A stretch of DNA of 63,805 nt from Candidatus Magasanikiibacteriota bacterium (GTDB lineage Bacteria > Patescibacteriota > Patescibacteriia > Magasanikbacterales > GWA2-37-8). The notes beneath the pieces are model-generated. The model worked only from the letters and a program-made list of their open reading frames with translations. It had not been told where the DNA came from and did no database searches. This document shows, piece after piece, positions 1-63,805 of this stretch; position 1 is the first letter of the stretch; every line of letters begins with the position of its first letter. Made by a program: the position numbers and the translations under genes. Location: positions 1-63,805 of the forward strand of contig JBAYHH010000004.1 of assembly GCA_041666265.1 (NCBI GenBank), read 5' to 3'.

Positions 1-489
1 ATCAGTATCAGCTTCATAACCGTAGTCAACTTTGAGTTGATAAATAATATCCTTAATTTCTTTGAGAATATCCCTAATTATAGGAACATCTGTTTCAGCA
101 TAAGTTGCGTATACAATTGACGGTTCGCTATCCTCGGTAATACTAGAATGAGCGATTCGTTCATTTCTACCATTAATTATAAAATCCATTTTACCTTTTG
201 TTTCTTCCACTTGTTTTTTGTAACAACCTTGTTTTGCGATGTCGGTGAGCTGACCAATAACATAAGAAATATTATTAGTGCCTCGGGTTGTGTCAAATAT
301 TTTTCCCAAGCTTAGCAGTGCTAAATATGCGTAATGATTACTGAAATCCCGCAATATTATTTGGTATCTCTTCAAAATCTCTACATGATATTTTTCAAAA
401 AAATATTCAGCTAATTCAAAATCAGTAGTCGCCTTATAGAGTTCCCTTTCGAGTATAGATATATATTTTTTGTCAATGAAATTCTTCAT
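1..489 (-). CDS. Partial CDS (3' end runs off the window): HEPN-like, AbiU2-type abortive-infection-like protein
   Basis: My own minus-strand translation: ATG at 489, open through base 1 (163 codons, MKNFIDKKYISILERELYKA...). It contains GRNERIAH, which fits the Rx4-6H HEPN pattern. The family call is from memory only. It is absent from the ORF track because it is truncated by the window edge. Confidence 0.4.
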   Translation of the reverse strand, partial: MKNFIDKKYISILERELYKATTDFELAEYFFEKYHVEILKRYQIILRDFSNHYAYLALLSLGKIFDTTRGTNNISYVIGQLTDIAKQGCYKKQVEETKGKMDFIINGRNERIAHSSITEDSEPSIVYATYAETDVPIIRDILKEIKDIIYQLKVDYGYEADTD

Positions 490-498
490 TTATGGATA

Positions 499-1119
499 TT
501 AATTTGTTATTAGATATACAACACTCATCCAAATCGATTTAAGCGCAAAAAATACCAATAATAAGGCAAAAACTTTAAAAATGGTTGATACTAAATTCTT
601 CTTTAAAAGCAGTGGGCGGAATTTAGAGAATACATAAGCTAAAAAGCCAGTCATTACTATCCAACCAAGTTCAAAGGCCAAGAGAAATAAAAATTGTCCA
701 CCCACTATCTGTTCTTTTAAAGCAAATGCTCTTGGCACACAAACTGTTAACCAAAAAATCCAAAACGCGCCGCTTAAAATGGTTAAAATAAATATTCTAT
801 AAAATGAGAATATTTCGCCGCGATCTTCACCAACTTTGTTTATCTTCCAAATATTGGAAGCGAGCCAAATTAAGAATATGGCCCCGGCTAAGGAAAGAAT
901 ATAAAAATATAATTGTGGTATTTGCAATGAAAACACCACTAGTAATATAGCAATAGCTACAATTACCTCCGCGGATAGTGCCCTAAAGATCACTTTAAAA
1001 CTCTTTTTGAACCCACCGTTCAGCACCTCAGTAAAAACTGCGGTCAGCATGGGGCCGGGTACGGCACCACCGATCAACCCGAGAACAAAAACTTCTAAAA
1101 TTTGACTAAATACTTTCAT
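499..1119 (-). CDS. LysE/RhtB-family amino-acid exporter
   Basis: 206 aa, about 6 TM segments. The N-terminal GLIGGAVPGPMLTAVF motif is typical of LysE-type translocators. Confidence 0.75.
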   Translation of the reverse strand: MKVFSQILEVFVLGLIGGAVPGPMLTAVFTEVLNGGFKKSFKVIFRALSAEVIVAIAILLVVFSLQIPQLYFYILSLAGAIFLIWLASNIWKINKVGEDRGEIFSFYRIFILTILSGAFWIFWLTVCVPRAFALKEQIVGGQFLFLLAFELGWIVMTGFLAYVFSKFRPLLLKKNLVSTIFKVFALLLVFFALKSIWMSVVYLITN

Positions 1120-1136
1120 AAAAGTTATGGCAACAT

Positions 1137-1979
1137 CTAAACAAAATTCATAAATACAATTCCCAAAATAATTAGGATTGTGCCAATAATTTTTTGAACT
1201 AATCGCTCTCGTTCTTTCAAAAAGCCAATACCCAAGATTACTCCAAACACCAGTGCGCTTTGAGTTACCGGAATCACTTTGGATACCTCGCCGGCTTTAA
1301 GGGCAAAAAACAAAAATAATTCAAACAAGCCAAACAAAGCACCAGATATTATCAACCCCCATTTATTGATTTTGAGTTCGTTAAAAATTTTCTTTCCATT
1401 AAATCCGAGCAGACCAAAACTGATTAGGCCTATTGATAGTAGTTCCAACGAAGCCATTGCTGTTTCGGAAAAGTCCACTACGGCATATTTAACAAAGAAA
1501 AACGCAATCACGGCGCACAAGGTACTAAATATTGTAATCCAAATACCAACAGACCAATGAATTTTGGCTTTTTCGTAAAGCATCACAATTACGCCGACAA
1601 TAATTAATATTACAGCTACTATCTTATATTGCGTGACCGCCTCAGAGAATAGTAATAAACCGCCAACCAATACAAAAATATGTCTGACCTGATTAGTGAT
1701 TTGATATACTGAAACATTAATTTTTTTCAACGCAATAAAAGTTAACCAATCGGATAAAAAAGCGAATATTACCACGCCTAAAAAGAACAGCCAAGTGATA
1801 TTGTGCTGTGGAAGATGAAAACCTGCCAATAATAACGGAAGTAAAACCAAACCGGAAATAAAATCATGAATGGCTGTAAAGGCCAGCGGATTGCCCTCTT
1901 CACGCAATACTAAACGAGCCACGACACGAGACAGGGCGAAGAATAAACCGGCAAGAAGTGAATATAATAACCAAGTCAT
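1137..1979 (-). CDS. EamA/DMT-family transporter
   Basis: 280 aa and about 10 TM helices arranged as two EamA-like halves. Confidence 0.75.
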   Translation of the reverse strand: MTWLLYSLLAGLFFALSRVVARLVLREEGNPLAFTAIHDFISGLVLLPLLLAGFHLPQHNITWLFFLGVVIFAFLSDWLTFIALKKINVSVYQITNQVRHIFVLVGGLLLFSEAVTQYKIVAVILIIVGVIVMLYEKAKIHWSVGIWITIFSTLCAVIAFFFVKYAVVDFSETAMASLELLSIGLISFGLLGFNGKKIFNELKINKWGLIISGALFGLFELFLFFALKAGEVSKVIPVTQSALVFGVILGIGFLKERERLVQKIIGTILIILGIVFMNFV

Positions 1980-2060
1980 AATAATGCTTATTATATTGGA
2001 ATTTTAGCATTATTATGGATAAAAGTAAATCTTTAAATAGTGCTACTTAAAAAGAAAATC

Positions 2061-2921
2061 TTAATTATAAGAATCAATCAAGCCGTCATTATTGTGATCG
2101 TAAAAACAAGATGGCGTGTAATTATGCCAGCACCACTGATACTGCGTGCCCGAGCCATAATTTGAGGGGTTAGCCGAATTAGGCAACCCTCTTTCCGCTT
2201 TCAACATATCCAAGCTCATACCGATCCAAATCTTGCCAGTGGCAACTTTTGTACAGTCTGTGTATGACCAGTCTCTGTGCTTATTGCATAATTTTCCTTC
2301 AGCGCTGGCGTTGTATTTTGCGCTTACCGTTTTATAATCCTCTTTGGATAATAAATATTTTGATTCAATCCAGCCGATATTTGATTCGCCCTCGGTATTG
2401 ATAAATTGGATGAGCGAATAATTAACATCATCGCTTTTTTCTTCCTTGTACACTGAAACTTTTTCACCACTATTTATATTACTTACTCTTTTAACGCTTT
2501 TATAATTATTCGCCATGGATTCATCGCTGAATGTAACTCCCGAAGCTATTAAATCAATCGCGTGGTCGGGTTCTATCAAATTTACGCCGATTTGATTGCT
2601 AAACAAAACCTGATCAAAGACATAGGCCTCTTTTTGGGGTTGGTTTAGTTTAATAAATTCCGCCAAGGCCTCAATTTTCTTTTTATTATCCAAAATGCTT
2701 TCCGCGGATTTTTCCTGCGACATTTGGTCTAACGCACTGTTAAATCCAACAATTAGAAAGGATACTATGGCAATCCACATAACTATTTTCTTAGCGCCAA
2801 ATTTTTTCTTTGGTTTTTCTTCTGTTGGCGCGGGCGTATTCGGGTTAGTATTTCGTTTACAATACTTGCAGACGATCGCATCGTCTAAAATTTCTTCGGC
2901 GCAAAATTGACATTTTTTCAT
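2061..2921 (-). CDS. Zinc-ribbon / single-TM / SH3b-like extracellular protein (hypothetical)
   Basis: The likely start is MKKCQFCAEEILDDAIVCKYCKR (a CxxC...CxxC zinc ribbon) at 2921 rather than the track start at 2987. A TM segment follows, then an SH3b-like GWIESKYL region and a Cys/Trp-rich tail. Confidence 0.6.
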   Translation of the reverse strand: MKKCQFCAEEILDDAIVCKYCKRNTNPNTPAPTEEKPKKKFGAKKIVMWIAIVSFLIVGFNSALDQMSQEKSAESILDNKKKIEALAEFIKLNQPQKEAYVFDQVLFSNQIGVNLIEPDHAIDLIASGVTFSDESMANNYKSVKRVSNINSGEKVSVYKEEKSDDVNYSLIQFINTEGESNIGWIESKYLLSKEDYKTVSAKYNASAEGKLCNKHRDWSYTDCTKVATGKIWIGMSLDMLKAERGLPNSANPSNYGSGTQYQWCWHNYTPSCFYDHNNDGLIDSYN

Positions 2922-2989
2922 ATTGAATAAAATTAAAAATAAAAACCGACTTTTTATAAGCCGGCGTAGAGAAACACAAAACCCCACGC

Positions 2990-3235
2990 TAGCTAGGCCT
3001 TGCGGCCATATACCCGTTTCCAGGTATAACCCAATGACGAGTCGCTAAACGTGGAGTTTAGTGTCGTCATTGGGTTTTAAGCACCATGCCCAAAGGTTAT
3101 TTGGGTTTAGGCGCTCGGCCTTTCAGCCATAAATTGTCAATTACATTATAGCCCAGAATAGGGCCAAAAGTCCAGCCCATTGTAGCTTAGGTTTGGGGTT
3201 TTGCGAAGTCGAGTTACCAACAGCTGAAAGCCAAA
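2990..3235 (-). ncRNA. Candidate structured RNA / 5' leader (class unknown)
   Basis: A GC-enriched patch in AT-rich DNA with stacked hairpins: ggcc-ttgc-ggcc (2996-3007; a GCAA tetraloop if read on the minus strand), tatacc/ggtata (3009-3028), a 13-bp stem aacccaatgacga/tcgtcattgggtt (3028-3076) and cccaaa/tttggg (3089-3105). No credible ORF. Confidence 0.25.
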
Positions 3236-3818
3236 TTTAAATGGCTGTTTTAGGGGGGTGTGGATAACTTTTAGATATTTTTAGGCTATTTTGGTAAAAT
3301 TGGTATATCAAATTTTGCCTAATATTAGCCAAGAAAAAATTACAAAATAATAAGATTATAAAGTGCCAAAATGATAAAATATGGCTTAACTTAGCGGAAA
3401 TATTGACACAAAAATAGGTGGCTTGTATAATAGGGTTATATACTATATAGTAAATACGGTGAAAAATGATGCTAAACAACACTGGGCATCAAAAAGTAGC
3501 TATCCGATCTTTGACAACTAAACAATTCGTGCGAATTTTAACAGTACGAGTTGCAGTGTTAAATAGAGCCAAATTGACTTTGGTCAATTTACAATAATTT
3601 CAAGTATTTTGACTTTTGATAATCAGCTTGGAATTATAAGCATAAATTAAATTATATGAAACGATAGCTAAAATATATTTTATATTTTAGTGAGGCGTTT
3701 AACCCTTTGGGATAAATTTATGTTTGTAATTCAAAGCTGATTTTTTTATCAGCAACAATTTTTGCATAAATCCACTCCCACAAGGGGGTGGATTTTTATT
3801 CTTAACATATTTTGTCCT

Positions 3819-5102
3819 ATGAATGACAAAAATTTAAATCTGAAGATTGAGTATGTTCCAATCGACTCGCTACGATTGGCGCCGTACAATCCCAGATTGC
3901 ATATGCCAATAGCCATGGAACATTTGGATACTTCAATTGATAAATATGGACCCGTGGTTCCGTTACTAGTAAATAGTAATCCAAATCGCCAAGGAGTTAT
4001 AATCGGGGGCAACATGCGCTGGAAAGTGCTTAAAAAGCGTGGAGAGAAATTAGTGCCAGTAATTTTTATCGACATCCCTGACGAAGAACGCGAGCGAGAA
4101 TTAAATTTGCGGTTAAATGCTAACACGGGCGATTGGGATTATAATCTGCTTAAAGAGTTTAATGTAGATAAGTTATTAGAAATTGGATTCAACGAAGATG
4201 ACCTTGCTAAAATTTGGGACAATGCGTTGGATACAGAGAATGATAATTTCAATATCGAAGAAGAACTTGAAAAGGCACTGGAAACTGACATTCAAGTTGG
4301 TGACATGTTTCAAATCGGCGAGCATCGGGCATTGTGCGCGGATAGCACAGACCTAAATACTGTTCAAAGATTAGTTGGGGATATAAAAGTACCGCTGGTA
4401 TATTGCGATCCAAACTATAATATCGGTTGGCGGTATGCTAAGAAATCTGGCACAAATAAGGATTACGGCGGTTATAAAACCAACGACAATCGCACTAAGG
4501 CAGAATACACAGATTTTTTGCGTAAGACTATGAATAATGCTCTTTCTGTTTCTGCGACTAAAGCCCACTTCTTCTATTACTGTGATCCGAATTATATTGG
4601 TTTAGTTCAATCATTGTTTGAGGAGATTGGGTTAAAAAATCAACGAGTGTGCTTGTGGATTAAAGGACCATCAAATCCCACTCCTAAGACCGCCTTTAAT
4701 CGTGGGTATGAACCAGCCGTATACGCGACAAAAGGCTCTCCGTATTTATCCAAAGATGTTTTGGATATTAATGAAATACTAAATAAAGAAATCGGATACG
4801 GCGTCAGAACTATCGAAGATATCTTAGACACTTTTGATATATGGCTCTGTCGTCGTTTAGCCACCAATTCTTATTCGCATGCTACCGAGAAGCCGATTGA
4901 CTTGCATTTTAAGCCATTACGCCGTTGCACTCAGGTCGGAGATTATGTACTAGATTTGTTTTCCGGGAGTGGGAGTACCGCAATGGCTTGTGAACAACTA
5001 AAGCGTCGTGCCTTGGTCTGTGACCATGAACCTGTTTTTATCCAACTATTAATAAATCGTTATGAACAATATACAGGAATCAAAGCCAAAAAGATCAATT
5101 AA
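3819..5102 (+). CDS. ParB-like nuclease domain fused to a beta-class N6/N4 DNA methyltransferase
   Basis: The start MNDKNLNLKIEYVPIDSLRLAPYNPR is a ParB/Srx-like N-terminus. YCDPNYNIG is a DPPY-type motif IV. The later FSGSGST is AdoMet motif I, in the permuted beta-class order. Confidence 0.8.
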   Translation: MNDKNLNLKIEYVPIDSLRLAPYNPRLHMPIAMEHLDTSIDKYGPVVPLLVNSNPNRQGVIIGGNMRWKVLKKRGEKLVPVIFIDIPDEERERELNLRLNANTGDWDYNLLKEFNVDKLLEIGFNEDDLAKIWDNALDTENDNFNIEEELEKALETDIQVGDMFQIGEHRALCADSTDLNTVQRLVGDIKVPLVYCDPNYNIGWRYAKKSGTNKDYGGYKTNDNRTKAEYTDFLRKTMNNALSVSATKAHFFYYCDPNYIGLVQSLFEEIGLKNQRVCLWIKGPSNPTPKTAFNRGYEPAVYATKGSPYLSKDVLDINEILNKEIGYGVRTIEDILDTFDIWLCRRLATNSYSHATEKPIDLHFKPLRRCTQVGDYVLDLFSGSGSTAMACEQLKRRALVCDHEPVFIQLLINRYEQYTGIKAKKIN

Positions 5103-5841
5103 GCCAGGGAATATTTTTCGTCTAGGCGATCACATTATTGCCTGCGGTGACGCACGTGATAAAGATTTTGTCGCCAAAGTAATTGGGACGTTAAAAGTCG
5201 ATATGATTTGTTGTGATATTCCGTACGGCATATCAGTTGTCCAGTCAAAAGCTGGATTTCAACAATCATTATCTAAACCTAAAGATATTGCCAACGACCA
5301 ATTCCAGTCAGATGAGGAATATAAAAAATTTAATTACGATTGGTTAATGGCAATTCGGCCACACTTGTCCCCCAAAAATGCGGTGTACGTCTTCAATGCC
5401 GACAAGATGGTGTTTGCGCTCAGAGAAGGATTGATTTCGGCTGGGTATAAATTTTCTCAATTACTCATCTGGGTAAAATCTCATGCCGTCATCGGGCGGT
5501 TGGATTACTTGCCACAACACGAAATTATTTGTTATGGCTGGTTTGGTACGCACAAATTCTACAAGGAAACTGATAGGAGCGTATTGTTTTGTCCCAAACC
5601 TAGTAAAAGCAAATTGCATCCAACGATGAAGCCAATTTCATTATTACGTCGTTTAATTCTCAATAGTACAAAAATGAATGACGTGATTTATGATGGTTTT
5701 CTCGGGAGTGGGAGCCTAACAATAGTGGCAGAGCAAACTGGGCGTCGCAGTATCGGGATTGATATTGATCCTGAATATTGTGAAACCGCCATCGCCCGTT
5801 GGGAACGCCTTACCAATAAAGAGGCGGAATTAATTTTTTAA
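5062..5841 (+). CDS. DNA methyltransferase (beta-class N6/N4, stand-alone)
   Basis: CCDIPYGIS (motif IV) followed by FLGSGSLTIVAEQ (motif I). Overlaps the upstream methylase gene by 41 nt. No cognate endonuclease is seen. Confidence 0.8.
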   Translation: MNNIQESKPKRSIKPGNIFRLGDHIIACGDARDKDFVAKVIGTLKVDMICCDIPYGISVVQSKAGFQQSLSKPKDIANDQFQSDEEYKKFNYDWLMAIRPHLSPKNAVYVFNADKMVFALREGLISAGYKFSQLLIWVKSHAVIGRLDYLPQHEIICYGWFGTHKFYKETDRSVLFCPKPSKSKLHPTMKPISLLRRLILNSTKMNDVIYDGFLGSGSLTIVAEQTGRRSIGIDIDPEYCETAIARWERLTNKEAELIF

Positions 5842-5851
5842 TTTTATTATT

Positions 5852-6292
5852 ATGATCAAAGATAATGATGAGTTAAAACAACTTTTTCTTGACCAACTTA
5901 AAAAAACACCAGTGATACAGTTAGTATGTGAAAAAATTAATGTTAGTCGCGCCAGCTATTATCGCTGGCGCGACCAAGACCCAGAGTTTATTAAAGAAAG
6001 TGATGCGGCGTTAATAGAGGGTCGAGCGGTAATGTCAGACATTGCCGAAACTCAACTTTTGAATGCTATTCACAGTCAAAATTTGTCGGCAATCTTATTC
6101 TATCTTAAAACCCATAGTGAAGTATATTCACCTAAATTACAACTATCAGGTAAGTTAGAAATAAAAGACAAGCCAATACCGCCAGAACAAATGGCGATTA
6201 TTCGCAAGGCAGTAGAACTGTCGGGAATAAAATTTAATAATGACAAAACACAATCATATGACACCAACAATACCCAACCAGAATCAAAATAA
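5852..6292 (+). CDS. Terminase small-subunit-like HTH protein
   Basis: 146 aa with an HTH (INVSRASYYRWRDQDPEF), immediately upstream of and overlapping TerL. Confidence 0.5.
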   Translation: MIKDNDELKQLFLDQLKKTPVIQLVCEKINVSRASYYRWRDQDPEFIKESDAALIEGRAVMSDIAETQLLNAIHSQNLSAILFYLKTHSEVYSPKLQLSGKLEIKDKPIPPEQMAIIRKAVELSGIKFNNDKTQSYDTNNTQPESK

Positions 6293-7862
6293 TGGCAACA
6301 GTGATGAGTTGTCTCAAATTTTGGCTAATCGTACTCTACGCAAAGAATTAGTACGCCGAAGCTTCTTGTGGTTTGAAATAATATATTTTAGCGAATATAT
6401 TAAATATCCAACGGCCGATTTCCAAAAGGAAATGATGACACTATGTGAGGATGATCAGGTTCCCTTATTAAACATTATTGCCATGAGGGCGTGTGGCAAA
6501 ACATCCATAATTGGACAAGCCTACCCAATTTGGTCAATAATTTCCGAAAGAAAAAAGTTAGTTGTGATATTTAGAAAAAATTTAGAAATGGCAAAAAGTC
6601 ATTCCGATGACCTTGTTAGAGAATTTGAACAAAACGAGTTACTCAAGAATGATCTCGGGCCTTTTCGTAGAGAAGATCAAAACAGCGGTTGGCGTGCATG
6701 TTCGCTTTATCTTCCGAAATATGACGCCAAAATTGTTGTCGTTTCTATGGAACAGGCCATACGTGGAATAAAATTCGGACATGAAAGACCAGATGTTATA
6801 ATTTTAGACGATGTTGAGGATATTGCTTCGGTTAAAACACCAGAAGCACGAAAAAAATTATTTCAAATTTTCTTTGGAGACATCAACCCCATGGGCCAAG
6901 AAAATACCAAAGTAATTTTAACTGGCAACCTTTTACACGAGGAATCGTTAATGTCACAAATAAAAGAAAAAATTAACAGTGGTGAGTTGGCAGGAATCCA
7001 TAGAGAATATGCTTTATTGGATGACAATAACAATATAATTTGGCCAGGAAAATATCCTGACATGGAAGCAGTGGAAAGGGAGAAAAAACGTATTGGAGAT
7101 CGTATAACATGGAATCGTGAATTCCTATTATTACTTACGCCCGATGGCCAGCCAATAGTCGATGCCACATGGATAAAAACCTACAGCAAAATACCAGATA
7201 GGAATTATTACAATAATTATCGCTATACAGTAAACGGCGTTGACTCTGCCATATCGGAAAAGTCAACGGCCGACTATACTGCCATAGTTACTTTTGATGT
7301 TTTTGGCTCAGGTGAAGACCTTAAAATATACGTTAGAGCCAACCCATTTAATGCACAAGTTGGTTGGAAAGACACAAAGGCTGTAATAGTCGAGATGGAT
7401 AATACTATGAACTCTCGGAAATATAATGAATTTGTGATTGAAGATGTTGGGTACCAACGAGTGCTTGCTGACGAACTAAGACAAACATATAATATAAATG
7501 CTATTCGGAAACCTGTTCATGCTTGTAAGGCCGACAGATTGAGAGTAGTAACACATTTAATTGAGGATGGAAAAATTTTATTTCCAGAAAAAGGCGCTGA
7601 AGACTTAATTAAGCAACTTATATATTTTGGATCATTGAAGCATGATGATTTAGTTGACGCATTTTCTTTGGGGATTAGCCACATCATGGAACAAAAGAAC
7701 TATTCCCGTAAAGCCGGTGTCCTTTCTGCCGAGTATTATGCAACACACAAATCATATGATGACATGACCGAAGATGAGAAGGTTGAATATCGCAACAAAA
7801 AGGCATTTGAAAATAAAATGCTTGTAATAAAAATGAACAAGGAAGGGTACTTCTTAAGATAA
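6240..7862 (+). CDS. Phage terminase large subunit
   Basis: Walker A MRACGKTS and Walker B VIILDDVED. The C-terminal RNaseH-like nuclease shows VNGVDSA...DYTAIV and HDDLVDAFS motifs. Confidence 0.8.
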   Translation: MTKHNHMTPTIPNQNQNNGNSDELSQILANRTLRKELVRRSFLWFEIIYFSEYIKYPTADFQKEMMTLCEDDQVPLLNIIAMRACGKTSIIGQAYPIWSIISERKKLVVIFRKNLEMAKSHSDDLVREFEQNELLKNDLGPFRREDQNSGWRACSLYLPKYDAKIVVVSMEQAIRGIKFGHERPDVIILDDVEDIASVKTPEARKKLFQIFFGDINPMGQENTKVILTGNLLHEESLMSQIKEKINSGELAGIHREYALLDDNNNIIWPGKYPDMEAVEREKKRIGDRITWNREFLLLLTPDGQPIVDATWIKTYSKIPDRNYYNNYRYTVNGVDSAISEKSTADYTAIVTFDVFGSGEDLKIYVRANPFNAQVGWKDTKAVIVEMDNTMNSRKYNEFVIEDVGYQRVLADELRQTYNINAIRKPVHACKADRLRVVTHLIEDGKILFPEKGAEDLIKQLIYFGSLKHDDLVDAFSLGISHIMEQKNYSRKAGVLSAEYYATHKSYDDMTEDEKVEYRNKKAFENKMLVIKMNKEGYFLR

Positions 7863-7872
7863 TATATCAAAC

Positions 7873-7904
7873 AAAACAGCCGGCGGGAAACCGTCGGCTG
7901 TTTT
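7873..7904. terminator. Bidirectional hairpin terminator
   Basis: aaaacagccggcgg-gaaa-ccgtcggctgtttt lies between convergent TerL and the minus-strand operon. Confidence 0.7.
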
Positions 7905-8009
7905 GATGGAGGGTGTGCTTTTTGTGCGTCATCTCAACCAAGCTGTTACAAATAATATCTCAGGTTAATCAGTCTCTAACTACTCAGTCACTTTTTCCAA
8001 GTACCCAGC

Positions 8010-8222
8010 TTATTTCTTTTTACGATTATACGGACTCTGATTGGTGGGGTGCAAGCTGACACCCAGTTCACTTGCTTTGTTGTATACCCCGCCCACCGGC
8101 CGACCCAATTCTAAACCAATAACACGCGTAGGCATATTTTGTTTAGCAAACTGTGCTAATTTTTTCTCTTCTTGTGGAGACCACTGTTTGCCAGCATTTC
8201 GAATATATTTTGGTGTACTCAT
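8010..8222 (-). CDS. Small hypothetical protein (possible Myb/SANT-like HTH)
   Basis: 70 aa (WSPQEEKKLAQFAKQNMPTRVIGLELGR); last gene of the minus-strand operon. Confidence 0.4.
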   Translation of the reverse strand: MSTPKYIRNAGKQWSPQEEKKLAQFAKQNMPTRVIGLELGRPVGGVYNKASELGVSLHPTNQSPYNRKKK

Positions 8223-8256
8223 ATTATTCTCAAAATAAAAATTATTTAATCGACCT

Positions 8257-8730
8257 TTAATAAATACTAACTGATACTGCGATCAATAAGCCAACAAAGC
8301 CCAAAAATAACAAAATACTTTGGGTTATTAATGGCCAAATTGGAGTATCTGTTTTATTCCCTTTAAACACACCCTCTTCAAACCCAATTGCTGAATCAGG
8401 CGAAATTTCCTCTACGGTAACTTTTCGCCATTCATTAAAAATTTTATAGTAATGGTCTGTCCATTTTTCAAAATGATTTTTTTCCAATAACATATGCACG
8501 GCTCCAAAAATCAAACTGATGATGACAAGTATTAATGAAATGATAAAAATAAACTTCATCTGATTAGACACTTCGTAAATTCTTATCAATGGTGACAAGC
8601 CGAAAACAACACTGGCAACTCCTGTTAAAAACCTGGAATATTCAGCTGTTTTTTCATTTGCTTGATCGCAAGCCCACCTCATTTGCTCACGACTAATATT
8701 AACATTTTCCTGAGCAGTTATTTTATCCAT
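8257..8730 (-). CDS. Hypothetical membrane protein (3 predicted TM)
   Basis: 157 aa with hydrophobic segments. A 4-nt gap separates it from the upstream ORF. Confidence 0.5.
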   Translation of the reverse strand: MDKITAQENVNISREQMRWACDQANEKTAEYSRFLTGVASVVFGLSPLIRIYEVSNQMKFIFIISLILVIISLIFGAVHMLLEKNHFEKWTDHYYKIFNEWRKVTVEEISPDSAIGFEEGVFKGNKTDTPIWPLITQSILLFLGFVGLLIAVSVSIY

Positions 8731-8734
8731 ACAA

Positions 8735-8917
8735 TTACTTTTTTCGATTAGTTATTGAACCGTTTGGTACCTTAGCTTTTTCTGATAATTTTGATATATC
8801 ACTGTCTGTGCTTCTTGGTCGTGAAATGAATTCTCCTGACCTGCTATCACGAACAGCACCTTTTGTTTCTTGAACGGTTTGTTTATGATTTTGAGATTGT
8901 ATTTTATTTTTACACAT
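8735..8917 (-). CDS. Small basic hypothetical protein
   Basis: 60 aa, tightly packed between the RloB-like gene and the membrane-protein gene. Confidence 0.3.
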   Translation of the reverse strand: MCKNKIQSQNHKQTVQETKGAVRDSRSGEFISRPRSTDSDISKLSEKAKVPNGSITNRKK

Positions 8918-8927
8918 AAATTATTTG

Positions 8928-9455
8928 TTATTTCCCCTCCATTATAGTGATAATTTTATTAAGAGTAGCAATGCCTCCCCTTTTATTTTCTAATACGTCC
9001 TTAGAAAATAATTTCTGATACTCACCCAACTCGCAACGTTTTTGCTTACTTATATATTTCGATTCAAATTCGCGCTTGCAATCATCTGAGTTGGTTTTAG
9101 GACATTGCCCTAAAATGCTTAATAGCAAGAATTCCAAACAGGGCGTATTTTCAATCAATTCAATCTTTCTTTTTTTCGCCTCTTGCCTTGCGTTCTGCAT
9201 TTCTCCCAAAGTTTTATCATTATCCAAAATAACTACTTTTCTATCAAATGCACCTAAAATTTTGGAAGCGTCAACCACGATATTTTTTGCGTCTCCTCCC
9301 TTACCCTTTCTTATGGTGATAGCCACATTGCAATCCTGTGAATATAGTCCTTTTAAATATTTAAGAAACATTTCTTCACCTAACCCCTCACCAAAAATCA
9401 AAAGGGTTTTATTGGCTTGGCGACGCTTTAATTTATACGGATTTGTGCGAGACAT
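8928..9455 (-). CDS. RloB-like (Toprim-fold) protein, AbiLii-like
   Basis: The N-terminus KRRQANKTLLIFGEGLGEEMFLKYLKGLY resembles the RloB 'ILIVCEGEKTE..YF' start. VVILDNDK is an acidic DxD-like patch. It lies 12 nt downstream of the ATPase gene. Confidence 0.5.
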   Translation of the reverse strand: MSRTNPYKLKRRQANKTLLIFGEGLGEEMFLKYLKGLYSQDCNVAITIRKGKGGDAKNIVVDASKILGAFDRKVVILDNDKTLGEMQNARQEAKKRKIELIENTPCLEFLLLSILGQCPKTNSDDCKREFESKYISKQKRCELGEYQKLFSKDVLENKRGGIATLNKIITIMEGK

Positions 9456-9467
9456 ATGGGTTGGATA

Positions 9468-10682
9468 TTAAAGTTTAGGTGTTGCGCCATATGCTCCAGC
9501 AATATACTTTGAATAATAATTATCATCAGCACGAACACCAGACATATCATCCAAACGCCATGCTTCGCTTTTCCCATCAATATTTTTTTCAGTCAAAATA
9601 ATTTGATATTTATCAAGATTATTTAGAACACGGTGACTATGTGTACTAAATAATAATTGAGCATTATTGGGATTAGTATCAGGTTGAACAAATAATTCAA
9701 ATAGAGTCGAAACGATCTCTGGGTGCAAATTAACATCAAACTCGTCTAAGACAGCGACCCCCCCATTTGACAATGCTAACAAAATTGATTTTAACAAAAC
9801 AAATAATTGTTTTGTCCCAGAGGATTCATATTCCATTGGTAAAATTACATTATTACCACTAAAAGAATGGGCAACTTCCACATCTATCGAGAAGCCCTTA
9901 TCTTTTTTCTCTTTTTTAATTTTAAAAGAATTCAATCCTAAATCAAATTTAGAGAGTAATTTTTCCGCCCGTTTTTTTATTTCTTCATTATTTGACTCAC
10001 TATAAAAAACTAGAGTTTCCAACAACTGTCGCATTGGATCAGAAATCAACCGGTCTCCCACCCAACCAGCTTCCACAACATTGGTTTCAACCTTTTGCCA
10101 ATAATTCAAAATGTCTTGGCTTTCTTTGTGATTAAAACGAACAGCTACACTGATAACACTGGCGTTAGAGCGCAATGAATTAACAAATTCCTTTGGTAAA
10201 TTAAAAGCATTATCATCTAACTCATAACTTTTTGTTTCCTCATTCCATTGCCGAGAAAAAACTTTTTTACTAGTTACCTTTTGCGTGCTTTTGTTTTTAA
10301 CTTTTAGCTCCTCGTTAATAATTTGTTTTTCAGACAAAACAAAACTATAAGTATAAACATCACCACTAATTTCAAAATCTGCCGACAACTCTATTGGCTT
10401 ATCTTTGTTTGAGCCGAACATAAATGGTTTGACAGGCAAAGGGGCGGTAGGATTCATATTGAAGGAATCAGCAATCAGCCACTTTAAAAACGGCAATACC
10501 TTTAGAATATTAGTCTTTCCTGAAGCATTGGGACCTATTACGGTTTCAATTTTTGAAAGACGTGCGCCCGATGGGGCTAGAAAATAACCATAATTATCCG
10601 GGGCTTTGTCGTTTACAACAAAACTAACGGTCGTGAGATCGCCAAAAGAATAAAAATTTTTACACGATAATGAGTGTATCAT
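9468..10682 (-). CDS. AAA_21/ABC-type ATPase, AbiLi-/RloA-like
   Basis: Walker A GPNASGKTN, Walker B VAVLDEFDVNLHP and a following FSTHS motif, with a long insertion between them as in OLD/AAA_21 ATPases. Confidence 0.75.
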   Translation of the reverse strand: MIHSLSCKNFYSFGDLTTVSFVVNDKAPDNYGYFLAPSGARLSKIETVIGPNASGKTNILKVLPFLKWLIADSFNMNPTAPLPVKPFMFGSNKDKPIELSADFEISGDVYTYSFVLSEKQIINEELKVKNKSTQKVTSKKVFSRQWNEETKSYELDDNAFNLPKEFVNSLRSNASVISVAVRFNHKESQDILNYWQKVETNVVEAGWVGDRLISDPMRQLLETLVFYSESNNEEIKKRAEKLLSKFDLGLNSFKIKKEKKDKGFSIDVEVAHSFSGNNVILPMEYESSGTKQLFVLLKSILLALSNGGVAVLDEFDVNLHPEIVSTLFELFVQPDTNPNNAQLLFSTHSHRVLNNLDKYQIILTEKNIDGKSEAWRLDDMSGVRADDNYYSKYIAGAYGATPKL

Positions 10683-11050
10683 ATTGTTTAAATTAAAAAT
10701 TATTCTTTTCTTGATTATTTATTTTGGCTATTAAGGCAGTTGTTTTTACTACGGATTGGTATATCTGTTTCATATGCATAATTAAATGATTATTTATTAA
10801 TAACGATAATAAAGCGACCACATTAAATTTTAATACACATATAAACTTTAAAGAACAACTAATTTTTACTGCCGACAGCCCTATGAATAATAGCCAAAGT
10901 AAATAATCTATTTTTTAACTTATCGAACCTTAGTACTTATATGGTATCAAATTCACAGATATATGTCAATATCCTACGAAATTTTGTAGATTATGCGTTT
11001 ATAGATAGTGTTTTAGCCACTTTTTAATCATTAACTCTCGCGATAAAATA

Positions 11051-11110
11051 AAGTTATCCACAGATAAATATGTAAAATTGTGGTCATTTCAGCCCTAAAA
11101 GTTATCTACA
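11051..11110 (+). promoter_or_regulatory. Pair of DnaA-box-like 12-mers upstream of serine recombinase 1
   Basis: aagTTATCCACA at 11051-11062 and aagTTATCTACA at 11099-11110. The same extended motif occurs at 3259-3270(-), 34099-34110(-) and 61433-61441(+). Confidence 0.35.
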
Positions 11111-11196
11111 GCTACCACTTGGGACACTCTGGACTCCTTCTGACCTTCGCGTCATCAATGTGTTAGAGAGAAATTAAGCTATTTAAAGCAAAATAT

Positions 11197-12543
11197 ATGA
11201 CTTATGGGGCAAAATATGGCCTTTCCGCCGGCCCAATGACGGAAATCAAGCCAAGAGAGGTCTTAGTACCCTCTCCCACTAAATATTGCTTGTATGCGAG
11301 GAAATCAACGGAATCAGAGGAAAGACAGGTGCTTTCCATAGATTCTCAGGTAAAAGAGATGCTCCAGCTGGCGGAAAAAGAGGGTCTTCTGGTGACGGAC
11401 ATAAAAAGAGAGTCGCACTCGGCTAAGGAGACCGGACAAAGACCGGTCTTTAACGAACTGATTGAAGATCTGAGACAAGGCAAATTTAATGGCATCCTAA
11501 CATGGGCACCAGATCGTATTAGTAGAAATGCTGGCGATTTGGGCAAGGTGGTGGATATGATGGATAGCGGAGTCTTAAGGGAGATACGAACTTACGGACA
11601 GAAATTTAGCAACAACCCCAATGAAAAATTTTTACTGATGATTTTGGGGTCGCAAGCCAAACTGGAAAATGACAATAGGGGCATTAATGTAAAGCGTGGT
11701 CTGCGAACAAGAGTAGAGATGGGATTGTGGCCAGGAGTGGCACCGCTTGGATATTTAAACCAAAAATTGATGGATAAAAAATGTCAGGTTATAGTTGATC
11801 CTTTGCGCGCACCAGCAATTAAAAAAATGTTTGAAAAAGTCGCGTATGAACATTGCTCAGGAAGAAAAATATATAACTGGTTAAAACATGAACTAAATTT
11901 CTACACTCGTGGAAACAAACCATTAACACTGGCCGGAGTTTATAGAATACTTGATAACAGTTTTTATTACGGGGTATTTGAAAGTCCAAGGGGAAGTGGA
12001 AATTGGTACACTGGGAAACATGAACCATTAATAACTCAAGAGTTATTTGAAAAAGCCAGAGCGCATTTAAAAAGAGATCAGATAGTTAGAGAAAATAAAG
12101 AATTCGCTTTCACGAAATTATTTACTTGCGGATACTGCGGTAGTGGGATATCCGCCGAAGAAAAATATAAACAACTTAAAGACGGAACGCACGCGAGATA
12201 CATTTACTATTCATGTAGTCGAGCGAGAGATAGAAATTGTAAGAATAAGTATATACGAGAAGAAGAATTGATTACCGAACTACTAAAAATATTAGATAAA
12301 GTAAACATCAACGAGCTTGGAATGAGACAAAGATTGGAAGACGAAATTTCAAGGTTTAATATATTCCAAAGATCAGTGCTTGGTAGCACCGACAAAGTAA
12401 AAGCTCCAAAAGAAACTGACATCAGAAACTATGCGAAGTATATATTGAAAGAAGGATCAGTGAGTGAAAAAAGAGAACTGCTTGGGAACTTAAGATCAAG
12501 AATAAAATACCAAGATAAATTATTGACTCTGCTGGAAGAATAA
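11197..12543 (+). CDS. Large serine recombinase (copy 1)
   Basis: Resolvase catalytic N-terminus (YARKSTESEERQVLSIDSQ), recombinase domain (GVAPLGYLN) and a Cys-rich zinc module (CGYCGSG...YYSCS). Paralogous to 18418..19896. Confidence 0.85.
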   Translation: MTYGAKYGLSAGPMTEIKPREVLVPSPTKYCLYARKSTESEERQVLSIDSQVKEMLQLAEKEGLLVTDIKRESHSAKETGQRPVFNELIEDLRQGKFNGILTWAPDRISRNAGDLGKVVDMMDSGVLREIRTYGQKFSNNPNEKFLLMILGSQAKLENDNRGINVKRGLRTRVEMGLWPGVAPLGYLNQKLMDKKCQVIVDPLRAPAIKKMFEKVAYEHCSGRKIYNWLKHELNFYTRGNKPLTLAGVYRILDNSFYYGVFESPRGSGNWYTGKHEPLITQELFEKARAHLKRDQIVRENKEFAFTKLFTCGYCGSGISAEEKYKQLKDGTHARYIYYSCSRARDRNCKNKYIREEELITELLKILDKVNINELGMRQRLEDEISRFNIFQRSVLGSTDKVKAPKETDIRNYAKYILKEGSVSEKRELLGNLRSRIKYQDKLLTLLEE

Positions 12544-12544
12544 C

Positions 12545-12574
12545 AAAAATACACGATCATCTCGTGTATTTTTG
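12545..12574 (+). terminator. Rho-independent terminator
   Basis: aaaaatacacga-tcatc-tcgtgtattttt directly after the recombinase stop. Confidence 0.7.
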
Positions 12575-12583
12575 TTTAACTAT

Positions 12584-13051
12584 TTAGATATTTATAGCCT
12601 GTTTAATTGCGGTTTCCAGTTCACTAGAAAAGTCTGTTCCTATACGATAAATTTTCCCATTCTTCATTACTATTTCAACTGCATCAAAACCAGAAACATT
12701 GTAAATACGCATGCGTGGCCAAAACCAACATCGTATACCCCAGCCGTAATACCAGTGATTCTTTACTTGCTTGGCTGATACTATTTCACTAAGCAGAAAA
12801 CTTTTCTTGAAAATCCCATAACCAAATTTAACCCGAAGATATTTACCATCAATAGATGTCGTTAGTGTAGTGACCGAGGCAAGGACAAACAGAACCAATA
12901 CCATTATGGATGTAACGAGAAAATTTGCGCCAGAATTGACCGATGGCAGCTCGGATCTAACCGTAATCTGAGCCCAAGCAAAAATAACCAGCACGGCCAA
13001 TGTGACTACTATCATCAGATATCCGATTTGAGTGTGTTTATATGGGGTCAT
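12584..13051 (-). CDS. Hypothetical membrane protein with PH-like C-terminal region
   Basis: 155 aa: two N-terminal TM helices, then a soluble tail. Confidence 0.5.
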   Translation of the reverse strand: MTPYKHTQIGYLMIVVTLAVLVIFAWAQITVRSELPSVNSGANFLVTSIMVLVLFVLASVTTLTTSIDGKYLRVKFGYGIFKKSFLLSEIVSAKQVKNHWYYGWGIRCWFWPRMRIYNVSGFDAVEIVMKNGKIYRIGTDFSSELETAIKQAINI

Positions 13052-13057
13052 AAATTA

Positions 13058-13861
13058 TTATTTAACTGACTGAATGATTTTATCCGCTGTCGAGTCAATA
13101 TCAAAAGCTTCTCTTTCGCTGGTACAAGATTTACTTTGTTCTTCGTCGTAATTATTGCAATTAGGATATTGCAGAGCAAAGCTAACTTTTATTAGTTTAT
13201 CATTCTTGGTGGTGGTATAGGTATATGATGCATAAACACTGCCAGCCGCGCCTTCGTGCTTAACATTCACGCAATAGGTTCGGTCATCAACCAACCTCTC
13301 TGAAGTTATATCAGACATACTGCTTACTTCCATTGGCGTGGTTTTGCAGGAATATTCGCCTATCTCAATTTTAATAACTGGTGGCCACTCTGCAATGCTG
13401 ATATATTTTGCCAGCAATTCTTTGGGATATTGAAATGTTATACCCTGATCGTTGGTGATTGTAGTCCATAAATCGTTATCAGTTTTAGTGGTACTGTCAG
13501 ACATAGTCCAAATTGTATAAAACCGGCTATACTGCCGTCTGGTCAAAACAACAGTCTTGCCAGATGACTTATAGAAATAGCCCGATCCCATTTGATCCGT
13601 ATATTCATAACCTCTGTCTTTCATGAAAGCATCGACTGTCTTGGGTCCACCTTGGCTTTTCGTCAGATATTTGTTATCCGAGCCGGACAATTTAACCATA
13701 TCCGATCCGCCGAATGTCAACTGAGAGATAGCTTTAATCTCCGGCCAAGGATCGCCTTCTTGAAGGACAACCTTGGAGTAATTATAAATCAACGCCCCAA
13801 GAGCAAAGCTGATAATAGCGATAATTATTGCTTTGTTTTTAAATAGATTTTTGAAAATCAT
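13058..13861 (-). CDS. Hypothetical membrane-anchored/secreted protein
   Basis: 267 aa with an N-terminal TM anchor. Confidence 0.5.
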   Translation of the reverse strand: MIFKNLFKNKAIIIAIISFALGALIYNYSKVVLQEGDPWPEIKAISQLTFGGSDMVKLSGSDNKYLTKSQGGPKTVDAFMKDRGYEYTDQMGSGYFYKSSGKTVVLTRRQYSRFYTIWTMSDSTTKTDNDLWTTITNDQGITFQYPKELLAKYISIAEWPPVIKIEIGEYSCKTTPMEVSSMSDITSERLVDDRTYCVNVKHEGAAGSVYASYTYTTTKNDKLIKVSFALQYPNCNNYDEEQSKSCTSEREAFDIDSTADKIIQSVK

Positions 13862-14046
13862 AGATTATTATTTTTCTTTCTACTCATAATCGCAATAACA
13901 ACCGTGACAATAATTAAAATAAGACCTATTCCTTGTAATCCTGGACTGTCATCATATCCGCCAAATATAATAAAGAATACTCCGAGTAATATTGTTGAGA
14001 TTGAAAGTATTATTTTGATATATTTATTCATATTTTTTATACCCAC
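13858..14046 (-). CDS. Small membrane protein
   Basis: 62 aa with 2 TM. Its stop overlaps the downstream gene start. Confidence 0.4.
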   Translation of the reverse strand: MGIKNMNKYIKIILSISTILLGVFFIIFGGYDDSPGLQGIGLILIIVTVVIAIMSRKKNNNL

Positions 14047-14374
14047 CTATCAGATACAAAATTCCTGGAATTATAGGTACAGCTAAGTTGATGCTAAGAT
14101 TTGCATCTGTCAAAAGCCCGACTACAAAACCGACCGTAATTGCGATAATAATAAGCCAGCCTGCAACTTTCGGGTATTTCCAACCAAGCGCTAAACCAAT
14201 AAAAACCAAAGGCATCATGGATAAGACAACATTCTCCCATAGAGAATAATTTGGATTAGCAAATGGCAGTGGATTGCCGTAACCGAAATAAAACGGCAAA
14301 GCAAATATTAAAATGCATAAAGCGATTATTCGAGCTAACCATTTAATTGTTTTCATATAGTTTAGATTAATCAA
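14024..14374 (-). CDS. Hypothetical membrane protein
   Basis: 116 aa with 4 TM. Confidence 0.45.
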   Translation of the reverse strand: MINLNYMKTIKWLARIIALCILIFALPFYFGYGNPLPFANPNYSLWENVVLSMMPLVFIGLALGWKYPKVAGWLIIIAITVGFVVGLLTDANLSINLAVPIIPGILYLIGGYKKYE

Positions 14375-14484
14375 AAATATGTTGATAGCCTAAAGTAATT
14401 ATACCAAAAAATCGCCCAAAGAGCGATTTTTCTTAAAGCACTCGGGTCGCCCATTTCTCTATACAAAATGGGTCTATCCGATAC

Positions 14485-14508
14485 TTTTTCATCATGGCGG
14501 AGAGGGTG
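14485..14508. repeat. Left direct repeat / displaced tRNA-Ser 3'-end relic (att-like)
   Basis: tttttcatcatgGCGGAGAGGGTG versus ttttttatcagtGCGGAGAGGGTG at 19872-19895: 21/24 identical, with a 12/12 core matching the tRNA-Ser acceptor 3' end. Confidence 0.65.
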
Positions 14509-14555
14509 GGACGATGTTGGACTGTATTTAACGTCGAACCACCCAAACCATTTAT

Positions 14556-15029
14556 TTACAATCCTAAAAGTTGTTTTTTCTTTGAGTTAAATTCTTCGTC
14601 GTTAATAATGCCTTTTTCTTTAAGAGAGGCTAATTTTTCGAGTTCGTCCAAATTACTTACCACTCTTGGTCTGTCATTAAAACTTATTTTTTCTTCAATT
14701 AAAGTTTTGGCCTCACTGAAAAGCTCATTGTTATTACCTCCAAATGCTGAATGAAAGTTGATTGAATTTTCATCTGTTGCAGATTGGAAAAGACCACTTT
14801 TAGCTTCTGAACCACCTTTGAGAGTAAGCTGTATGTACCCAGCTGTCATTCCAGCTTTTTTAAATTGAACAGCGACAATACTACTATATGGTATTGTTTT
14901 TTCACCTCGCAACATTCCACCGCCCAATAAAAAACCTTTCACTCCGCGTTTAATTATCACCCCTGTATCAGTGAGGATTAAAGTTCCGTTGTAGCCCTTA
15001 AATTCTTTGTGATTTTGATTGTCGCTCAT
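14556..15029 (-). CDS. PH-like (DUF4429-type) + SHOCT domain protein
   Basis: The C-terminal LDELEKLASLKEKGIINDEEFNSKKKQLLGL is a classic SHOCT motif. Confidence 0.65.
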   Translation of the reverse strand: MSDNQNHKEFKGYNGTLILTDTGVIIKRGVKGFLLGGGMLRGEKTIPYSSIVAVQFKKAGMTAGYIQLTLKGGSEAKSGLFQSATDENSINFHSAFGGNNNELFSEAKTLIEEKISFNDRPRVVSNLDELEKLASLKEKGIINDEEFNSKKKQLLGL

Positions 15030-15050
15030 ATATTTTTTTAGTTTGGTTCA

Positions 15051-15758
15051 CTAATCATTAAGGTGTTGAATGGCGTAGTCTGCCTCTGATTGCGTGAACT
15101 TTTCGCCATACGCCGAAGTGAGCTGATCACGAATGCCAGCTGGGGACATATTCATAGTGTTTTGATAGGTCTTTGCCTTAGCTAATGCGTTTGCATTCCA
15201 ATCGGCTTTTACATTGTCGATTGCATACTGTGCGGCGGCGGCCGAAAACTTCTCGCCATATTCTGAAACTAACTGATCGTAAACACTCCTTTTAGACATG
15301 TGCATTGTGTTGGCGTATGAAGTAGCTTTGTTGAGGGCAGATTTATACTCGGTTGGTACGACTTCCTGTTTGACTTGAGTTGGTGCTGGTGTAGGTGTCG
15401 GGATAGGTGCCTGTGTTTTTACGGGTGCGGTTTTTGTTTCTGTTTTTGTAGGGGTCGGAGTAGATACTTCTATTTTATTTTTTTCTTCTACCGCTGGCGT
15501 GGTGGTTGTATTATTTAACACATTCTGAGTATTCTCCGCAACTGGTTGTTTTACAATTTGATTATCGTTCTTTTTTGAAGAATCGGCTGTAATTCCAACC
15601 AACACAAATAAAGCAATGGCTGAAATACCAAAAATCTTTCCAATTCTTTTTCTTGTTAGCTCACCCTTAATGAATCGAGAGAAAGCCGTTGGCTTGATAA
15701 GCCCAACAACCAAACAAACGAGCGAGACGAGAAACAATAATCCGAATAGATTGTTCAT
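15051..15758 (-). CDS. Ltp-family (phage superinfection-exclusion-type) surface protein
   Basis: N-terminal TM/signal, a Thr/Pro-rich linker, then two tandem Ltp-like repeats (YKSALNKATSYANTMHMSKRSVYDQLVSEYGEKFS..AQYAI and ALAKAKTYQNTMNMSPAGIRDQLTSAYGEKFT..ADYAI). Confidence 0.7.
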   Translation of the reverse strand: MNNLFGLLFLVSLVCLVVGLIKPTAFSRFIKGELTRKRIGKIFGISAIALFVLVGITADSSKKNDNQIVKQPVAENTQNVLNNTTTTPAVEEKNKIEVSTPTPTKTETKTAPVKTQAPIPTPTPAPTQVKQEVVPTEYKSALNKATSYANTMHMSKRSVYDQLVSEYGEKFSAAAAQYAIDNVKADWNANALAKAKTYQNTMNMSPAGIRDQLTSAYGEKFTQSEADYAIQHLND

Positions 15759-16074
15759 ATTTTATATTAAATGAATTATTTTAATAATGACATATTTTAA
15801 AGGTAAAAGCAATGTTAGAAAACACAAAAGGCTACGTGTCTTCTGGCGATCCCTTGCGGAATCCAACAGCCTTTCGACTGCTGACTACATGAATAATACC
15901 AGAGACGGCGTAGCCATCTCTATATTCATGTAGTATTTGCGACCATGCCCTATTTTTTAGGTAGAGTTTAGGTCTATAAATTGTTGGGTATATCTTATCA
16001 AATAATGGCTGAAAAATCAAGGAAAATACCCCACATTACAATCGATTGTCAAAATGGTATAATATAAGCCCAGT

Positions 16075-16869
16075 ATGAAAAACACCCAAATAATAGACAA
16101 AATAAGTCAAATAGAGCGAGAATTTCAAACAGAAAACAACTGTTTGAAAAAGCTCGTTATACTCCATAGCTATATGGATTTTTTAAAGACGGACAATGCT
16201 TTGAAAACCATGTTTGAAAAGGAAAACAGCCAAACAGAAACGACCCTTAATTCCATGCTTTCGGGATCAACCACTTTTGCCGATTTTAATATTCAAACAG
16301 GTAAAACTAATATTGATAATAACTCAATATTCTTTTACTGCTTTTTAGACGCAATGTATAAAACAATGGAAGAATACAAGGTTTTGACGGATAAAGACAA
16401 AATAGAAAAGTTTAAACAAAATGTTGAACTGGCTTTTAAAGACCCAATGCAAAATATGGTTTACAATATGGCTTTTTCTGTTTTGAATAAAAAGATAATC
16501 AATGAATTAAGTACCGAGGATTTTATCAAAGGCAGTAAAGACAACACATATTTTGACAAAGAACAAAGTGTTTTACATATCAAAGGCAAAGAAGTAAAAA
16601 TCAAGCGAAAAGCTGATTTGCCGATTGAACATTACATTTTGGAATGTTTGTTTGACCAAGAGGATAAAACCGAAGAAGTGTATTACCAAGATGTTGCCAA
16701 AGATAAGTTAAATGAATTGGAATACGACAGCTCGACCGACTGGAAAACATATCATAAGGCGTGCCAGCGATTACAAGACAAAATACGGATTGACGCACAA
16801 ATTGACGACTTCATTATCTTCACCACCGGCAAGACCGGCAATGTAAAAATCAATAACGATTATCTCTAA
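16075..16869 (+). CDS. Hypothetical protein (element cargo)
   Basis: 264-aa ORF preceded by an extended -10 (tgGTATAAT at about 16056). No recognisable domain. Confidence 0.5.
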   Translation: MKNTQIIDKISQIEREFQTENNCLKKLVILHSYMDFLKTDNALKTMFEKENSQTETTLNSMLSGSTTFADFNIQTGKTNIDNNSIFFYCFLDAMYKTMEEYKVLTDKDKIEKFKQNVELAFKDPMQNMVYNMAFSVLNKKIINELSTEDFIKGSKDNTYFDKEQSVLHIKGKEVKIKRKADLPIEHYILECLFDQEDKTEEVYYQDVAKDKLNELEYDSSTDWKTYHKACQRLQDKIRIDAQIDDFIIFTTGKTGNVKINNDYL

Positions 16870-16999
16870 AAATTCCCCCAAACAGTAAGCGAAACAAGGC
16901 TTAAACAAAACACTTCCAAGACTTCCCCCATTTCTTCCCTGTAAGATGAGGGAAGTCTTTTTTTATACACTTACCGCATAATTTTTGTGCGGTTTTTTT

Positions 17000-17152
17000 G
17001 TGTTTACATACCCCGAACAATTAAAGGCGGAATGTAAAGCATATTTCAAAGAGATGTGTAATGTTGAGATTTCCGACGAAACCGCCGATATGTATTTAGA
17101 TAATTTGGCTAGATTCTATCGGGCAATGGAAAACATCGCAAAAGACGATTAG
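17000..17152 (+). CDS. Possible small ORF (50 aa, GTG start)
   Basis: My own translation: VFTYPEQLKAECKAYFKEMCNVEISDETADMYLDNLARFYRAMENIAKDD*. Not in the ORF track. Weak support. Confidence 0.2.
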   Translation: MFTYPEQLKAECKAYFKEMCNVEISDETADMYLDNLARFYRAMENIAKDD

Positions 17153-17165
17153 CTTAATTTTATTC

Positions 17166-17294
17166 AAAGGGTATTTCGCTTTTTTGGGAATGCCCGTAGG
17201 GCAGACCAAAAAACGAATACCTTTATAAATTAAGAAATGATTTTAAAGTTTTCTCGCCCCGCCCAAACCTGCCTGATTTGGGCGAGGGCGAGAA
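17166..17294 (+). promoter_or_regulatory. Two hairpins upstream of rep (candidate origin/operator)
   Basis: aaagggtatttcgcttttttgg (17166-17187) pairs with ccaaaaaacgaataccttt (17206-17224). ttctcgccccgcccaaa (17251-17267) pairs with tttgggcgagggcgagaa (17277-17294). Confidence 0.4.
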
Positions 17295-17370
17295 ACAACG
17301 CTTACTCATTAACTGGATTATATGTACATATTTGGACGCAAAATTAAACTATTATTTTATTTCAACAAGT

Positions 17371-18252
17371 ATGATTGAAGTTTACGATTTCAAAGTGATT
17401 GTTTCTGGTCGTGAGATCGAAACTTATCACTACAAAACTAAAAAAATATTTCGTGGCTACGGCAAGAAAAAGAAGATTGAAGAAGTCGAGGCCGAGGTGT
17501 GCGAAAAAAGAGAAGAAAAAATCAGTCCCGAAGACTGGGCGGAAATTGTGGAAGAATGGGGTTGTGAAGAAGAAAAAGAAAAACTGCACCGAGAACAAGC
17601 CGAGGCGAAAGAAAAACAAAATCTAAAAACACAATCGTCAATCTGTCGCACCCGAACAAACATCAGAAGACTAACCAATGCTAACCCACACCTTAATAAT
17701 TTTTTGACGCTCACTTTTGCCAAGTCTATGCCAAACCTCGAACCTGCCAATAATCTATTTCATTTGTTTATTAAACGGATTACTCGCAAATACCCGAATT
17801 TTGAATATATCGCCGTCAATGAATTTCAGAAAGATACCTACTATGACGGCCGAGTTAAGCCTGAGGGCGGATCTGTTCATTATCATTTGCTTTGCAATCT
17901 AGGGGCAAAATATACCACTAAAGAAGAACTGTTTGCGTGGGAAAGACGCTTTGCTTTGAAGTATTGGCAAAATGGATTTATTAAAATTAAAGAAGTAAGC
18001 CAAATTACAAATATGGGGGCATATTTCTGTAAATACTTAGGCAAAGATATGTTTGATAAGCGAATGTTTAGAAAGAAAAAGTTTTTTTGCTCCCGAACTT
18101 TACAAAGACCAGTTGAGCTGACGGGTGATAAAGCAATCAGTTTTTTCAATCGGTTTGTGAAGTCGAACAAACCGATCTTTGAAAAAACTTTTAATAGCGA
18201 GTATGTGGGCGAAGTTGACTACTCCGCCTATACACTTGAAAAAATACCTTAA
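17371..18252 (+). CDS. Rolling-circle replication initiator (HUH Rep, two-tyrosine phiX174-A-like type)
   Basis: Motif 1 FLTLTF, motif 2 HYHLL (HUH), motif 3 YFCKYLGK (Y-x3-Y then K). Start moved to MIEVYDF at 17371 because the track start at 17278 lies inside a hairpin. The N-terminal part is Lys/Glu-rich low complexity. Confidence 0.75.
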   Translation: MIEVYDFKVIVSGREIETYHYKTKKIFRGYGKKKKIEEVEAEVCEKREEKISPEDWAEIVEEWGCEEEKEKLHREQAEAKEKQNLKTQSSICRTRTNIRRLTNANPHLNNFLTLTFAKSMPNLEPANNLFHLFIKRITRKYPNFEYIAVNEFQKDTYYDGRVKPEGGSVHYHLLCNLGAKYTTKEELFAWERRFALKYWQNGFIKIKEVSQITNMGAYFCKYLGKDMFDKRMFRKKKFFCSRTLQRPVELTGDKAISFFNRFVKSNKPIFEKTFNSEYVGEVDYSAYTLEKIP

Positions 18253-18269
18253 TATGATAAGCTATAAGC

Positions 18270-18379
18270 GATTACCCAGCGAACAACTAAATAGCAAAAG
18301 CTTTTGTTTTATATTTGTCCCCAAAAAGGGGCGGTTCTTGCCGACAAATATAGCTTTTGCTGTATTTCGTTGGGTAATC
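18270..18379. repeat. About 110-bp imperfect palindrome between rep and the recombinase
   Basis: gattaccca/tgggtaatc, atagcaaaagct/agcttttgct and atatttgtc/gacaaatat arms with a central cccc-aaaaa-gggg mini-hairpin. Confidence 0.6.
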
Positions 18380-18417
18380 CAAGTGCCGTCCCTTTTTGTT
18401 TTTAATCATTTTAATAT

Positions 18418-27141: not shown

Positions 27142-27732
27142 TTATTTATTTAAGTATTTAATAGTATCCCATTGCTTGTCGTGCGGTAAACCGAATTCGC
27201 GGCGGACTTTCTGGATGCGAGCGAAATAGGTTTTGCAGATTGCTGGCGGTTTGGCAGCTACATACGCATCATGCATACCGTCGTATAATGAGCAATCAAA
27301 TACATCAGCGTCTTTAATTAGCTCTGTATAGGGATTTTTGGAATCAAGGTGTTTATTGCTGTGTTCCTTGATCGCATTGGTGATTACTTTGATTTCATTG
27401 TCAGTAAATTTTTTAGTTTTTCTTAGTATTTTTTCTGATAGAGTAGTACTGGCATTGGCATGATCTTTTTCGTCGCCGTTACTATTAACGTGAATATCGT
27501 GTAAAGCGCATATTACCGCCGCCAGATCTTCTTTGAGTTTTCTTTTTTGCGCCAACATGCGACCAATCTGGATAACCGATGAACTGTGTTTTAATTCAAA
27601 TACCTTGCCCCAAGCGCGTTTGTTTTCCGGCATTTTGCTCTTTAGAATAGTTTGAACTAATGTACGCTCTATTAATTCAATTCGGGTGACTTTGTCTCCT
27701 CTTAGATGGGTGTAAGTGTGGGTGTTAGCCAT
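27142..27732 (-). CDS. HD-domain phosphohydrolase-like protein
   Basis: 196 aa with an HD pair (ICALHDIHV) and a downstream DADVFD. Confidence 0.55.
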   Translation of the reverse strand: MANTHTYTHLRGDKVTRIELIERTLVQTILKSKMPENKRAWGKVFELKHSSSVIQIGRMLAQKRKLKEDLAAVICALHDIHVNSNGDEKDHANASTTLSEKILRKTKKFTDNEIKVITNAIKEHSNKHLDSKNPYTELIKDADVFDCSLYDGMHDAYVAAKPPAICKTYFARIQKVRREFGLPHDKQWDTIKYLNK

Positions 27733-27910
27733 ATGATATTAATTAAGTAATAATATTATACAGGTAAATAGGGTATTTGTGTATGTTTGTCAATGCGTCA
27801 ACATTATATTATACATAAAATAAACACATTTGTCAAGTATCCTATGCTAAAACTTGACAAAAATAGTAAAGTTGTGTATAATAAATATACAATAATTAAC
27901 CAATTACGCT

Positions 27911-28690
27911 ATGTTAAGCCAAATTGAAATTAAAGAAACGCTTTACAGTTCGCTGGCCGAATTGGGGCTACACGAACACGAGATTGAGCTATATACCACA
28001 GCGCTCGCGATTGGGCCATCTTCTATCGCCGTATTAGCCAAAACGCTCAATATCAATCGGCCCAATGTGTACAAGGTGATTGCGGAGCTGGAAAAGCACG
28101 GTTTGGCCAAGTATTCGGAGAGGAAGAAATACAACCGGACATTTATGGTGGAATCGCCGTTGGTAGTGCGAGAATTGTTGCGCAAAAAAAGAGACCTGCT
28201 GGCCACGCAGGACACCAAACTATTTTCTGCTTTGCCGGATTTGTTGGCGCTGTATCGGCAAGGGGAGTTACCGACCTCGGTGAAAGTGTTTGAAGGCAAA
28301 GATCAATTTTTGAAAATATTTTTTCAGGTATTGGATGAAAGCAAAGACGAGATTTTATATGGCGGTTCGGCTGATGATTTGATTAGCGGATTTATCGGCT
28401 GGGCGGAAGAAGAAAAATGGATCGCCAAACGGTTGAAGAAAAAAAAATTTATCAAAGCCTTGATTTTTGGCGGGGCAGACGCGGAAAAATTAATTAGCGA
28501 TGACCCCAAGCAACTGCGCGAAACTCGGCTGATAAAAAATATGATTCACTTTCCCACTTCTTTTCACCTCTATGCCAACAAAATGATCATTTGGCAACCC
28601 AAGGCGCCAATGGCGTTATTAATAGAGGACGAGTATATTGTGGGAATGTTTAAATCGATATTTAATGTGATGTGGGAACAAAGTAAATAG
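27911..28690 (+). CDS. TrmB-family transcriptional regulator
   Basis: N-terminal winged HTH: LGLHEHEIELYTTALAIGPSSIAVLAKTLNINRPNVYKVIAELEKHGLA. Confidence 0.7.
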   Translation: MLSQIEIKETLYSSLAELGLHEHEIELYTTALAIGPSSIAVLAKTLNINRPNVYKVIAELEKHGLAKYSERKKYNRTFMVESPLVVRELLRKKRDLLATQDTKLFSALPDLLALYRQGELPTSVKVFEGKDQFLKIFFQVLDESKDEILYGGSADDLISGFIGWAEEEKWIAKRLKKKKFIKALIFGGADAEKLISDDPKQLRETRLIKNMIHFPTSFHLYANKMIIWQPKAPMALLIEDEYIVGMFKSIFNVMWEQSK

Positions 28691-28726
28691 TAATTTAGTT
28701 ATAGTATTATTAAAATTAATATTAGT

Positions 28727-29122
28727 ATGGAGGAAATTTTAAGTAGATTTGTCGCGTGGATAAGGATTAAAGCCAAAATTCATTTATCAGAAAAATCAGT
28801 TTATTTTAGAGAGGGTGAGATTTGGTGGGTAAATCTGGGCGCCAATGTCGGGCACGAAGAGGAGGGCAAAAACGATAATTTTGAACGGCCAATATTAGCG
28901 CTAAAAAAGTTTAATGAACATTTATTATGGGCGATTCCACTGACTACCAAAACCAAAGAAGATAACCCATATTACTATCAATATGCATTAGGAGGAAAAG
29001 AATATGCCGCTATTTTACCCCAGCTAAGAATCTTGAGCAGCAAAAGGTTGATTAGAAGAATTGGGATGTTTCCTGTAGCTGATTACGAGAAAATCCGTGA
29101 AGCCATAAAAAAATTAATATAA
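28727..29122 (+). CDS. PemK/MazF-like toxin-fold protein
   Basis: GEIWWVNLGANVGHEEEGKNDNFERPILALK...AIPLTTK resembles MazF/PemK-type proteins. No small antitoxin ORF is adjacent. Confidence 0.5.
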   Translation: MEEILSRFVAWIRIKAKIHLSEKSVYFREGEIWWVNLGANVGHEEEGKNDNFERPILALKKFNEHLLWAIPLTTKTKEDNPYYYQYALGGKEYAAILPQLRILSSKRLIRRIGMFPVADYEKIREAIKKLI

Positions 29123-29377
29123 AAAAACGAAACCTACCTTTTGAGGGGTAGGAATCTCGGAGCTACCTCCGAAGAGGCAACCATTTGTAAATACACTATA
29201 CCAAATTAACGAAGCTTTGTCAAGTTGTTGTAACATCCTGTAATACATCGGTGAAATTAAACGCAATAAATTTGTTCGAGCTCTGCGTCGGCTCGGATTT
29301 ATAATGTATTGGTATCAATGCACGGGCTTTTTTATTCCTCCTCATCGTGCTATACTATACCCTACCTAACGAAATTT

Positions 29378-31201
29378 ATGCTTAAAAAAATCCTCACTAT
29401 ATTTTCCGCATTTTTGCTATTTTTGGCCGGCACCGCGCAGGCGGCCACACTGCCGATCAAGGACAGTTCTTATGCCGGCAAATTTGTGTCGCAGTCGGTC
29501 AAAGATCCGATCACCATCGAAGCGGGCGACAACAAAACCGTGACCGTGAAAATCAAAAATACCGGCCGGTCCACTTGGCTCGCGAGTGGTGCGAATTTTG
29601 TTTCCGTTTATACGGTCGAGCCGAGTTATCGCCGGAGTTTGTTCGCGAGTAGTTATTGGCCGACCAAAAGTCAGGCGGTAAAATTGTCAAAGAATGTGAA
29701 GCCCGGTGAAACCGCGGAATTTAAAATCACTTTGGGCGCGCCCGTGAAGATCGGTACCTACACCGAGAAATTTAATTTGGCGGTTGAAAATAAATCATGG
29801 ATCGCCGGCGCTGGTTTTTATTTCAAAATCAAAGTGGTCAAGGCGACCACCAAAGTGCAAGTAGAAACTGATTCGGCTACGGGAGTGCAAGATTTGTCTG
29901 TCAAAGCCAATGCGGATTACGCGGTCTCTAAGCTCGCGGCCACTCTCAATGAGGTGGTGACCACCGGTGGCGCGCCAGTGGATTTTTTGATTCGCTACAA
30001 TAATAGCGGTAAACTCGATTGGAAAGCGTATTCTTGGCAAGAGGCCGGCAGTCGGCGACTCGATGATGGGGGTGGCGCGGTCAATATTGCCGATGCGTCA
30101 TGGTTAAGCAATCGTAAAATATTAGAAGTGGCGGGATCGATCAAAAGTAATGAATCATTTTCGACCAATTTTCGTTTTCGCGCTCCGGCCAAAGCCGGGC
30201 AATACATGTTGCGGTTTCAGCTCTTGGCTGATGGCCATACACTTAACGGCGGGATTTACGAATTGCCGGTGACGGTGACTGCCGATGCGCCAGGTGATTA
30301 TTCACCGATGGTCTTTGCGAGTACGCGCGCTCTCGTCAGCGAGCCGATGATTCGCGTGGGGCTATACAAAGCCACCGAGCCGGTGAAATTTCTTTCCGGA
30401 AATAGTTATAATTTGTATTTCGGTACTTCGACCGAGGTCAGCATGACTGCGGTGTCCGAGGCCGAATTAAATTACCAAAAAGGAGTTTATTCGATAGTGG
30501 CTAATGGCACTACCACCACCTCGACGGATTTCATTCGCTTGGTTCCCATCGCGCTCGACAATTATTTTATCTTATCCAATTACGATCGGCGGGTGTCGTG
30601 GAAAGGCGCTTTGAATTTTAATGCTTATCGTGGAATTTTGGAATTTAAATATTCGCCCAAGAGCGATGCGGTGTGGGTAATCAACGAATTACCGCTTGAT
30701 TCATATATCGCCGGCATCGGTGAGACCAGCAATGGCGCGGCGATGGAATATATCAAAGCGATCTTGGTGTCGGCGCGCAGTTACGCGTATTTTCATCTGA
30801 ATAATGGCGTGCCGATCAATGAGCGCACTTATGATGTGGTGGCTACTACCGCGGATCAATTGTATCTGGGATATAATTCCGAAGTGCTAATGCCCCGCGT
30901 GGTGCAAGCGGCCAATAATACTTATGGCGAGATGGTGACATACGATGGCGCGCCAGTGGTAGCGCCGTATTTCGGGCACTCCAACGGCCGGACAAAAACC
31001 TGGAAAGAAGTGTGGGGCGGGGCGGACAAACCATGGCTCCGATCAGTTGAATGCGTGTATGACCAGGGGCTCACCCTCTGGGGGCATGGAGTCGGCATGA
31101 GCGCGGCTGACGCGGCCAAGCGCGCGGACAAAGACGGCTGGACATATGATCAGATTTTGAGGTATTACTATACCGGGGTGGAGGTGGAAAAAGTGTATTA
31201 A
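29378..31201 (+). CDS. Secreted SpoIID/LytB-domain protein with N-terminal Ig-like repeats
   Basis: Start moved to MLKKILTIFSAFLLFLAGTAQA (signal peptide). The C-terminal SpoIID-like block is DQLYLGYNSE...APYFGHSNGRTKTW. Confidence 0.75.
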   Translation: MLKKILTIFSAFLLFLAGTAQAATLPIKDSSYAGKFVSQSVKDPITIEAGDNKTVTVKIKNTGRSTWLASGANFVSVYTVEPSYRRSLFASSYWPTKSQAVKLSKNVKPGETAEFKITLGAPVKIGTYTEKFNLAVENKSWIAGAGFYFKIKVVKATTKVQVETDSATGVQDLSVKANADYAVSKLAATLNEVVTTGGAPVDFLIRYNNSGKLDWKAYSWQEAGSRRLDDGGGAVNIADASWLSNRKILEVAGSIKSNESFSTNFRFRAPAKAGQYMLRFQLLADGHTLNGGIYELPVTVTADAPGDYSPMVFASTRALVSEPMIRVGLYKATEPVKFLSGNSYNLYFGTSTEVSMTAVSEAELNYQKGVYSIVANGTTTTSTDFIRLVPIALDNYFILSNYDRRVSWKGALNFNAYRGILEFKYSPKSDAVWVINELPLDSYIAGIGETSNGAAMEYIKAILVSARSYAYFHLNNGVPINERTYDVVATTADQLYLGYNSEVLMPRVVQAANNTYGEMVTYDGAPVVAPYFGHSNGRTKTWKEVWGGADKPWLRSVECVYDQGLTLWGHGVGMSAADAAKRADKDGWTYDQILRYYYTGVEVEKVY

Positions 31202-31202
31202 A

Positions 31203-31316
31203 AAAATCCCAAATTTAAAATTACAAGCTCCAAATAAATAATAAATTCCAATATCTAATTTTTTAATTTGATATTTGTGATTTATTTGTAATTTGTAATT
31301 TTGAATTTGGGATTTT
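31203..31316. terminator. Long AT-rich inverted repeat between convergent genes
   Basis: The 24-nt arms aaaatcccaaatttaaaattacaa (31203-31226) and ttgtaattttgaatttgggatttt (31293-31316) have 1 mismatch. Confidence 0.5.
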
Positions 31317-31853
31317 CTATTTGCTATGAAATTTTTTATCCTCCGCGGCGAGGTCGAGGATGCGCTCGCGTAAATAATTCGGATTGGTCACATTGTAGAG
31401 CACGAAGCGCGGGACCGGACCGGCGGTTTGGAGGTAAATGTTGCCATAGTTAAACAGTGATGCCCAAAATCCTTTGACCTCGGAAGTGGCGTCTTGAATT
31501 TGAAACAGATCCACCTCGGCCACGGTGCGCGAGAATAAACTCATCTGGCGAATGTCCACCAAGCGATCGTTGGTGACGATCCACACATCCAAATAAAAAG
31601 TGACGAAATATGAATAAAAAAATAGAAAAATAGAGAGGAAATAAATACTACCGAACAATACCAATAAGGGTTGGAACAGTGGATTTTCCCACCACGGCAG
31701 AAAGAAATTTTTTAATAAAAATCCGACCGCCAGCGGGGCAACCAATAATATTAGAAATAAGGCGATCACCGGAATAAAAGTGACTAAATGGCGATGCAGA
31801 AAAAACGCGATGCGCTCGTAGGTTTTTTGTTTGATTAGTTCCCCGATAGTCAT
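31317..31853 (-). CDS. Membrane protein with bacterial PH (YdbT-like) domain
   Basis: Start at MTIGELIKQK, two TM helices, then a PH-like tail. Confidence 0.55.
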   Translation of the reverse strand: MTIGELIKQKTYERIAFFLHRHLVTFIPVIALFLILLVAPLAVGFLLKNFFLPWWENPLFQPLLVLFGSIYFLSIFLFFYSYFVTFYLDVWIVTNDRLVDIRQMSLFSRTVAEVDLFQIQDATSEVKGFWASLFNYGNIYLQTAGPVPRFVLYNVTNPNYLRERILDLAAEDKKFHSK

Positions 31854-31863
31854 AAAAGAATAT

Positions 31864-32130
31864 TTAATAACTGTTGGAAAAAGAGTTTGCGATATTGATC
31901 TCAATCGGTTGGCGCCAATCGGTGTCGGCGACGAGATTGTAGGTAAATAAAAGTGAAAAAGCGGTCATCCCAAAAACCAAAATAGTCACGGCGAGGCTCA
32001 CTATCGTGGTCCCGCCGGTGTGCATGAGGTGAATCAAATTAAAAACAAAAAATACGATAAACAAAACTAAAAAAGCGAGGTAAATAAATAAAAAAATGTA
32101 TAATGGGATGGCGATGGACATAAAATCCAA
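31864..32130 (-). CDS. Small membrane protein
   Basis: 88 aa with 2-3 TM, upstream of the PH-domain gene. Confidence 0.45.
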   Translation of the reverse strand: MDFMSIAIPLYIFLFIYLAFLVLFIVFFVFNLIHLMHTGGTTIVSLAVTILVFGMTAFSLLFTYNLVADTDWRQPIEINIANSFSNSY

Positions 32131-32183
32131 AATAAAAAATCAAATATTAAATAACTGACTGCGAATCAGCGTTCGCAAAAATA

Positions 32184-33218
32184 TTACAACAGTGTGTTAT
32201 TTTTGGGTAAATCAAAACCCAAGTGCGAATAGGCGAGCGCGGTGGCGCGTCGGCCGCGGGGAGTGCGTTCGAGAAATCCGATTTGTAGCAAGAATGGTTC
32301 GTAAACGGTTTCGATTGTGTCCATTTCTTCGGCAATCGCGGCCGACAGAGTATTTAGTCCAACCGGTCCGCCCGAAAATTTTTCGATCATCGAAGACAGC
32401 AAACGGCGATCAATATCGTCGAGTCCGTATTCATCGATAGCAAGGAGAGCGAGCGCTTCACCCGCAATTTTTTTATTGACCGTGCCGTCGCCTTTAACTT
32501 GGGCGAAGTCGCGCAGGCGCTTGAGCAAACGATTGGCGATGCGCGGAGTGCGCCGGGAGCGACTCGATACGAGCTCGGCCGCCTCGGGCTCGATGTCCAC
32601 TTTGAGTATTTGAGCGTTGCGGTTTAATATTTTTTCAATATCGCTATTTTCGTAAAAATTGAGGTGATACGAATGTCCGAAACGATCGCGCAATGGCCCG
32701 GAGATCATGCTCATCTTGGTGGTAGCGCCGATCAGAGTAAAGCGCGCGAGCGGCATGCGCAGGGTGCGCGCCGACGGTCCTTTGCCGATGATAATATCCA
32801 AAACATAATCCTCGAGCGCGGGGTAGAGCACCTCTTCGATAGTTTTATTGAGGCGGTGGATCTCGTCGATGAAAAAAATGTCGCCTTCTTGCAGATTGGA
32901 GAGAATGGCGGCCAGGTCGCCCACTTTTTCGAGTGCCGGTCCGGAGGTGATTTTGATGTCATGTCCCATTTCGCGGGCGATAATATGCGCGAGCGTGGTT
33001 TTGCCGAGCCCCGGGTTGCCGTAGAGTAGTACATGCTCGAGCGCGTCCGCGCGTTTTTTGGCGGCCGCGATGGCGATGTCGAGATTTTGTTTGATTTGTT
33101 CTTGGCCGACAAAATCCGTCAGTTTTTGTGGACGCAACGATGCGTCAAAAACCGCTTCTTCAGCTTGCGCTTGCGGTTTGATCAGTCGTTCATTTTCTTC
33201 GATTTCAATATTGACCAT
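32184..33218 (-). CDS. ruvB: Holliday junction branch-migration helicase RuvB
   Basis: [16 protein letters not shown], Walker [18 protein letters not shown], and a winged-helix C-terminus. Start at MVNIEIE (33218). Confidence 0.92.
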
Positions 33219-33319
33219 AGGGTGATAATATTGTATTATACATTCGAACAAAAAGCAACTTTTTATGGATAAAACGCAATCGTTGGAAAAAATAATACAA
33301 GAGAAAGAAAAATAGTGCT

Positions 33320-33949
33320 ATGTTGATATTCATTGATGAATCTGGAGATACGGGATTGGATTTTGCCAATGGCGCCACAAATTATTTTATTATCGTGTTG
33401 GTAGCGTTTGAAGACAGTGGCGAAGCGATGTCATGCGATCAGCGCATTGATTTACTTCGACATGAATTACGATTGTCAAAAAATTTTGAGTTTCATTTTC
33501 ATCAAAATTCCGATCGCGTTCGAGAAGCGTTTTTGAGAGCCGTTCTGCCGTATGAATTTTTTTATTATGGCATCGCGATCAATAAAGCGAAACTTTTTGG
33601 AGAGGGTTTTAAAAATAAAGAATCTTTTTACAAATACAGTTGTGGTCTTTTATTTGAGAATGCTAAAGAAAAATTGCGTGACGCGACGGCGATAGTGGAT
33701 GAATCCGGGCGCGCATTGTTTAAATATCAGCTGGCGGCGTATTTACGAAAAAAATTAAATCAAGATAGTGGTCGCAAGTGCCTTAAAAAAGTAAAAATGC
33801 AGGATTCTAAACGCAACAATCTGCTTCAATTGGCAGATATGGTGGTTGGCGCGGTTAATCGAAGTATGAATACAAACAAGAATGATCACAAGCGATATCG
33901 CGAAATGGTAAAATCGCGTGAAATCTATGTTCAAATTTGGCCAAAATGA
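33320..33949 (+). CDS. DUF3800-family protein
   Basis: MLIFIDESGDTGL... and a C-terminal LLQLADMVVGAV. Confidence 0.7.
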   Translation: MLIFIDESGDTGLDFANGATNYFIIVLVAFEDSGEAMSCDQRIDLLRHELRLSKNFEFHFHQNSDRVREAFLRAVLPYEFFYYGIAINKAKLFGEGFKNKESFYKYSCGLLFENAKEKLRDATAIVDESGRALFKYQLAAYLRKKLNQDSGRKCLKKVKMQDSKRNNLLQLADMVVGAVNRSMNTNKNDHKRYREMVKSREIYVQIWPK

Positions 33950-34116
33950 GTAAACAAAAACTCCCGGCTCTATTCTTTTGAGAAAAGCGACGATAAACGC
34001 CACAGTTCGAACCGGAAGCAATTCCATTATTATAATACACGAATAATGGGATAAAGTCAATATATTATACTTTCTTATTTAATATTAGCCAAAATGGCTG
34101 TGGATAACTTATTAAT

Positions 34117-35520
34117 ATGACCGACTATAAAATCGCGGATATCAAATTGGCCGAGTGGGGGAGAAAAGAAATCAACATCGCGGAAAAAGAAATGCCGGGC
34201 CTCATGGCGATCCGCAAAAAATACGCCAAAACCAAGCCGCTCGCCGGAGTAAAAATCACCGGATCTTTGCATATGACGATCCAAACAGCGGTCTTGGCCG
34301 AGACTCTCGTGGCTCTCGGCGCTCGGGTGCGCTGGGCCAGCTGTAATATTTTTTCCACCCAAGATCACGCGGCGGCGGCGATCGCCCAGGGCGGGATTCC
34401 GGTGTTTGCTTGGAAGGGCGAGACCCTCGCGGATTATTGGTGGTGTACGGAGAGGGCGTTGGATTTCGGCGCTGGCGCTGGACCGGATCTGATCGTCGAT
34501 GATGGCGGCGATGCCACGCTTTTGATTCACAAAGGCGTCGAGGCCGAAGTTAATCCGAGTGTTTTGAAAAAAGATTACTCCGGCGAGTCCGAAGATTTTC
34601 GCGAACTCATGGATCTCATCAAAACAGAATACCAAACCAATCCCAAACGGTGGACCGCGGTCGCCAAAAAAGTAAAAGGCGTGTCCGAAGAAACGACCAC
34701 TGGTGTGCACCGCCTGTATCAGTTGGCCAAAGAAAAGAAATTGTTGTTTCCGGCGATCAATGTCAACGACTCGGTCACCAAATCCAAATTTGATAATATT
34801 TACGGCTGTCGCCACTCGGTGGTGGATGGGCTCAATCGCGCCATGGATGTGATGATCGGCGGTAAAGTGGCGGTCGTTTGCGGGTATGGCGAGGTGGGCA
34901 AGGGGTGTGCCCAGGCTTTGCGCGGACAGGGAGCGCGCGTCATCGTCACCGAGATTGATCCGATTTGCGCGCTACAGGCCGCGATGGAGGGCTATGAAGT
35001 CCGGCCGGTCGAGGAAACTCTTGGCGAGGCGGATATTTATGTGACCGCCACCGGTAATATCGGCGTGATCCGACTCGAGCACATGAAAAAGATGAAAGAT
35101 CAGGCGATTGTTTGTAATATCGGACATTTCGATAATGAGATCGAAGTGGAAAAATTGAACACCGCCCAAGGCGTGAAGCGCGTGAACATCAAACCGCAAG
35201 TGGATAAATATATTTTTGAAAACAAACGGTCGATCTATATGCTCGCCGAGGGGCGACTGATGAATCTCGGTTGCGCTACCGGTCACCCATCATTTGTGAT
35301 GAGCAGCAGCTTCAGTAATCAAGTGCTCGCGCAAATCGATTTGTGGCAAAAAAATTACGCGGTGGGCGTGTATCTGCTCTCCAAAGAGCTCGATGAAGAA
35401 GTGGCGCGCTTGCATCTCGATAAAATCGGGGTGAAACTAACCAAGCTAACCAAAGACCAGGCTAAATATCTAAATATTAGCGATGCCGGGCCGTATAAAG
35501 CGGAGAATTATCGATATTAA
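34117..35520 (+). CDS. ahcY: Adenosylhomocysteinase
   Basis: [26 protein letters not shown], the NAD site [10 protein letters not shown] and the C-terminal Y..Y tail. Confidence 0.93.
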
Positions 35521-35570
35521 TTATAGGTGAAAGGTGTTAGGTATTAGGTAAAAGGGACGAACGATTATTT

Positions 35571-36119
35571 ATGAAGAAAGTAATAGCGGGAAAACTAAAA
35601 ACCGTGTATCGGGGCGTGATTTTTGATATCAAACAACAATTGGTGACATTTCCCAACGGCGATGTTAAAAATTATGAATATGCTTATCGCGATGATTCGG
35701 TTTTGATTTTGCCGTTCAATGAAAAAGGAGAGCTGATGATGATCCGCGAATATCGCAAAGGGAATAATAAGGTGACCTGGTTTTTGCCGGCCGGTCGGAT
35801 GGACAAAAAAGGCGAAGAGCCCAAAAGTGCCGCCCAGCGCGAGTTGCGCGAAGAGCTCGGATTTCGCGCTAAAAATATTAAGCTATTTGCTAAAAGATTT
35901 CCCAGCGGTCATTCGGTATATAATGTCTATATTTATGTTGCCAAGGATTTGGTGATCGATCCATTGATAGGCGATGAAAGTATGCCGATTAGAGTAATTC
36001 CGGTGGCTTTCAAGAAAGCAGTCACTATGGCGCTCAACGGCACTATCGAAAACGAATTTATCGCGTTTAATATTATTCGTTTTGATTATTTGCGCCGGAT
36101 CGGGAAGTTTAAATGGTAA
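35571..36119 (+). CDS. NUDIX hydrolase
   Basis: Nudix box: GRMDKKGEEPKSAAQRELREELGF. Confidence 0.8.
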   Translation: MKKVIAGKLKTVYRGVIFDIKQQLVTFPNGDVKNYEYAYRDDSVLILPFNEKGELMMIREYRKGNNKVTWFLPAGRMDKKGEEPKSAAQRELREELGFRAKNIKLFAKRFPSGHSVYNVYIYVAKDLVIDPLIGDESMPIRVIPVAFKKAVTMALNGTIENEFIAFNIIRFDYLRRIGKFKW

Positions 36120-36120
36120 T

Positions 36121-36205
36121 CAATATCGACGGCTCATTCGTCGGATATTTGCTCGCTCCTTGTGCTTCGCAGTGTCGCTACGCAAAAATCCGACTCATGA
36201 GCCTT
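36121..36205. repeat. Nested palindromic repeat (family B)
   Basis: Outer arms ggctcattcgtcggatattt/aaaaatccgactcatgagcc. The inner core is the reverse complement of agcgacactgcgaagcacaaggagcg, shared with 39896-39924. Confidence 0.6.
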
Positions 36206-36210
36206 GAAAT

Positions 36211-37533
36211 ATGATAATTATTATAGCCATATATTTTGCGGTTTTTACCTTTTTCGCGTGGAAAAATTTCCGCGTCGCGATGATTTTTTTTATTTTGACA
36301 TTGCCGACATATTTAATCCGTTTTAAATTCGGCAATTTACCAAGCACCTTGCTCGAAGTGGAATTTACGGCGCTATTGATCGTGTGGGCGCTTAAATATT
36401 TTAAATCAGATTGGCCGCGGATTTTGGAGATTATCAAAAAACAGCGCGGGCTGTTTATTTTTGTCGGATTATTTTTTTTGGCGTCGGTTATAAATATTTT
36501 TATCAGCGGCATCGATGACAGTAATTATTGGCACATGACGGTGGAGGCGCTCGGTGTGTGGCGGGCATTTTTTCTCCAGCCGATGATATTGTTTTTTATT
36601 TTGCTCGGACGCTCGCGCGCGCCAGCAAGCGATATCAACGCGCGAGATTTAATGATCGCTCTATCTTTTTCTACCGTCAGCATTTCGGTAGTGGCTCTCA
36701 TCCAAAAGTTTACCGGTCAGCTCTACGCTCCCCAACTTTGGGACGATGTTTTGGGTGGGCGGGTGACGGCGTTTTTTACCACTCCCAACGCGATTGGACT
36801 ATTTGTCGCGCCTATAATTTTTTTGATGATAATAATACTCGCGAAAAAGGATTGGTCTTTGTCGGCTCAAATGTTTTATAGTGTGGCGGCGTCGTTGGTG
36901 CTGGCGATTTTTGCGATTTGGTTTTCGTATTCGCAGGGTGCGTGGGTGGCGCTCGCGGCCGGAGTAGTGGTGTTCGCGTATTTGATCGGTTGGCGCAAAA
37001 TCGCGGTGGTGGCGGTGTTATTCGCGCTTGCGTTTGGTCTTTATTCACCGGGCTTGCGCACCGCGATATTGTTTCAAGACCAGGCCGGCAAAAATCGTCT
37101 GACAATTTGGAGTTATACCGAAACATATTTGACCGCGTCGCCGTTGAATTTCGCTTTTGGCACCGGCATTCGCAAGTTTTTTGATAAAGTGCAAAAGCCA
37201 TATTATGATCACAAAAAAATCGAACCATTGCTTTATCCGCACAATATTTTGCTGAATTTTTGGACCGAGACCGGGCTTCTCGGCATGATTTCATTTACAG
37301 GAATTTTGGTTTATTTATTTATCATGACGGCGAGGATTTGGCGAGCAGAAAAATTATTGGGCGCGGGACTGGTTGCTGCGCTGATGGTATTTTGCATGCA
37401 CGGCCTCGTCGATGTGCCGTATTTCAAAAATGACTTGGCGTTTGGGTTTTGGATGATTGCATTTGTCATCCTGAGCACTAGCGAAGGATCTCTCATGAAA
37501 TTCAGTAAAGATTCTTCGTTTCACTCAGAATGA
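36211..37533 (+). CDS. O-antigen ligase (Wzy_C)-family membrane protein
   Basis: 440 aa, multi-TM, with a periplasmic-loop region typical of the family. The last ~23 codons and the stop are supplied by a repeat copy. Confidence 0.65.
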   Translation: MIIIIAIYFAVFTFFAWKNFRVAMIFFILTLPTYLIRFKFGNLPSTLLEVEFTALLIVWALKYFKSDWPRILEIIKKQRGLFIFVGLFFLASVINIFISGIDDSNYWHMTVEALGVWRAFFLQPMILFFILLGRSRAPASDINARDLMIALSFSTVSISVVALIQKFTGQLYAPQLWDDVLGGRVTAFFTTPNAIGLFVAPIIFLMIIILAKKDWSLSAQMFYSVAASLVLAIFAIWFSYSQGAWVALAAGVVVFAYLIGWRKIAVVAVLFALAFGLYSPGLRTAILFQDQAGKNRLTIWSYTETYLTASPLNFAFGTGIRKFFDKVQKPYYDHKKIEPLLYPHNILLNFWTETGLLGMISFTGILVYLFIMTARIWRAEKLLGAGLVAALMVFCMHGLVDVPYFKNDLAFGFWMIAFVILSTSEGSLMKFSKDSSFHSE

Positions 37534-37535
37534 CA
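37464..37535. repeat. GTCATCCTGAGC...GAATGACA palindromic repeat (family A)
   Basis: tgtcatcctgagcactagcgaaggatctc...agattcttcgtttcactcagaatgaca. Confidence 0.7.
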
Positions 37536-37543
37536 AAATAATT

Positions 37544-38041
37544 ATGTACTACCTCTATTCATTACTCACCGCCCCGGGTGTAGCGATTCACGAGCTCGCG
37601 CATGCGGTTTTTTGTTTGCTGTCCGGAGTAAAAATCCATCGGATCAAACTTTTTCAATTTGGTCCGACTGCGGGATATGTGGTGCATGATGAGCCGGAGA
37701 TGTTTTATCAGGCGCTTTTGATTTCACTTGGCCCCCTGATCATCAATTCGCTGTTGGCGATGGGGCTTTTTTCGCAGTTGGTCGAGCCATATGGGTGCTG
37801 GCAGGTGATACTCTTCGGCTGGCTCGGCATCGCGATTGGACTTCACGCTATTCCCTCGACCGGTGACGCGCAGACGCTTCTATCGATTGCCAATCGGCGC
37901 GTGTGGCGCAATCCTTTGATTATTCTCGGCTATCCATTTGTGCTCGCTATCTATATTTTAAATCTGCTCAAACGCCTGCATATCGATATCGTTTTTGTCG
38001 CGCTTTTGTTTTGGCTGGGGCGGATGTATTTAAAAGGATAA
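37544..38041 (+). CDS. Membrane protein with HExxH (DUF3267-like putative metallopeptidase)
   Basis: VAIHELAHAVF near the N-terminus; 4 TM. Confidence 0.5.
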   Translation: MYYLYSLLTAPGVAIHELAHAVFCLLSGVKIHRIKLFQFGPTAGYVVHDEPEMFYQALLISLGPLIINSLLAMGLFSQLVEPYGCWQVILFGWLGIAIGLHAIPSTGDAQTLLSIANRRVWRNPLIILGYPFVLAIYILNLLKRLHIDIVFVALLFWLGRMYLKG

Positions 38042-38045
38042 AATT

Positions 38046-38993
38046 ATGTTAGAACAATTCGCGCGGTATATTTCAAAAAATATATTTGGTATCGTCCCTC
38101 ACTCCCTACCCGACGAGGCGGTGAGTTTTTTTATTGCGGATATTATCAAAATATTTTTATTGCTCGCGGTGATTATTTTTTTTGTCTCCATTTTGCGGTC
38201 GTTTATTCCGCCCGAAAAAATACGCAAGATTTTGGCCGGCCGGCACCCGGTCGTGGGGCATATTTTGGCGGCGGTATTCGGAATATTTACGCCATTTTGC
38301 AGTTGTAGCGCCATCCCGTTGTTTTTGGGATTTATTGAAGTCGGTGTGCCGGTGGGGGTGACTTTTTCTTTTTTGGTTTCCGCGCCGATGGTAAATGAAG
38401 TGGCGTTGGTGTTACTGCTCGGGATGTTTGGGTGGAAGGTGGCGGCGTTGTATATTGTGAGCGGTTTGGTGATAGCGATTGTGTCGGGAATTGCGATCGC
38501 ACGCTTGAAGCCGGAGGATTTGGTGGTGATGGGGGATTACAAGAAAAAGATTTTTGAAAATAATTTGGGGGAGACTTGGGGTGAGCGCGCGCGATACGCC
38601 TATGGTTATACTAAAAATATTTTGAGTAGTGTGTGGCCGTATATTATTGTGGGCGTGGGGCTGGGCGCGTGGATCCATGGTTATGTACCCGCCGACTTTT
38701 TGGCGAGTTACGCGGGCGCAAATAAATGGTATGCGGTGCCACTCGCGGTCCTCATCGGCATTCCGCTTTACTCCAACGCCGCCGGAGTGATCCCTCTCGT
38801 GGGTGTTTTGATGGAAAAAGGCGTGGCCATGGGCACGGTGCTATCGTTTATGATGGCCGTGACCGCGCTGTCGTTGCCGGAGTTTATGATTTTGAAGCGG
38901 GTGATGAAGACGAAGTTGATCATTATCTTTGCGAGTGTGGTGGGGCTGGGGATTATTTTCACCGGGTATTTGTTTAATGGGGTGTTGAGGTGA
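38046..38993 (+). CDS. UPF0718/ArsP-like permease
   Basis: 315 aa, multi-TM, with the FCSCSAIPL motif. Confidence 0.7.
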   Translation: MLEQFARYISKNIFGIVPHSLPDEAVSFFIADIIKIFLLLAVIIFFVSILRSFIPPEKIRKILAGRHPVVGHILAAVFGIFTPFCSCSAIPLFLGFIEVGVPVGVTFSFLVSAPMVNEVALVLLLGMFGWKVAALYIVSGLVIAIVSGIAIARLKPEDLVVMGDYKKKIFENNLGETWGERARYAYGYTKNILSSVWPYIIVGVGLGAWIHGYVPADFLASYAGANKWYAVPLAVLIGIPLYSNAAGVIPLVGVLMEKGVAMGTVLSFMMAVTALSLPEFMILKRVMKTKLIIIFASVVGLGIIFTGYLFNGVLR

Positions 38994-39069
38994 CGGAATA
39001 GAAATAACGAGTATTAAAAAATGGCTTTTTGGCCATTTTTTAATATTTAGATAACTGGTTTTGCATTAT

Positions 39070-39342
39070 TTAAGAAAGAGAAACGGTCAGTTTTGCGTCA
39101 AGAGCTTTCGCGATTTTTGTCATAAAAATTAACGACGGATTATAGCTACCAGACTCAAGGCGCGCGATAGCCGATTGTTTGGTGCCTATTCTTTGAGCTA
39201 AAGTGGCTTGGGTAAAACCTTTGGTTAGGCGTTTTTGGATAATCATTTTTGCCAATGCAAATTCCGTATGCAGTTTATTATATTCGACGCGAATGGTTTT
39301 ATCTCTAAGTAGCTTTTGTTTTATTTTGGAGTATGATTTCAT
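39070..39342 (-). CDS. XRE-family HTH antitoxin (HigA-like)
   Basis: 90 aa with HTH GFTQATLAQRIGTKQSAIARLESG. Confidence 0.75.
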   Translation of the reverse strand: MKSYSKIKQKLLRDKTIRVEYNKLHTEFALAKMIIQKRLTKGFTQATLAQRIGTKQSAIARLESGSYNPSLIFMTKIAKALDAKLTVSLS

Positions 39343-39366
39343 AGCGAATTTAGTATAACATATATG

Positions 39367-39528
39367 TTATGTCTTGTCAAGGCTTGATATTTTTTGTTGA
39401 GCGATTGATATTTCTTTTATTGGAGTTTTTTGTGATTTTTTGACAAAACCATGCAGTATTACGGCTCGATTTAAATGAAATGTATAAAATAATCGAATTT
39501 CTTGTTGTCCTCGAATACGCAATTCAAA
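39367..39528 (-). pseudogene. N-terminally truncated HigB/Gp49-like (RelE-fold) toxin relic
   Basis: My own translation: FELRIRGQQEIRLFYTFHLNRAVILHGFVKKSQKTPIKEISIAQQKISSLDKT*. It matches the C-terminal half of Gp49/HigB toxins. No start codon, and an in-frame TAA lies just upstream. It sits 24 nt upstream of the HigA-like gene. Confidence 0.55.
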
Positions 39529-39584
39529 TAAATTACGACTTATATATTATAACAAAAATCGTCCGAAAAGACGATTATTGTTTT

Positions 39585-39659
39585 GTCTGGGTGACAGGAC
39601 TTGAACCTGCGGCCTCCTGGTCCCAAACCAGGCGCTCTACCAACTGAGCTACACCCAGA
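39585..39659 (-). tRNA. tRNA-Pro (anticodon UGG)
   Basis: Manual fold of 75 nt with anticodon loop TTTGGGA and T loop TTCAAGT. Confidence 0.85.
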
Positions 39660-39709
39660 TGAAATGAACAGTGAGAAATTTGGTAGCTCACTGGTAACGC
39701 TGTGCGTTG

Positions 39710-39791
39710 TGGTCCGAGTGGGAGTCGAACCCACATGCCTTGCGGCACGACATTTTAAGTGTCGCGTGAATACCAGTTCCACCATCGGACC
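39710..39791 (-). tRNA. tRNA-Leu (anticodon UAA)
   Basis: Manual fold of 82 nt with anticodon loop CTTAAAA, a long variable arm and GGTTCGACTCC. Confidence 0.85.
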
Positions 39792-39871
39792 ATTTAATGA
39801 TTAGTTTTATATCATATTAATCAAGAAAAATCAAGTGCCCGAATGGATCGTCTAGTTTTTAATCAATCGTA

Positions 39872-39948
39872 GTGTTCGCAGTGATATGATGTGCCAAAGC
39901 GACACTGCGGAGCACAAGGAGCGTGGCACATCATATCACTGCGAATAC
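39872..39948. repeat. Nested palindromic repeat (family B)
   Basis: Arms gtgttcgcagtgatatgatgtgcc/ggcacatcatatcactgcgaatac around the core agcgacactgcggagcacaaggagcg. Confidence 0.6.
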
Positions 39949-39984
39949 TACCTCATCTCTCAATTTTATGCTATAATACCCCCT

Positions 39985-41781
39985 ATGAAGCGCCCATATC
40001 ATCAGCGTGGATTTACTTTACTCGAAGTGCTCATCGCCGTCGCCATATTTTTGTTATTCGCGCTCGGCGTCTATGGCGGTCTGCAATTAGTGTATAAGAT
40101 CGTCTATCAGTCGCGCACGCGTATCCTTGAGACTACTCTCCTATCAGAGGAGCTCGAGGTAGTGCGTAATTTACCCTACGAAAGCGTCGGCATCCTCAAT
40201 GGCGTTCCGGCCGGGTTGCTCTCGCATACCAAAACCATCCAGCGCAATGGCGAAAGTTTTGATATTGTCACCACCGTGCGCAATATCGACGACCCATTTG
40301 ATGGCACCGCCGCGAGCACCACTCGGCGCGACACCTCGCCCGCGGATTACAAATTAGTCGAAATGTCGGCGATTTGTTCGGGCTGTATCCAGGCCGAACC
40401 GGTAATTCTGAGCACCATCGTCTCCCCCAAACAGCTCGAGGGCGCGTCGACTAATGGTCATCTTTTTATTCAAGTTTTTGATGCCAATGGATTGCCGATT
40501 ACCGGAGCGAATGTACATGTCGTCAATTCCGAGCCCAATCCCGACATCATCATCGACGATGTTACCGGTAATGACGGCTGGCTACGCGTGGTGGATACGG
40601 TCACCGGCACCATGGCCTATCATATCACGGTGAGCAAGTTCGGTTATTCGACTGACTTCACCACCACTACATCGGCCGTGAATCCCAATCCGCTCAAATT
40701 ACCGTCCAATGTCGCCACTCAAATGGTGACCGAAATATATTTTTCCATCGATCAATTGAGCGATATAAATTTACATACTATCGGGGCCAATTGCGTGGCG
40801 TTCGGGTCGCGTCCACTGCGCGTCTGGGGAGACAAATTGATCGGCACCGAGCCCGATGTTTATAAATTCAACCAAGCGATCACGACTGACGGCAACGGTA
40901 ATTACACTTTTTCCGATATCGAGTGGGACAAATATTCCGTTAGTTCGACCGGGGGCGTCTATGATGTTGCCGGTTCGATTCCGATGTTGCCCATAGATTT
41001 GATACCGGGATCAAGTCAGGATGTCTCGGTAATTTTGACACCCCACACTGCTAATTCTCTGCTCGTGAAAGTAGTGGATGCCGGCACCGGTTTGCCTTTG
41101 TCCGACGCGGAGGTGCGACTGTATAAATCCGGATACGACGAGACTATAGCCACCGGCGTGGGGTATTTGCGCCAAACCGATTGGTCGGGCGGCAGTGGTC
41201 AGGCGATTTATACGGCAACCAATAAATATTGGAGTGATGATGGCAAAATTTCGGTCGCGACCGCGGGTGACATAAAATTAAAAAAAACCGGACAGTATTA
41301 CCAGAGTTCGGGGTATTTGGAATCGTCCACCTTTGATGCCGGCGCGGGAGTGGATTGGAAAAATATTATTTGGGAACCACTATCGCAACCCACTCAGTGT
41401 GGATCTGATCCAGCGCGCATGCAGATCGCTACGAGCAACAGTTCAACGCCCGCGAGCTGGACATTCACCGGTCCCGACGGCACCGGCGCGACTTATTATA
41501 CGACCGCCAATACCGTAGTGCATAGCGGCAATGATGACAAGCGTTATCTGCGTTATCGTGTTTATTTAAGCACTGCTAACACTCGCTACACACCGACATT
41601 TTCGGAAGTGGCTTTTACCTATACCAACGATTGCGCGCCGCCGGGACAAGTTTTTTTCAGTGGTTTATCCGCGGATAGTTATACGCTGGAGGTTACTCGA
41701 GGCGGATATGATACGAGCAGCGGCGCTATCGAAATCGACGGCAATGATGATGCTATGATCGGTCTTTCGGTAAGCGGATAA
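39985..41781 (+). CDS. Large type IV pilin-like (pseudopilin) protein with prepilin N-terminus
   Basis: Start at MKRPYHQRG|FTLLEVLIAVAIF (prepilin cleavage/methylation motif). The ~560-aa C-terminus has repeated beta-sandwich-like segments (GANVHVVNSEP..., LVKVVDAGTGLPLSDAEVRLY). Confidence 0.75.
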   Translation: MKRPYHQRGFTLLEVLIAVAIFLLFALGVYGGLQLVYKIVYQSRTRILETTLLSEELEVVRNLPYESVGILNGVPAGLLSHTKTIQRNGESFDIVTTVRNIDDPFDGTAASTTRRDTSPADYKLVEMSAICSGCIQAEPVILSTIVSPKQLEGASTNGHLFIQVFDANGLPITGANVHVVNSEPNPDIIIDDVTGNDGWLRVVDTVTGTMAYHITVSKFGYSTDFTTTTSAVNPNPLKLPSNVATQMVTEIYFSIDQLSDINLHTIGANCVAFGSRPLRVWGDKLIGTEPDVYKFNQAITTDGNGNYTFSDIEWDKYSVSSTGGVYDVAGSIPMLPIDLIPGSSQDVSVILTPHTANSLLVKVVDAGTGLPLSDAEVRLYKSGYDETIATGVGYLRQTDWSGGSGQAIYTATNKYWSDDGKISVATAGDIKLKKTGQYYQSSGYLESSTFDAGAGVDWKNIIWEPLSQPTQCGSDPARMQIATSNSSTPASWTFTGPDGTGATYYTTANTVVHSGNDDKRYLRYRVYLSTANTRYTPTFSEVAFTYTNDCAPPGQVFFSGLSADSYTLEVTRGGYDTSSGAIEIDGNDDAMIGLSVSG

Positions 41782-41833
41782 TTATGTTGGCTTCGCCATA
41801 TAATCTCATTCGTTTCTCTCACTCATTTCGATT

Positions 41834-42442
41834 ATGAAAAAAAATACGCGCGGATTTACATTAGTCGAAGTTTTGGTCGCGATGGGCGTGTTTATTTTAA
41901 TTGGCGGGAGCATCGTCACTCTATTATCATACAGTTTTCGTTCGCGCAATATCATCTGGGAGCAATTGACCACTCAAAACGAAGGACGGAAAACAGTACA
42001 AGATTTTATCAATGAATTGCGCACGGCCGCGCAATCATCGATCGGCGCGTACGCGATCGAGGCGGCTGCGACCAGCTCGATTGTTTTTTACAGCAATATC
42101 GATCAGGATTCTTGGCGCGAGCGCGTGCGGTATTTTTTGGCGAGCACGACGCTGAAAAAAGGCATCACCAAACCCAGCGGCAACCCGCTCGCGTATCGCA
42201 CCTCCACCGAATCGATTACCGATATCGTGCATGATATTGCCGCCGGCACCACTTCGATTTTTTATTATTACGGCGATGATTACGATGGCGTAAATAATTC
42301 CTCCACGCTCGCGTATCCCATCGATGTCACCATGGTGCGCGTCGTAGGGATCAGATTATATATGGAAGAAGACCCGCATTTGTCGCCGGCGCCATTTATC
42401 GTGGAGAGCAAAGTCGAAATTCGAAATTTAAAGATAAATTAG
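41834..42442 (+). CDS. Type IV pilin-like minor pilin
   Basis: MKKNTRG|FTLVEVLVAMGVFILIGG prepilin motif. Confidence 0.75.
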   Translation: MKKNTRGFTLVEVLVAMGVFILIGGSIVTLLSYSFRSRNIIWEQLTTQNEGRKTVQDFINELRTAAQSSIGAYAIEAAATSSIVFYSNIDQDSWRERVRYFLASTTLKKGITKPSGNPLAYRTSTESITDIVHDIAAGTTSIFYYYGDDYDGVNNSSTLAYPIDVTMVRVVGIRLYMEEDPHLSPAPFIVESKVEIRNLKIN

Positions 42443-42461
42443 CGGTCAAGTAAAAAATATT

Positions 42462-43847
42462 ATGAGTTTGGCTAAAAAATTATTTAAAATTTTTCAATTA
42501 AATTCTCGCGGTAATATTTTACTCCTCGCGATTGTTTTTGGTTTTATCGGATTTTCGGTGGTGGTGGGCGCGGTGACGAGCTACGCGATCGCGGAAAATC
42601 GCGCGTCGGTGCATAAGCATAATCGCGAGATGGCTTTTCAAATCGCCGAGGCGGGGATCAATTATTATCGCTGGCATTTGGCGCACGCCAAAGACGATTT
42701 TCAAGATGGCACCGGAGCGGCCGGGCCGTATATCCATGCCTATACTGACAAAGACGGCAATGCGATCGGACACTTTGAGCTTGAGGTGGGCGCGCCCTCG
42801 CCTGGGTCCACCGTAGTCGAGGTGACCTCGACCGGCTGGCTTGATTCCCAGCCCGATTCGCGGCGCAAGATGAAAGTGCGTCTCGGTTTTCCTTCGCTCG
42901 TGGATTACGCGTTTCTCACCAATACCGATGTGTGGATCGGCGATACCGAGGCGACCCATGGCAAGTTTCACGCCAATGGCGGCATTCGATTTGATGGCAC
43001 GGCGGACGCGCCGGTAGTATCGGCGATGGCGACTTATACCTGCAAAAGTTATCATGGTTGCGGCAATCAGACCAAGCCCGGGATTTGGGGCGATGGCACG
43101 CCGGATGATTATTGGCAATTTCCGGTGCCGGCCAAAGATTTCGAAGCGGTCACGCAAAAACTCGCGGAAGTAAAAACCGGCGCCGACCCTGACAACGGCG
43201 GGATTTATTTGACCTCATCGGGTGAGCAGGGGTATCGGTTGTCTTTTCAATCCAATGGCGCGATCAATATTTATAAAGTGACGGCGACCAATTGTTATAA
43301 CGGCCAAGATGTGAACAGTAATAAGTATGAATCTTTTTGTATTGACATCAAAACCACCGGATCGGCTGTCACCTACACTATGCCCACGAGCGGTATGATC
43401 TACGTGGAGGATAATGTGTGGGTGGATGGGGTGGTAAATGGCCGGGTGGTGATCGGCACCTCCGCCGGCAAGGATGTTATTGTCAATGGCAATATTTTGT
43501 ATGCGGCCAAAGACGGCCGGCACGCGCTCGGACTGATCGCGGAAAATAATATTTTGATTCCGCATGATTCGCCGGATTACCTCGAAATCGACGCGGCCTT
43601 ACTCGCGCAAAATGGCGCGTGCAAGCGGTATTATTATGCCGGCAATAAAAAAACTTCGCTGACTATTTATGGCGCCATCATCACCAATAAGATTTGGACT
43701 TGGAGCTGGGTATCGGGCGGAGGGTCGGTGGTATCGGGGTATCTTCACACCGATTCAACCTATGATGCCAACCTGACTTATGGTCCGCCACCCGGGTTTC
43801 CGGTGGGGTCGGAATACAATTTGATTAGCTGGGAGCTGATTGATTAA
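42462..43847 (+). CDS. PilX-N-like pilus assembly/minor pilin protein
   Basis: N-terminal TM followed by MAFQIAEAGINYYRWHL (PilX_N-like); 461 aa. Confidence 0.55.
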   Translation: MSLAKKLFKIFQLNSRGNILLLAIVFGFIGFSVVVGAVTSYAIAENRASVHKHNREMAFQIAEAGINYYRWHLAHAKDDFQDGTGAAGPYIHAYTDKDGNAIGHFELEVGAPSPGSTVVEVTSTGWLDSQPDSRRKMKVRLGFPSLVDYAFLTNTDVWIGDTEATHGKFHANGGIRFDGTADAPVVSAMATYTCKSYHGCGNQTKPGIWGDGTPDDYWQFPVPAKDFEAVTQKLAEVKTGADPDNGGIYLTSSGEQGYRLSFQSNGAINIYKVTATNCYNGQDVNSNKYESFCIDIKTTGSAVTYTMPTSGMIYVEDNVWVDGVVNGRVVIGTSAGKDVIVNGNILYAAKDGRHALGLIAENNILIPHDSPDYLEIDAALLAQNGACKRYYYAGNKKTSLTIYGAIITNKIWTWSWVSGGGSVVSGYLHTDSTYDANLTYGPPPGFPVGSEYNLISWELID

Positions 43848-44027
43848 ATCAAAAATTTAATATCTAAGGTTTGGTTGGCGTTGATACGCGATACTTGTAA
43901 AAATAGCCAAATAAATGTAAAATATTTATTAGATGAATTGGATGAAATTAGTAAAATACTGGCTTCCAGCATTATTACCCTAAAAAGCAAAAAATAAATT
44001 TTTGATTTTTGACATTTAATATTTGAT

Positions 44028-44894
44028 ATGATTAAGAAACTCGTTATCCCCGTCGCCGGTCTTGGCACGCGATTTTTGCCAGCCACCAAGGCCCAGCCCA
44101 AAGAAATGATGCCGGTGGTGGACAAGCCCATCATCCAATATATAGTGGAGGAAGCGGTGCGCGCCGGCATCACGGATATTATTTTAGTCACCGGTCCATC
44201 CAAACGCGCGGTGGAGGATCATTTCAGCCCCAATTACGAGCTCGTCAGCTGGCTAAAAAAACAAGGAAAAACCGAGGTGGCGGCCGAAGTCAAGAAAATC
44301 GCCGATTTAGCCAATTTTATTTTTATTCGTCAAAAAGGACCATACGGCAATGGCACCCCGATACTATGCGCCAAATCCGTGATCGGCAATGAGCCGTTCG
44401 CGGTGATGTGGGGCGATGAGTTTTTCATGTCTGACAAAAAACCCACTCTGCAACAAGTGATCGAGACTTTCGAAAAATATGGCGATCCGGTCTTGGCCGC
44501 GCATCGCGTGGACAAAGATGGCACCAAAAAATACGGCATCATGGACGGTGTTGAAATTGAAAATAAAGTTTTTCAGGTGAAGAATATCGTCGAAAAACCC
44601 GGGCCGGAAAAAGCCCCGTCGTCATTGGCGATTTTGGGCGGCGGCGGTTATGTTTTGACGCCGGACATTTTTGAGGCGCTCGAAAATACCAAGGTTGGCA
44701 AAGGGGGAGAGCTGTGGCTCACCGACGCGATTTTTAAATTGCTCAAAAAACGCCCGCTCTACGCGCGTGAAGTCGATGGCGAGTATTACGACACCGGCTC
44801 TAAGCTCGGTTATCTCAAAGCCAATGTGGAATTCGCCTTGCGCGACGCCAAATTGGGCGCGGATTTTAGGAAGTATTTGAAAAGTGTGGTATAA
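44028..44894 (+). CDS. galU: UTP--glucose-1-phosphate uridylyltransferase
   Basis: KLVIPVAGLGTRFLPATKAQPKEMMPVVDKPIIQY. Confidence 0.9.
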   Translation: MIKKLVIPVAGLGTRFLPATKAQPKEMMPVVDKPIIQYIVEEAVRAGITDIILVTGPSKRAVEDHFSPNYELVSWLKKQGKTEVAAEVKKIADLANFIFIRQKGPYGNGTPILCAKSVIGNEPFAVMWGDEFFMSDKKPTLQQVIETFEKYGDPVLAAHRVDKDGTKKYGIMDGVEIENKVFQVKNIVEKPGPEKAPSSLAILGGGGYVLTPDIFEALENTKVGKGGELWLTDAIFKLLKKRPLYAREVDGEYYDTGSKLGYLKANVEFALRDAKLGADFRKYLKSVV

Positions 44895-44955
44895 TATAGC
44901 CACGAAATTTTGAATTTTTAATTTCGAATTTCGAAGAGATTTATTTCGTCGTCAG

Positions 44956-45023
44956 TGTCATTCTGAGCGTAACGAAGAATCTTCATGGTGTTGACCAGAT
45001 CCTTCGCTTTGTTCAGGATGACA
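44956..45023. repeat. Family A palindromic repeat
   Basis: tgtcattctgagcgtaacgaagaatcttc...gatccttcgctttgttcaggatgaca. Confidence 0.7.
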
Positions 45024-45030
45024 ATATAGT

Positions 45031-46419
45031 ATGAGTACTATTTCCAAAAAAATAATCAGCTTGATTTCAATAGCGGGTGTTTTGGCGTTGTTTGGTTTTG
45101 GTTGTAAAGGCCTGACCGTGGAACAAAAACAAGCGACCGCGTCGGTAGCGCTCGAATATTGGACAGTATATGATGATGTGGACGCGATTAATGGGCTCAT
45201 AGCGAAATACAAACAGCTGCGACCTTATCTCAAAGTGACCGTGCGTCAATTTCGCGCCGATGAGCTGTACCAAAAATTGATCGAGGCGCTGGCGGATGAT
45301 CGCGGACCGGATATTATCTCCGTAAGCAATCGCGAATTGCGCCAATATTATACTAAACTCGCGCCGATGCCGGGCAGTGTCAAAGATACGACTGTGCAGG
45401 TGATCCAAAGCAAACTCGGCAGTGAAACCAAAGTGAACATCGGCACCGTGACTCTGCCGTCGGTGGATCAGATCGATCGCGAATATGTGCCGGCGGTCAA
45501 AAAAGACGCAGTGATCGGCGGGCGGATTTATGGCTTGCCGTTGTCGTTTGACACGATGGCGATTTATTATAATAAAGATCTTTTGGACAGAGCCGGACTG
45601 CCCGAGCCTCCCAAAAATTGGGACGATTTTCAATCAGCGGTGAAAAAAATCACCCGCTACGACCGCGAGGCCGACAAGATCAATCAGGCCGGAGCGGCGC
45701 TTGGTACCGGCAATAATGTCGTGGGCGCCGATGATATTATTTATTTACTATTCAATCAAAGCAGTATTCCGTTTACCGCTGATAGCGGCCAAGCTTCGCT
45801 TGGAGGTAAGGATTCGTCGGGCGCATTTACGGTAATGAATTTTTTCACGGATTTCGCCAATAGCCAGCGCGACACCTACACCTGGAACGAAAAAATGGGT
45901 AGTTCTTTGGATCAATTTGTCAATGGTTCACTCGCGTTTTTCTTTGGGTATAGCTATCATTTGCCGATCATTCGCGGACGCGCTCCGCAACTGAATTTTT
46001 CGGTGATGCCGATGATCCAATTGAGCTCGGATGAGGCGGATTTCAAAAATGTGGCCAATTATTCTTTGCAGACGGTGACCGCCAAATCGCGTCACCCGGG
46101 CGAGGCTTGGGCGCTGATAAATTACATGACTCATTCGAGCGCGAACGGGGATTACTTGAGCGCCACCAAGCGCCCGACCGCTTTGCGCTCATATATTTCC
46201 CAGCAAAAAGACGACAACGACCTAAAGCCGTTTGTCGGGCAATTGCTCGTGGCGAAAAATTGGTATCATGGGCGCAATTATAGCGCGGCGGTGAAGGCGC
46301 TCGCGGATTTATTTCATGAATGGCTCAATCCGCCGGCCAATCTCAATCAAGATCGCGCCGACAAATGGCGCAGTGATTTGCTCAATCGCACGGGGAGTCG
46401 GATTAATCAAACACTTTAA
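45031..46419 (+). CDS. ABC-transporter extracellular solute-binding lipoprotein (sugar type), orphan
   Basis: Lipobox LFGFGC and family-1 SBP-like sequence. No permease or ATPase genes are adjacent. Confidence 0.7.
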   Translation: MSTISKKIISLISIAGVLALFGFGCKGLTVEQKQATASVALEYWTVYDDVDAINGLIAKYKQLRPYLKVTVRQFRADELYQKLIEALADDRGPDIISVSNRELRQYYTKLAPMPGSVKDTTVQVIQSKLGSETKVNIGTVTLPSVDQIDREYVPAVKKDAVIGGRIYGLPLSFDTMAIYYNKDLLDRAGLPEPPKNWDDFQSAVKKITRYDREADKINQAGAALGTGNNVVGADDIIYLLFNQSSIPFTADSGQASLGGKDSSGAFTVMNFFTDFANSQRDTYTWNEKMGSSLDQFVNGSLAFFFGYSYHLPIIRGRAPQLNFSVMPMIQLSSDEADFKNVANYSLQTVTAKSRHPGEAWALINYMTHSSANGDYLSATKRPTALRSYISQQKDDNDLKPFVGQLLVAKNWYHGRNYSAAVKALADLFHEWLNPPANLNQDRADKWRSDLLNRTGSRINQTL

Positions 46420-46424
46420 AGAAG

Positions 46425-46556
46425 TTTTTCAGCCAAACAGTTGTTATTTTTCTTGCGCCCAGACTTGGTTTTTCGGCCAACGGCCGAAAAACCTACGCCC
46501 CGCGCGGCGGGGTGCGATGGGCGCTGGCGAAAAACAGCAACTGTTCGGCTGAAAAA
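46425..46556. repeat. Nested palindromic element (family B-like)
   Basis: 28-nt outer arms tttttcagccaaacagttgttatttttc/gaaaaacagcaactgttcggctgaaaaa enclose the inner hairpins tttttcggcc-aac-ggccgaaaaa and cgccccgc-gcg-gcggggtg. Confidence 0.6.
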
Positions 46557-46565
46557 ATAATTAGT

Positions 46566-46961
46566 ATGAGATTTTATAAAAAAATTATCGCGATTGTTTT
46601 GACGGCGATGATTTTGGCACCCTCGGCTTTTGCGAGCGCCGCGGGGATTTTACCCGATTGTTTACAAACACCCGGAAGCGAATTTAGCGATGCCTGTTTA
46701 AGCATCAATACTTTTGTGGAATTGGCGCTCAATATCGGCGCGTTTGCTTTTTCAGTGATTGGCGCTTTGGCTCTGGCCGCGCTGATTTACGGCGGGTTTA
46801 TGCTGGTGATCGCGGGAGGAAACTCCGAGCGCGTCACCAAAGGTTGGGGGGCGATTTTCGCCGCCGCGATTGGTCTGGGCGTGACATTTAGCGGGTATAT
46901 TTTAGTTAGTTTTATAATCAAAGCCATCGGCGCGAAAGAAGGCTTGAGTTTGATACCGTAA
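46566..46961 (+). CDS. VirB2/TrbC-like two-helix 'pilin' paralog 1
   Basis: Signal/TM N-terminus. Core: LIYGGFMLVIAGGNSERVTKGWGAIFAAAIGLGVTFSGYILVSF. Start at MRFYKK. Confidence 0.7.
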   Translation: MRFYKKIIAIVLTAMILAPSAFASAAGILPDCLQTPGSEFSDACLSINTFVELALNIGAFAFSVIGALALAALIYGGFMLVIAGGNSERVTKGWGAIFAAAIGLGVTFSGYILVSFIIKAIGAKEGLSLIP

Positions 46962-46963
46962 AT

Positions 46964-47845
46964 ATGTCAAATGCAAAAAAATTTTGGTTGATGTTAGTAT
47001 TTGCTGGTTTTTTTATTTTTTTTGCCCAGGAGGTAAAAGCCTGGTGTGTTTGTGATAGCGGTACTTCAGACGCGACCACAAAATCAGACTGCGAGGATGT
47101 CGGAGATTGTCACTGGAAAGACGATGAAAGCGTAACTTGTCTTTGTCCAGACCAAACCGGTGCGTTTAACAGCGAGATAGCGTCTACTAATGGAGAGTGC
47201 CCGTTAGATTGTAAAAGATCCCAAAGCGCGGATGCCAATACTATTAATAATGCCGCTAATAATGCCGCCAAGACTGACGATACTGCCAACGGCTCGGCAA
47301 ATAAAAAAGACGACCCGGCTTTGCAAGCAACTTTTGAGGGTTTCAAAACTGCGGCCAAAGAGAAATTAAATCCGGCCAACTTTGATAATTTAAACAAAGC
47401 CTTTGGTCGGGTCATCGGGTTTTTTGCGGCCGGCATCGGGTCGTTCGCCCTTGCACTCTATATCTGGGCCGGATTTTTGTGGATGACAGCGATGGGAAAT
47501 AGTGATAGAATTGAGAAGGCCAAAGATACGATTGTTTGGACGAGCCTCGGCGCCGCGGTGATACTCTCGGCGTATGTGATCGTAAGTTTCGTATTTACGA
47601 GTATTGTGCCAGTGGCGGCACCCGGCGCGACCGGGGGTAGTCCGGCTGATAGCACGCCGGCGGCAACGGCTCCGCCATCAGATGGGCGCGGTGCCTGTAT
47701 GTGCAATGTTGATTTTAGTGATGGCGATGTTGGTAGTCAAGTCAGATGTATGATTCGATACAGCGCAGAAGAGTGTAATGCAACCTGCGAGGATTATCAA
47801 GGTTATATGGTTGGTTTTAATCCTGGTGCGCAGTGCACGAATTAA
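46964..47845 (+). CDS. Pilin-like paralog 2 with N- and C-terminal Cys-rich modules
   Basis: Core: LYIWAGFLWMTAMGNSDRIEKAKDTIVWTSLGAAVILSAYVIVSF. There are 8 Cys before the core and 6 Cys in the C-terminal tail. Confidence 0.75.
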   Translation: MSNAKKFWLMLVFAGFFIFFAQEVKAWCVCDSGTSDATTKSDCEDVGDCHWKDDESVTCLCPDQTGAFNSEIASTNGECPLDCKRSQSADANTINNAANNAAKTDDTANGSANKKDDPALQATFEGFKTAAKEKLNPANFDNLNKAFGRVIGFFAAGIGSFALALYIWAGFLWMTAMGNSDRIEKAKDTIVWTSLGAAVILSAYVIVSFVFTSIVPVAAPGATGGSPADSTPAATAPPSDGRGACMCNVDFSDGDVGSQVRCMIRYSAEECNATCEDYQGYMVGFNPGAQCTN

Positions 47846-47865
47846 ATCAAAGATAGTGAAATGCT

Positions 47866-48237
47866 ATGAAAAAAAGCTTTTCAATTTTATCCGTCATATT
47901 TATCGCTGTAATATTTTTTTTCAGCAATTTCCTTTTTGTTTCCGCCGCCACGGTCTCGTCGCAAACTACGGAAAAAGTCACTTTGGAAAATCCGATTAAC
48001 GCCTCGACCGCCCCGCAATTTATCGGCACGGTGATCAAGGGTTTTATCGGGATTTTGGGCGCGGTGGTGCTGTTTATGTTTTTGTTGGGTGGATTCGAGT
48101 GGCTCACGGCCGGGGGGAACGCGGAAAAAGTGAAAAAAGGGACCGAGACGATGCTATGGGCGACGATTGGCACGGTGATTATTTTCAGCAGTTATTTTTT
48201 GATTTCCGCATGGCTCAAGGGGATTTTGGGGGGTTAG
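47866..48237 (+). CDS. Pilin-like paralog 3
   Basis: Core: FLLGGFEWLTAGGNAEKVKKGTETMLWATIGTVIIFSSYFLIS. Confidence 0.75.
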   Translation: MKKSFSILSVIFIAVIFFFSNFLFVSAATVSSQTTEKVTLENPINASTAPQFIGTVIKGFIGILGAVVLFMFLLGGFEWLTAGGNAEKVKKGTETMLWATIGTVIIFSSYFLISAWLKGILGG

Positions 48238-48254
48238 GGATATAATATTTTAAC

Positions 48255-48405
48255 TGTCATTCTGAGCCTGCCTGCCGGTAGGCAGGCGAAGCGAAGAATC
48301 TATAATCAAATTGTCATCCCGAGCGAGGATTCGCATCCGACGAGGGATCTCCAAGCAATTAGCAATTTACCAGGTGAAGATTCCTCACATTCGTTCGGAA
48401 TGACA
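48255..48405. repeat. Composite of family A repeats (two units)
   Basis: ctgtcattctgagcctgcctgccggtaggcaggcgaagcgaagaatc, followed by ttgtcatcccgagcgaggattcgcatccgacgagggatctcc...gaagattcctcacattcgttcggaatgaca. Confidence 0.7.
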
Positions 48406-48457
48406 ATGATAAAATAATAAAATGTATGAACAAAAATTTTGGAAGGGAGGTGAGAAT

Positions 48458-48865
48458 ATGAGAAGAATGATTATGATCGCGTCTATGGCGATGATGCTCG
48501 CGTTGCCGTTGTTGTCGGCCGGATCGGTTTTGGCCGAACCAAGCACACAACCGATAAGTACGGAAGAGATGGGAATTACCTATGGCGCCTATACCGGCTT
48601 GACCGAGGGTGATATTCGCGTTACTATCGCCAATATTATCCGTATCGCGATGTCGCTTTTGGGTATCGTGGCTGTGGTTATCATCCTCATCGGTGGATTC
48701 ACTTGGATGACTGCCGGCGGTAATGATGACAAGATCGGTGAAGCCAAGAAATGGATTTTCGCCGGTGTGATGGGTCTGGCTATTATTTTGTCCGCTTACG
48801 CTTTGGCGACATTTGTGATCAACAGTTTGGTTGATGCCACAGGTGGTGAAGTCACCCCTCAATAA
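48458..48865 (+). CDS. Pilin-like paralog 4
   Basis: A GGGAGG Shine-Dalgarno lies 7 nt upstream of the ATG at 48458. Core: LIGGFTWMTAGGNDDKIGEAKKWIFAGVMGLAIILSAYALATF. Confidence 0.8.
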   Translation: MRRMIMIASMAMMLALPLLSAGSVLAEPSTQPISTEEMGITYGAYTGLTEGDIRVTIANIIRIAMSLLGIVAVVIILIGGFTWMTAGGNDDKIGEAKKWIFAGVMGLAIILSAYALATFVINSLVDATGGEVTPQ

Positions 48866-49018
48866 AATTCAGCGGGACAGGCGCGTTTGCCGGGGCCCAG
48901 GAGTCATTTGGCTCTATGGCATATATGCGGCAGGCGCGCCTTCCCGGCTGGGTCGTGACGAATATTTAATTTTGAATTTTGAATTTTTAATCAATAATTT
49001 AATATTTAAAATTATAAT

Positions 49019-49420
49019 ATGAAACCTTCTTCTAAAATATTACTATTCGTGATCCTGATCGTAGGGCTTTTGTCCATGATCGGCTCATCGGTGGCGGTCG
49101 CGGCATTTAATCCCTTGACCAGCACGGGTTTGTCAGACGCTCAAAGCGCCGCCGAACTGCCGACTACTTTGGGCCCGGGCAAGGCGGCCACTTTCCCCCA
49201 GCTCATCGGTGAAGCGATCGGCATTGGGTTGTCGCTTGTCGGCATGTTGTTTTTTCTGTTGATGCTCTATGGCGGGCTGTATTGGATGATTGCGCGCGGG
49301 GACAGCTCCAAGGTGGACAAAGCCAAAGACACGATCGAGGCGGCGGTGATCGGCCTCGTGATTGTCAGCGGCGCCTATGCCATCGCCAATTTTATTTTTT
49401 CCAGTATCGTGGGGCAATGA
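49019..49420 (+). CDS. Pilin-like paralog 5
   Basis: Core: LYGGLYWMIARGDSSKVDKAKDTIEAAVIGLVIVSGAYAIANF. Confidence 0.8.
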   Translation: MKPSSKILLFVILIVGLLSMIGSSVAVAAFNPLTSTGLSDAQSAAELPTTLGPGKAATFPQLIGEAIGIGLSLVGMLFFLLMLYGGLYWMIARGDSSKVDKAKDTIEAAVIGLVIVSGAYAIANFIFSSIVGQ

Positions 49421-49824
49421 AGCCAATATTTATGCGCGCCATTAAATACAAGCAATTCATTTTAACGACAATTGTAATGCTGGGATTGATTGTTCCGGTT
49501 TTGGTTTGGGGCGCCGCGCCTACGCCCAAAGATAATTTGACTAAATTGGGCGGGGAAAAATCCGCCAGTTTGGGACTTAGTAATAATTTGGGAGAAATCG
49601 CCGGCACAATTGTCAAAGGCACTTTATCGGTAGTGGGCACAATTTTCTTCATTTTAATTATTTACGCCGGTTTTCTTTGGATGACCGCGGCCGGCGCCGA
49701 AGACAAGACCGAATCAGCCCAAAAAATCGTGACCATGGCGGTGATCGGCCTCGCCATCGTGATGGCGGCTTATGCGATCACCGTGTTTGTGATGGGGGGA
49801 TTTGGGGTGACGATATCCAAGTAG
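49417..49824 (+). CDS. Pilin-like paralog 6
   Basis: Start at MKPIFMRAI via an ATGA overlap with paralog 5. Core: IYAGFLWMTAAGAEDKTESAQKIVTMAVIGLAIVMAAYAITVF. Confidence 0.8.
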   Translation: MKPIFMRAIKYKQFILTTIVMLGLIVPVLVWGAAPTPKDNLTKLGGEKSASLGLSNNLGEIAGTIVKGTLSVVGTIFFILIIYAGFLWMTAAGAEDKTESAQKIVTMAVIGLAIVMAAYAITVFVMGGFGVTISK

Positions 49825-49842
49825 TGAAATAATTATTTTTTT

Positions 49843-50214
49843 ATGAAAAAATTATTTTTGATTACCATTGTAGTTGTGGGGTTGGGAATGTTTTGGGATT
49901 ATTCCATATCAATGGCGGCCGCCGGCTTGGGACAGGCCGGCGCGAATCTGCAATCCACCGGCGCTGTCACTAAATTAAGCAGTGATTTATCAGCCACTGT
50001 TTTGATTGTTCTTAATGCTATTCTCGCGATTGTCGGTTCACTGTTTTTGATTTTATCCATTTACGCCGGCTATCTCTGGATGACTGCGGCCGGTAATGCC
50101 GAGCGCGCGGATAAGGGAAAAACGATTTTAAAAGAAGTGGTGATTGGTTTGGTTTTGACTCTGTCAGTTCTTGCTATCACCAATTTTGTCGGAACTAAAT
50201 TCGGCGCTCAATAA
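49843..50214 (+). CDS. Pilin-like paralog 7
   Basis: Core: IYAGYLWMTAAGNAERADKGKTILKEVVIGLVLTLSVLAITNF. Confidence 0.8.
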   Translation: MKKLFLITIVVVGLGMFWDYSISMAAAGLGQAGANLQSTGAVTKLSSDLSATVLIVLNAILAIVGSLFLILSIYAGYLWMTAAGNAERADKGKTILKEVVIGLVLTLSVLAITNFVGTKFGAQ

Positions 50215-50216
50215 TT

Positions 50217-50798
50217 ATGAAAAAAATTATTTTACTTATCATGATTTTGGCGCTCTGTGCGCCGGTAATTACCCGCGCGGCGAGTGTCTCACCGGGCTGG
50301 AAAAATGGTCTGGCTAATTTGACCGGATTTGTGGGCGGGGCGGGACTGGAAACCGATATTACCAACCCGATCGCGGCGGTAATCGCGATGGCGCTCGCGC
50401 TCATCGGCATGATATTTTTGGTTTTGACTATTTATGCCGGATTTCTTTGGCTCACGGCCCGGGGTGATTCGGGCCAGGTGGAGACCGCGCAAAAGATTCT
50501 AAAGGCGGCGGTGATCGGTTTGATTTTGGTGACGGCGGCGTATAGCATCACCTATTATGTGACCAAAATCACGCTGGGCGGGGAGAGCGGTGGTAATGAA
50601 GACAATGGCAAGAGCGCGTATTGCGCCGAGCAGGGCGGGCAATGTATTGGTGTCGATGATAATTGTCTCGGGGGCACGATTATTTCCGGCTTTACCGATT
50701 GCCGGTGTTGTATCAAGGATTCGCCTGATTCTAAATTACCGGGGCCCAACGAGTGTTGGTACGAAGGCGACCCGGGTTGTCCCACTCCTTCAAATTAA
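50217..50798 (+). CDS. Pilin-like paralog 8 with an 8-Cys C-terminal module
   Basis: Core: IYAGFLWLTARGDSGQVETAQKILKAAVIGLILVTAAYSITYY. Tail: CAEQGGQCIGVDDNCLGG...DCRCCIKD...ECWYEGDPGCP. Confidence 0.8.
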   Translation: MKKIILLIMILALCAPVITRAASVSPGWKNGLANLTGFVGGAGLETDITNPIAAVIAMALALIGMIFLVLTIYAGFLWLTARGDSGQVETAQKILKAAVIGLILVTAAYSITYYVTKITLGGESGGNEDNGKSAYCAEQGGQCIGVDDNCLGGTIISGFTDCRCCIKDSPDSKLPGPNECWYEGDPGCPTPSN

Positions 50799-50806
50799 CT
50801 TTTTTT

Positions 50807-51253
50807 ATGAAATATATTTTTTCAGCGATTTTAACGACAATCATTTGCGGTTTATTTGTTCATGCGGTTGTGGCCGCTCCGGCGATCAATGAGCTCACGG
50901 CGGATGTTGGGAAGAAATCCGGCTATGATACTGCCGTGGATAAATATACTTTGTCGCGCACAGTTGGGAAAATTATCCAGGCGGCGATGGCGCTCATCGG
51001 CATGATATTTTTGGTTTTGACGATTTACGCCGGATTTTTGTGGCTCACGGCCGGAGGGAATGACGAAAATGTCACCAAAGCCAAAGATATTTTGAAACAA
51101 GCGGTGATCGGGCTGATTATTGTTTTGTCGGCCTATAGTATCACCGTATTTGTGGCGATCATGATGAGTAGCTCCCAAAACGATCAAGGATTTTGGGGAG
51201 TATTTTCCAATTCCGGTTTCGGGTTTTATACCGGCCTAAGCACCGGACACTAA
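50807..51253 (+). CDS. Pilin-like paralog 9
   Basis: Start at MKYIFSAIL. Core: IYAGFLWLTAGGNDENVTKAKDILKQAVIGLIIVLSAYSITVF. Confidence 0.8.
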   Translation: MKYIFSAILTTIICGLFVHAVVAAPAINELTADVGKKSGYDTAVDKYTLSRTVGKIIQAAMALIGMIFLVLTIYAGFLWLTAGGNDENVTKAKDILKQAVIGLIIVLSAYSITVFVAIMMSSSQNDQGFWGVFSNSGFGFYTGLSTGH

Positions 51254-51258
51254 GCGCG

Positions 51259-51325
51259 CTGTCATTCCCGCGGAAGCGGGAATCCAGTCGCTGATTGTCC
51301 AAATATCCGCATGCGTGGCGATGAC
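51259..51325. repeat. Palindromic repeat variant (GTCATTCCCGCGGAAGCGGGAATCC type)
   Basis: ctgtcattcccgcggaagcgggaatcc...gcgtggcgatgaca has the same terminal tgtcat/atgaca ends as family A. Confidence 0.6.
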
Positions 51326-51346
51326 ATAATTATTTAGCCGTTATTT

Positions 51347-51922
51347 ATGAATAAAACAAAAATATTTTTTACAACACTGCTTATCGTCGGAGGATTATTC
51401 GGTGTTTTGGGACTGTTGACGACCGTGTCGGCCCAAGCCACTCAAGGCGAAGAAATCGTCAAACAACTCCAGGCTGGAGCCGGTGATGATGGCGCCAATC
51501 TACCCGCTCCGCGCGATCCGCGCATCGTGGCCGGCGGGATTATTCGTTCGGCGCTCGGACTCCTGGGGATACTATTCGTCTGTCTGATTATTTACGCCGG
51601 ATTTCTCTGGATGACCGCCGGGGGCAATGACGAAAATATCACCCAAGCGAAGTCCTATATTTTTAATGGCGTGATTGGGCTCATTATTATTCTATCCGCC
51701 TATATGATCACGATTTACGCTTTTAAAGTCGCCACGGCGCCGTATGGGCTCGGCGGAAATTGCACCAAAAACGCTGATTGCGGCAAGGATCGCAAATGTA
51801 ATCTTTATGGCAAATGCGTGGACAAGATGTGGTGCCAGAGCGATCGTGATTGTGGCAAGACCCAAACTTGTATAAATAGTTATTGCACGACCGCCGAGGA
51901 TTTGGGGAGTTATTTTAAATAA
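51347..51922 (+). CDS. Pilin-like paralog 10 with a duplicated 4-Cys module tail
   Basis: Core: IYAGFLWMTAGGNDENITQAKSYIFNGVIGLIIILSAYMITIY. Tail: CTKNADCGKDRKCNLYGKC + CQSDRDCGKTQTCINSYC. Confidence 0.8.
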   Translation: MNKTKIFFTTLLIVGGLFGVLGLLTTVSAQATQGEEIVKQLQAGAGDDGANLPAPRDPRIVAGGIIRSALGLLGILFVCLIIYAGFLWMTAGGNDENITQAKSYIFNGVIGLIIILSAYMITIYAFKVATAPYGLGGNCTKNADCGKDRKCNLYGKCVDKMWCQSDRDCGKTQTCINSYCTTAEDLGSYFK

Positions 51923-51939
51923 ATATTTTAATTGTTACA

Positions 51940-52035
51940 AAAAGACCGACAATATCTATTTTTTGCTTCAAGCTCGTCCGTTCGTTGCGACGAACGGACT
52001 CATGAGCCGCAAAAACAGATATTGTCGGCCTTTTT
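51940..52035. repeat. Nested palindromic element acting as a convergent terminator (family B-like)
   Basis: Arms gaccgacaatatctattttttgc/gcaaaaacagatattgtcggcc. Inner hairpin gtccgttcg-ttgcga-cgaacggac. Shares 'gactcatgagcc' with 36191-36202. Confidence 0.6.
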
Positions 52036-52051
52036 GAGTCAGTCCCAATAA

Positions 52052-53161
52052 CTATGACAGAATTGCGACAATCTTTTCGAGAATGATTTGGTTGGGGTTG
52101 GGAAGTGGAAGAGGATTAATTTTTTTTGGCTGACGCAGTATCTGATCGACCAAGTCCGGCAATTCGGCCGGTGTTTTTAATTTTGTGCCCAAATTATTTT
52201 TTTGCAAGTAGGTCAAATTATCCTCTTCTTGCCCGGGCACCGGATCGACGATGATCATTGGTTTGCGCAGATGCAGGCACTCGGTGACAGTGAGTCCGCC
52301 CGGTTTGGTGACGACGATATCGGCGAGGCGCAGGTATTCGTCGATATTTTCCACCCAGCCTTTTACTATATAATTGACAGAGGCGGGCGCAATCAATGAA
52401 TTTAATTGATTGAATAATTTAATATTTTTTCCGGCAATCGCCATGATATTAAATGGCCGATTGGATCTAAATAATATTTTTATCGCTTCGTCGATTTTGG
52501 CATAACCTTCGCCGCCGGATAAAAATATAATGGTTGGTTTTTTTGGGTCAATGTTGCGGGTGGTCTGCAAAGGTGCGAGTGGTTTATCTTCGAAAAATAC
52601 TTGATCAATCGGGATGCCGCTAACGGATATTTTTTTGGGATCGGCGCCGATCGCGATCAGATCGTTTTTAATTTCCGGCGTGGCCACAAAAAAATATTCG
52701 CTTGGCGACGCGCAGTGAAGGGCGTGAACGGCGTAGTCGGTAAGCAAAATCCCAATATTTTTCGTGATATTAAATTTGCGCGCGTGATTCAGGAGTAAAT
52801 CAGCCGGAGTAAAATGCGTGCAAAGAATAAAATCCGGCTGGAATTTTTCCACAAATCGAAAGAATTTTTGGGAGCCGATTTTTTTATTGAGTTTCGTGAG
52901 CCGGTTAAATACGCGCGCTCCGTCTGTGTCTTGGGTGGCGCGATAAATCGCTCCCCACAACCAGGGCGCGTATTTGGCCATCAGGCTGTATGACCGAAAA
53001 TAAAAAAAATTGGCCAAAGGGGATAGATAATCGACCACATCAATATGTTCGACTTCTATTTCAGGGTGGTGGATTTTGGAATATGACAAAAGCGCCTCGG
53101 CGGCGCGCACATGGCCGGTGCCTACCGAGCACGAGACAAAAAGTATCTTTGGGGAAGACAT
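52052..53161 (-). CDS. MGDG-synthase/UgtP-like diacylglycerol glycosyltransferase
   Basis: KILFVSCSVGTGHVRAAEAL N-terminus and a GT28-like C-terminal domain (VTKPGGLTVTECL). Confidence 0.7.
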   Translation of the reverse strand: MSSPKILFVSCSVGTGHVRAAEALLSYSKIHHPEIEVEHIDVVDYLSPLANFFYFRSYSLMAKYAPWLWGAIYRATQDTDGARVFNRLTKLNKKIGSQKFFRFVEKFQPDFILCTHFTPADLLLNHARKFNITKNIGILLTDYAVHALHCASPSEYFFVATPEIKNDLIAIGADPKKISVSGIPIDQVFFEDKPLAPLQTTRNIDPKKPTIIFLSGGEGYAKIDEAIKILFRSNRPFNIMAIAGKNIKLFNQLNSLIAPASVNYIVKGWVENIDEYLRLADIVVTKPGGLTVTECLHLRKPMIIVDPVPGQEEDNLTYLQKNNLGTKLKTPAELPDLVDQILRQPKKINPLPLPNPNQIILEKIVAILS

Positions 53162-53210
53162 ATTAACCCACTTTTTTGAAACTAACCTTTTTAGGAAGAA
53201 ATCCGTGCGG

Positions 53211-53285
53211 GGGTGCCTAACCGGAATCGAACCGGTGCTGCGAGTACCACAAACTCGCGTGCTGACCGTTACACCATAGGCACCC
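53211..53285 (-). tRNA. tRNA-His (anticodon GUG)
   Basis: Manual fold with an encoded G-1 opposite C73 and anticodon loop TTGTGGT. Confidence 0.88.
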
Positions 53286-53346
53286 CTACCAGGACTTCTA
53301 TTCTGATTTTATTCAAAATTTAAAATTAATTATTAAATATTCACCA

Positions 53347-53418
53347 GTGACCCCGCTAGGAATCGAACCTAGATCCGAAGCTTAGAAGGCTTCTATTCTA
53401 TCCATTGAACTACAGGGT
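53347..53418 (-). tRNA. tRNA-Arg (anticodon UCU)
   Basis: Manual fold of 72 nt with anticodon loop CTTCTAA and GGTTCGATTCC. Confidence 0.85.
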
Positions 53419-53521
53419 CATTTAACCCCGAGGGGGTAAGCTCAATCATCTTATCAGGTTTTGTGGGAAAAATCAAGATGTGGTATAATGAGAGGGTAAA
53501 ATTCATTAAATTGGTAAATTT

Positions 53522-54220
53522 ATGGTAAGAAAAATTGCTTCGGCAGTCGTTATCTGTTTGGCCTTTGTTTTGATTCCATGTTCTTCGGTATGTGCCGTAG
53601 CTGGAAGCGCGCCCACAGGTGCCGCATCGGCGAAGTCCGGTTTATATGGTCTCAATGAGACCGCTCCCAAAGCCGGATACGACACTGGCGTGACTTTGAT
53701 TCCCAAGTTAAATCAAGTAGTGGGTATTGGGTTGGGATTGATCGCCTTGGTATTTTTTGCCATGGCGCTCTACGCCGGTGTGCGCTGGCTCACGGCGCGC
53801 GGAAAAAGCGAGCTCTCGGAAAAAGCGCTCCAAGCGCTCGAGGCGGCCATCATCGGTATGGCGATCGTGGCGGCCTCATACGCGATCGCGATTTTTGTGA
53901 TAAATAAATTATATCCGGGAACAACTACACCGGGTGGCGCGACCAGTCCTTCCGGTGACAGTGGTTGTTGCACCGGTATTGCCACCGGCTCAGGGGCCGA
54001 TGCGAAGACTTATTGTCGCACTCAATATTTTGGTTCCGAGGTGTGGCCGAAGATCAAAAGTGATTGTGATTTGTATCAGGGGGTGTGGGTGGGTAAAGAT
54101 CCAAATTTAGTCGGTGATTGTACAATTTTTAGTGGCATGGCCGAGGAAAGTTGTCGCAAAAGTGGCGGGAATTTTGTCCAACAAGACTGTTCCACCATCC
54201 CCGGTTGCATGGTTCAATAA
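53522..54220 (+). CDS. Pilin-like paralog 11 with an 8-Cys C-terminal module
   Basis: Core: LYAGVRWLTARGKSELSEKALQALEAAIIGMAIVAASYAIAIF. The ~95-aa tail has 8 Cys. Separated from the main array by the glycosyltransferase gene and two tRNAs. Confidence 0.8.
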   Translation: MVRKIASAVVICLAFVLIPCSSVCAVAGSAPTGAASAKSGLYGLNETAPKAGYDTGVTLIPKLNQVVGIGLGLIALVFFAMALYAGVRWLTARGKSELSEKALQALEAAIIGMAIVAASYAIAIFVINKLYPGTTTPGGATSPSGDSGCCTGIATGSGADAKTYCRTQYFGSEVWPKIKSDCDLYQGVWVGKDPNLVGDCTIFSGMAEESCRKSGGNFVQQDCSTIPGCMVQ

Positions 54221-54235
54221 TTATAACGACCGGGA

Positions 54236-54264
54236 TTGACAGATATATCATTTTCTGATATACA
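54236..54264 (+). promoter_or_regulatory. Sigma-70-type promoter for the 88-aa gene
   Basis: TTGACA (54236-54241), a 17-nt spacer, then TATACA (54259-54264). Confidence 0.5.
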
Positions 54265-54292
54265 AGTGTGCAGATGAAACAAGGAGGTAGCG

Positions 54293-54559
54293 ATGGTTCT
54301 GAGAGATATTGACGATGTGCTTCTTTTGGGGTGCAATCTGACAGCAGTGGAAACGCCACCGCGTTTCATGCATACGAAGTTTTATGCGGCCGCGCTGGAG
54401 GGCGCGGTCATGGATTTATTTGGTTCCGGTCCGGAAGTGGTCGGAATGCAGACCGAGTTTCTGGTGGCGTGTCCACCGGAAACCAAACTCCCACCTGAGG
54501 GAAACGCGGCCATGGTTTTGCGCGCCTGGCGCGCTTGGCTTGAAACGCAGGCAAATTAA
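54293..54559 (+). CDS. Hypothetical 88-aa protein (stand-alone transcription unit)
   Basis: A strong AAGGAGG Shine-Dalgarno lies 6 nt upstream of the ATG, with its own promoter and terminator. No recognisable domain. Confidence 0.6.
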   Translation: MVLRDIDDVLLLGCNLTAVETPPRFMHTKFYAAALEGAVMDLFGSGPEVVGMQTEFLVACPPETKLPPEGNAAMVLRAWRAWLETQAN

Positions 54560-54560
54560 C

Positions 54561-54584
54561 GGCGACTAAACAGTCGCCTTTTTT
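54561..54584 (+). terminator. Rho-independent terminator
   Basis: ggcgac-taaaca-gtcgcc followed by tttttt. Confidence 0.75.
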
Positions 54585-54611
54585 ATAAGAACAACACTGA
54601 TTTAGCACCCA

Positions 54612-54640
54612 TTGACACCCGGTCGAATTTGTGCTACAAT
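54612..54640 (+). promoter_or_regulatory. Near-consensus promoter of rpsO
   Basis: TTGACA (54612-54617), a 17-nt spacer, then TACAAT (54635-54640). Confidence 0.6.
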
Positions 54641-54730
54641 ATAACCACTTAATATTTTCTTGCCTACGGGCGAGACCGAACCGTTTGGGACACATGCCCT
54701 AAAGCGTGCTCGGTAATTATCACGCATGTT

Positions 54731-55093
54731 ATGTTGGACCCAAAAAAGAAACAGGCGATCATCAAGAAATACGCCGTTCACGCCGGTGACACCGGATCAA
54801 GCGAAGTGCAAATCGCGCTTTTATCCGCCGAGATCGACGAACTGGCCGAACATTTGAAAGGACACCCCAAAGATCATTCTTCTCGTCGCGGTCTGCTTCG
54901 CAAAGTCAGCGCTCGTCGCCGTCTCATTCGTTTTCTCAAAAAAGAAAACGCCGAAAGCTACGAGGCTCTCATGAAAAAACTCAAAATTAAACAACCGCGC
55001 GTCATCGTGAAACCGGGCGCGGCCGTAGTAGAAGAGGTTGTCGAAGACGAAGTTGACGACCTGATCATAAAAGATGAAACCGGAACCAATTAA
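54731..55093 (+). CDS. rpsO: 30S ribosomal protein S15 (with C-terminal extension)
   Basis: GDTGSSEVQIALLSAEIDELAEHLKGHPKDHSSRRGLLRKVSARRRL. Confidence 0.9.
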   Translation: MLDPKKKQAIIKKYAVHAGDTGSSEVQIALLSAEIDELAEHLKGHPKDHSSRRGLLRKVSARRRLIRFLKKENAESYEALMKKLKIKQPRVIVKPGAAVVEEVVEDEVDDLIIKDETGTN

Positions 55094-55643
55094 AAAACAG
55101 CATCCTTTGAAACACCCCGACCAGCGCGTGGGGGTGTTTATTGATGTACAAAATATGTACTATAGCGCCAAGAATTTGTTTGGCGCCAAAGTTAATTTCG
55201 GCAATATCGTGCGCGAAGCCGTGGCCGGCCGTAAATTGGTGCGCGCCATCGCTTATGTCGTCTCGACCGAAAGCAAAGAAGAACAGCCGTTTTTTGACGC
55301 TTTGGTCAGTCAGGGCATCGAGACCAAAGAACGCCCATTGCAGATTTTTTATGGCGGTGAAAAAAAAGCCGACTGGGATGTCGGTCTCACTGTCGATGCC
55401 ATTCGCTTGTCTTCGAGTTTGGACGCGATCGTGCTTGTTTCGGGTGATGGTGATTTTTTGCCCCTGGTCGAGTATTTGAAATATAATCAAGGCAAATTGG
55501 TCGAGGTCATGGCTTTTGGCAATACCACTTCGGCCAAGCTCAAAGAATCATGTGATGATTTCACGGATTTGGGCGAAGAAAAGGCCAAATTTTTGATTGC
55601 CGACCGCCGGTATTTTCGGGATAACAAGCCGATCAAGCGATAA
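55074..55643 (+). CDS. NYN/LabA-like domain protein
   Basis: VGVFIDVQNMYYSAK...AIVLVSGDGDFLPLVEYLK. Overlaps the rpsO end by 20 nt. Confidence 0.75.
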   Translation: MKPEPIKKQHPLKHPDQRVGVFIDVQNMYYSAKNLFGAKVNFGNIVREAVAGRKLVRAIAYVVSTESKEEQPFFDALVSQGIETKERPLQIFYGGEKKADWDVGLTVDAIRLSSSLDAIVLVSGDGDFLPLVEYLKYNQGKLVEVMAFGNTTSAKLKESCDDFTDLGEEKAKFLIADRRYFRDNKPIKR

Positions 55644-55832
55644 AATTTCGAATTTTTAATTTTGAATTTCGAATCAAATCAGAATAATATAATTTTGAAT
55701 ATTCAGATATTAAAATATTGATTCAAAATTGAAAATTAAATATTAATTATTAAGGAGATGGTGCGCAGGCAGATAGAATCTTCTTTACGAAGTCTTCTGT
55801 AGCTCGCGAATCATCTTCGGAAAGGCATTTTT

Positions 55833-58070
55833 ATGTCTAATGTTAAGAATTGGTCCATGGAGTGGGGTGGTCGCACCTTGTCCGTGGAAACGGGGAGAAT
55901 GGCTCTTATTCCCAACTCCTCCTGCACTGTGCGCTATGGCGACACGGTGATTCTCGCGACCGCGGTGATCGACAAGCGCAAACGCGCCGGCATCGATTTT
56001 TTTCCGCTGATGGTGAACTTCGAAGAGAAGCTCTATGCCGCCGGAAAAATCAAAGGCTCGCGATTTATCAAGCGCGAAGGCCGACCGACCGAGGATGCAA
56101 TTTTGGCGGCTCGTCTCATTGATCGCGCCATTCGTCCGCTTTTCAATCAAGAAATCCGCAACGATGTGCAGGTGATCTTGACCGCGCTTTCTTGGGATGG
56201 CGAAAACGATTCGCAAATCCCGGGTTTTATCGCGGCGTCGATCGCTCTCGCCACTTCTTCGATCCCGTGGGACGGTCCGATTACGGCCGCGCGCGTGGGC
56301 CGAGTGGGCGGTAAATTCATTTTAAATCCTTCATTCAAAGAGCGGGCCGCGGGCGACTGCGATCTCGTGGTGGCCGGCACTCCGGACAAAGTGATCATGG
56401 TAGAGGCGGCCGCGACCGAGATGACCGAGGCCGACATGATGGCCGCTATGCAATTTGGCGGTGAGGCTTTGGGTCTGGTGCTCGAATTTATCAAAAAAAT
56501 TCAAAAAGAAATCGGCAAAGCCAAAATCAATCCGATCAATGCCAATGATGTCATCGAACAACAAATCCAAGCCACGGAAAAAGAAGTGGACGCTTTTGTC
56601 GCGAGCCATGTAAGCGATTGGATTTTTGACGCTCCCAAAAAAGATCGCGCCGAACGCGTATTGCTCATCGACAAATTTGCCAAGGCGATCAAAGAATTGC
56701 TCGACGGCCAAGAAGGTCTCGATGATGCGGTCAAGACCGTGGTACTGGGACGCGTCAAAATTTATGTGGAAAAATACATCAGCGAACGGATCATTGCCAA
56801 AGAACAGCGATTGGATGGACGCAAATTGGACGAGATCCGCGCTCTCAATGCCGAGGTGGGACTTTTGCCCCGCACTCATGGCACCGGTTTGTTTTCGCGC
56901 GGTGATACGCAAGTATTGTCCATCGTGACTCTGGGCGCGCCGGGCGATGTGCAGACTATCGATACCATGGAAGAAGACGGCACCAAGCGCTATATGCATC
57001 ATTACAATGATACTCCGGCCACCTATGGCGAGACTGGTCCATTGCGCGGACCGGGCAATCGTTCGATTGGTCACGGCGCTCTCGCCGAGCGCGCTATTTT
57101 ACCGATGTTGCCGGATGAAAAAGATTTTCCGTATGCCATTCGCGTGGTGTCCGAGGTCTTGGGCTCAAATGGTTCATCTTCAATGGCTTCGACTTGCGGA
57201 TCGACCCTCGCCCTCATGGACGCCGGTGTGCCGCTCAAAAAACCGGTCGCCGGAATTGCCATGGGTATCGCCACTGATGACAAAGGCAATTACAAGATTC
57301 TAACTGATTTACAAGATGTGGAAGACGGTCCGGGCGGCATGGATTTCAAAATTACCGGCACCCGCGACGGCATCACCGCCATTCAGATGGACACCAAGAC
57401 GACCGGTTTGAGTTGGGAAATTGTCAAAGAGACTTTTGCTCGTTCCCGCGAAGCTCGCCTCCGGATTTTGGATGTGATGGCGAAGACCATTCCGACCCCG
57501 CGCGCTGATTTGTCTCCGTATGCTCCGCGTATCATCACTATCATGATCAATCCGGACAAGATTCGCGATGTGATCGGCCCGGGCGGCAAGATGATCAATA
57601 AAATCATCGCCGAGACCGGTGTGTCGATCGACATCGAGGATGATGGCCGAGTTTGCATCACCTCGTCTGATTCGGTTGGTATGGAAAAAGCGGTCAGCTG
57701 GGTCAAAGAATTGACTCACGAAATTACCGCCGGTGAAATTTTCGACGGCACGGTCGTGCGTCTCGAAGACTTTGGCGCTTTTATCAATCTTTTGCCCGGT
57801 CAAGACGGTCTCGTGCATGTGTCCGAGATCGCTTGGACGCGCACCAATCGCCCGAGCGATGTGCTCAAATTGGGCGACAAGGTAAAAGTGATTGTGCGCG
57901 AGATCGACAATCTCGGTCGCGTGAACTTAAGCATTCGACAATTATTGCCCAAACCGGAGGGTTATGTCGAGAATTCACCGTTTAACGGCGGTGATCGCGG
58001 TGGCTTTGGCGGCGGTCGTCCCCAGCGCGGTGGCGGCGGTCGAGGCGGATTTGGCGGACGCAGACCGTAA
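55833..58070 (+). CDS. pnp: Polynucleotide phosphorylase with a Gly/Arg-rich tail
   Basis: Two RNase PH domains, KH (IRDVIGPGGKMINKI), S1 (GEIFDGTVVRLEDFGAFINL) and a C-terminal GGDRGGFGGGRPQRGGGGRGGFGGRRP. Confidence 0.93.
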   Translation: MSNVKNWSMEWGGRTLSVETGRMALIPNSSCTVRYGDTVILATAVIDKRKRAGIDFFPLMVNFEEKLYAAGKIKGSRFIKREGRPTEDAILAARLIDRAIRPLFNQEIRNDVQVILTALSWDGENDSQIPGFIAASIALATSSIPWDGPITAARVGRVGGKFILNPSFKERAAGDCDLVVAGTPDKVIMVEAAATEMTEADMMAAMQFGGEALGLVLEFIKKIQKEIGKAKINPINANDVIEQQIQATEKEVDAFVASHVSDWIFDAPKKDRAERVLLIDKFAKAIKELLDGQEGLDDAVKTVVLGRVKIYVEKYISERIIAKEQRLDGRKLDEIRALNAEVGLLPRTHGTGLFSRGDTQVLSIVTLGAPGDVQTIDTMEEDGTKRYMHHYNDTPATYGETGPLRGPGNRSIGHGALAERAILPMLPDEKDFPYAIRVVSEVLGSNGSSSMASTCGSTLALMDAGVPLKKPVAGIAMGIATDDKGNYKILTDLQDVEDGPGGMDFKITGTRDGITAIQMDTKTTGLSWEIVKETFARSREARLRILDVMAKTIPTPRADLSPYAPRIITIMINPDKIRDVIGPGGKMINKIIAETGVSIDIEDDGRVCITSSDSVGMEKAVSWVKELTHEITAGEIFDGTVVRLEDFGAFINLLPGQDGLVHVSEIAWTRTNRPSDVLKLGDKVKVIVREIDNLGRVNLSIRQLLPKPEGYVENSPFNGGDRGGFGGGRPQRGGGGRGGFGGRRP

Positions 58071-58103
58071 TTTTGTCTTATTTTAGCCAAAAAACCAATT
58101 TTT

Positions 58104-58137
58104 AAACCCGACGCTCAACCAGCGTCGGGTTTTGTTT
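58104..58137 (+). terminator. Rho-independent terminator after pnp
   Basis: aaacccgacgct-caacc-agcgtcgggttt followed by a T-rich tract. Confidence 0.75.
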
Positions 58138-58201
58138 AAGGTTAGCAAAATTTCTGATTTTGGCTAACATAGGCCAAAATATCGGAAACCCCCGTAAAAC
58201 C

Positions 58202-58230
58202 TTGACAAAACACGATTTTTGTGCTATAAT
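58202..58230 (+). promoter_or_regulatory. Consensus promoter of the speA-speB operon
   Basis: TTGACA (58202-58207), a 17-nt spacer, then TATAAT (58225-58230). Confidence 0.6.
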
Positions 58231-58288
58231 AACTATTGTAAATTTTAATTATTTTGCGTAATTCATTGTTTTATACGCCTTTTGGCCT

Positions 58289-59653
58289 ATGAAAAACCTC
58301 AAAGAGTTCTGGAAACTCGGCAAGCCGGAATTTGACACCCAATTTTTTGATGTCAACAAAGACGGGGAGCTCCTCATGAAAGAGGGGAATTTTCAATACA
58401 ACATTCATGAACTGGCGCAAAAATTTAAGACTTCGCTCGAGATGGTTTTTCCTTTTATTATCGAGCACCGCGTCGAGACACTGATCAATACTTTTAATTT
58501 TTACATCAAAAAATACAAATACAAAGGCAAGTTTTATTTTCATTACCCGATGAAGGTCAATCAGAATCGTGAGTTTATTTTGCCGATGATCACCGAGGGC
58601 GCGAATCTCGAGACCTCGTCAGCCAACGAGCTGTGGATCGTGAAGCGCCTTTGGGAACAACATAATTTCAATTCGCGGATCAAAGTGATCTGCAACGGCC
58701 CCAAGACCGAAGAATATATCGCTTTGATCAAAGAACTGCGCGATCAAGGCCTTGATATCGTGCCGATCATCGAAGACAAAACCGAATTGCAATATTTGAG
58801 TAATTACAAAGGTGAGGTCGGTATTCGCGTGGATCTCAATGTGCGCACCAAGTCGCATTGGGATCATTCGATTGATCGATTTGGTTTTACCCCCAATGAA
58901 TTGCTTGGCCTCGGTAAAATCCGCAATTTAAAAATTTTGCATTATCACGCCGGTTCGCAGATCCCGCACGCCAACGATATCATCACCGCGCTCAAAGAGG
59001 GTCTCGCGATTTACAAACAACTCAAAAAAACCAACCCTCAGCTCGACACGCTCGACATCGGCGGCGGGTTCGCGGTGAACTACGAAAAGAAAAAAATGTA
59101 TTCGGTGCAGGGTTTGGTTCAGCGCATCGTGGGCTATCTCGCGAAGCACGCGGCCAAAGACGGCATTCAGCCCCCGCATATTATTTGCGAGTGGGGTAGG
59201 CATATCATGGCGCCGTCGCAGATCACGGTGTTTAAAGTTATTTTTGAAAAAGAAATTAAAAATGGCACGGTCGCGCGCAAATGGTATGTGATTGATGGCA
59301 GTTTCATGAATGACCTCATCGACACCTGGGCGATTAAGCAAAAATGGCATATTGTGCCGGTAAATAATTTGAATAATCACAAAATGGAGCGCGTGTGGCT
59401 CGCGGGCAGTAGCTGTGATACCGATGATAAATATACCAATGGCGGCTATGTGCGCTTGCCCAAGCTCGATGACCTCAAGCCCGGTGAGAGCCAATATTTC
59501 GCGGTGCTTGATACCGGCGCTTATCAAGACGCGCTGGGGTCGCAACATTGTCTACTATCTTCACCGGCCAATATCGTGTGCCAGGATGGCGATATCAATA
59601 TCGCCCGTCAGCACGAGACTGCCGAAGAGGTTGGTAAGAAATTTGGCTGGTAA
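58289..59653 (+). CDS. speA: PLP-dependent (fold III) arginine decarboxylase-like enzyme
   Basis: HYPMKVN (PLP lysine), DIGGGF, GSSCDTDD. Immediately upstream of agmatinase. Confidence 0.7.
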   Translation: MKNLKEFWKLGKPEFDTQFFDVNKDGELLMKEGNFQYNIHELAQKFKTSLEMVFPFIIEHRVETLINTFNFYIKKYKYKGKFYFHYPMKVNQNREFILPMITEGANLETSSANELWIVKRLWEQHNFNSRIKVICNGPKTEEYIALIKELRDQGLDIVPIIEDKTELQYLSNYKGEVGIRVDLNVRTKSHWDHSIDRFGFTPNELLGLGKIRNLKILHYHAGSQIPHANDIITALKEGLAIYKQLKKTNPQLDTLDIGGGFAVNYEKKKMYSVQGLVQRIVGYLAKHAAKDGIQPPHIICEWGRHIMAPSQITVFKVIFEKEIKNGTVARKWYVIDGSFMNDLIDTWAIKQKWHIVPVNNLNNHKMERVWLAGSSCDTDDKYTNGGYVRLPKLDDLKPGESQYFAVLDTGAYQDALGSQHCLLSSPANIVCQDGDINIARQHETAEEVGKKFGW

Positions 59654-59656
59654 AAT

Positions 59657-60556
59657 ATGTATCAACGGACGAAATATTCGAAAAACTTTGGAGGCTTTCA
59701 GGGGCAATCGTATCAGTCGGCGCAAGCAGTGATTTTGCCGGTGCCGTATGATCGGACTTCTTCTTTTGGCAAAGGCGCTGATCGCGGGCCCAGTGCGGTG
59801 ATTGCAGTCTCGCCCCAGATCGAGTATTACGATAGTGAATTTGATTGCGAGCCGTATCAAAAATTCGGTATTTTTTCGTTGCCGGAAATAGCAGTAAAAA
59901 AATTATCGCCGGAAAAAATGATCGCGACAGTGGCGAAAAAATATTCCGAGCTGATCAAAGACAAAAAATTTGTAGCCATGCTTGGCGGTGAACACTCGAT
60001 CACTCCTCCGGCCGTATCGGCGCTCAAAAAGCATTATCCGAGTTTGTCGGTTTTGCAATGGGACGCGCACGCTGATCTGCGCGATAGCTATGAGGGCACT
60101 AAAAACAGCCATGCCTGCGCGATGCGTCGGTGTTATGATGAGGTGGATCGGGTGGTGCAGGTGGGTATTCGCAGTTACTGCGCCGAAGAGTCGGATTTTA
60201 TTAACGAACGCAAGATTTCGGGAAATATATTTAGTCCTCGTCGCTTTGGTTTCACTCCCGAGGCCAAGAAAAAGGCGATTGCCGACATTGTCAGCCGATT
60301 ATCTGATGAGGTATATATCACGATTGATCTTGATGGGTTTGACCCCTCGGTTTTGCCGGCTACCGGCACGCCCGAGCCGGGCGGTTTATCTTGGTATGAT
60401 TTTTGGGATTTGATGCGGGCGGTGTTTGAGAAAAAAACCGTCGTTGGTTTTGATATCGTTGAGCTTGCTCCGATCAAAGGATTTCCGGCCAGCGAGTTTA
60501 CCGCCGCGCTCGCGGTTTATAAACTTTTGGCGTATAAGTTTTTGTTGAAGAAATAA
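59657..60556 (+). CDS. speB: Agmatinase (ureohydrolase family)
   Basis: GGEHSIT, WDAHADL and TIDLDGFDPS metal-binding motifs. Confidence 0.85.
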   Translation: MYQRTKYSKNFGGFQGQSYQSAQAVILPVPYDRTSSFGKGADRGPSAVIAVSPQIEYYDSEFDCEPYQKFGIFSLPEIAVKKLSPEKMIATVAKKYSELIKDKKFVAMLGGEHSITPPAVSALKKHYPSLSVLQWDAHADLRDSYEGTKNSHACAMRRCYDEVDRVVQVGIRSYCAEESDFINERKISGNIFSPRRFGFTPEAKKKAIADIVSRLSDEVYITIDLDGFDPSVLPATGTPEPGGLSWYDFWDLMRAVFEKKTVVGFDIVELAPIKGFPASEFTAALAVYKLLAYKFLLKK

Positions 60557-60640
60557 ATATTTGCGGTTCATTGTCGTTTTTTTTAATTTAAATATTATTC
60601 TTGAAATATATCCACAAGTAGGGTAGTATTACCATACTTT

Positions 60641-60722
60641 GCCGTGGTGGCGGAATTGGTATACGCGCGGGTCTTAGAAGCCCGTTCCGAAAGGATTGTG
60701 GGTTCGAGTCCCACCCACGGCA
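60641..60722 (+). tRNA. tRNA-Leu (anticodon UAG)
   Basis: Manual fold of 82 nt with anticodon loop CTTAGAA, a long variable arm and GGTTCGAGTCC. Confidence 0.88.
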
Positions 60723-60735
60723 CTATTAAATTTTT

Positions 60736-61389
60736 ATGCAATTATTCATCGACTCAGCCAATATTGCGGACATCAAAACAGCGTTGTCTTGGGGCATCGT
60801 GGACGGCGTGACCACCAACCCATCACTTATCGCCAAAGAGCAGGGGATAGATTTTCGCGAGGCGATCAAAGATATTTGCGACCTCACTATTGGACCGGTG
60901 TCGGCCGAGGCGGTTAGTGCCGAGGCGGACGACATCGTCGCCGAGGGTCGAGAACTCTCTAAATTGCGCGAAAATGTGGTGGTCAAAATCCCGTGCACTG
61001 TCGAGGGACTCAAGGCGGTGAAAATTCTCGAGGGCCAACACATCAAGACCAATGTTACTTTGGTATTTACGCCGAGCCAGGTATTGCTCGCGGCCAAAGC
61101 CGGCGCCAGCTATATTTCACCGTTTGTTGGTCGCCTTGATGACATCGGCGAAGATGGCATGGCAATGATCGAGCGATCATTGCAGATTATTCGTAATTAT
61201 CATTTCAAATCACAGATTATCGTGGCCTCGGTGCGCAGTGCCAGTCATGTGGAAAAGGCAGCGCTACTCGACGCGCATATCGCCACGGTGCCATTCAAGA
61301 TTTTGTCCGAGCTCTATCGGCATGATCTCACCGACGCCGGCATCAAGAAATTTAACGAAGATTGGGCGAAAGTCCGTGCGGGAAAATAG
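60736..61389 (+). CDS. tal: Short (type 3B) transaldolase / fructose-6-phosphate aldolase
   Basis: MQLFIDSANIADIK...GVTTNPSL...VVKIP...SPFVGRLDD. Confidence 0.88.
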   Translation: MQLFIDSANIADIKTALSWGIVDGVTTNPSLIAKEQGIDFREAIKDICDLTIGPVSAEAVSAEADDIVAEGRELSKLRENVVVKIPCTVEGLKAVKILEGQHIKTNVTLVFTPSQVLLAAKAGASYISPFVGRLDDIGEDGMAMIERSLQIIRNYHFKSQIIVASVRSASHVEKAALLDAHIATVPFKILSELYRHDLTDAGIKKFNEDWAKVRAGK

Positions 61390-61461
61390 CGGTCGAAGCA
61401 GGGCCAACCCACCCTGTTTTTTTGTTCTCCCACTTATCCACAACCTGTGTATACGGGGTCC

Positions 61462-61490
61462 CTTGACAGGTTTTTATGAAAGTGATAATA
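61462..61490 (+). promoter_or_regulatory. Candidate promoter upstream of the 23S leader
   Basis: TTGACA (61462-67), a 17-nt spacer, then TAATAT (61485-90), preceded by a TTATCCACA box at 61433-41. Confidence 0.45.
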
Positions 61491-61761
61491 TTAGCCCACT
61501 GTAAATTTATCTATTTATTAGACCTGCCTGTTGCAAGGCAGGGAACCATGTCCAAAGATTCTGATGCCTAAAAGCGTCGTCTGGACCTCTGGGTAATCAC
61601 TTAGTTTTGGAAGATTAATTTCAACCATGTTTACTAAGAACAACAATTACTCAAAGCATCCAAGCGACTTTTAAGCAGAATCATTTCTGTCATTTTAAGG
61701 GGCCGCTTGATAGCGGCTCTTTTAAATAGTTTAAAAATCTAAATAGCATTGCAATGAGAAA

Positions 61762-61823
61762 TGTCATCCTGAGCGAAGCGAAGGATCTCTCGCGTAGAGA
61801 TTTTCCGCTGCGGTTGGAATGAC
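61762..61823. repeat. Family A palindromic repeat inside the rRNA leader
   Basis: tgtcatcctgagcgaagcgaaggatctctcgcgtagagattttccgctgcggttggaatgac. Confidence 0.7.
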
Positions 61824-62000
61824 CCGTTGCGACTGAACCGGAAAGAACTTTGACAATTCAATTATTATATTGGCCAGGCGATCAGCCGGTCAATATGATT
61901 AGGTCAATTCAACAATAAAAGGGTATGTAGATATTCTACACACCTCGCCCAAAAAGGGCGAGGTAAAAATCAACGAAGCACAAATTAGTGTTTTCGTTGT

Positions 62001-63805
62001 GCGCAATTTAACAAGGGCGCACGGTGGATGCCTTGACACTAAAAGACGATGAAGGACGCCGCAGGGTGCGATAAGCCTCGGGGAGCTCCCAAGCAAGCTT
62101 TGATCCGTGGATTTCCGAATGGGGAAACCCAGCTCAATTTATTGAGTTATCGCGTACTGAATTCATAGGTGCGCGAAGTACACCTGGCGAAGTGAAACAT
62201 CTCAGTAGCCAGAGGAAAAGAGAACACAGTTATTCCCTTAGTAGTGGCGAACGAACAGGGAACAGTCTAAACCATTTAAATGTTTTTACGAGTAATGCTT
62301 AGTCGCAAGATTATTCAGACTCGTTAATTAAAGGCACAGGCCGTTGTTTAAGTGGTGTTGTAAGAGGTAAGCGTGGTCTTCCTGTTTAAGACCGTTAATT
62401 AATTGACTTTCATAGTTGAATCCTTTGGAAAGAGGAGCCATAGAGGGTAATAGCCCCGTAACGCGAAATGAGTTAAAAAATTATTGCTTATGATCTTAAG
62501 TAAGACGAAACTCGTGAAATTTCGTCTGAACCAAGGCCGACTATGGTCTAAGACTAAATACTTTTAGTGATCGATAGTGGACTAGTACCACGAGGGAAAG
62601 GTGAAAAGCAGCCCGGAGAGGGCGATGAAATAGTATCTGAAACCGTGTGTCTACAAAGAGCCGGAGGCCGCAAGGCCGACGGTATTCCTATTGAAGAATG
62701 AGCCTGCGAGTGTGATGTATGTCGCTTGCTTAAACCCCTCTGGGGTGGAGGCGCAGCGAAAGCGAGTCTTAACGGGCGCGCCCCGCGTAAGCGGGGTAAA
62801 GTGACATGCACATAACCCGAAACCGGGTGAGCTATCCATAGCCAGGGTGAACCTCGACGAAAGTCGAGGGGAGGCCCGAACTCACGCGCCGTGCAACACG
62901 CGGAGATGAGCCGTGGATGGGAGAGAAATTCTAATCGAACTCGGTGATAGCTGGTTATCCTCGAAATAGCTCTAGGGCTAGCCTTGAGAGTTTCTATTGG
63001 TGGTAGAGCACTGGATGAGAATTGGGTCCTTCGGGATACCGTTTTCAACCAAACTCCGAATGCCAGTAGCCAGATCTCAGGAGTCAGACGGTGACGGCTA
63101 AGCGCCATCGTCAAAAGGGGAACAGCCCAGATCGCAGTCTAAGGTCCCTAAATTCATGTTAAGTGTAAAAGGTGGTGTTAACTCTTATACAACCAGGAGG
63201 TTTGCTTAGAAGCAGCCATCCTTTAAAGAAAGCGTAACAGCTCACTGGTCAAGAGTTTTCGCGCCGAAAATGTACCGGGGCTCAAACATGATACCGAAGA
63301 CGCGAACTTGATTATTAATTTATTAGTAGTCAATTGGTAGAGGATTGTTCGAAGCGTGCTGAAGCCATAGGCGTGAGCCGTGGTGGAATGCTTCGAAGTA
63401 AGAATGCAGGCATAAGTAGCAAGAACTAATGTGAGAATCATTAGCGCCGAAAATCCAAGGTTTCCTGGGCAACGCGAATCGTCCCAGGGTTAGTCGGTCC
63501 TAAGGCGAGGCCGAAAGGCGTAGTCGATGGATGAGCGGGTCAATATTCCCGCACTGAATTAAGTTTGATTATTAGTGCGCATTTTTCAACTCTCAGCGTG
63601 TATTGATTTGCACGCGGCGCAAGCCAGAGTCGAAGCCTTCGGGCGGAAGCGATTGAGAGAGCGGAAGTGCCTAGAAAAGCTAATCGTCGTTAAGCTTAAT
63701 TTATCCGTACCGTAAACCGACACAGGTGGATAGGTCGAGAAGACCAAGGCGTACGAGAGAACCTTCGTTAAGGAACTCTGCAATACAGCGGCCGTAACTT
63801 CGGGA
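62001..63805 (+). rRNA. rrl: 23S rRNA, 5' ~1.8 kb (continues past the window end)
   Basis: Landmarks recalled from E. coli 23S: ACGGTGGATGCCTTG at 62021, GATTTCCGAATGGGGAAACCC, GTACCGTAAACCGACACAGGTGG, and a window end at ...CCGTAACTTCGGGA (about E. coli position 1670-1680). Confidence 0.93.

What the first reader, a model, noticed from the sequence alone, without database searches (positions are those of the whole stretch)
46566..54220. Array of 11 paralogous VirB2/TrbC-like two-helix 'pilin' genes with no T4SS machinery in sight
Ten head-to-tail genes (46566-51922) and an eleventh (53522-54220) lying beyond a glycosyltransferase gene and two tRNAs all share one architecture. It consists of a signal/TM segment, a variable ~40-70-aa region, then a conserved hairpin core. 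The core reads (I/L)Y(A/G)GFLW(M/L)TA(G/R)G(N/D)..., a short charged loop, then ..(A/V)(V/I)IGL(I/A)I(V/I)..AY.I..F. This is the topology and sequence style of conjugative VirB2/TrbC pilins, the 'T4SS pilin'-type family often annotated in CPR genomes (from memory). Spacing is tight (3-nt gaps, one ATGA overlap), so they are co-transcribed. The variable regions are essentially unrelated between paralogs. No VirB4/VirB6/VirD4/relaxase gene occurs within the window. Neighbours are an orphan sugar-binding lipoprotein, a lipid glycosyltransferase and galU. Eleven diversified subunits at one locus suggest a variable surface filament or membrane-embedded display scaffold, possibly for host-cell contact in an episymbiont. 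I cannot link it to a described function.
Basis: partly seen in the sequence, partly recalled or inferred. Interest (0 to 1): 0.85.

Follow-up and report, generated by a model that had tools for sequence, protein, structure and literature searches.

The report
VirB2-like pilin gene array, Magasanikbacteria
This is a real cluster of eleven divergent VirB2/TrbC-type "pilin" genes in an ultrasmall (CPR/Patescibacteria) bacterium; such arrays are already published and essential in a cultivated relative, but here the array always follows a sugar-binding lipoprotein gene and lies away from the secretion machinery.

Summary
Ten tandem + strand genes (46566-51922) and an eleventh (53522-54220) share one architecture: a signal peptide, a variable segment, a conserved two-helix hairpin and an optional Cys-rich tail. 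Nine of the 11 pass the Pfam PF18895 (T4SS_pilin) cut-off, and no VirB4, VirB6 or VirD4 gene lies in the window.

Arrays of 2-11 divergent VirB2-like pilins in Patescibacteria were published in 2025 (PMC12102498). A six-gene array is essential in Southlakia epibionticum (PMC10633639).

The contig is from Candidatus Magasanikbacteria (class ABY1).

Points I did not find in the searchable literature:
- The array is an ordered set of old paralogs with positional orthologs in about 40 species. Paralog #4 is the most conserved.
- A carbohydrate-type solute-binding lipoprotein gene (45031-46419) directly precedes the first pilin in 76 of 76 evaluable loci, across different genomic contexts.
- None of these loci has a VirB4-like ATPase within 10 kb.
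- 24% of the pilins carry C-terminal tails of 40 aa or more, and 87% of those tails have at least four cysteines.

Verdict: a new member of a known kind, of moderate interest.

The parts
45031..46419 (+). Solute-binding lipoprotein gene (SBP_bac_1, carbohydrate type; conserved 'GFGCK' Cys25). It is the invariant first gene of the module.
   Evidence: PF01547 at 90 bits. Distant matches to sugar-binding SBPs in the PDB. Directly followed by a pilin-like ORF in 76 of 76 evaluable loci at 37-66% identity. No ABC permease or ATPase gene nearby.
46425..46556 (.). 132-nt palindromic, highly structured element between the SBP gene and pilin #1.
   Evidence: Inverted repeat I3. RNA fold of -78.3 kcal/mol, z = -8.0. 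No Rfam family. No copy in relatives.
46566..46961 (+). Pilin-like gene #1 (131 aa). Two Cys in the N-terminal ectodomain are conserved in 31 of 31 orthologs.
   Evidence: PF18895 at 31.2 bits; ortholog analysis.
46964..47845 (+). Pilin-like gene #2 (293 aa). It has a long Cys-rich N-terminal ectodomain and a lineage-specific Cys-rich C-terminal tail.
   Evidence: PF18895 at 26.2 bits and TrbC at E = 0.015. The N-terminal Cys are 69-93% conserved; the tail is present in about 8% of orthologs.
47866..48237 (+). Pilin-like gene #3 (123 aa).
   Evidence: PF18895 at 36.2 bits; 35 positional orthologs.
48458..48865 (+). Pilin-like gene #4 (135 aa; alternative start 48422). It is the most conserved member and my candidate for the principal structural subunit.
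   Evidence: PF18895 at 36.5 bits. The core is 78% identical across 35 orthologs. It is the paralog type confidently recognised in the most SBP-linked loci, 66 of 79 (#1 is next with 61), and it was recognised in 20 of the 22 distant arrays listed.
49019..49420 (+). Pilin-like gene #5 (133 aa).
   Evidence: PF18895 at 27.5 bits.
49417..49824 (+). Pilin-like gene #6 (135 aa). Its start overlaps the end of #5 by 4 nt (ATGA).
   Evidence: PF18895 at 26.7 bits; overlap.
49843..50214 (+). Pilin-like gene #7 (123 aa).
   Evidence: PF18895 at 34.9 bits; NF045849 at E = 9e-8, below its cut-off.
50217..50798 (+). Pilin-like gene #8 (193 aa) with a Cys-rich C-terminal tail.
   Evidence: PF18895 at 31.5 bits; 9 Cys.
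50807..51253 (+). Pilin-like gene #9 (148 aa). This is the member that was modelled.
   Evidence: PF18895 at 43.9 bits. AlphaFold2 hairpin H47-81/H86-121 with pLDDT above 90.
51347..51922 (+). Pilin-like gene #10 (191 aa) with a Cys-rich C-terminal tail.
   Evidence: PF18895 at 30.1 bits; 9 Cys.
51919..52055 (.). Inverted repeat between the convergent ends of #10 and the glycosyltransferase gene. It is a likely bidirectional terminator that would close the array transcript.
   Evidence: Inverted repeat I1 with 45-nt arms.
52052..53161 (-). UgtP/MGDG-synthase-like glycolipid glycosyltransferase. It is syntenic between #10 and #11 in most relatives.
   Evidence: PF06925 at 85.6 bits. NF010135 diglucosyl-DAG synthase at 164 bits, below its cut-off of 500. 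Synteny.
53209..53419 (-). tRNA-His (53209-53284) and tRNA-Arg (53347-53419).
   Evidence: ARAGORN and Rfam.
53522..54220 (+). Pilin-like gene #11 (232 aa). It is the separate copy next to rpsO, with a Cys-rich tail. It is the only copy kept beside rpsO-pnp in three relatives (L045, L050, L052); at least one of them (L045/L134) has its SBP-linked array about 50 kb away on the same contig.
   Evidence: PF18895 at 20.5 bits, E = 5e-4, below the cut-off. Aligns with the paralogs. L045, L050 and L052 have only this copy upstream of PNPase; L134, on the same contig as L045, has an SBP followed by 8 pilin ORFs. S. epibionticum has an analogous pilin (SEML1_0024) next to the S15 gene.

Best explanation
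The locus is the Magasanikbacteria (Patescibacteria, class ABY1) version of the Patescibacterial T4SS-associated VirB2-like pilin array.

Shown or directly inferred from sequence:
- Each gene encodes a Sec-exported preprotein.
- After signal-peptide cleavage, the mature protein sits in the cytoplasmic membrane as a helical hairpin: N-terminus out, TM1, a short cytoplasmic loop (TAGGN-E-x-x-KAK), TM2, C-terminus out.
- The fast-evolving N-terminal segment and the optional Cys-rich C-terminal module therefore face the outside.

Inferred by homology with VirB2/TraA and with the essential array inside the S. epibionticum T4SS cluster:
- This membrane pool of hairpins is used by a VirB4/TrsD/VirB3-type platform encoded elsewhere on the chromosome.
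- The platform builds a pilus-like or conduit-like surface structure at the contact with the host cell.

My own inference:
- The highly conserved #4-type subunit is the main building block.
- The other ordered, non-redundant paralogs are specialised or minor subunits that decorate the structure.
- The lipoprotein SBP that always heads the operon works with them on the outer face of the membrane, as a glycan-binding receptor or adhesin or as a substrate-capture element.
For: Family:
- 9 of 11 genes pass the PF18895 cut-off.
- Members of a homologous SBP-linked array pass the TrbC/VirB2 PF04956 cut-off at 37.9 and 29.8 bits.
- hhalign of the family profile against Agrobacterium VirB2 aligns TM1-loop-TM2 in register, at E = 1e-3 and probability 21%.

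Fold and topology:
- AlphaFold2 gives a hairpin with pLDDT above 90.
- All 11 have signal segments.
- The tails are Cys-rich and the ectodomains net acidic, consistent with an extracytoplasmic location.

Lineage: PNPase is 77% identical to Magasanikbacteria MAGs.

Literature:
- Arrays of 2-11 divergent VirB2-like pilins are described in Patescibacteria. The mean identity reported there is 25% with a maximum of 54%; here it is 29% and 48%.
- The S. epibionticum array SEML1_0014-0019 is PF18895, essential, and adjacent to VirB4, PrgI and VirB6 homologues.
- That genome shows the same order of array, glycosyltransferase, tRNA, separate pilin and rpsO.
- A relative that carries the same array (GW2011_GWA2_37_8, locus L062) has VirB4, TrsD and VirB3 elsewhere in its genome (Table S3 of PMC12102498).

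Ordered, non-redundant subunits: collinear positional orthologs occur in about 40 species. Core identity is 47-78% among orthologs against 35% among paralogs.

SBP coupling: 76 of 76 loci.
Against: - No T4SS gene lies in the 64-kb window.
- No VirB4-like ATPase lies within 10 kb of any of about 120 related loci, 2.59 Mb in total. The functional link to a T4SS is therefore by homology only.
- I could not verify that this genome has a virB4 gene at all.
- Foldseek found no significant match to solved conjugative pilins. The best was the Aeropyrum pernix conjugative pilus, at E = 5.9 and TM-score 0.58.
- The family profile found no PDB sequence match.
- The window's own proteins do not reach the PF04956 cut-off.
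- Tails of 60-400 aa on a quarter of the subunits are hard to fit into a tightly packed VirB2-type helical filament.
- No pilus has yet been seen in any Patescibacterium, according to the papers read.
Confidence: 0.68

Rival explanations
1. T4SS-independent envelope module. The hairpins are never polymerised into a pilus. They stay in the cytoplasmic membrane as anchors or hetero-oligomeric rings that display Cys-rich or variable ectodomains. Together with the co-operonic SBP lipoprotein they form an adhesion or solute-capture/uptake device.
For: - The SBP gene, a hallmark of import systems, heads the array in 76 of 76 loci, with tight or overlapping junctions in L084 and L085.
- The module is never within 10 kb of a VirB4-like gene in ABY1.
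- 145 of 601 pilin ORFs carry tails of at least 40 aa, and 126 of these have at least 4 Cys. Some tails reach 413 aa, which fits membrane-anchored display better than filament packing.
- No ABC permease lies beside the SBP gene.
Against: - The same Pfam family sits inside the T4SS cluster of S. epibionticum and is co-essential with it.
- Relatives do encode VirB4, TrsD and VirB3.
- I know of no precedent for an SBP feeding a channel made of 2-TM hairpins.
- Arrays without an SBP exist in other lineages, so the SBP is not intrinsic to the family.
Confidence: 0.17
2. Antigenic or host-range variation repertoire. The paralogs are interchangeable major pilins expressed one (or a few) at a time to evade host defences or match different host strains, as proposed for the VirB2 paralogs of Bartonella and Anaplasma.
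For: - The exposed N-terminal segments are almost unrelated between paralogs, at 17.5% identity.
- Those segments evolve fast among orthologs, at 14-37% identity.
- The middle of the array (#5-#8) varies in copy number between species.
- A 70-nt tract is 91% identical between #8 and #9.
- The published survey suggests this reading.
Against: - #1-#4 and #9-#11 keep their order and identity across about 23-38 species representatives, which argues for distinct, non-redundant roles.
- There are no long identical cassettes.
- No inverted repeats flank promoter-like regions in a way that would suggest an invertible switch.
- DNA identity between cores is only 60-87% over short tracts.
- A near-identical population sampled elsewhere shows 1 mismatch in 2643 nt, so no strain-level diversification was seen.
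Confidence: 0.1
3. These are unrelated small two-TM membrane proteins (holin-, bacteriocin- or immunity-like, or generic) that match PF18895 only through hydrophobic composition.
For: - The window proteins give many weak hits to unrelated TM families.
- Fold search cannot tell helical hairpins apart.
- Scores are close to the gathering cut-off for several members.
Against: - The loop motif, which is not merely hydrophobic, is conserved.
- PF18895 E-values reach 2.6e-11.
- Sister arrays bridge to PF04956 above its cut-off.
- The profile gives zero hits in control loci.
- The synteny is shared with the S. epibionticum T4SS locus.
Confidence: 0.03

Closest known systems
Patescibacterial VirB2-like pilin arrays (Quinonero-Coronel et al. 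2025, PMC12102498; S. epibionticum SEML1_0014-0019, Wang et al. 2023, PMC10633639)
   Same: - The same Pfam family (PF18895).
- Tandem arrays of 2-11 genes, sometimes interrupted by a non-pilin gene.
- Very low identity between paralogs.
- A Patescibacterial chromosome rather than a mobile element.
- No relaxase nearby.
- The same local order of array, glycosyltransferase, tRNA, separate pilin and rpsO as in S. epibionticum.
   Different: - Here the array is not next to VirB4, VirB3 or VirB6. In S. epibionticum it abuts them.
- Here it is headed by an SBP lipoprotein gene, a link not mentioned in the papers I could search.
- A quarter of the members in this clade carry Cys-rich C-terminal domains.
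- The published Table S3, as stored, lists only one VirB2 for a relative in which I find eight PF18895 ORFs.
Conjugative VirB2/TrbC/TraA pilins of Gram-negative T4SSs (T-pilus, F-pilus; Pfam PF04956)
   Same: - A signal peptide followed by a two-helix hairpin with a short cytoplasmic or lumenal loop.
- Both termini are predicted to lie outside.
- Weak profile similarity in register, including a shared G-x-x-W-M motif at the end of TM1.
   Different: - The host is a monoderm.
- There are many paralogs instead of one gene.
- The N-terminal ectodomains are longer (26-118 aa), and tails reach hundreds of residues.
- The genes are not encoded with the machinery.
- The window proteins score below the PF04956 cut-off.
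- No structural match is significant.
- Polymerisation and lipid co-assembly are unknown.
Tandem VirB2 paralogs of Bartonella and Anaplasma phagocytophilum effector T4SSs
   Same: Several divergent virB2 copies lie in tandem, and surface variation has been suggested as their role (cited).
   Different: - Those arrays lie within or beside the virB operon of intracellular Proteobacteria.
- Here the paralogs are ancient, ordered and individually conserved across species, which fits specialisation better than variation.
PrgZ/TraC pheromone-binding lipoproteins of enterococcal conjugative plasmids (from my own knowledge)
   Same: They are SBP-family lipoproteins genetically associated with a Gram-positive T4SS, acting as extracellular ligand receptors.
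   Different: - PrgZ is an OppA-type peptide binder (a different SBP family) that feeds the Opp permease.
- Here the SBP is carbohydrate-type, with no permease nearby.
- The similarity is an analogy only and was not tested.

Membership tests
Pfam PF18895 T4SS_pilin | Whole-protein HMM score at or above the gathering cut-off (26.6 bits) | tested here: met
   Nine of 11 proteins score 26.7-43.9 bits. #2 scores 26.2 bits and #11 scores 20.5 bits (E = 5e-4), both below the cut-off, but both align with the others.
Pfam PF04956 TrbC/VirB2 pilin | Whole-protein HMM score at or above the gathering cut-off (27.9 bits) | tested here: not met
   The best window scores are 16.0 bits (#2) and 14.7 bits (#4). 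In the homologous SBP-linked array L085, 2 of 9 members pass at 37.9 and 29.8 bits, so the link is indirect.
VirB2-type conjugative pilin (functional class) | A cleavable signal peptide followed by a two-helix transmembrane hairpin | tested here: met
   Hydrophobicity profile and AxA-like sites in all 11. AlphaFold2 hairpin H47-81/H86-121 with pLDDT above 90 for #9. Cleavage itself was not tested.
VirB2-type conjugative pilin (functional class) | Encoded within or beside a T4SS cluster containing VirB4 | tested here: not met
   No VirB4, VirB6 or VirD4 family is recorded on any called gene of the contig. The window has no VirB4-like Walker-A ORF. None lies within 10 kb of about 120 related loci.
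VirB2-type conjugative pilin (functional class) | Structural similarity to solved VirB2, TraA or CedA1 pilins | tested here: inconclusive
   Foldseek against the PDB gave nothing at E <= 0.001. The A. pernix conjugative pilus (8dfu) ranked 6th, at E = 5.9 and TM-score 0.58 normalised to the target. Helical hairpins are not discriminated by this method.
VirB2-type conjugative pilin (functional class) | Polymerises into an extracellular lipid-containing filament that depends on VirB4 | not testable with these tools
   This needs cryo-EM, cryo-ET or genetics. The review states that pilus formation in Patescibacteria is still only a possibility.
Patescibacterial VirB2-like pilin array (PMC12102498) | [quoted passage not shown] | tested here: met
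   The locus has 10 + 1 genes. Between #10 and #11 lie one protein-coding gene (the glycosyltransferase) and two tRNA genes, slightly more than the single intervening non-pilin gene in the published definition. Mean identity is 29% and the maximum 48%, against the published 25% and 54%. PNPase is 77% identical to Magasanikbacteria MAGs.
Patescibacterial VirB2-like pilin array (PMC12102498) | The same genome encodes a Patescibacteria-clade VirB4 | not testable with these tools
   Only a 65.7-kb contig of this organism is available. A relative with the same array (GCA_000992085.1, locus L062) has VirB4, TrsD and VirB3 at CDS 794-796, according to the paper's Table S3.
Type IV pilus (T4P) pilins | An N-terminal prepilin cleavage/methylation motif (PF07963/TIGR02532) | tested here: not met
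   None of the 11 proteins has the motif. The motif is present in the unrelated upstream genes 39886-41781 and 41834-42442.
ABC-transporter solute-binding protein (for gene 45031-46419) | An SBP fold together with adjacent permease and ATPase genes | tested here: not met
   The fold is met (PF01547 at 90 bits; PDB sugar SBPs). No permease or ATPase gene lies in the neighbourhood here or in L084 and L085.

The most novel reading that the evidence does not exclude
In class ABY1 the VirB2-like array has been uncoupled from the T4SS gene cluster and recruited, together with a carbohydrate-type SBP lipoprotein, into a conserved stand-alone operon. This would be an SBP-primed surface apparatus. The SBP would recognise or capture a host-derived glycan or solute. 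A hetero-oligomer of ordered pilin paralogs (a #4-type core plus decorated subunits) would form the contact or uptake conduit. That would be the first genetic handle on import through a T4SS-derived structure in episymbionts.
Probability: 0.2. Interest if true: 0.8.

Novelty: new member of a known kind. Interest (0 to 1): 0.45.

Why it matters
How Patescibacteria use their unusual, relaxase-less and apparently essential T4SS is an open question. Reviews speculate about a pilus-like conduit for exchange with the host.

This locus adds three testable constraints:
- The pilin paralogs are an ordered, anciently fixed set with one highly conserved member. This argues for a hetero-oligomeric structure rather than simple antigenic variation.
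- In a whole class (ABY1) the array is genetically separate from virB4 but welded to a sugar-type binding lipoprotein. This points to a ligand-recognition or uptake step.
- Many subunits carry disulfide-rich ectodomains that should be displayed on the cell surface.

As a plain annotation, however, the array is ordinary for CPR genomes. The family has about 98,000 representatives at 50% identity in public data.

Tried and rejected
- Sequence search of the family profile against the PDB gave only chance TM matches.
- Foldseek of the #9 model against the PDB gave nothing significant.
I used the SBP and PNPase as anchors instead.
- I tried to locate virB4 in array-bearing genomes:
  - A strict Walker A/B scan of 2.59 Mb of held loci found 0 candidates.
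  - A relaxed Walker A scan found only FtsK, an antisense artefact, a 1392-aa multidomain protein with lectin-like, PKD and sugar-dehydrogenase domains, and two clusters I did not scan, whose positions match genes with SMC-type and Lon/Mg-chelatase-type Pfam hits.
  - I fetched pCF10 PrgJ as a possible seed. I ran no further search on it, because Firmicutes homologues would swamp the output.
- dN/dS of core against variable regions was not computed. The nearest orthologous set is 42-72% identical at the protein level, so synonymous sites are saturated. The only close copy differs by 1 nt in 2643.
- T4P-pilin identity was rejected, because none of the 11 has an N_methyl motif.
- An invertible-switch or cassette mechanism was rejected for lack of long direct or inverted repeats.
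- Promoter and terminator consensus scans were uninformative.
- The Cys-rich tails match no Pfam family convincingly (DUF7107 at E = 0.029). They are too heterogeneous to align, so I ran no further search on them.

Full report
**1. Observation**

ORF listing and translation give ten head-to-tail + strand genes between 46566 and 51922. An eleventh lies at 53522-54220, separated by a - strand glycosyltransferase gene (52052-53161), tRNA-His and tRNA-Arg.

All 11 products have an N-terminal hydrophobic segment ending in an AxA-like site, followed by two more hydrophobic helices. The MAFFT alignment gives the consensus IYAGFLWMTAxGNxExxxKAK...AVIGLxIxxSAYxIxxFV.

Pairwise identity averages 29% overall (range 20-48%). 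It is 35% in the 72-residue hairpin core and 17.5% in the segment between signal peptide and core.

Intergenic gaps are 2, 20, 220, 153, -4, 18, 2, 8 and 93 nt. Co-transcription is therefore plausible but not demonstrated. A 45-nt-arm inverted repeat between the convergent ends of #10 and the glycosyltransferase gene looks like a bidirectional terminator.

**2. Family**

Nine of the 11 proteins pass the gathering cut-off of Pfam PF18895 'T4SS_pilin' (26.7-43.9 bits against 26.6). #2 scores 26.2 bits and #11 scores 20.5 bits.

Hits to classic TrbC/VirB2 (PF04956) are weak in the window (E = 0.015 and 0.037). Hits to NCBIfam NF045849 (Mycoplasma ICE pilin-like protein) fall below its cut-off. 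In a homologous array from another lineage (L085), however, two of nine members pass the PF04956 cut-off (37.9 and 29.8 bits) and five more hit it weakly. In S. epibionticum, two array members also carry PF04956 hits. The family is thus bridged to VirB2/TrbC.

- A profile of 99 family members aligned against Agrobacterium VirB2 places TM1-loop-TM2 in register, but only at E = 1e-3 and 21% probability. The VirB2 sequence was verified against PDB 8cue.
- AlphaFold2 with that alignment gives a confident hairpin (H47-81 and H86-121, pLDDT above 90; overall pLDDT 77).
- Foldseek against the PDB is not significant. The A. pernix conjugative pilus ranks 6th at E = 5.9.
- The profile finds nothing in PDB sequences. 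This is weak evidence, since Agrobacterium VirB2 itself finds no other solved pilin.
- None of the 11 has a type IV pilus prepilin motif.

**3. Organism and context**

The window is ENA contig k141_1038159 of ERZ27249449. A JGI contig is 99.96% identical over 2.6 kb.

PNPase (55833-58070) is up to 77% identical to Candidatus Magasanikbacteria MAGs. The T4SS survey lists this lineage under class ABY1.

Precomputed Pfam annotation of the whole contig shows no VirB4, VirB6, VirD4 or relaxase. The only Walker-A ORFs of at least 250 aa are RuvB, an AAA_15 protein and an ORF in the mobile island.

Upstream neighbours are two T4P-type minor-pilin-like genes and a 461-aa protein, then galU and an SBP_bac_1 lipoprotein gene. 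Downstream lie rpsO, a NYN-domain gene and pnp.

**4. What is already known**

Full-text search found that this kind of array is published.

- Quinonero-Coronel et al. 2025 report 441 arrays of 2-11 VirB2-like pilin genes in 383 Patescibacterial assemblies. The genes are tandem or separated by one non-pilin gene. Mean identity is 25% and the maximum 54%. The pilin gene lies near virB4 in only 1135 of 1948 assemblies.
- Wang et al. 2023 showed by Tn-seq that a series of predicted pilins in the T4SS cluster of S. epibionticum is essential. Their tables show SEML1_0014-0019 as PF18895 proteins beside VirB6-, PrgI- and VirB4-like genes.

**5. What the comparative data add**

(a) *Conservation and order.* A profile of the hairpin core was run on the 10 kb upstream of pnp in 76 GTDB species representatives. 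It finds the same arrangement in about 40 of them: SBP, 8-11 pilins, a glycosyltransferase, one pilin, rpsO, NYN, pnp. It finds none in relatives with PNPase identity of about 66% or less, apart from the separate copy in L052.

Best-hit assignment is collinear. #1, #2, #3, #4, #5, #9, #10 and #11 have positional orthologs in 16-38 species. #5-#8 are fluid in number.

Core identity among orthologs is 47-78% (#4: 78%), against 35% among paralogs. Exposed N-terminal segments are 14-37% identical. Cys-rich tails are mostly lineage-specific. The two Cys of the #1 ectodomain are conserved in 31 of 31 orthologs.

#4-type subunits are confidently recognised in 66 of 79 SBP-linked loci, more than any other type (#1 is next with 61). 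They were recognised in 20 of the 22 distant arrays listed.

(b) *SBP coupling.* The SBP gene precedes the first pilin in all Magasanikbacteria loci. It does so also in unrelated contexts, in a Falkowbacteria contig and two other assemblies, with a 1-nt gap or a 4-nt overlap.

Searching GTDB genomes with an SBP alignment gave at least 559 relatives. Of the best 80 (37-66% identity), 76 had at least 800 bp of downstream sequence. All 76 have a pilin-like ORF opening within 400 bp of the SBP end, followed by 1-13 pilins.

The SBP is a distant member of the carbohydrate-binding cluster. It has an invariant GFGCK motif after its signal sequence and no ABC permease nearby. Other lineages have arrays without an SBP (S. 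epibionticum). I found no paper that mentions this link.

(c) *Separation from the machinery.* In 2.59 Mb of flanks around about 120 loci, the relaxed Walker-A scan gave five clusters of large ORFs. Pfam identified two: FtsK and a 1392-aa multidomain protein with lectin-like, PKD and sugar-dehydrogenase domains. One is an antisense artefact. The other two were not scanned; their positions match genes with SMC-type and Lon/Mg-chelatase-type Pfam hits.

A relative that carries the array (GW2011_GWA2_37_8, L062) has VirB4, TrsD and VirB3 elsewhere, according to the published Table S3. That table, as stored, lists only one VirB2 for this genome, whereas I find eight PF18895 ORFs on contig LBTN01000021.1.

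(d) *Shared order with Saccharimonadia.* In S. epibionticum the array is followed by Hsp20, ComF, tRNA-Ser, a GT-C glycosyltransferase, a separate non-essential PF18895 pilin and rpsO. This mirrors the window's order of array, glycosyltransferase, tRNAs, #11 and rpsO. It supports common ancestry of the loci.

(e) *Ectodomains.* Of 601 pilin ORFs in the SBP-linked arrays, 145 have tails of at least 40 aa after the core, and 126 of those have at least 4 Cys. Tails reach 413 aa with 52 Cys.

(f) *Abundance.* The family has 98,378 representatives at 50% identity at E <= 1e-3.

**6. Mechanism**

Shown:
- The sequence architecture, the family assignment and the hairpin fold.
- The predicted extracytoplasmic location of both termini. 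This rests on the signal peptide, the net acidic ectodomains and the disulfide-rich tails.

Inferred by homology:
- The hairpins are substrates of a VirB4-type platform encoded elsewhere.
- They form a pilus- or conduit-like structure at the host interface.

My inference:
- #4 is the principal subunit.
- The others are specialised, non-redundant subunits.
- The SBP acts with them as receptor, adhesin or capture element.

Rivals are listed with their evidence: T4SS-independent display or uptake complex (0.17), antigenic or host-range variation (0.10) and spurious family assignment (0.03).

**7. Verdict**

This is a new member of a published kind.

Interest is moderate (0.45) because of three features that appear undescribed and make the function more testable: the SBP coupling, the ordered orthology, and the systematic separation from virB4 in ABY1.

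Noticed in passing
window 1-20000: A 35% GC block sits against about 47% GC for the rest of the window. It carries two serine recombinases (11197-12543, 18418-19896), a Rep protein, ParB-fused and other N6/N4 methyltransferases, an AAA_15 + RloB pair (9468-10682, 8928-9455), and Ltp and SHOCT proteins. It ends at tRNA-Ser (19884-19971). It is probably an integrated mobile element or an assembly join. Its interior recurs on other contigs (L004, L005).
   Followed up: partly
window 2995-3113 (-) and 15848-15974 (-): Two LOOT RNA (RF03000) matches at 79 and 74.5 bits, both inside the low-GC island.
   Followed up: no
window 33956-34019 (-): A DUF3800-IX RNA (RF02968, 47.9 bits) lies immediately next to the DUF3800 gene 33320-33949.
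   Followed up: no
window 39886-43847: Two type IV pilus minor-pilin-like genes carry prepilin motifs; one is 631 aa with a CarboxypepD_reg domain. A 461-aa protein with a weak PilX_N hit follows. This trio plus galU is conserved upstream of the SBP-array in most Magasanikbacteria, including distant ones.
   Followed up: partly
window 46425-46556: A 132-nt palindromic element lies between the SBP stop and the pilin #1 start. It has a 28-bp outer stem enclosing two perfect hairpins, at -78.3 kcal/mol and z = -8.0. It has no Rfam family and no copy elsewhere in the window or in relatives. One other locus (L141) has a similarly stable insert at the same place. It could be a MITE/REP-like insertion or an attenuator that separates SBP and pilin expression.
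   Followed up: partly
window 50390-50459 and 50983-51052: A 70-nt tract is 91% identical between the cores of pilins #8 and #9, well above the 60-75% seen between other paralog cores. This may be a short gene-conversion tract or a younger duplication.
   Followed up: no
window 52052-53161 and 44028-44894; S. epibionticum SEML1_0023: A glycolipid-type glycosyltransferase (UgtP-like) is embedded in the pilin locus, and galU (UDP-glucose supply) lies upstream. A different glycosyltransferase (GT-C, PglB/ArnT-like) occupies the equivalent place in S. epibionticum. Since VirB2-type pili are lipid-protein polymers and pilins are often glycosylated (my own knowledge), a glycolipid partner or pilin glycosylation is worth testing.
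   Followed up: no
P0098-P0210 (search of protein representatives): The top-scoring family representatives are proteins of 200-820 aa with 2-8 separate hairpin matches. They are either real multi-hairpin fusions or neighbouring array genes merged by gene callers that read through stop codons (for example in recoded CPR lineages).
   Followed up: no
L062 (LBTN01000021.1) against Table S3 of PMC12102498: The published component table, as stored, lists one VirB2 for GCA_000992085.1. Eight ORFs on this contig hit PF18895, six of them at 35-44 bits, above the 26.6-bit cut-off, and two below it (23.9 and 18.3 bits). Magasanikbacteria arrays may be under-counted in that survey.
   Followed up: partly
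record titles of L011, L013, L019 and others: Many contigs that clearly belong to Magasanikbacteria (PNPase 70-77% identical, same synteny) are deposited as 'uncultured Gammaproteobacteria', 'Methanoregula', 'Udaeobacter' or 'Bacillota' MAGs. These look like mislabelled or mis-binned records.
   Followed up: no
window 28727-29122 and 27911-28690: A PemK-family toxin gene lies next to a TrmB-type regulator gene, with no obvious antitoxin called.
   Followed up: no
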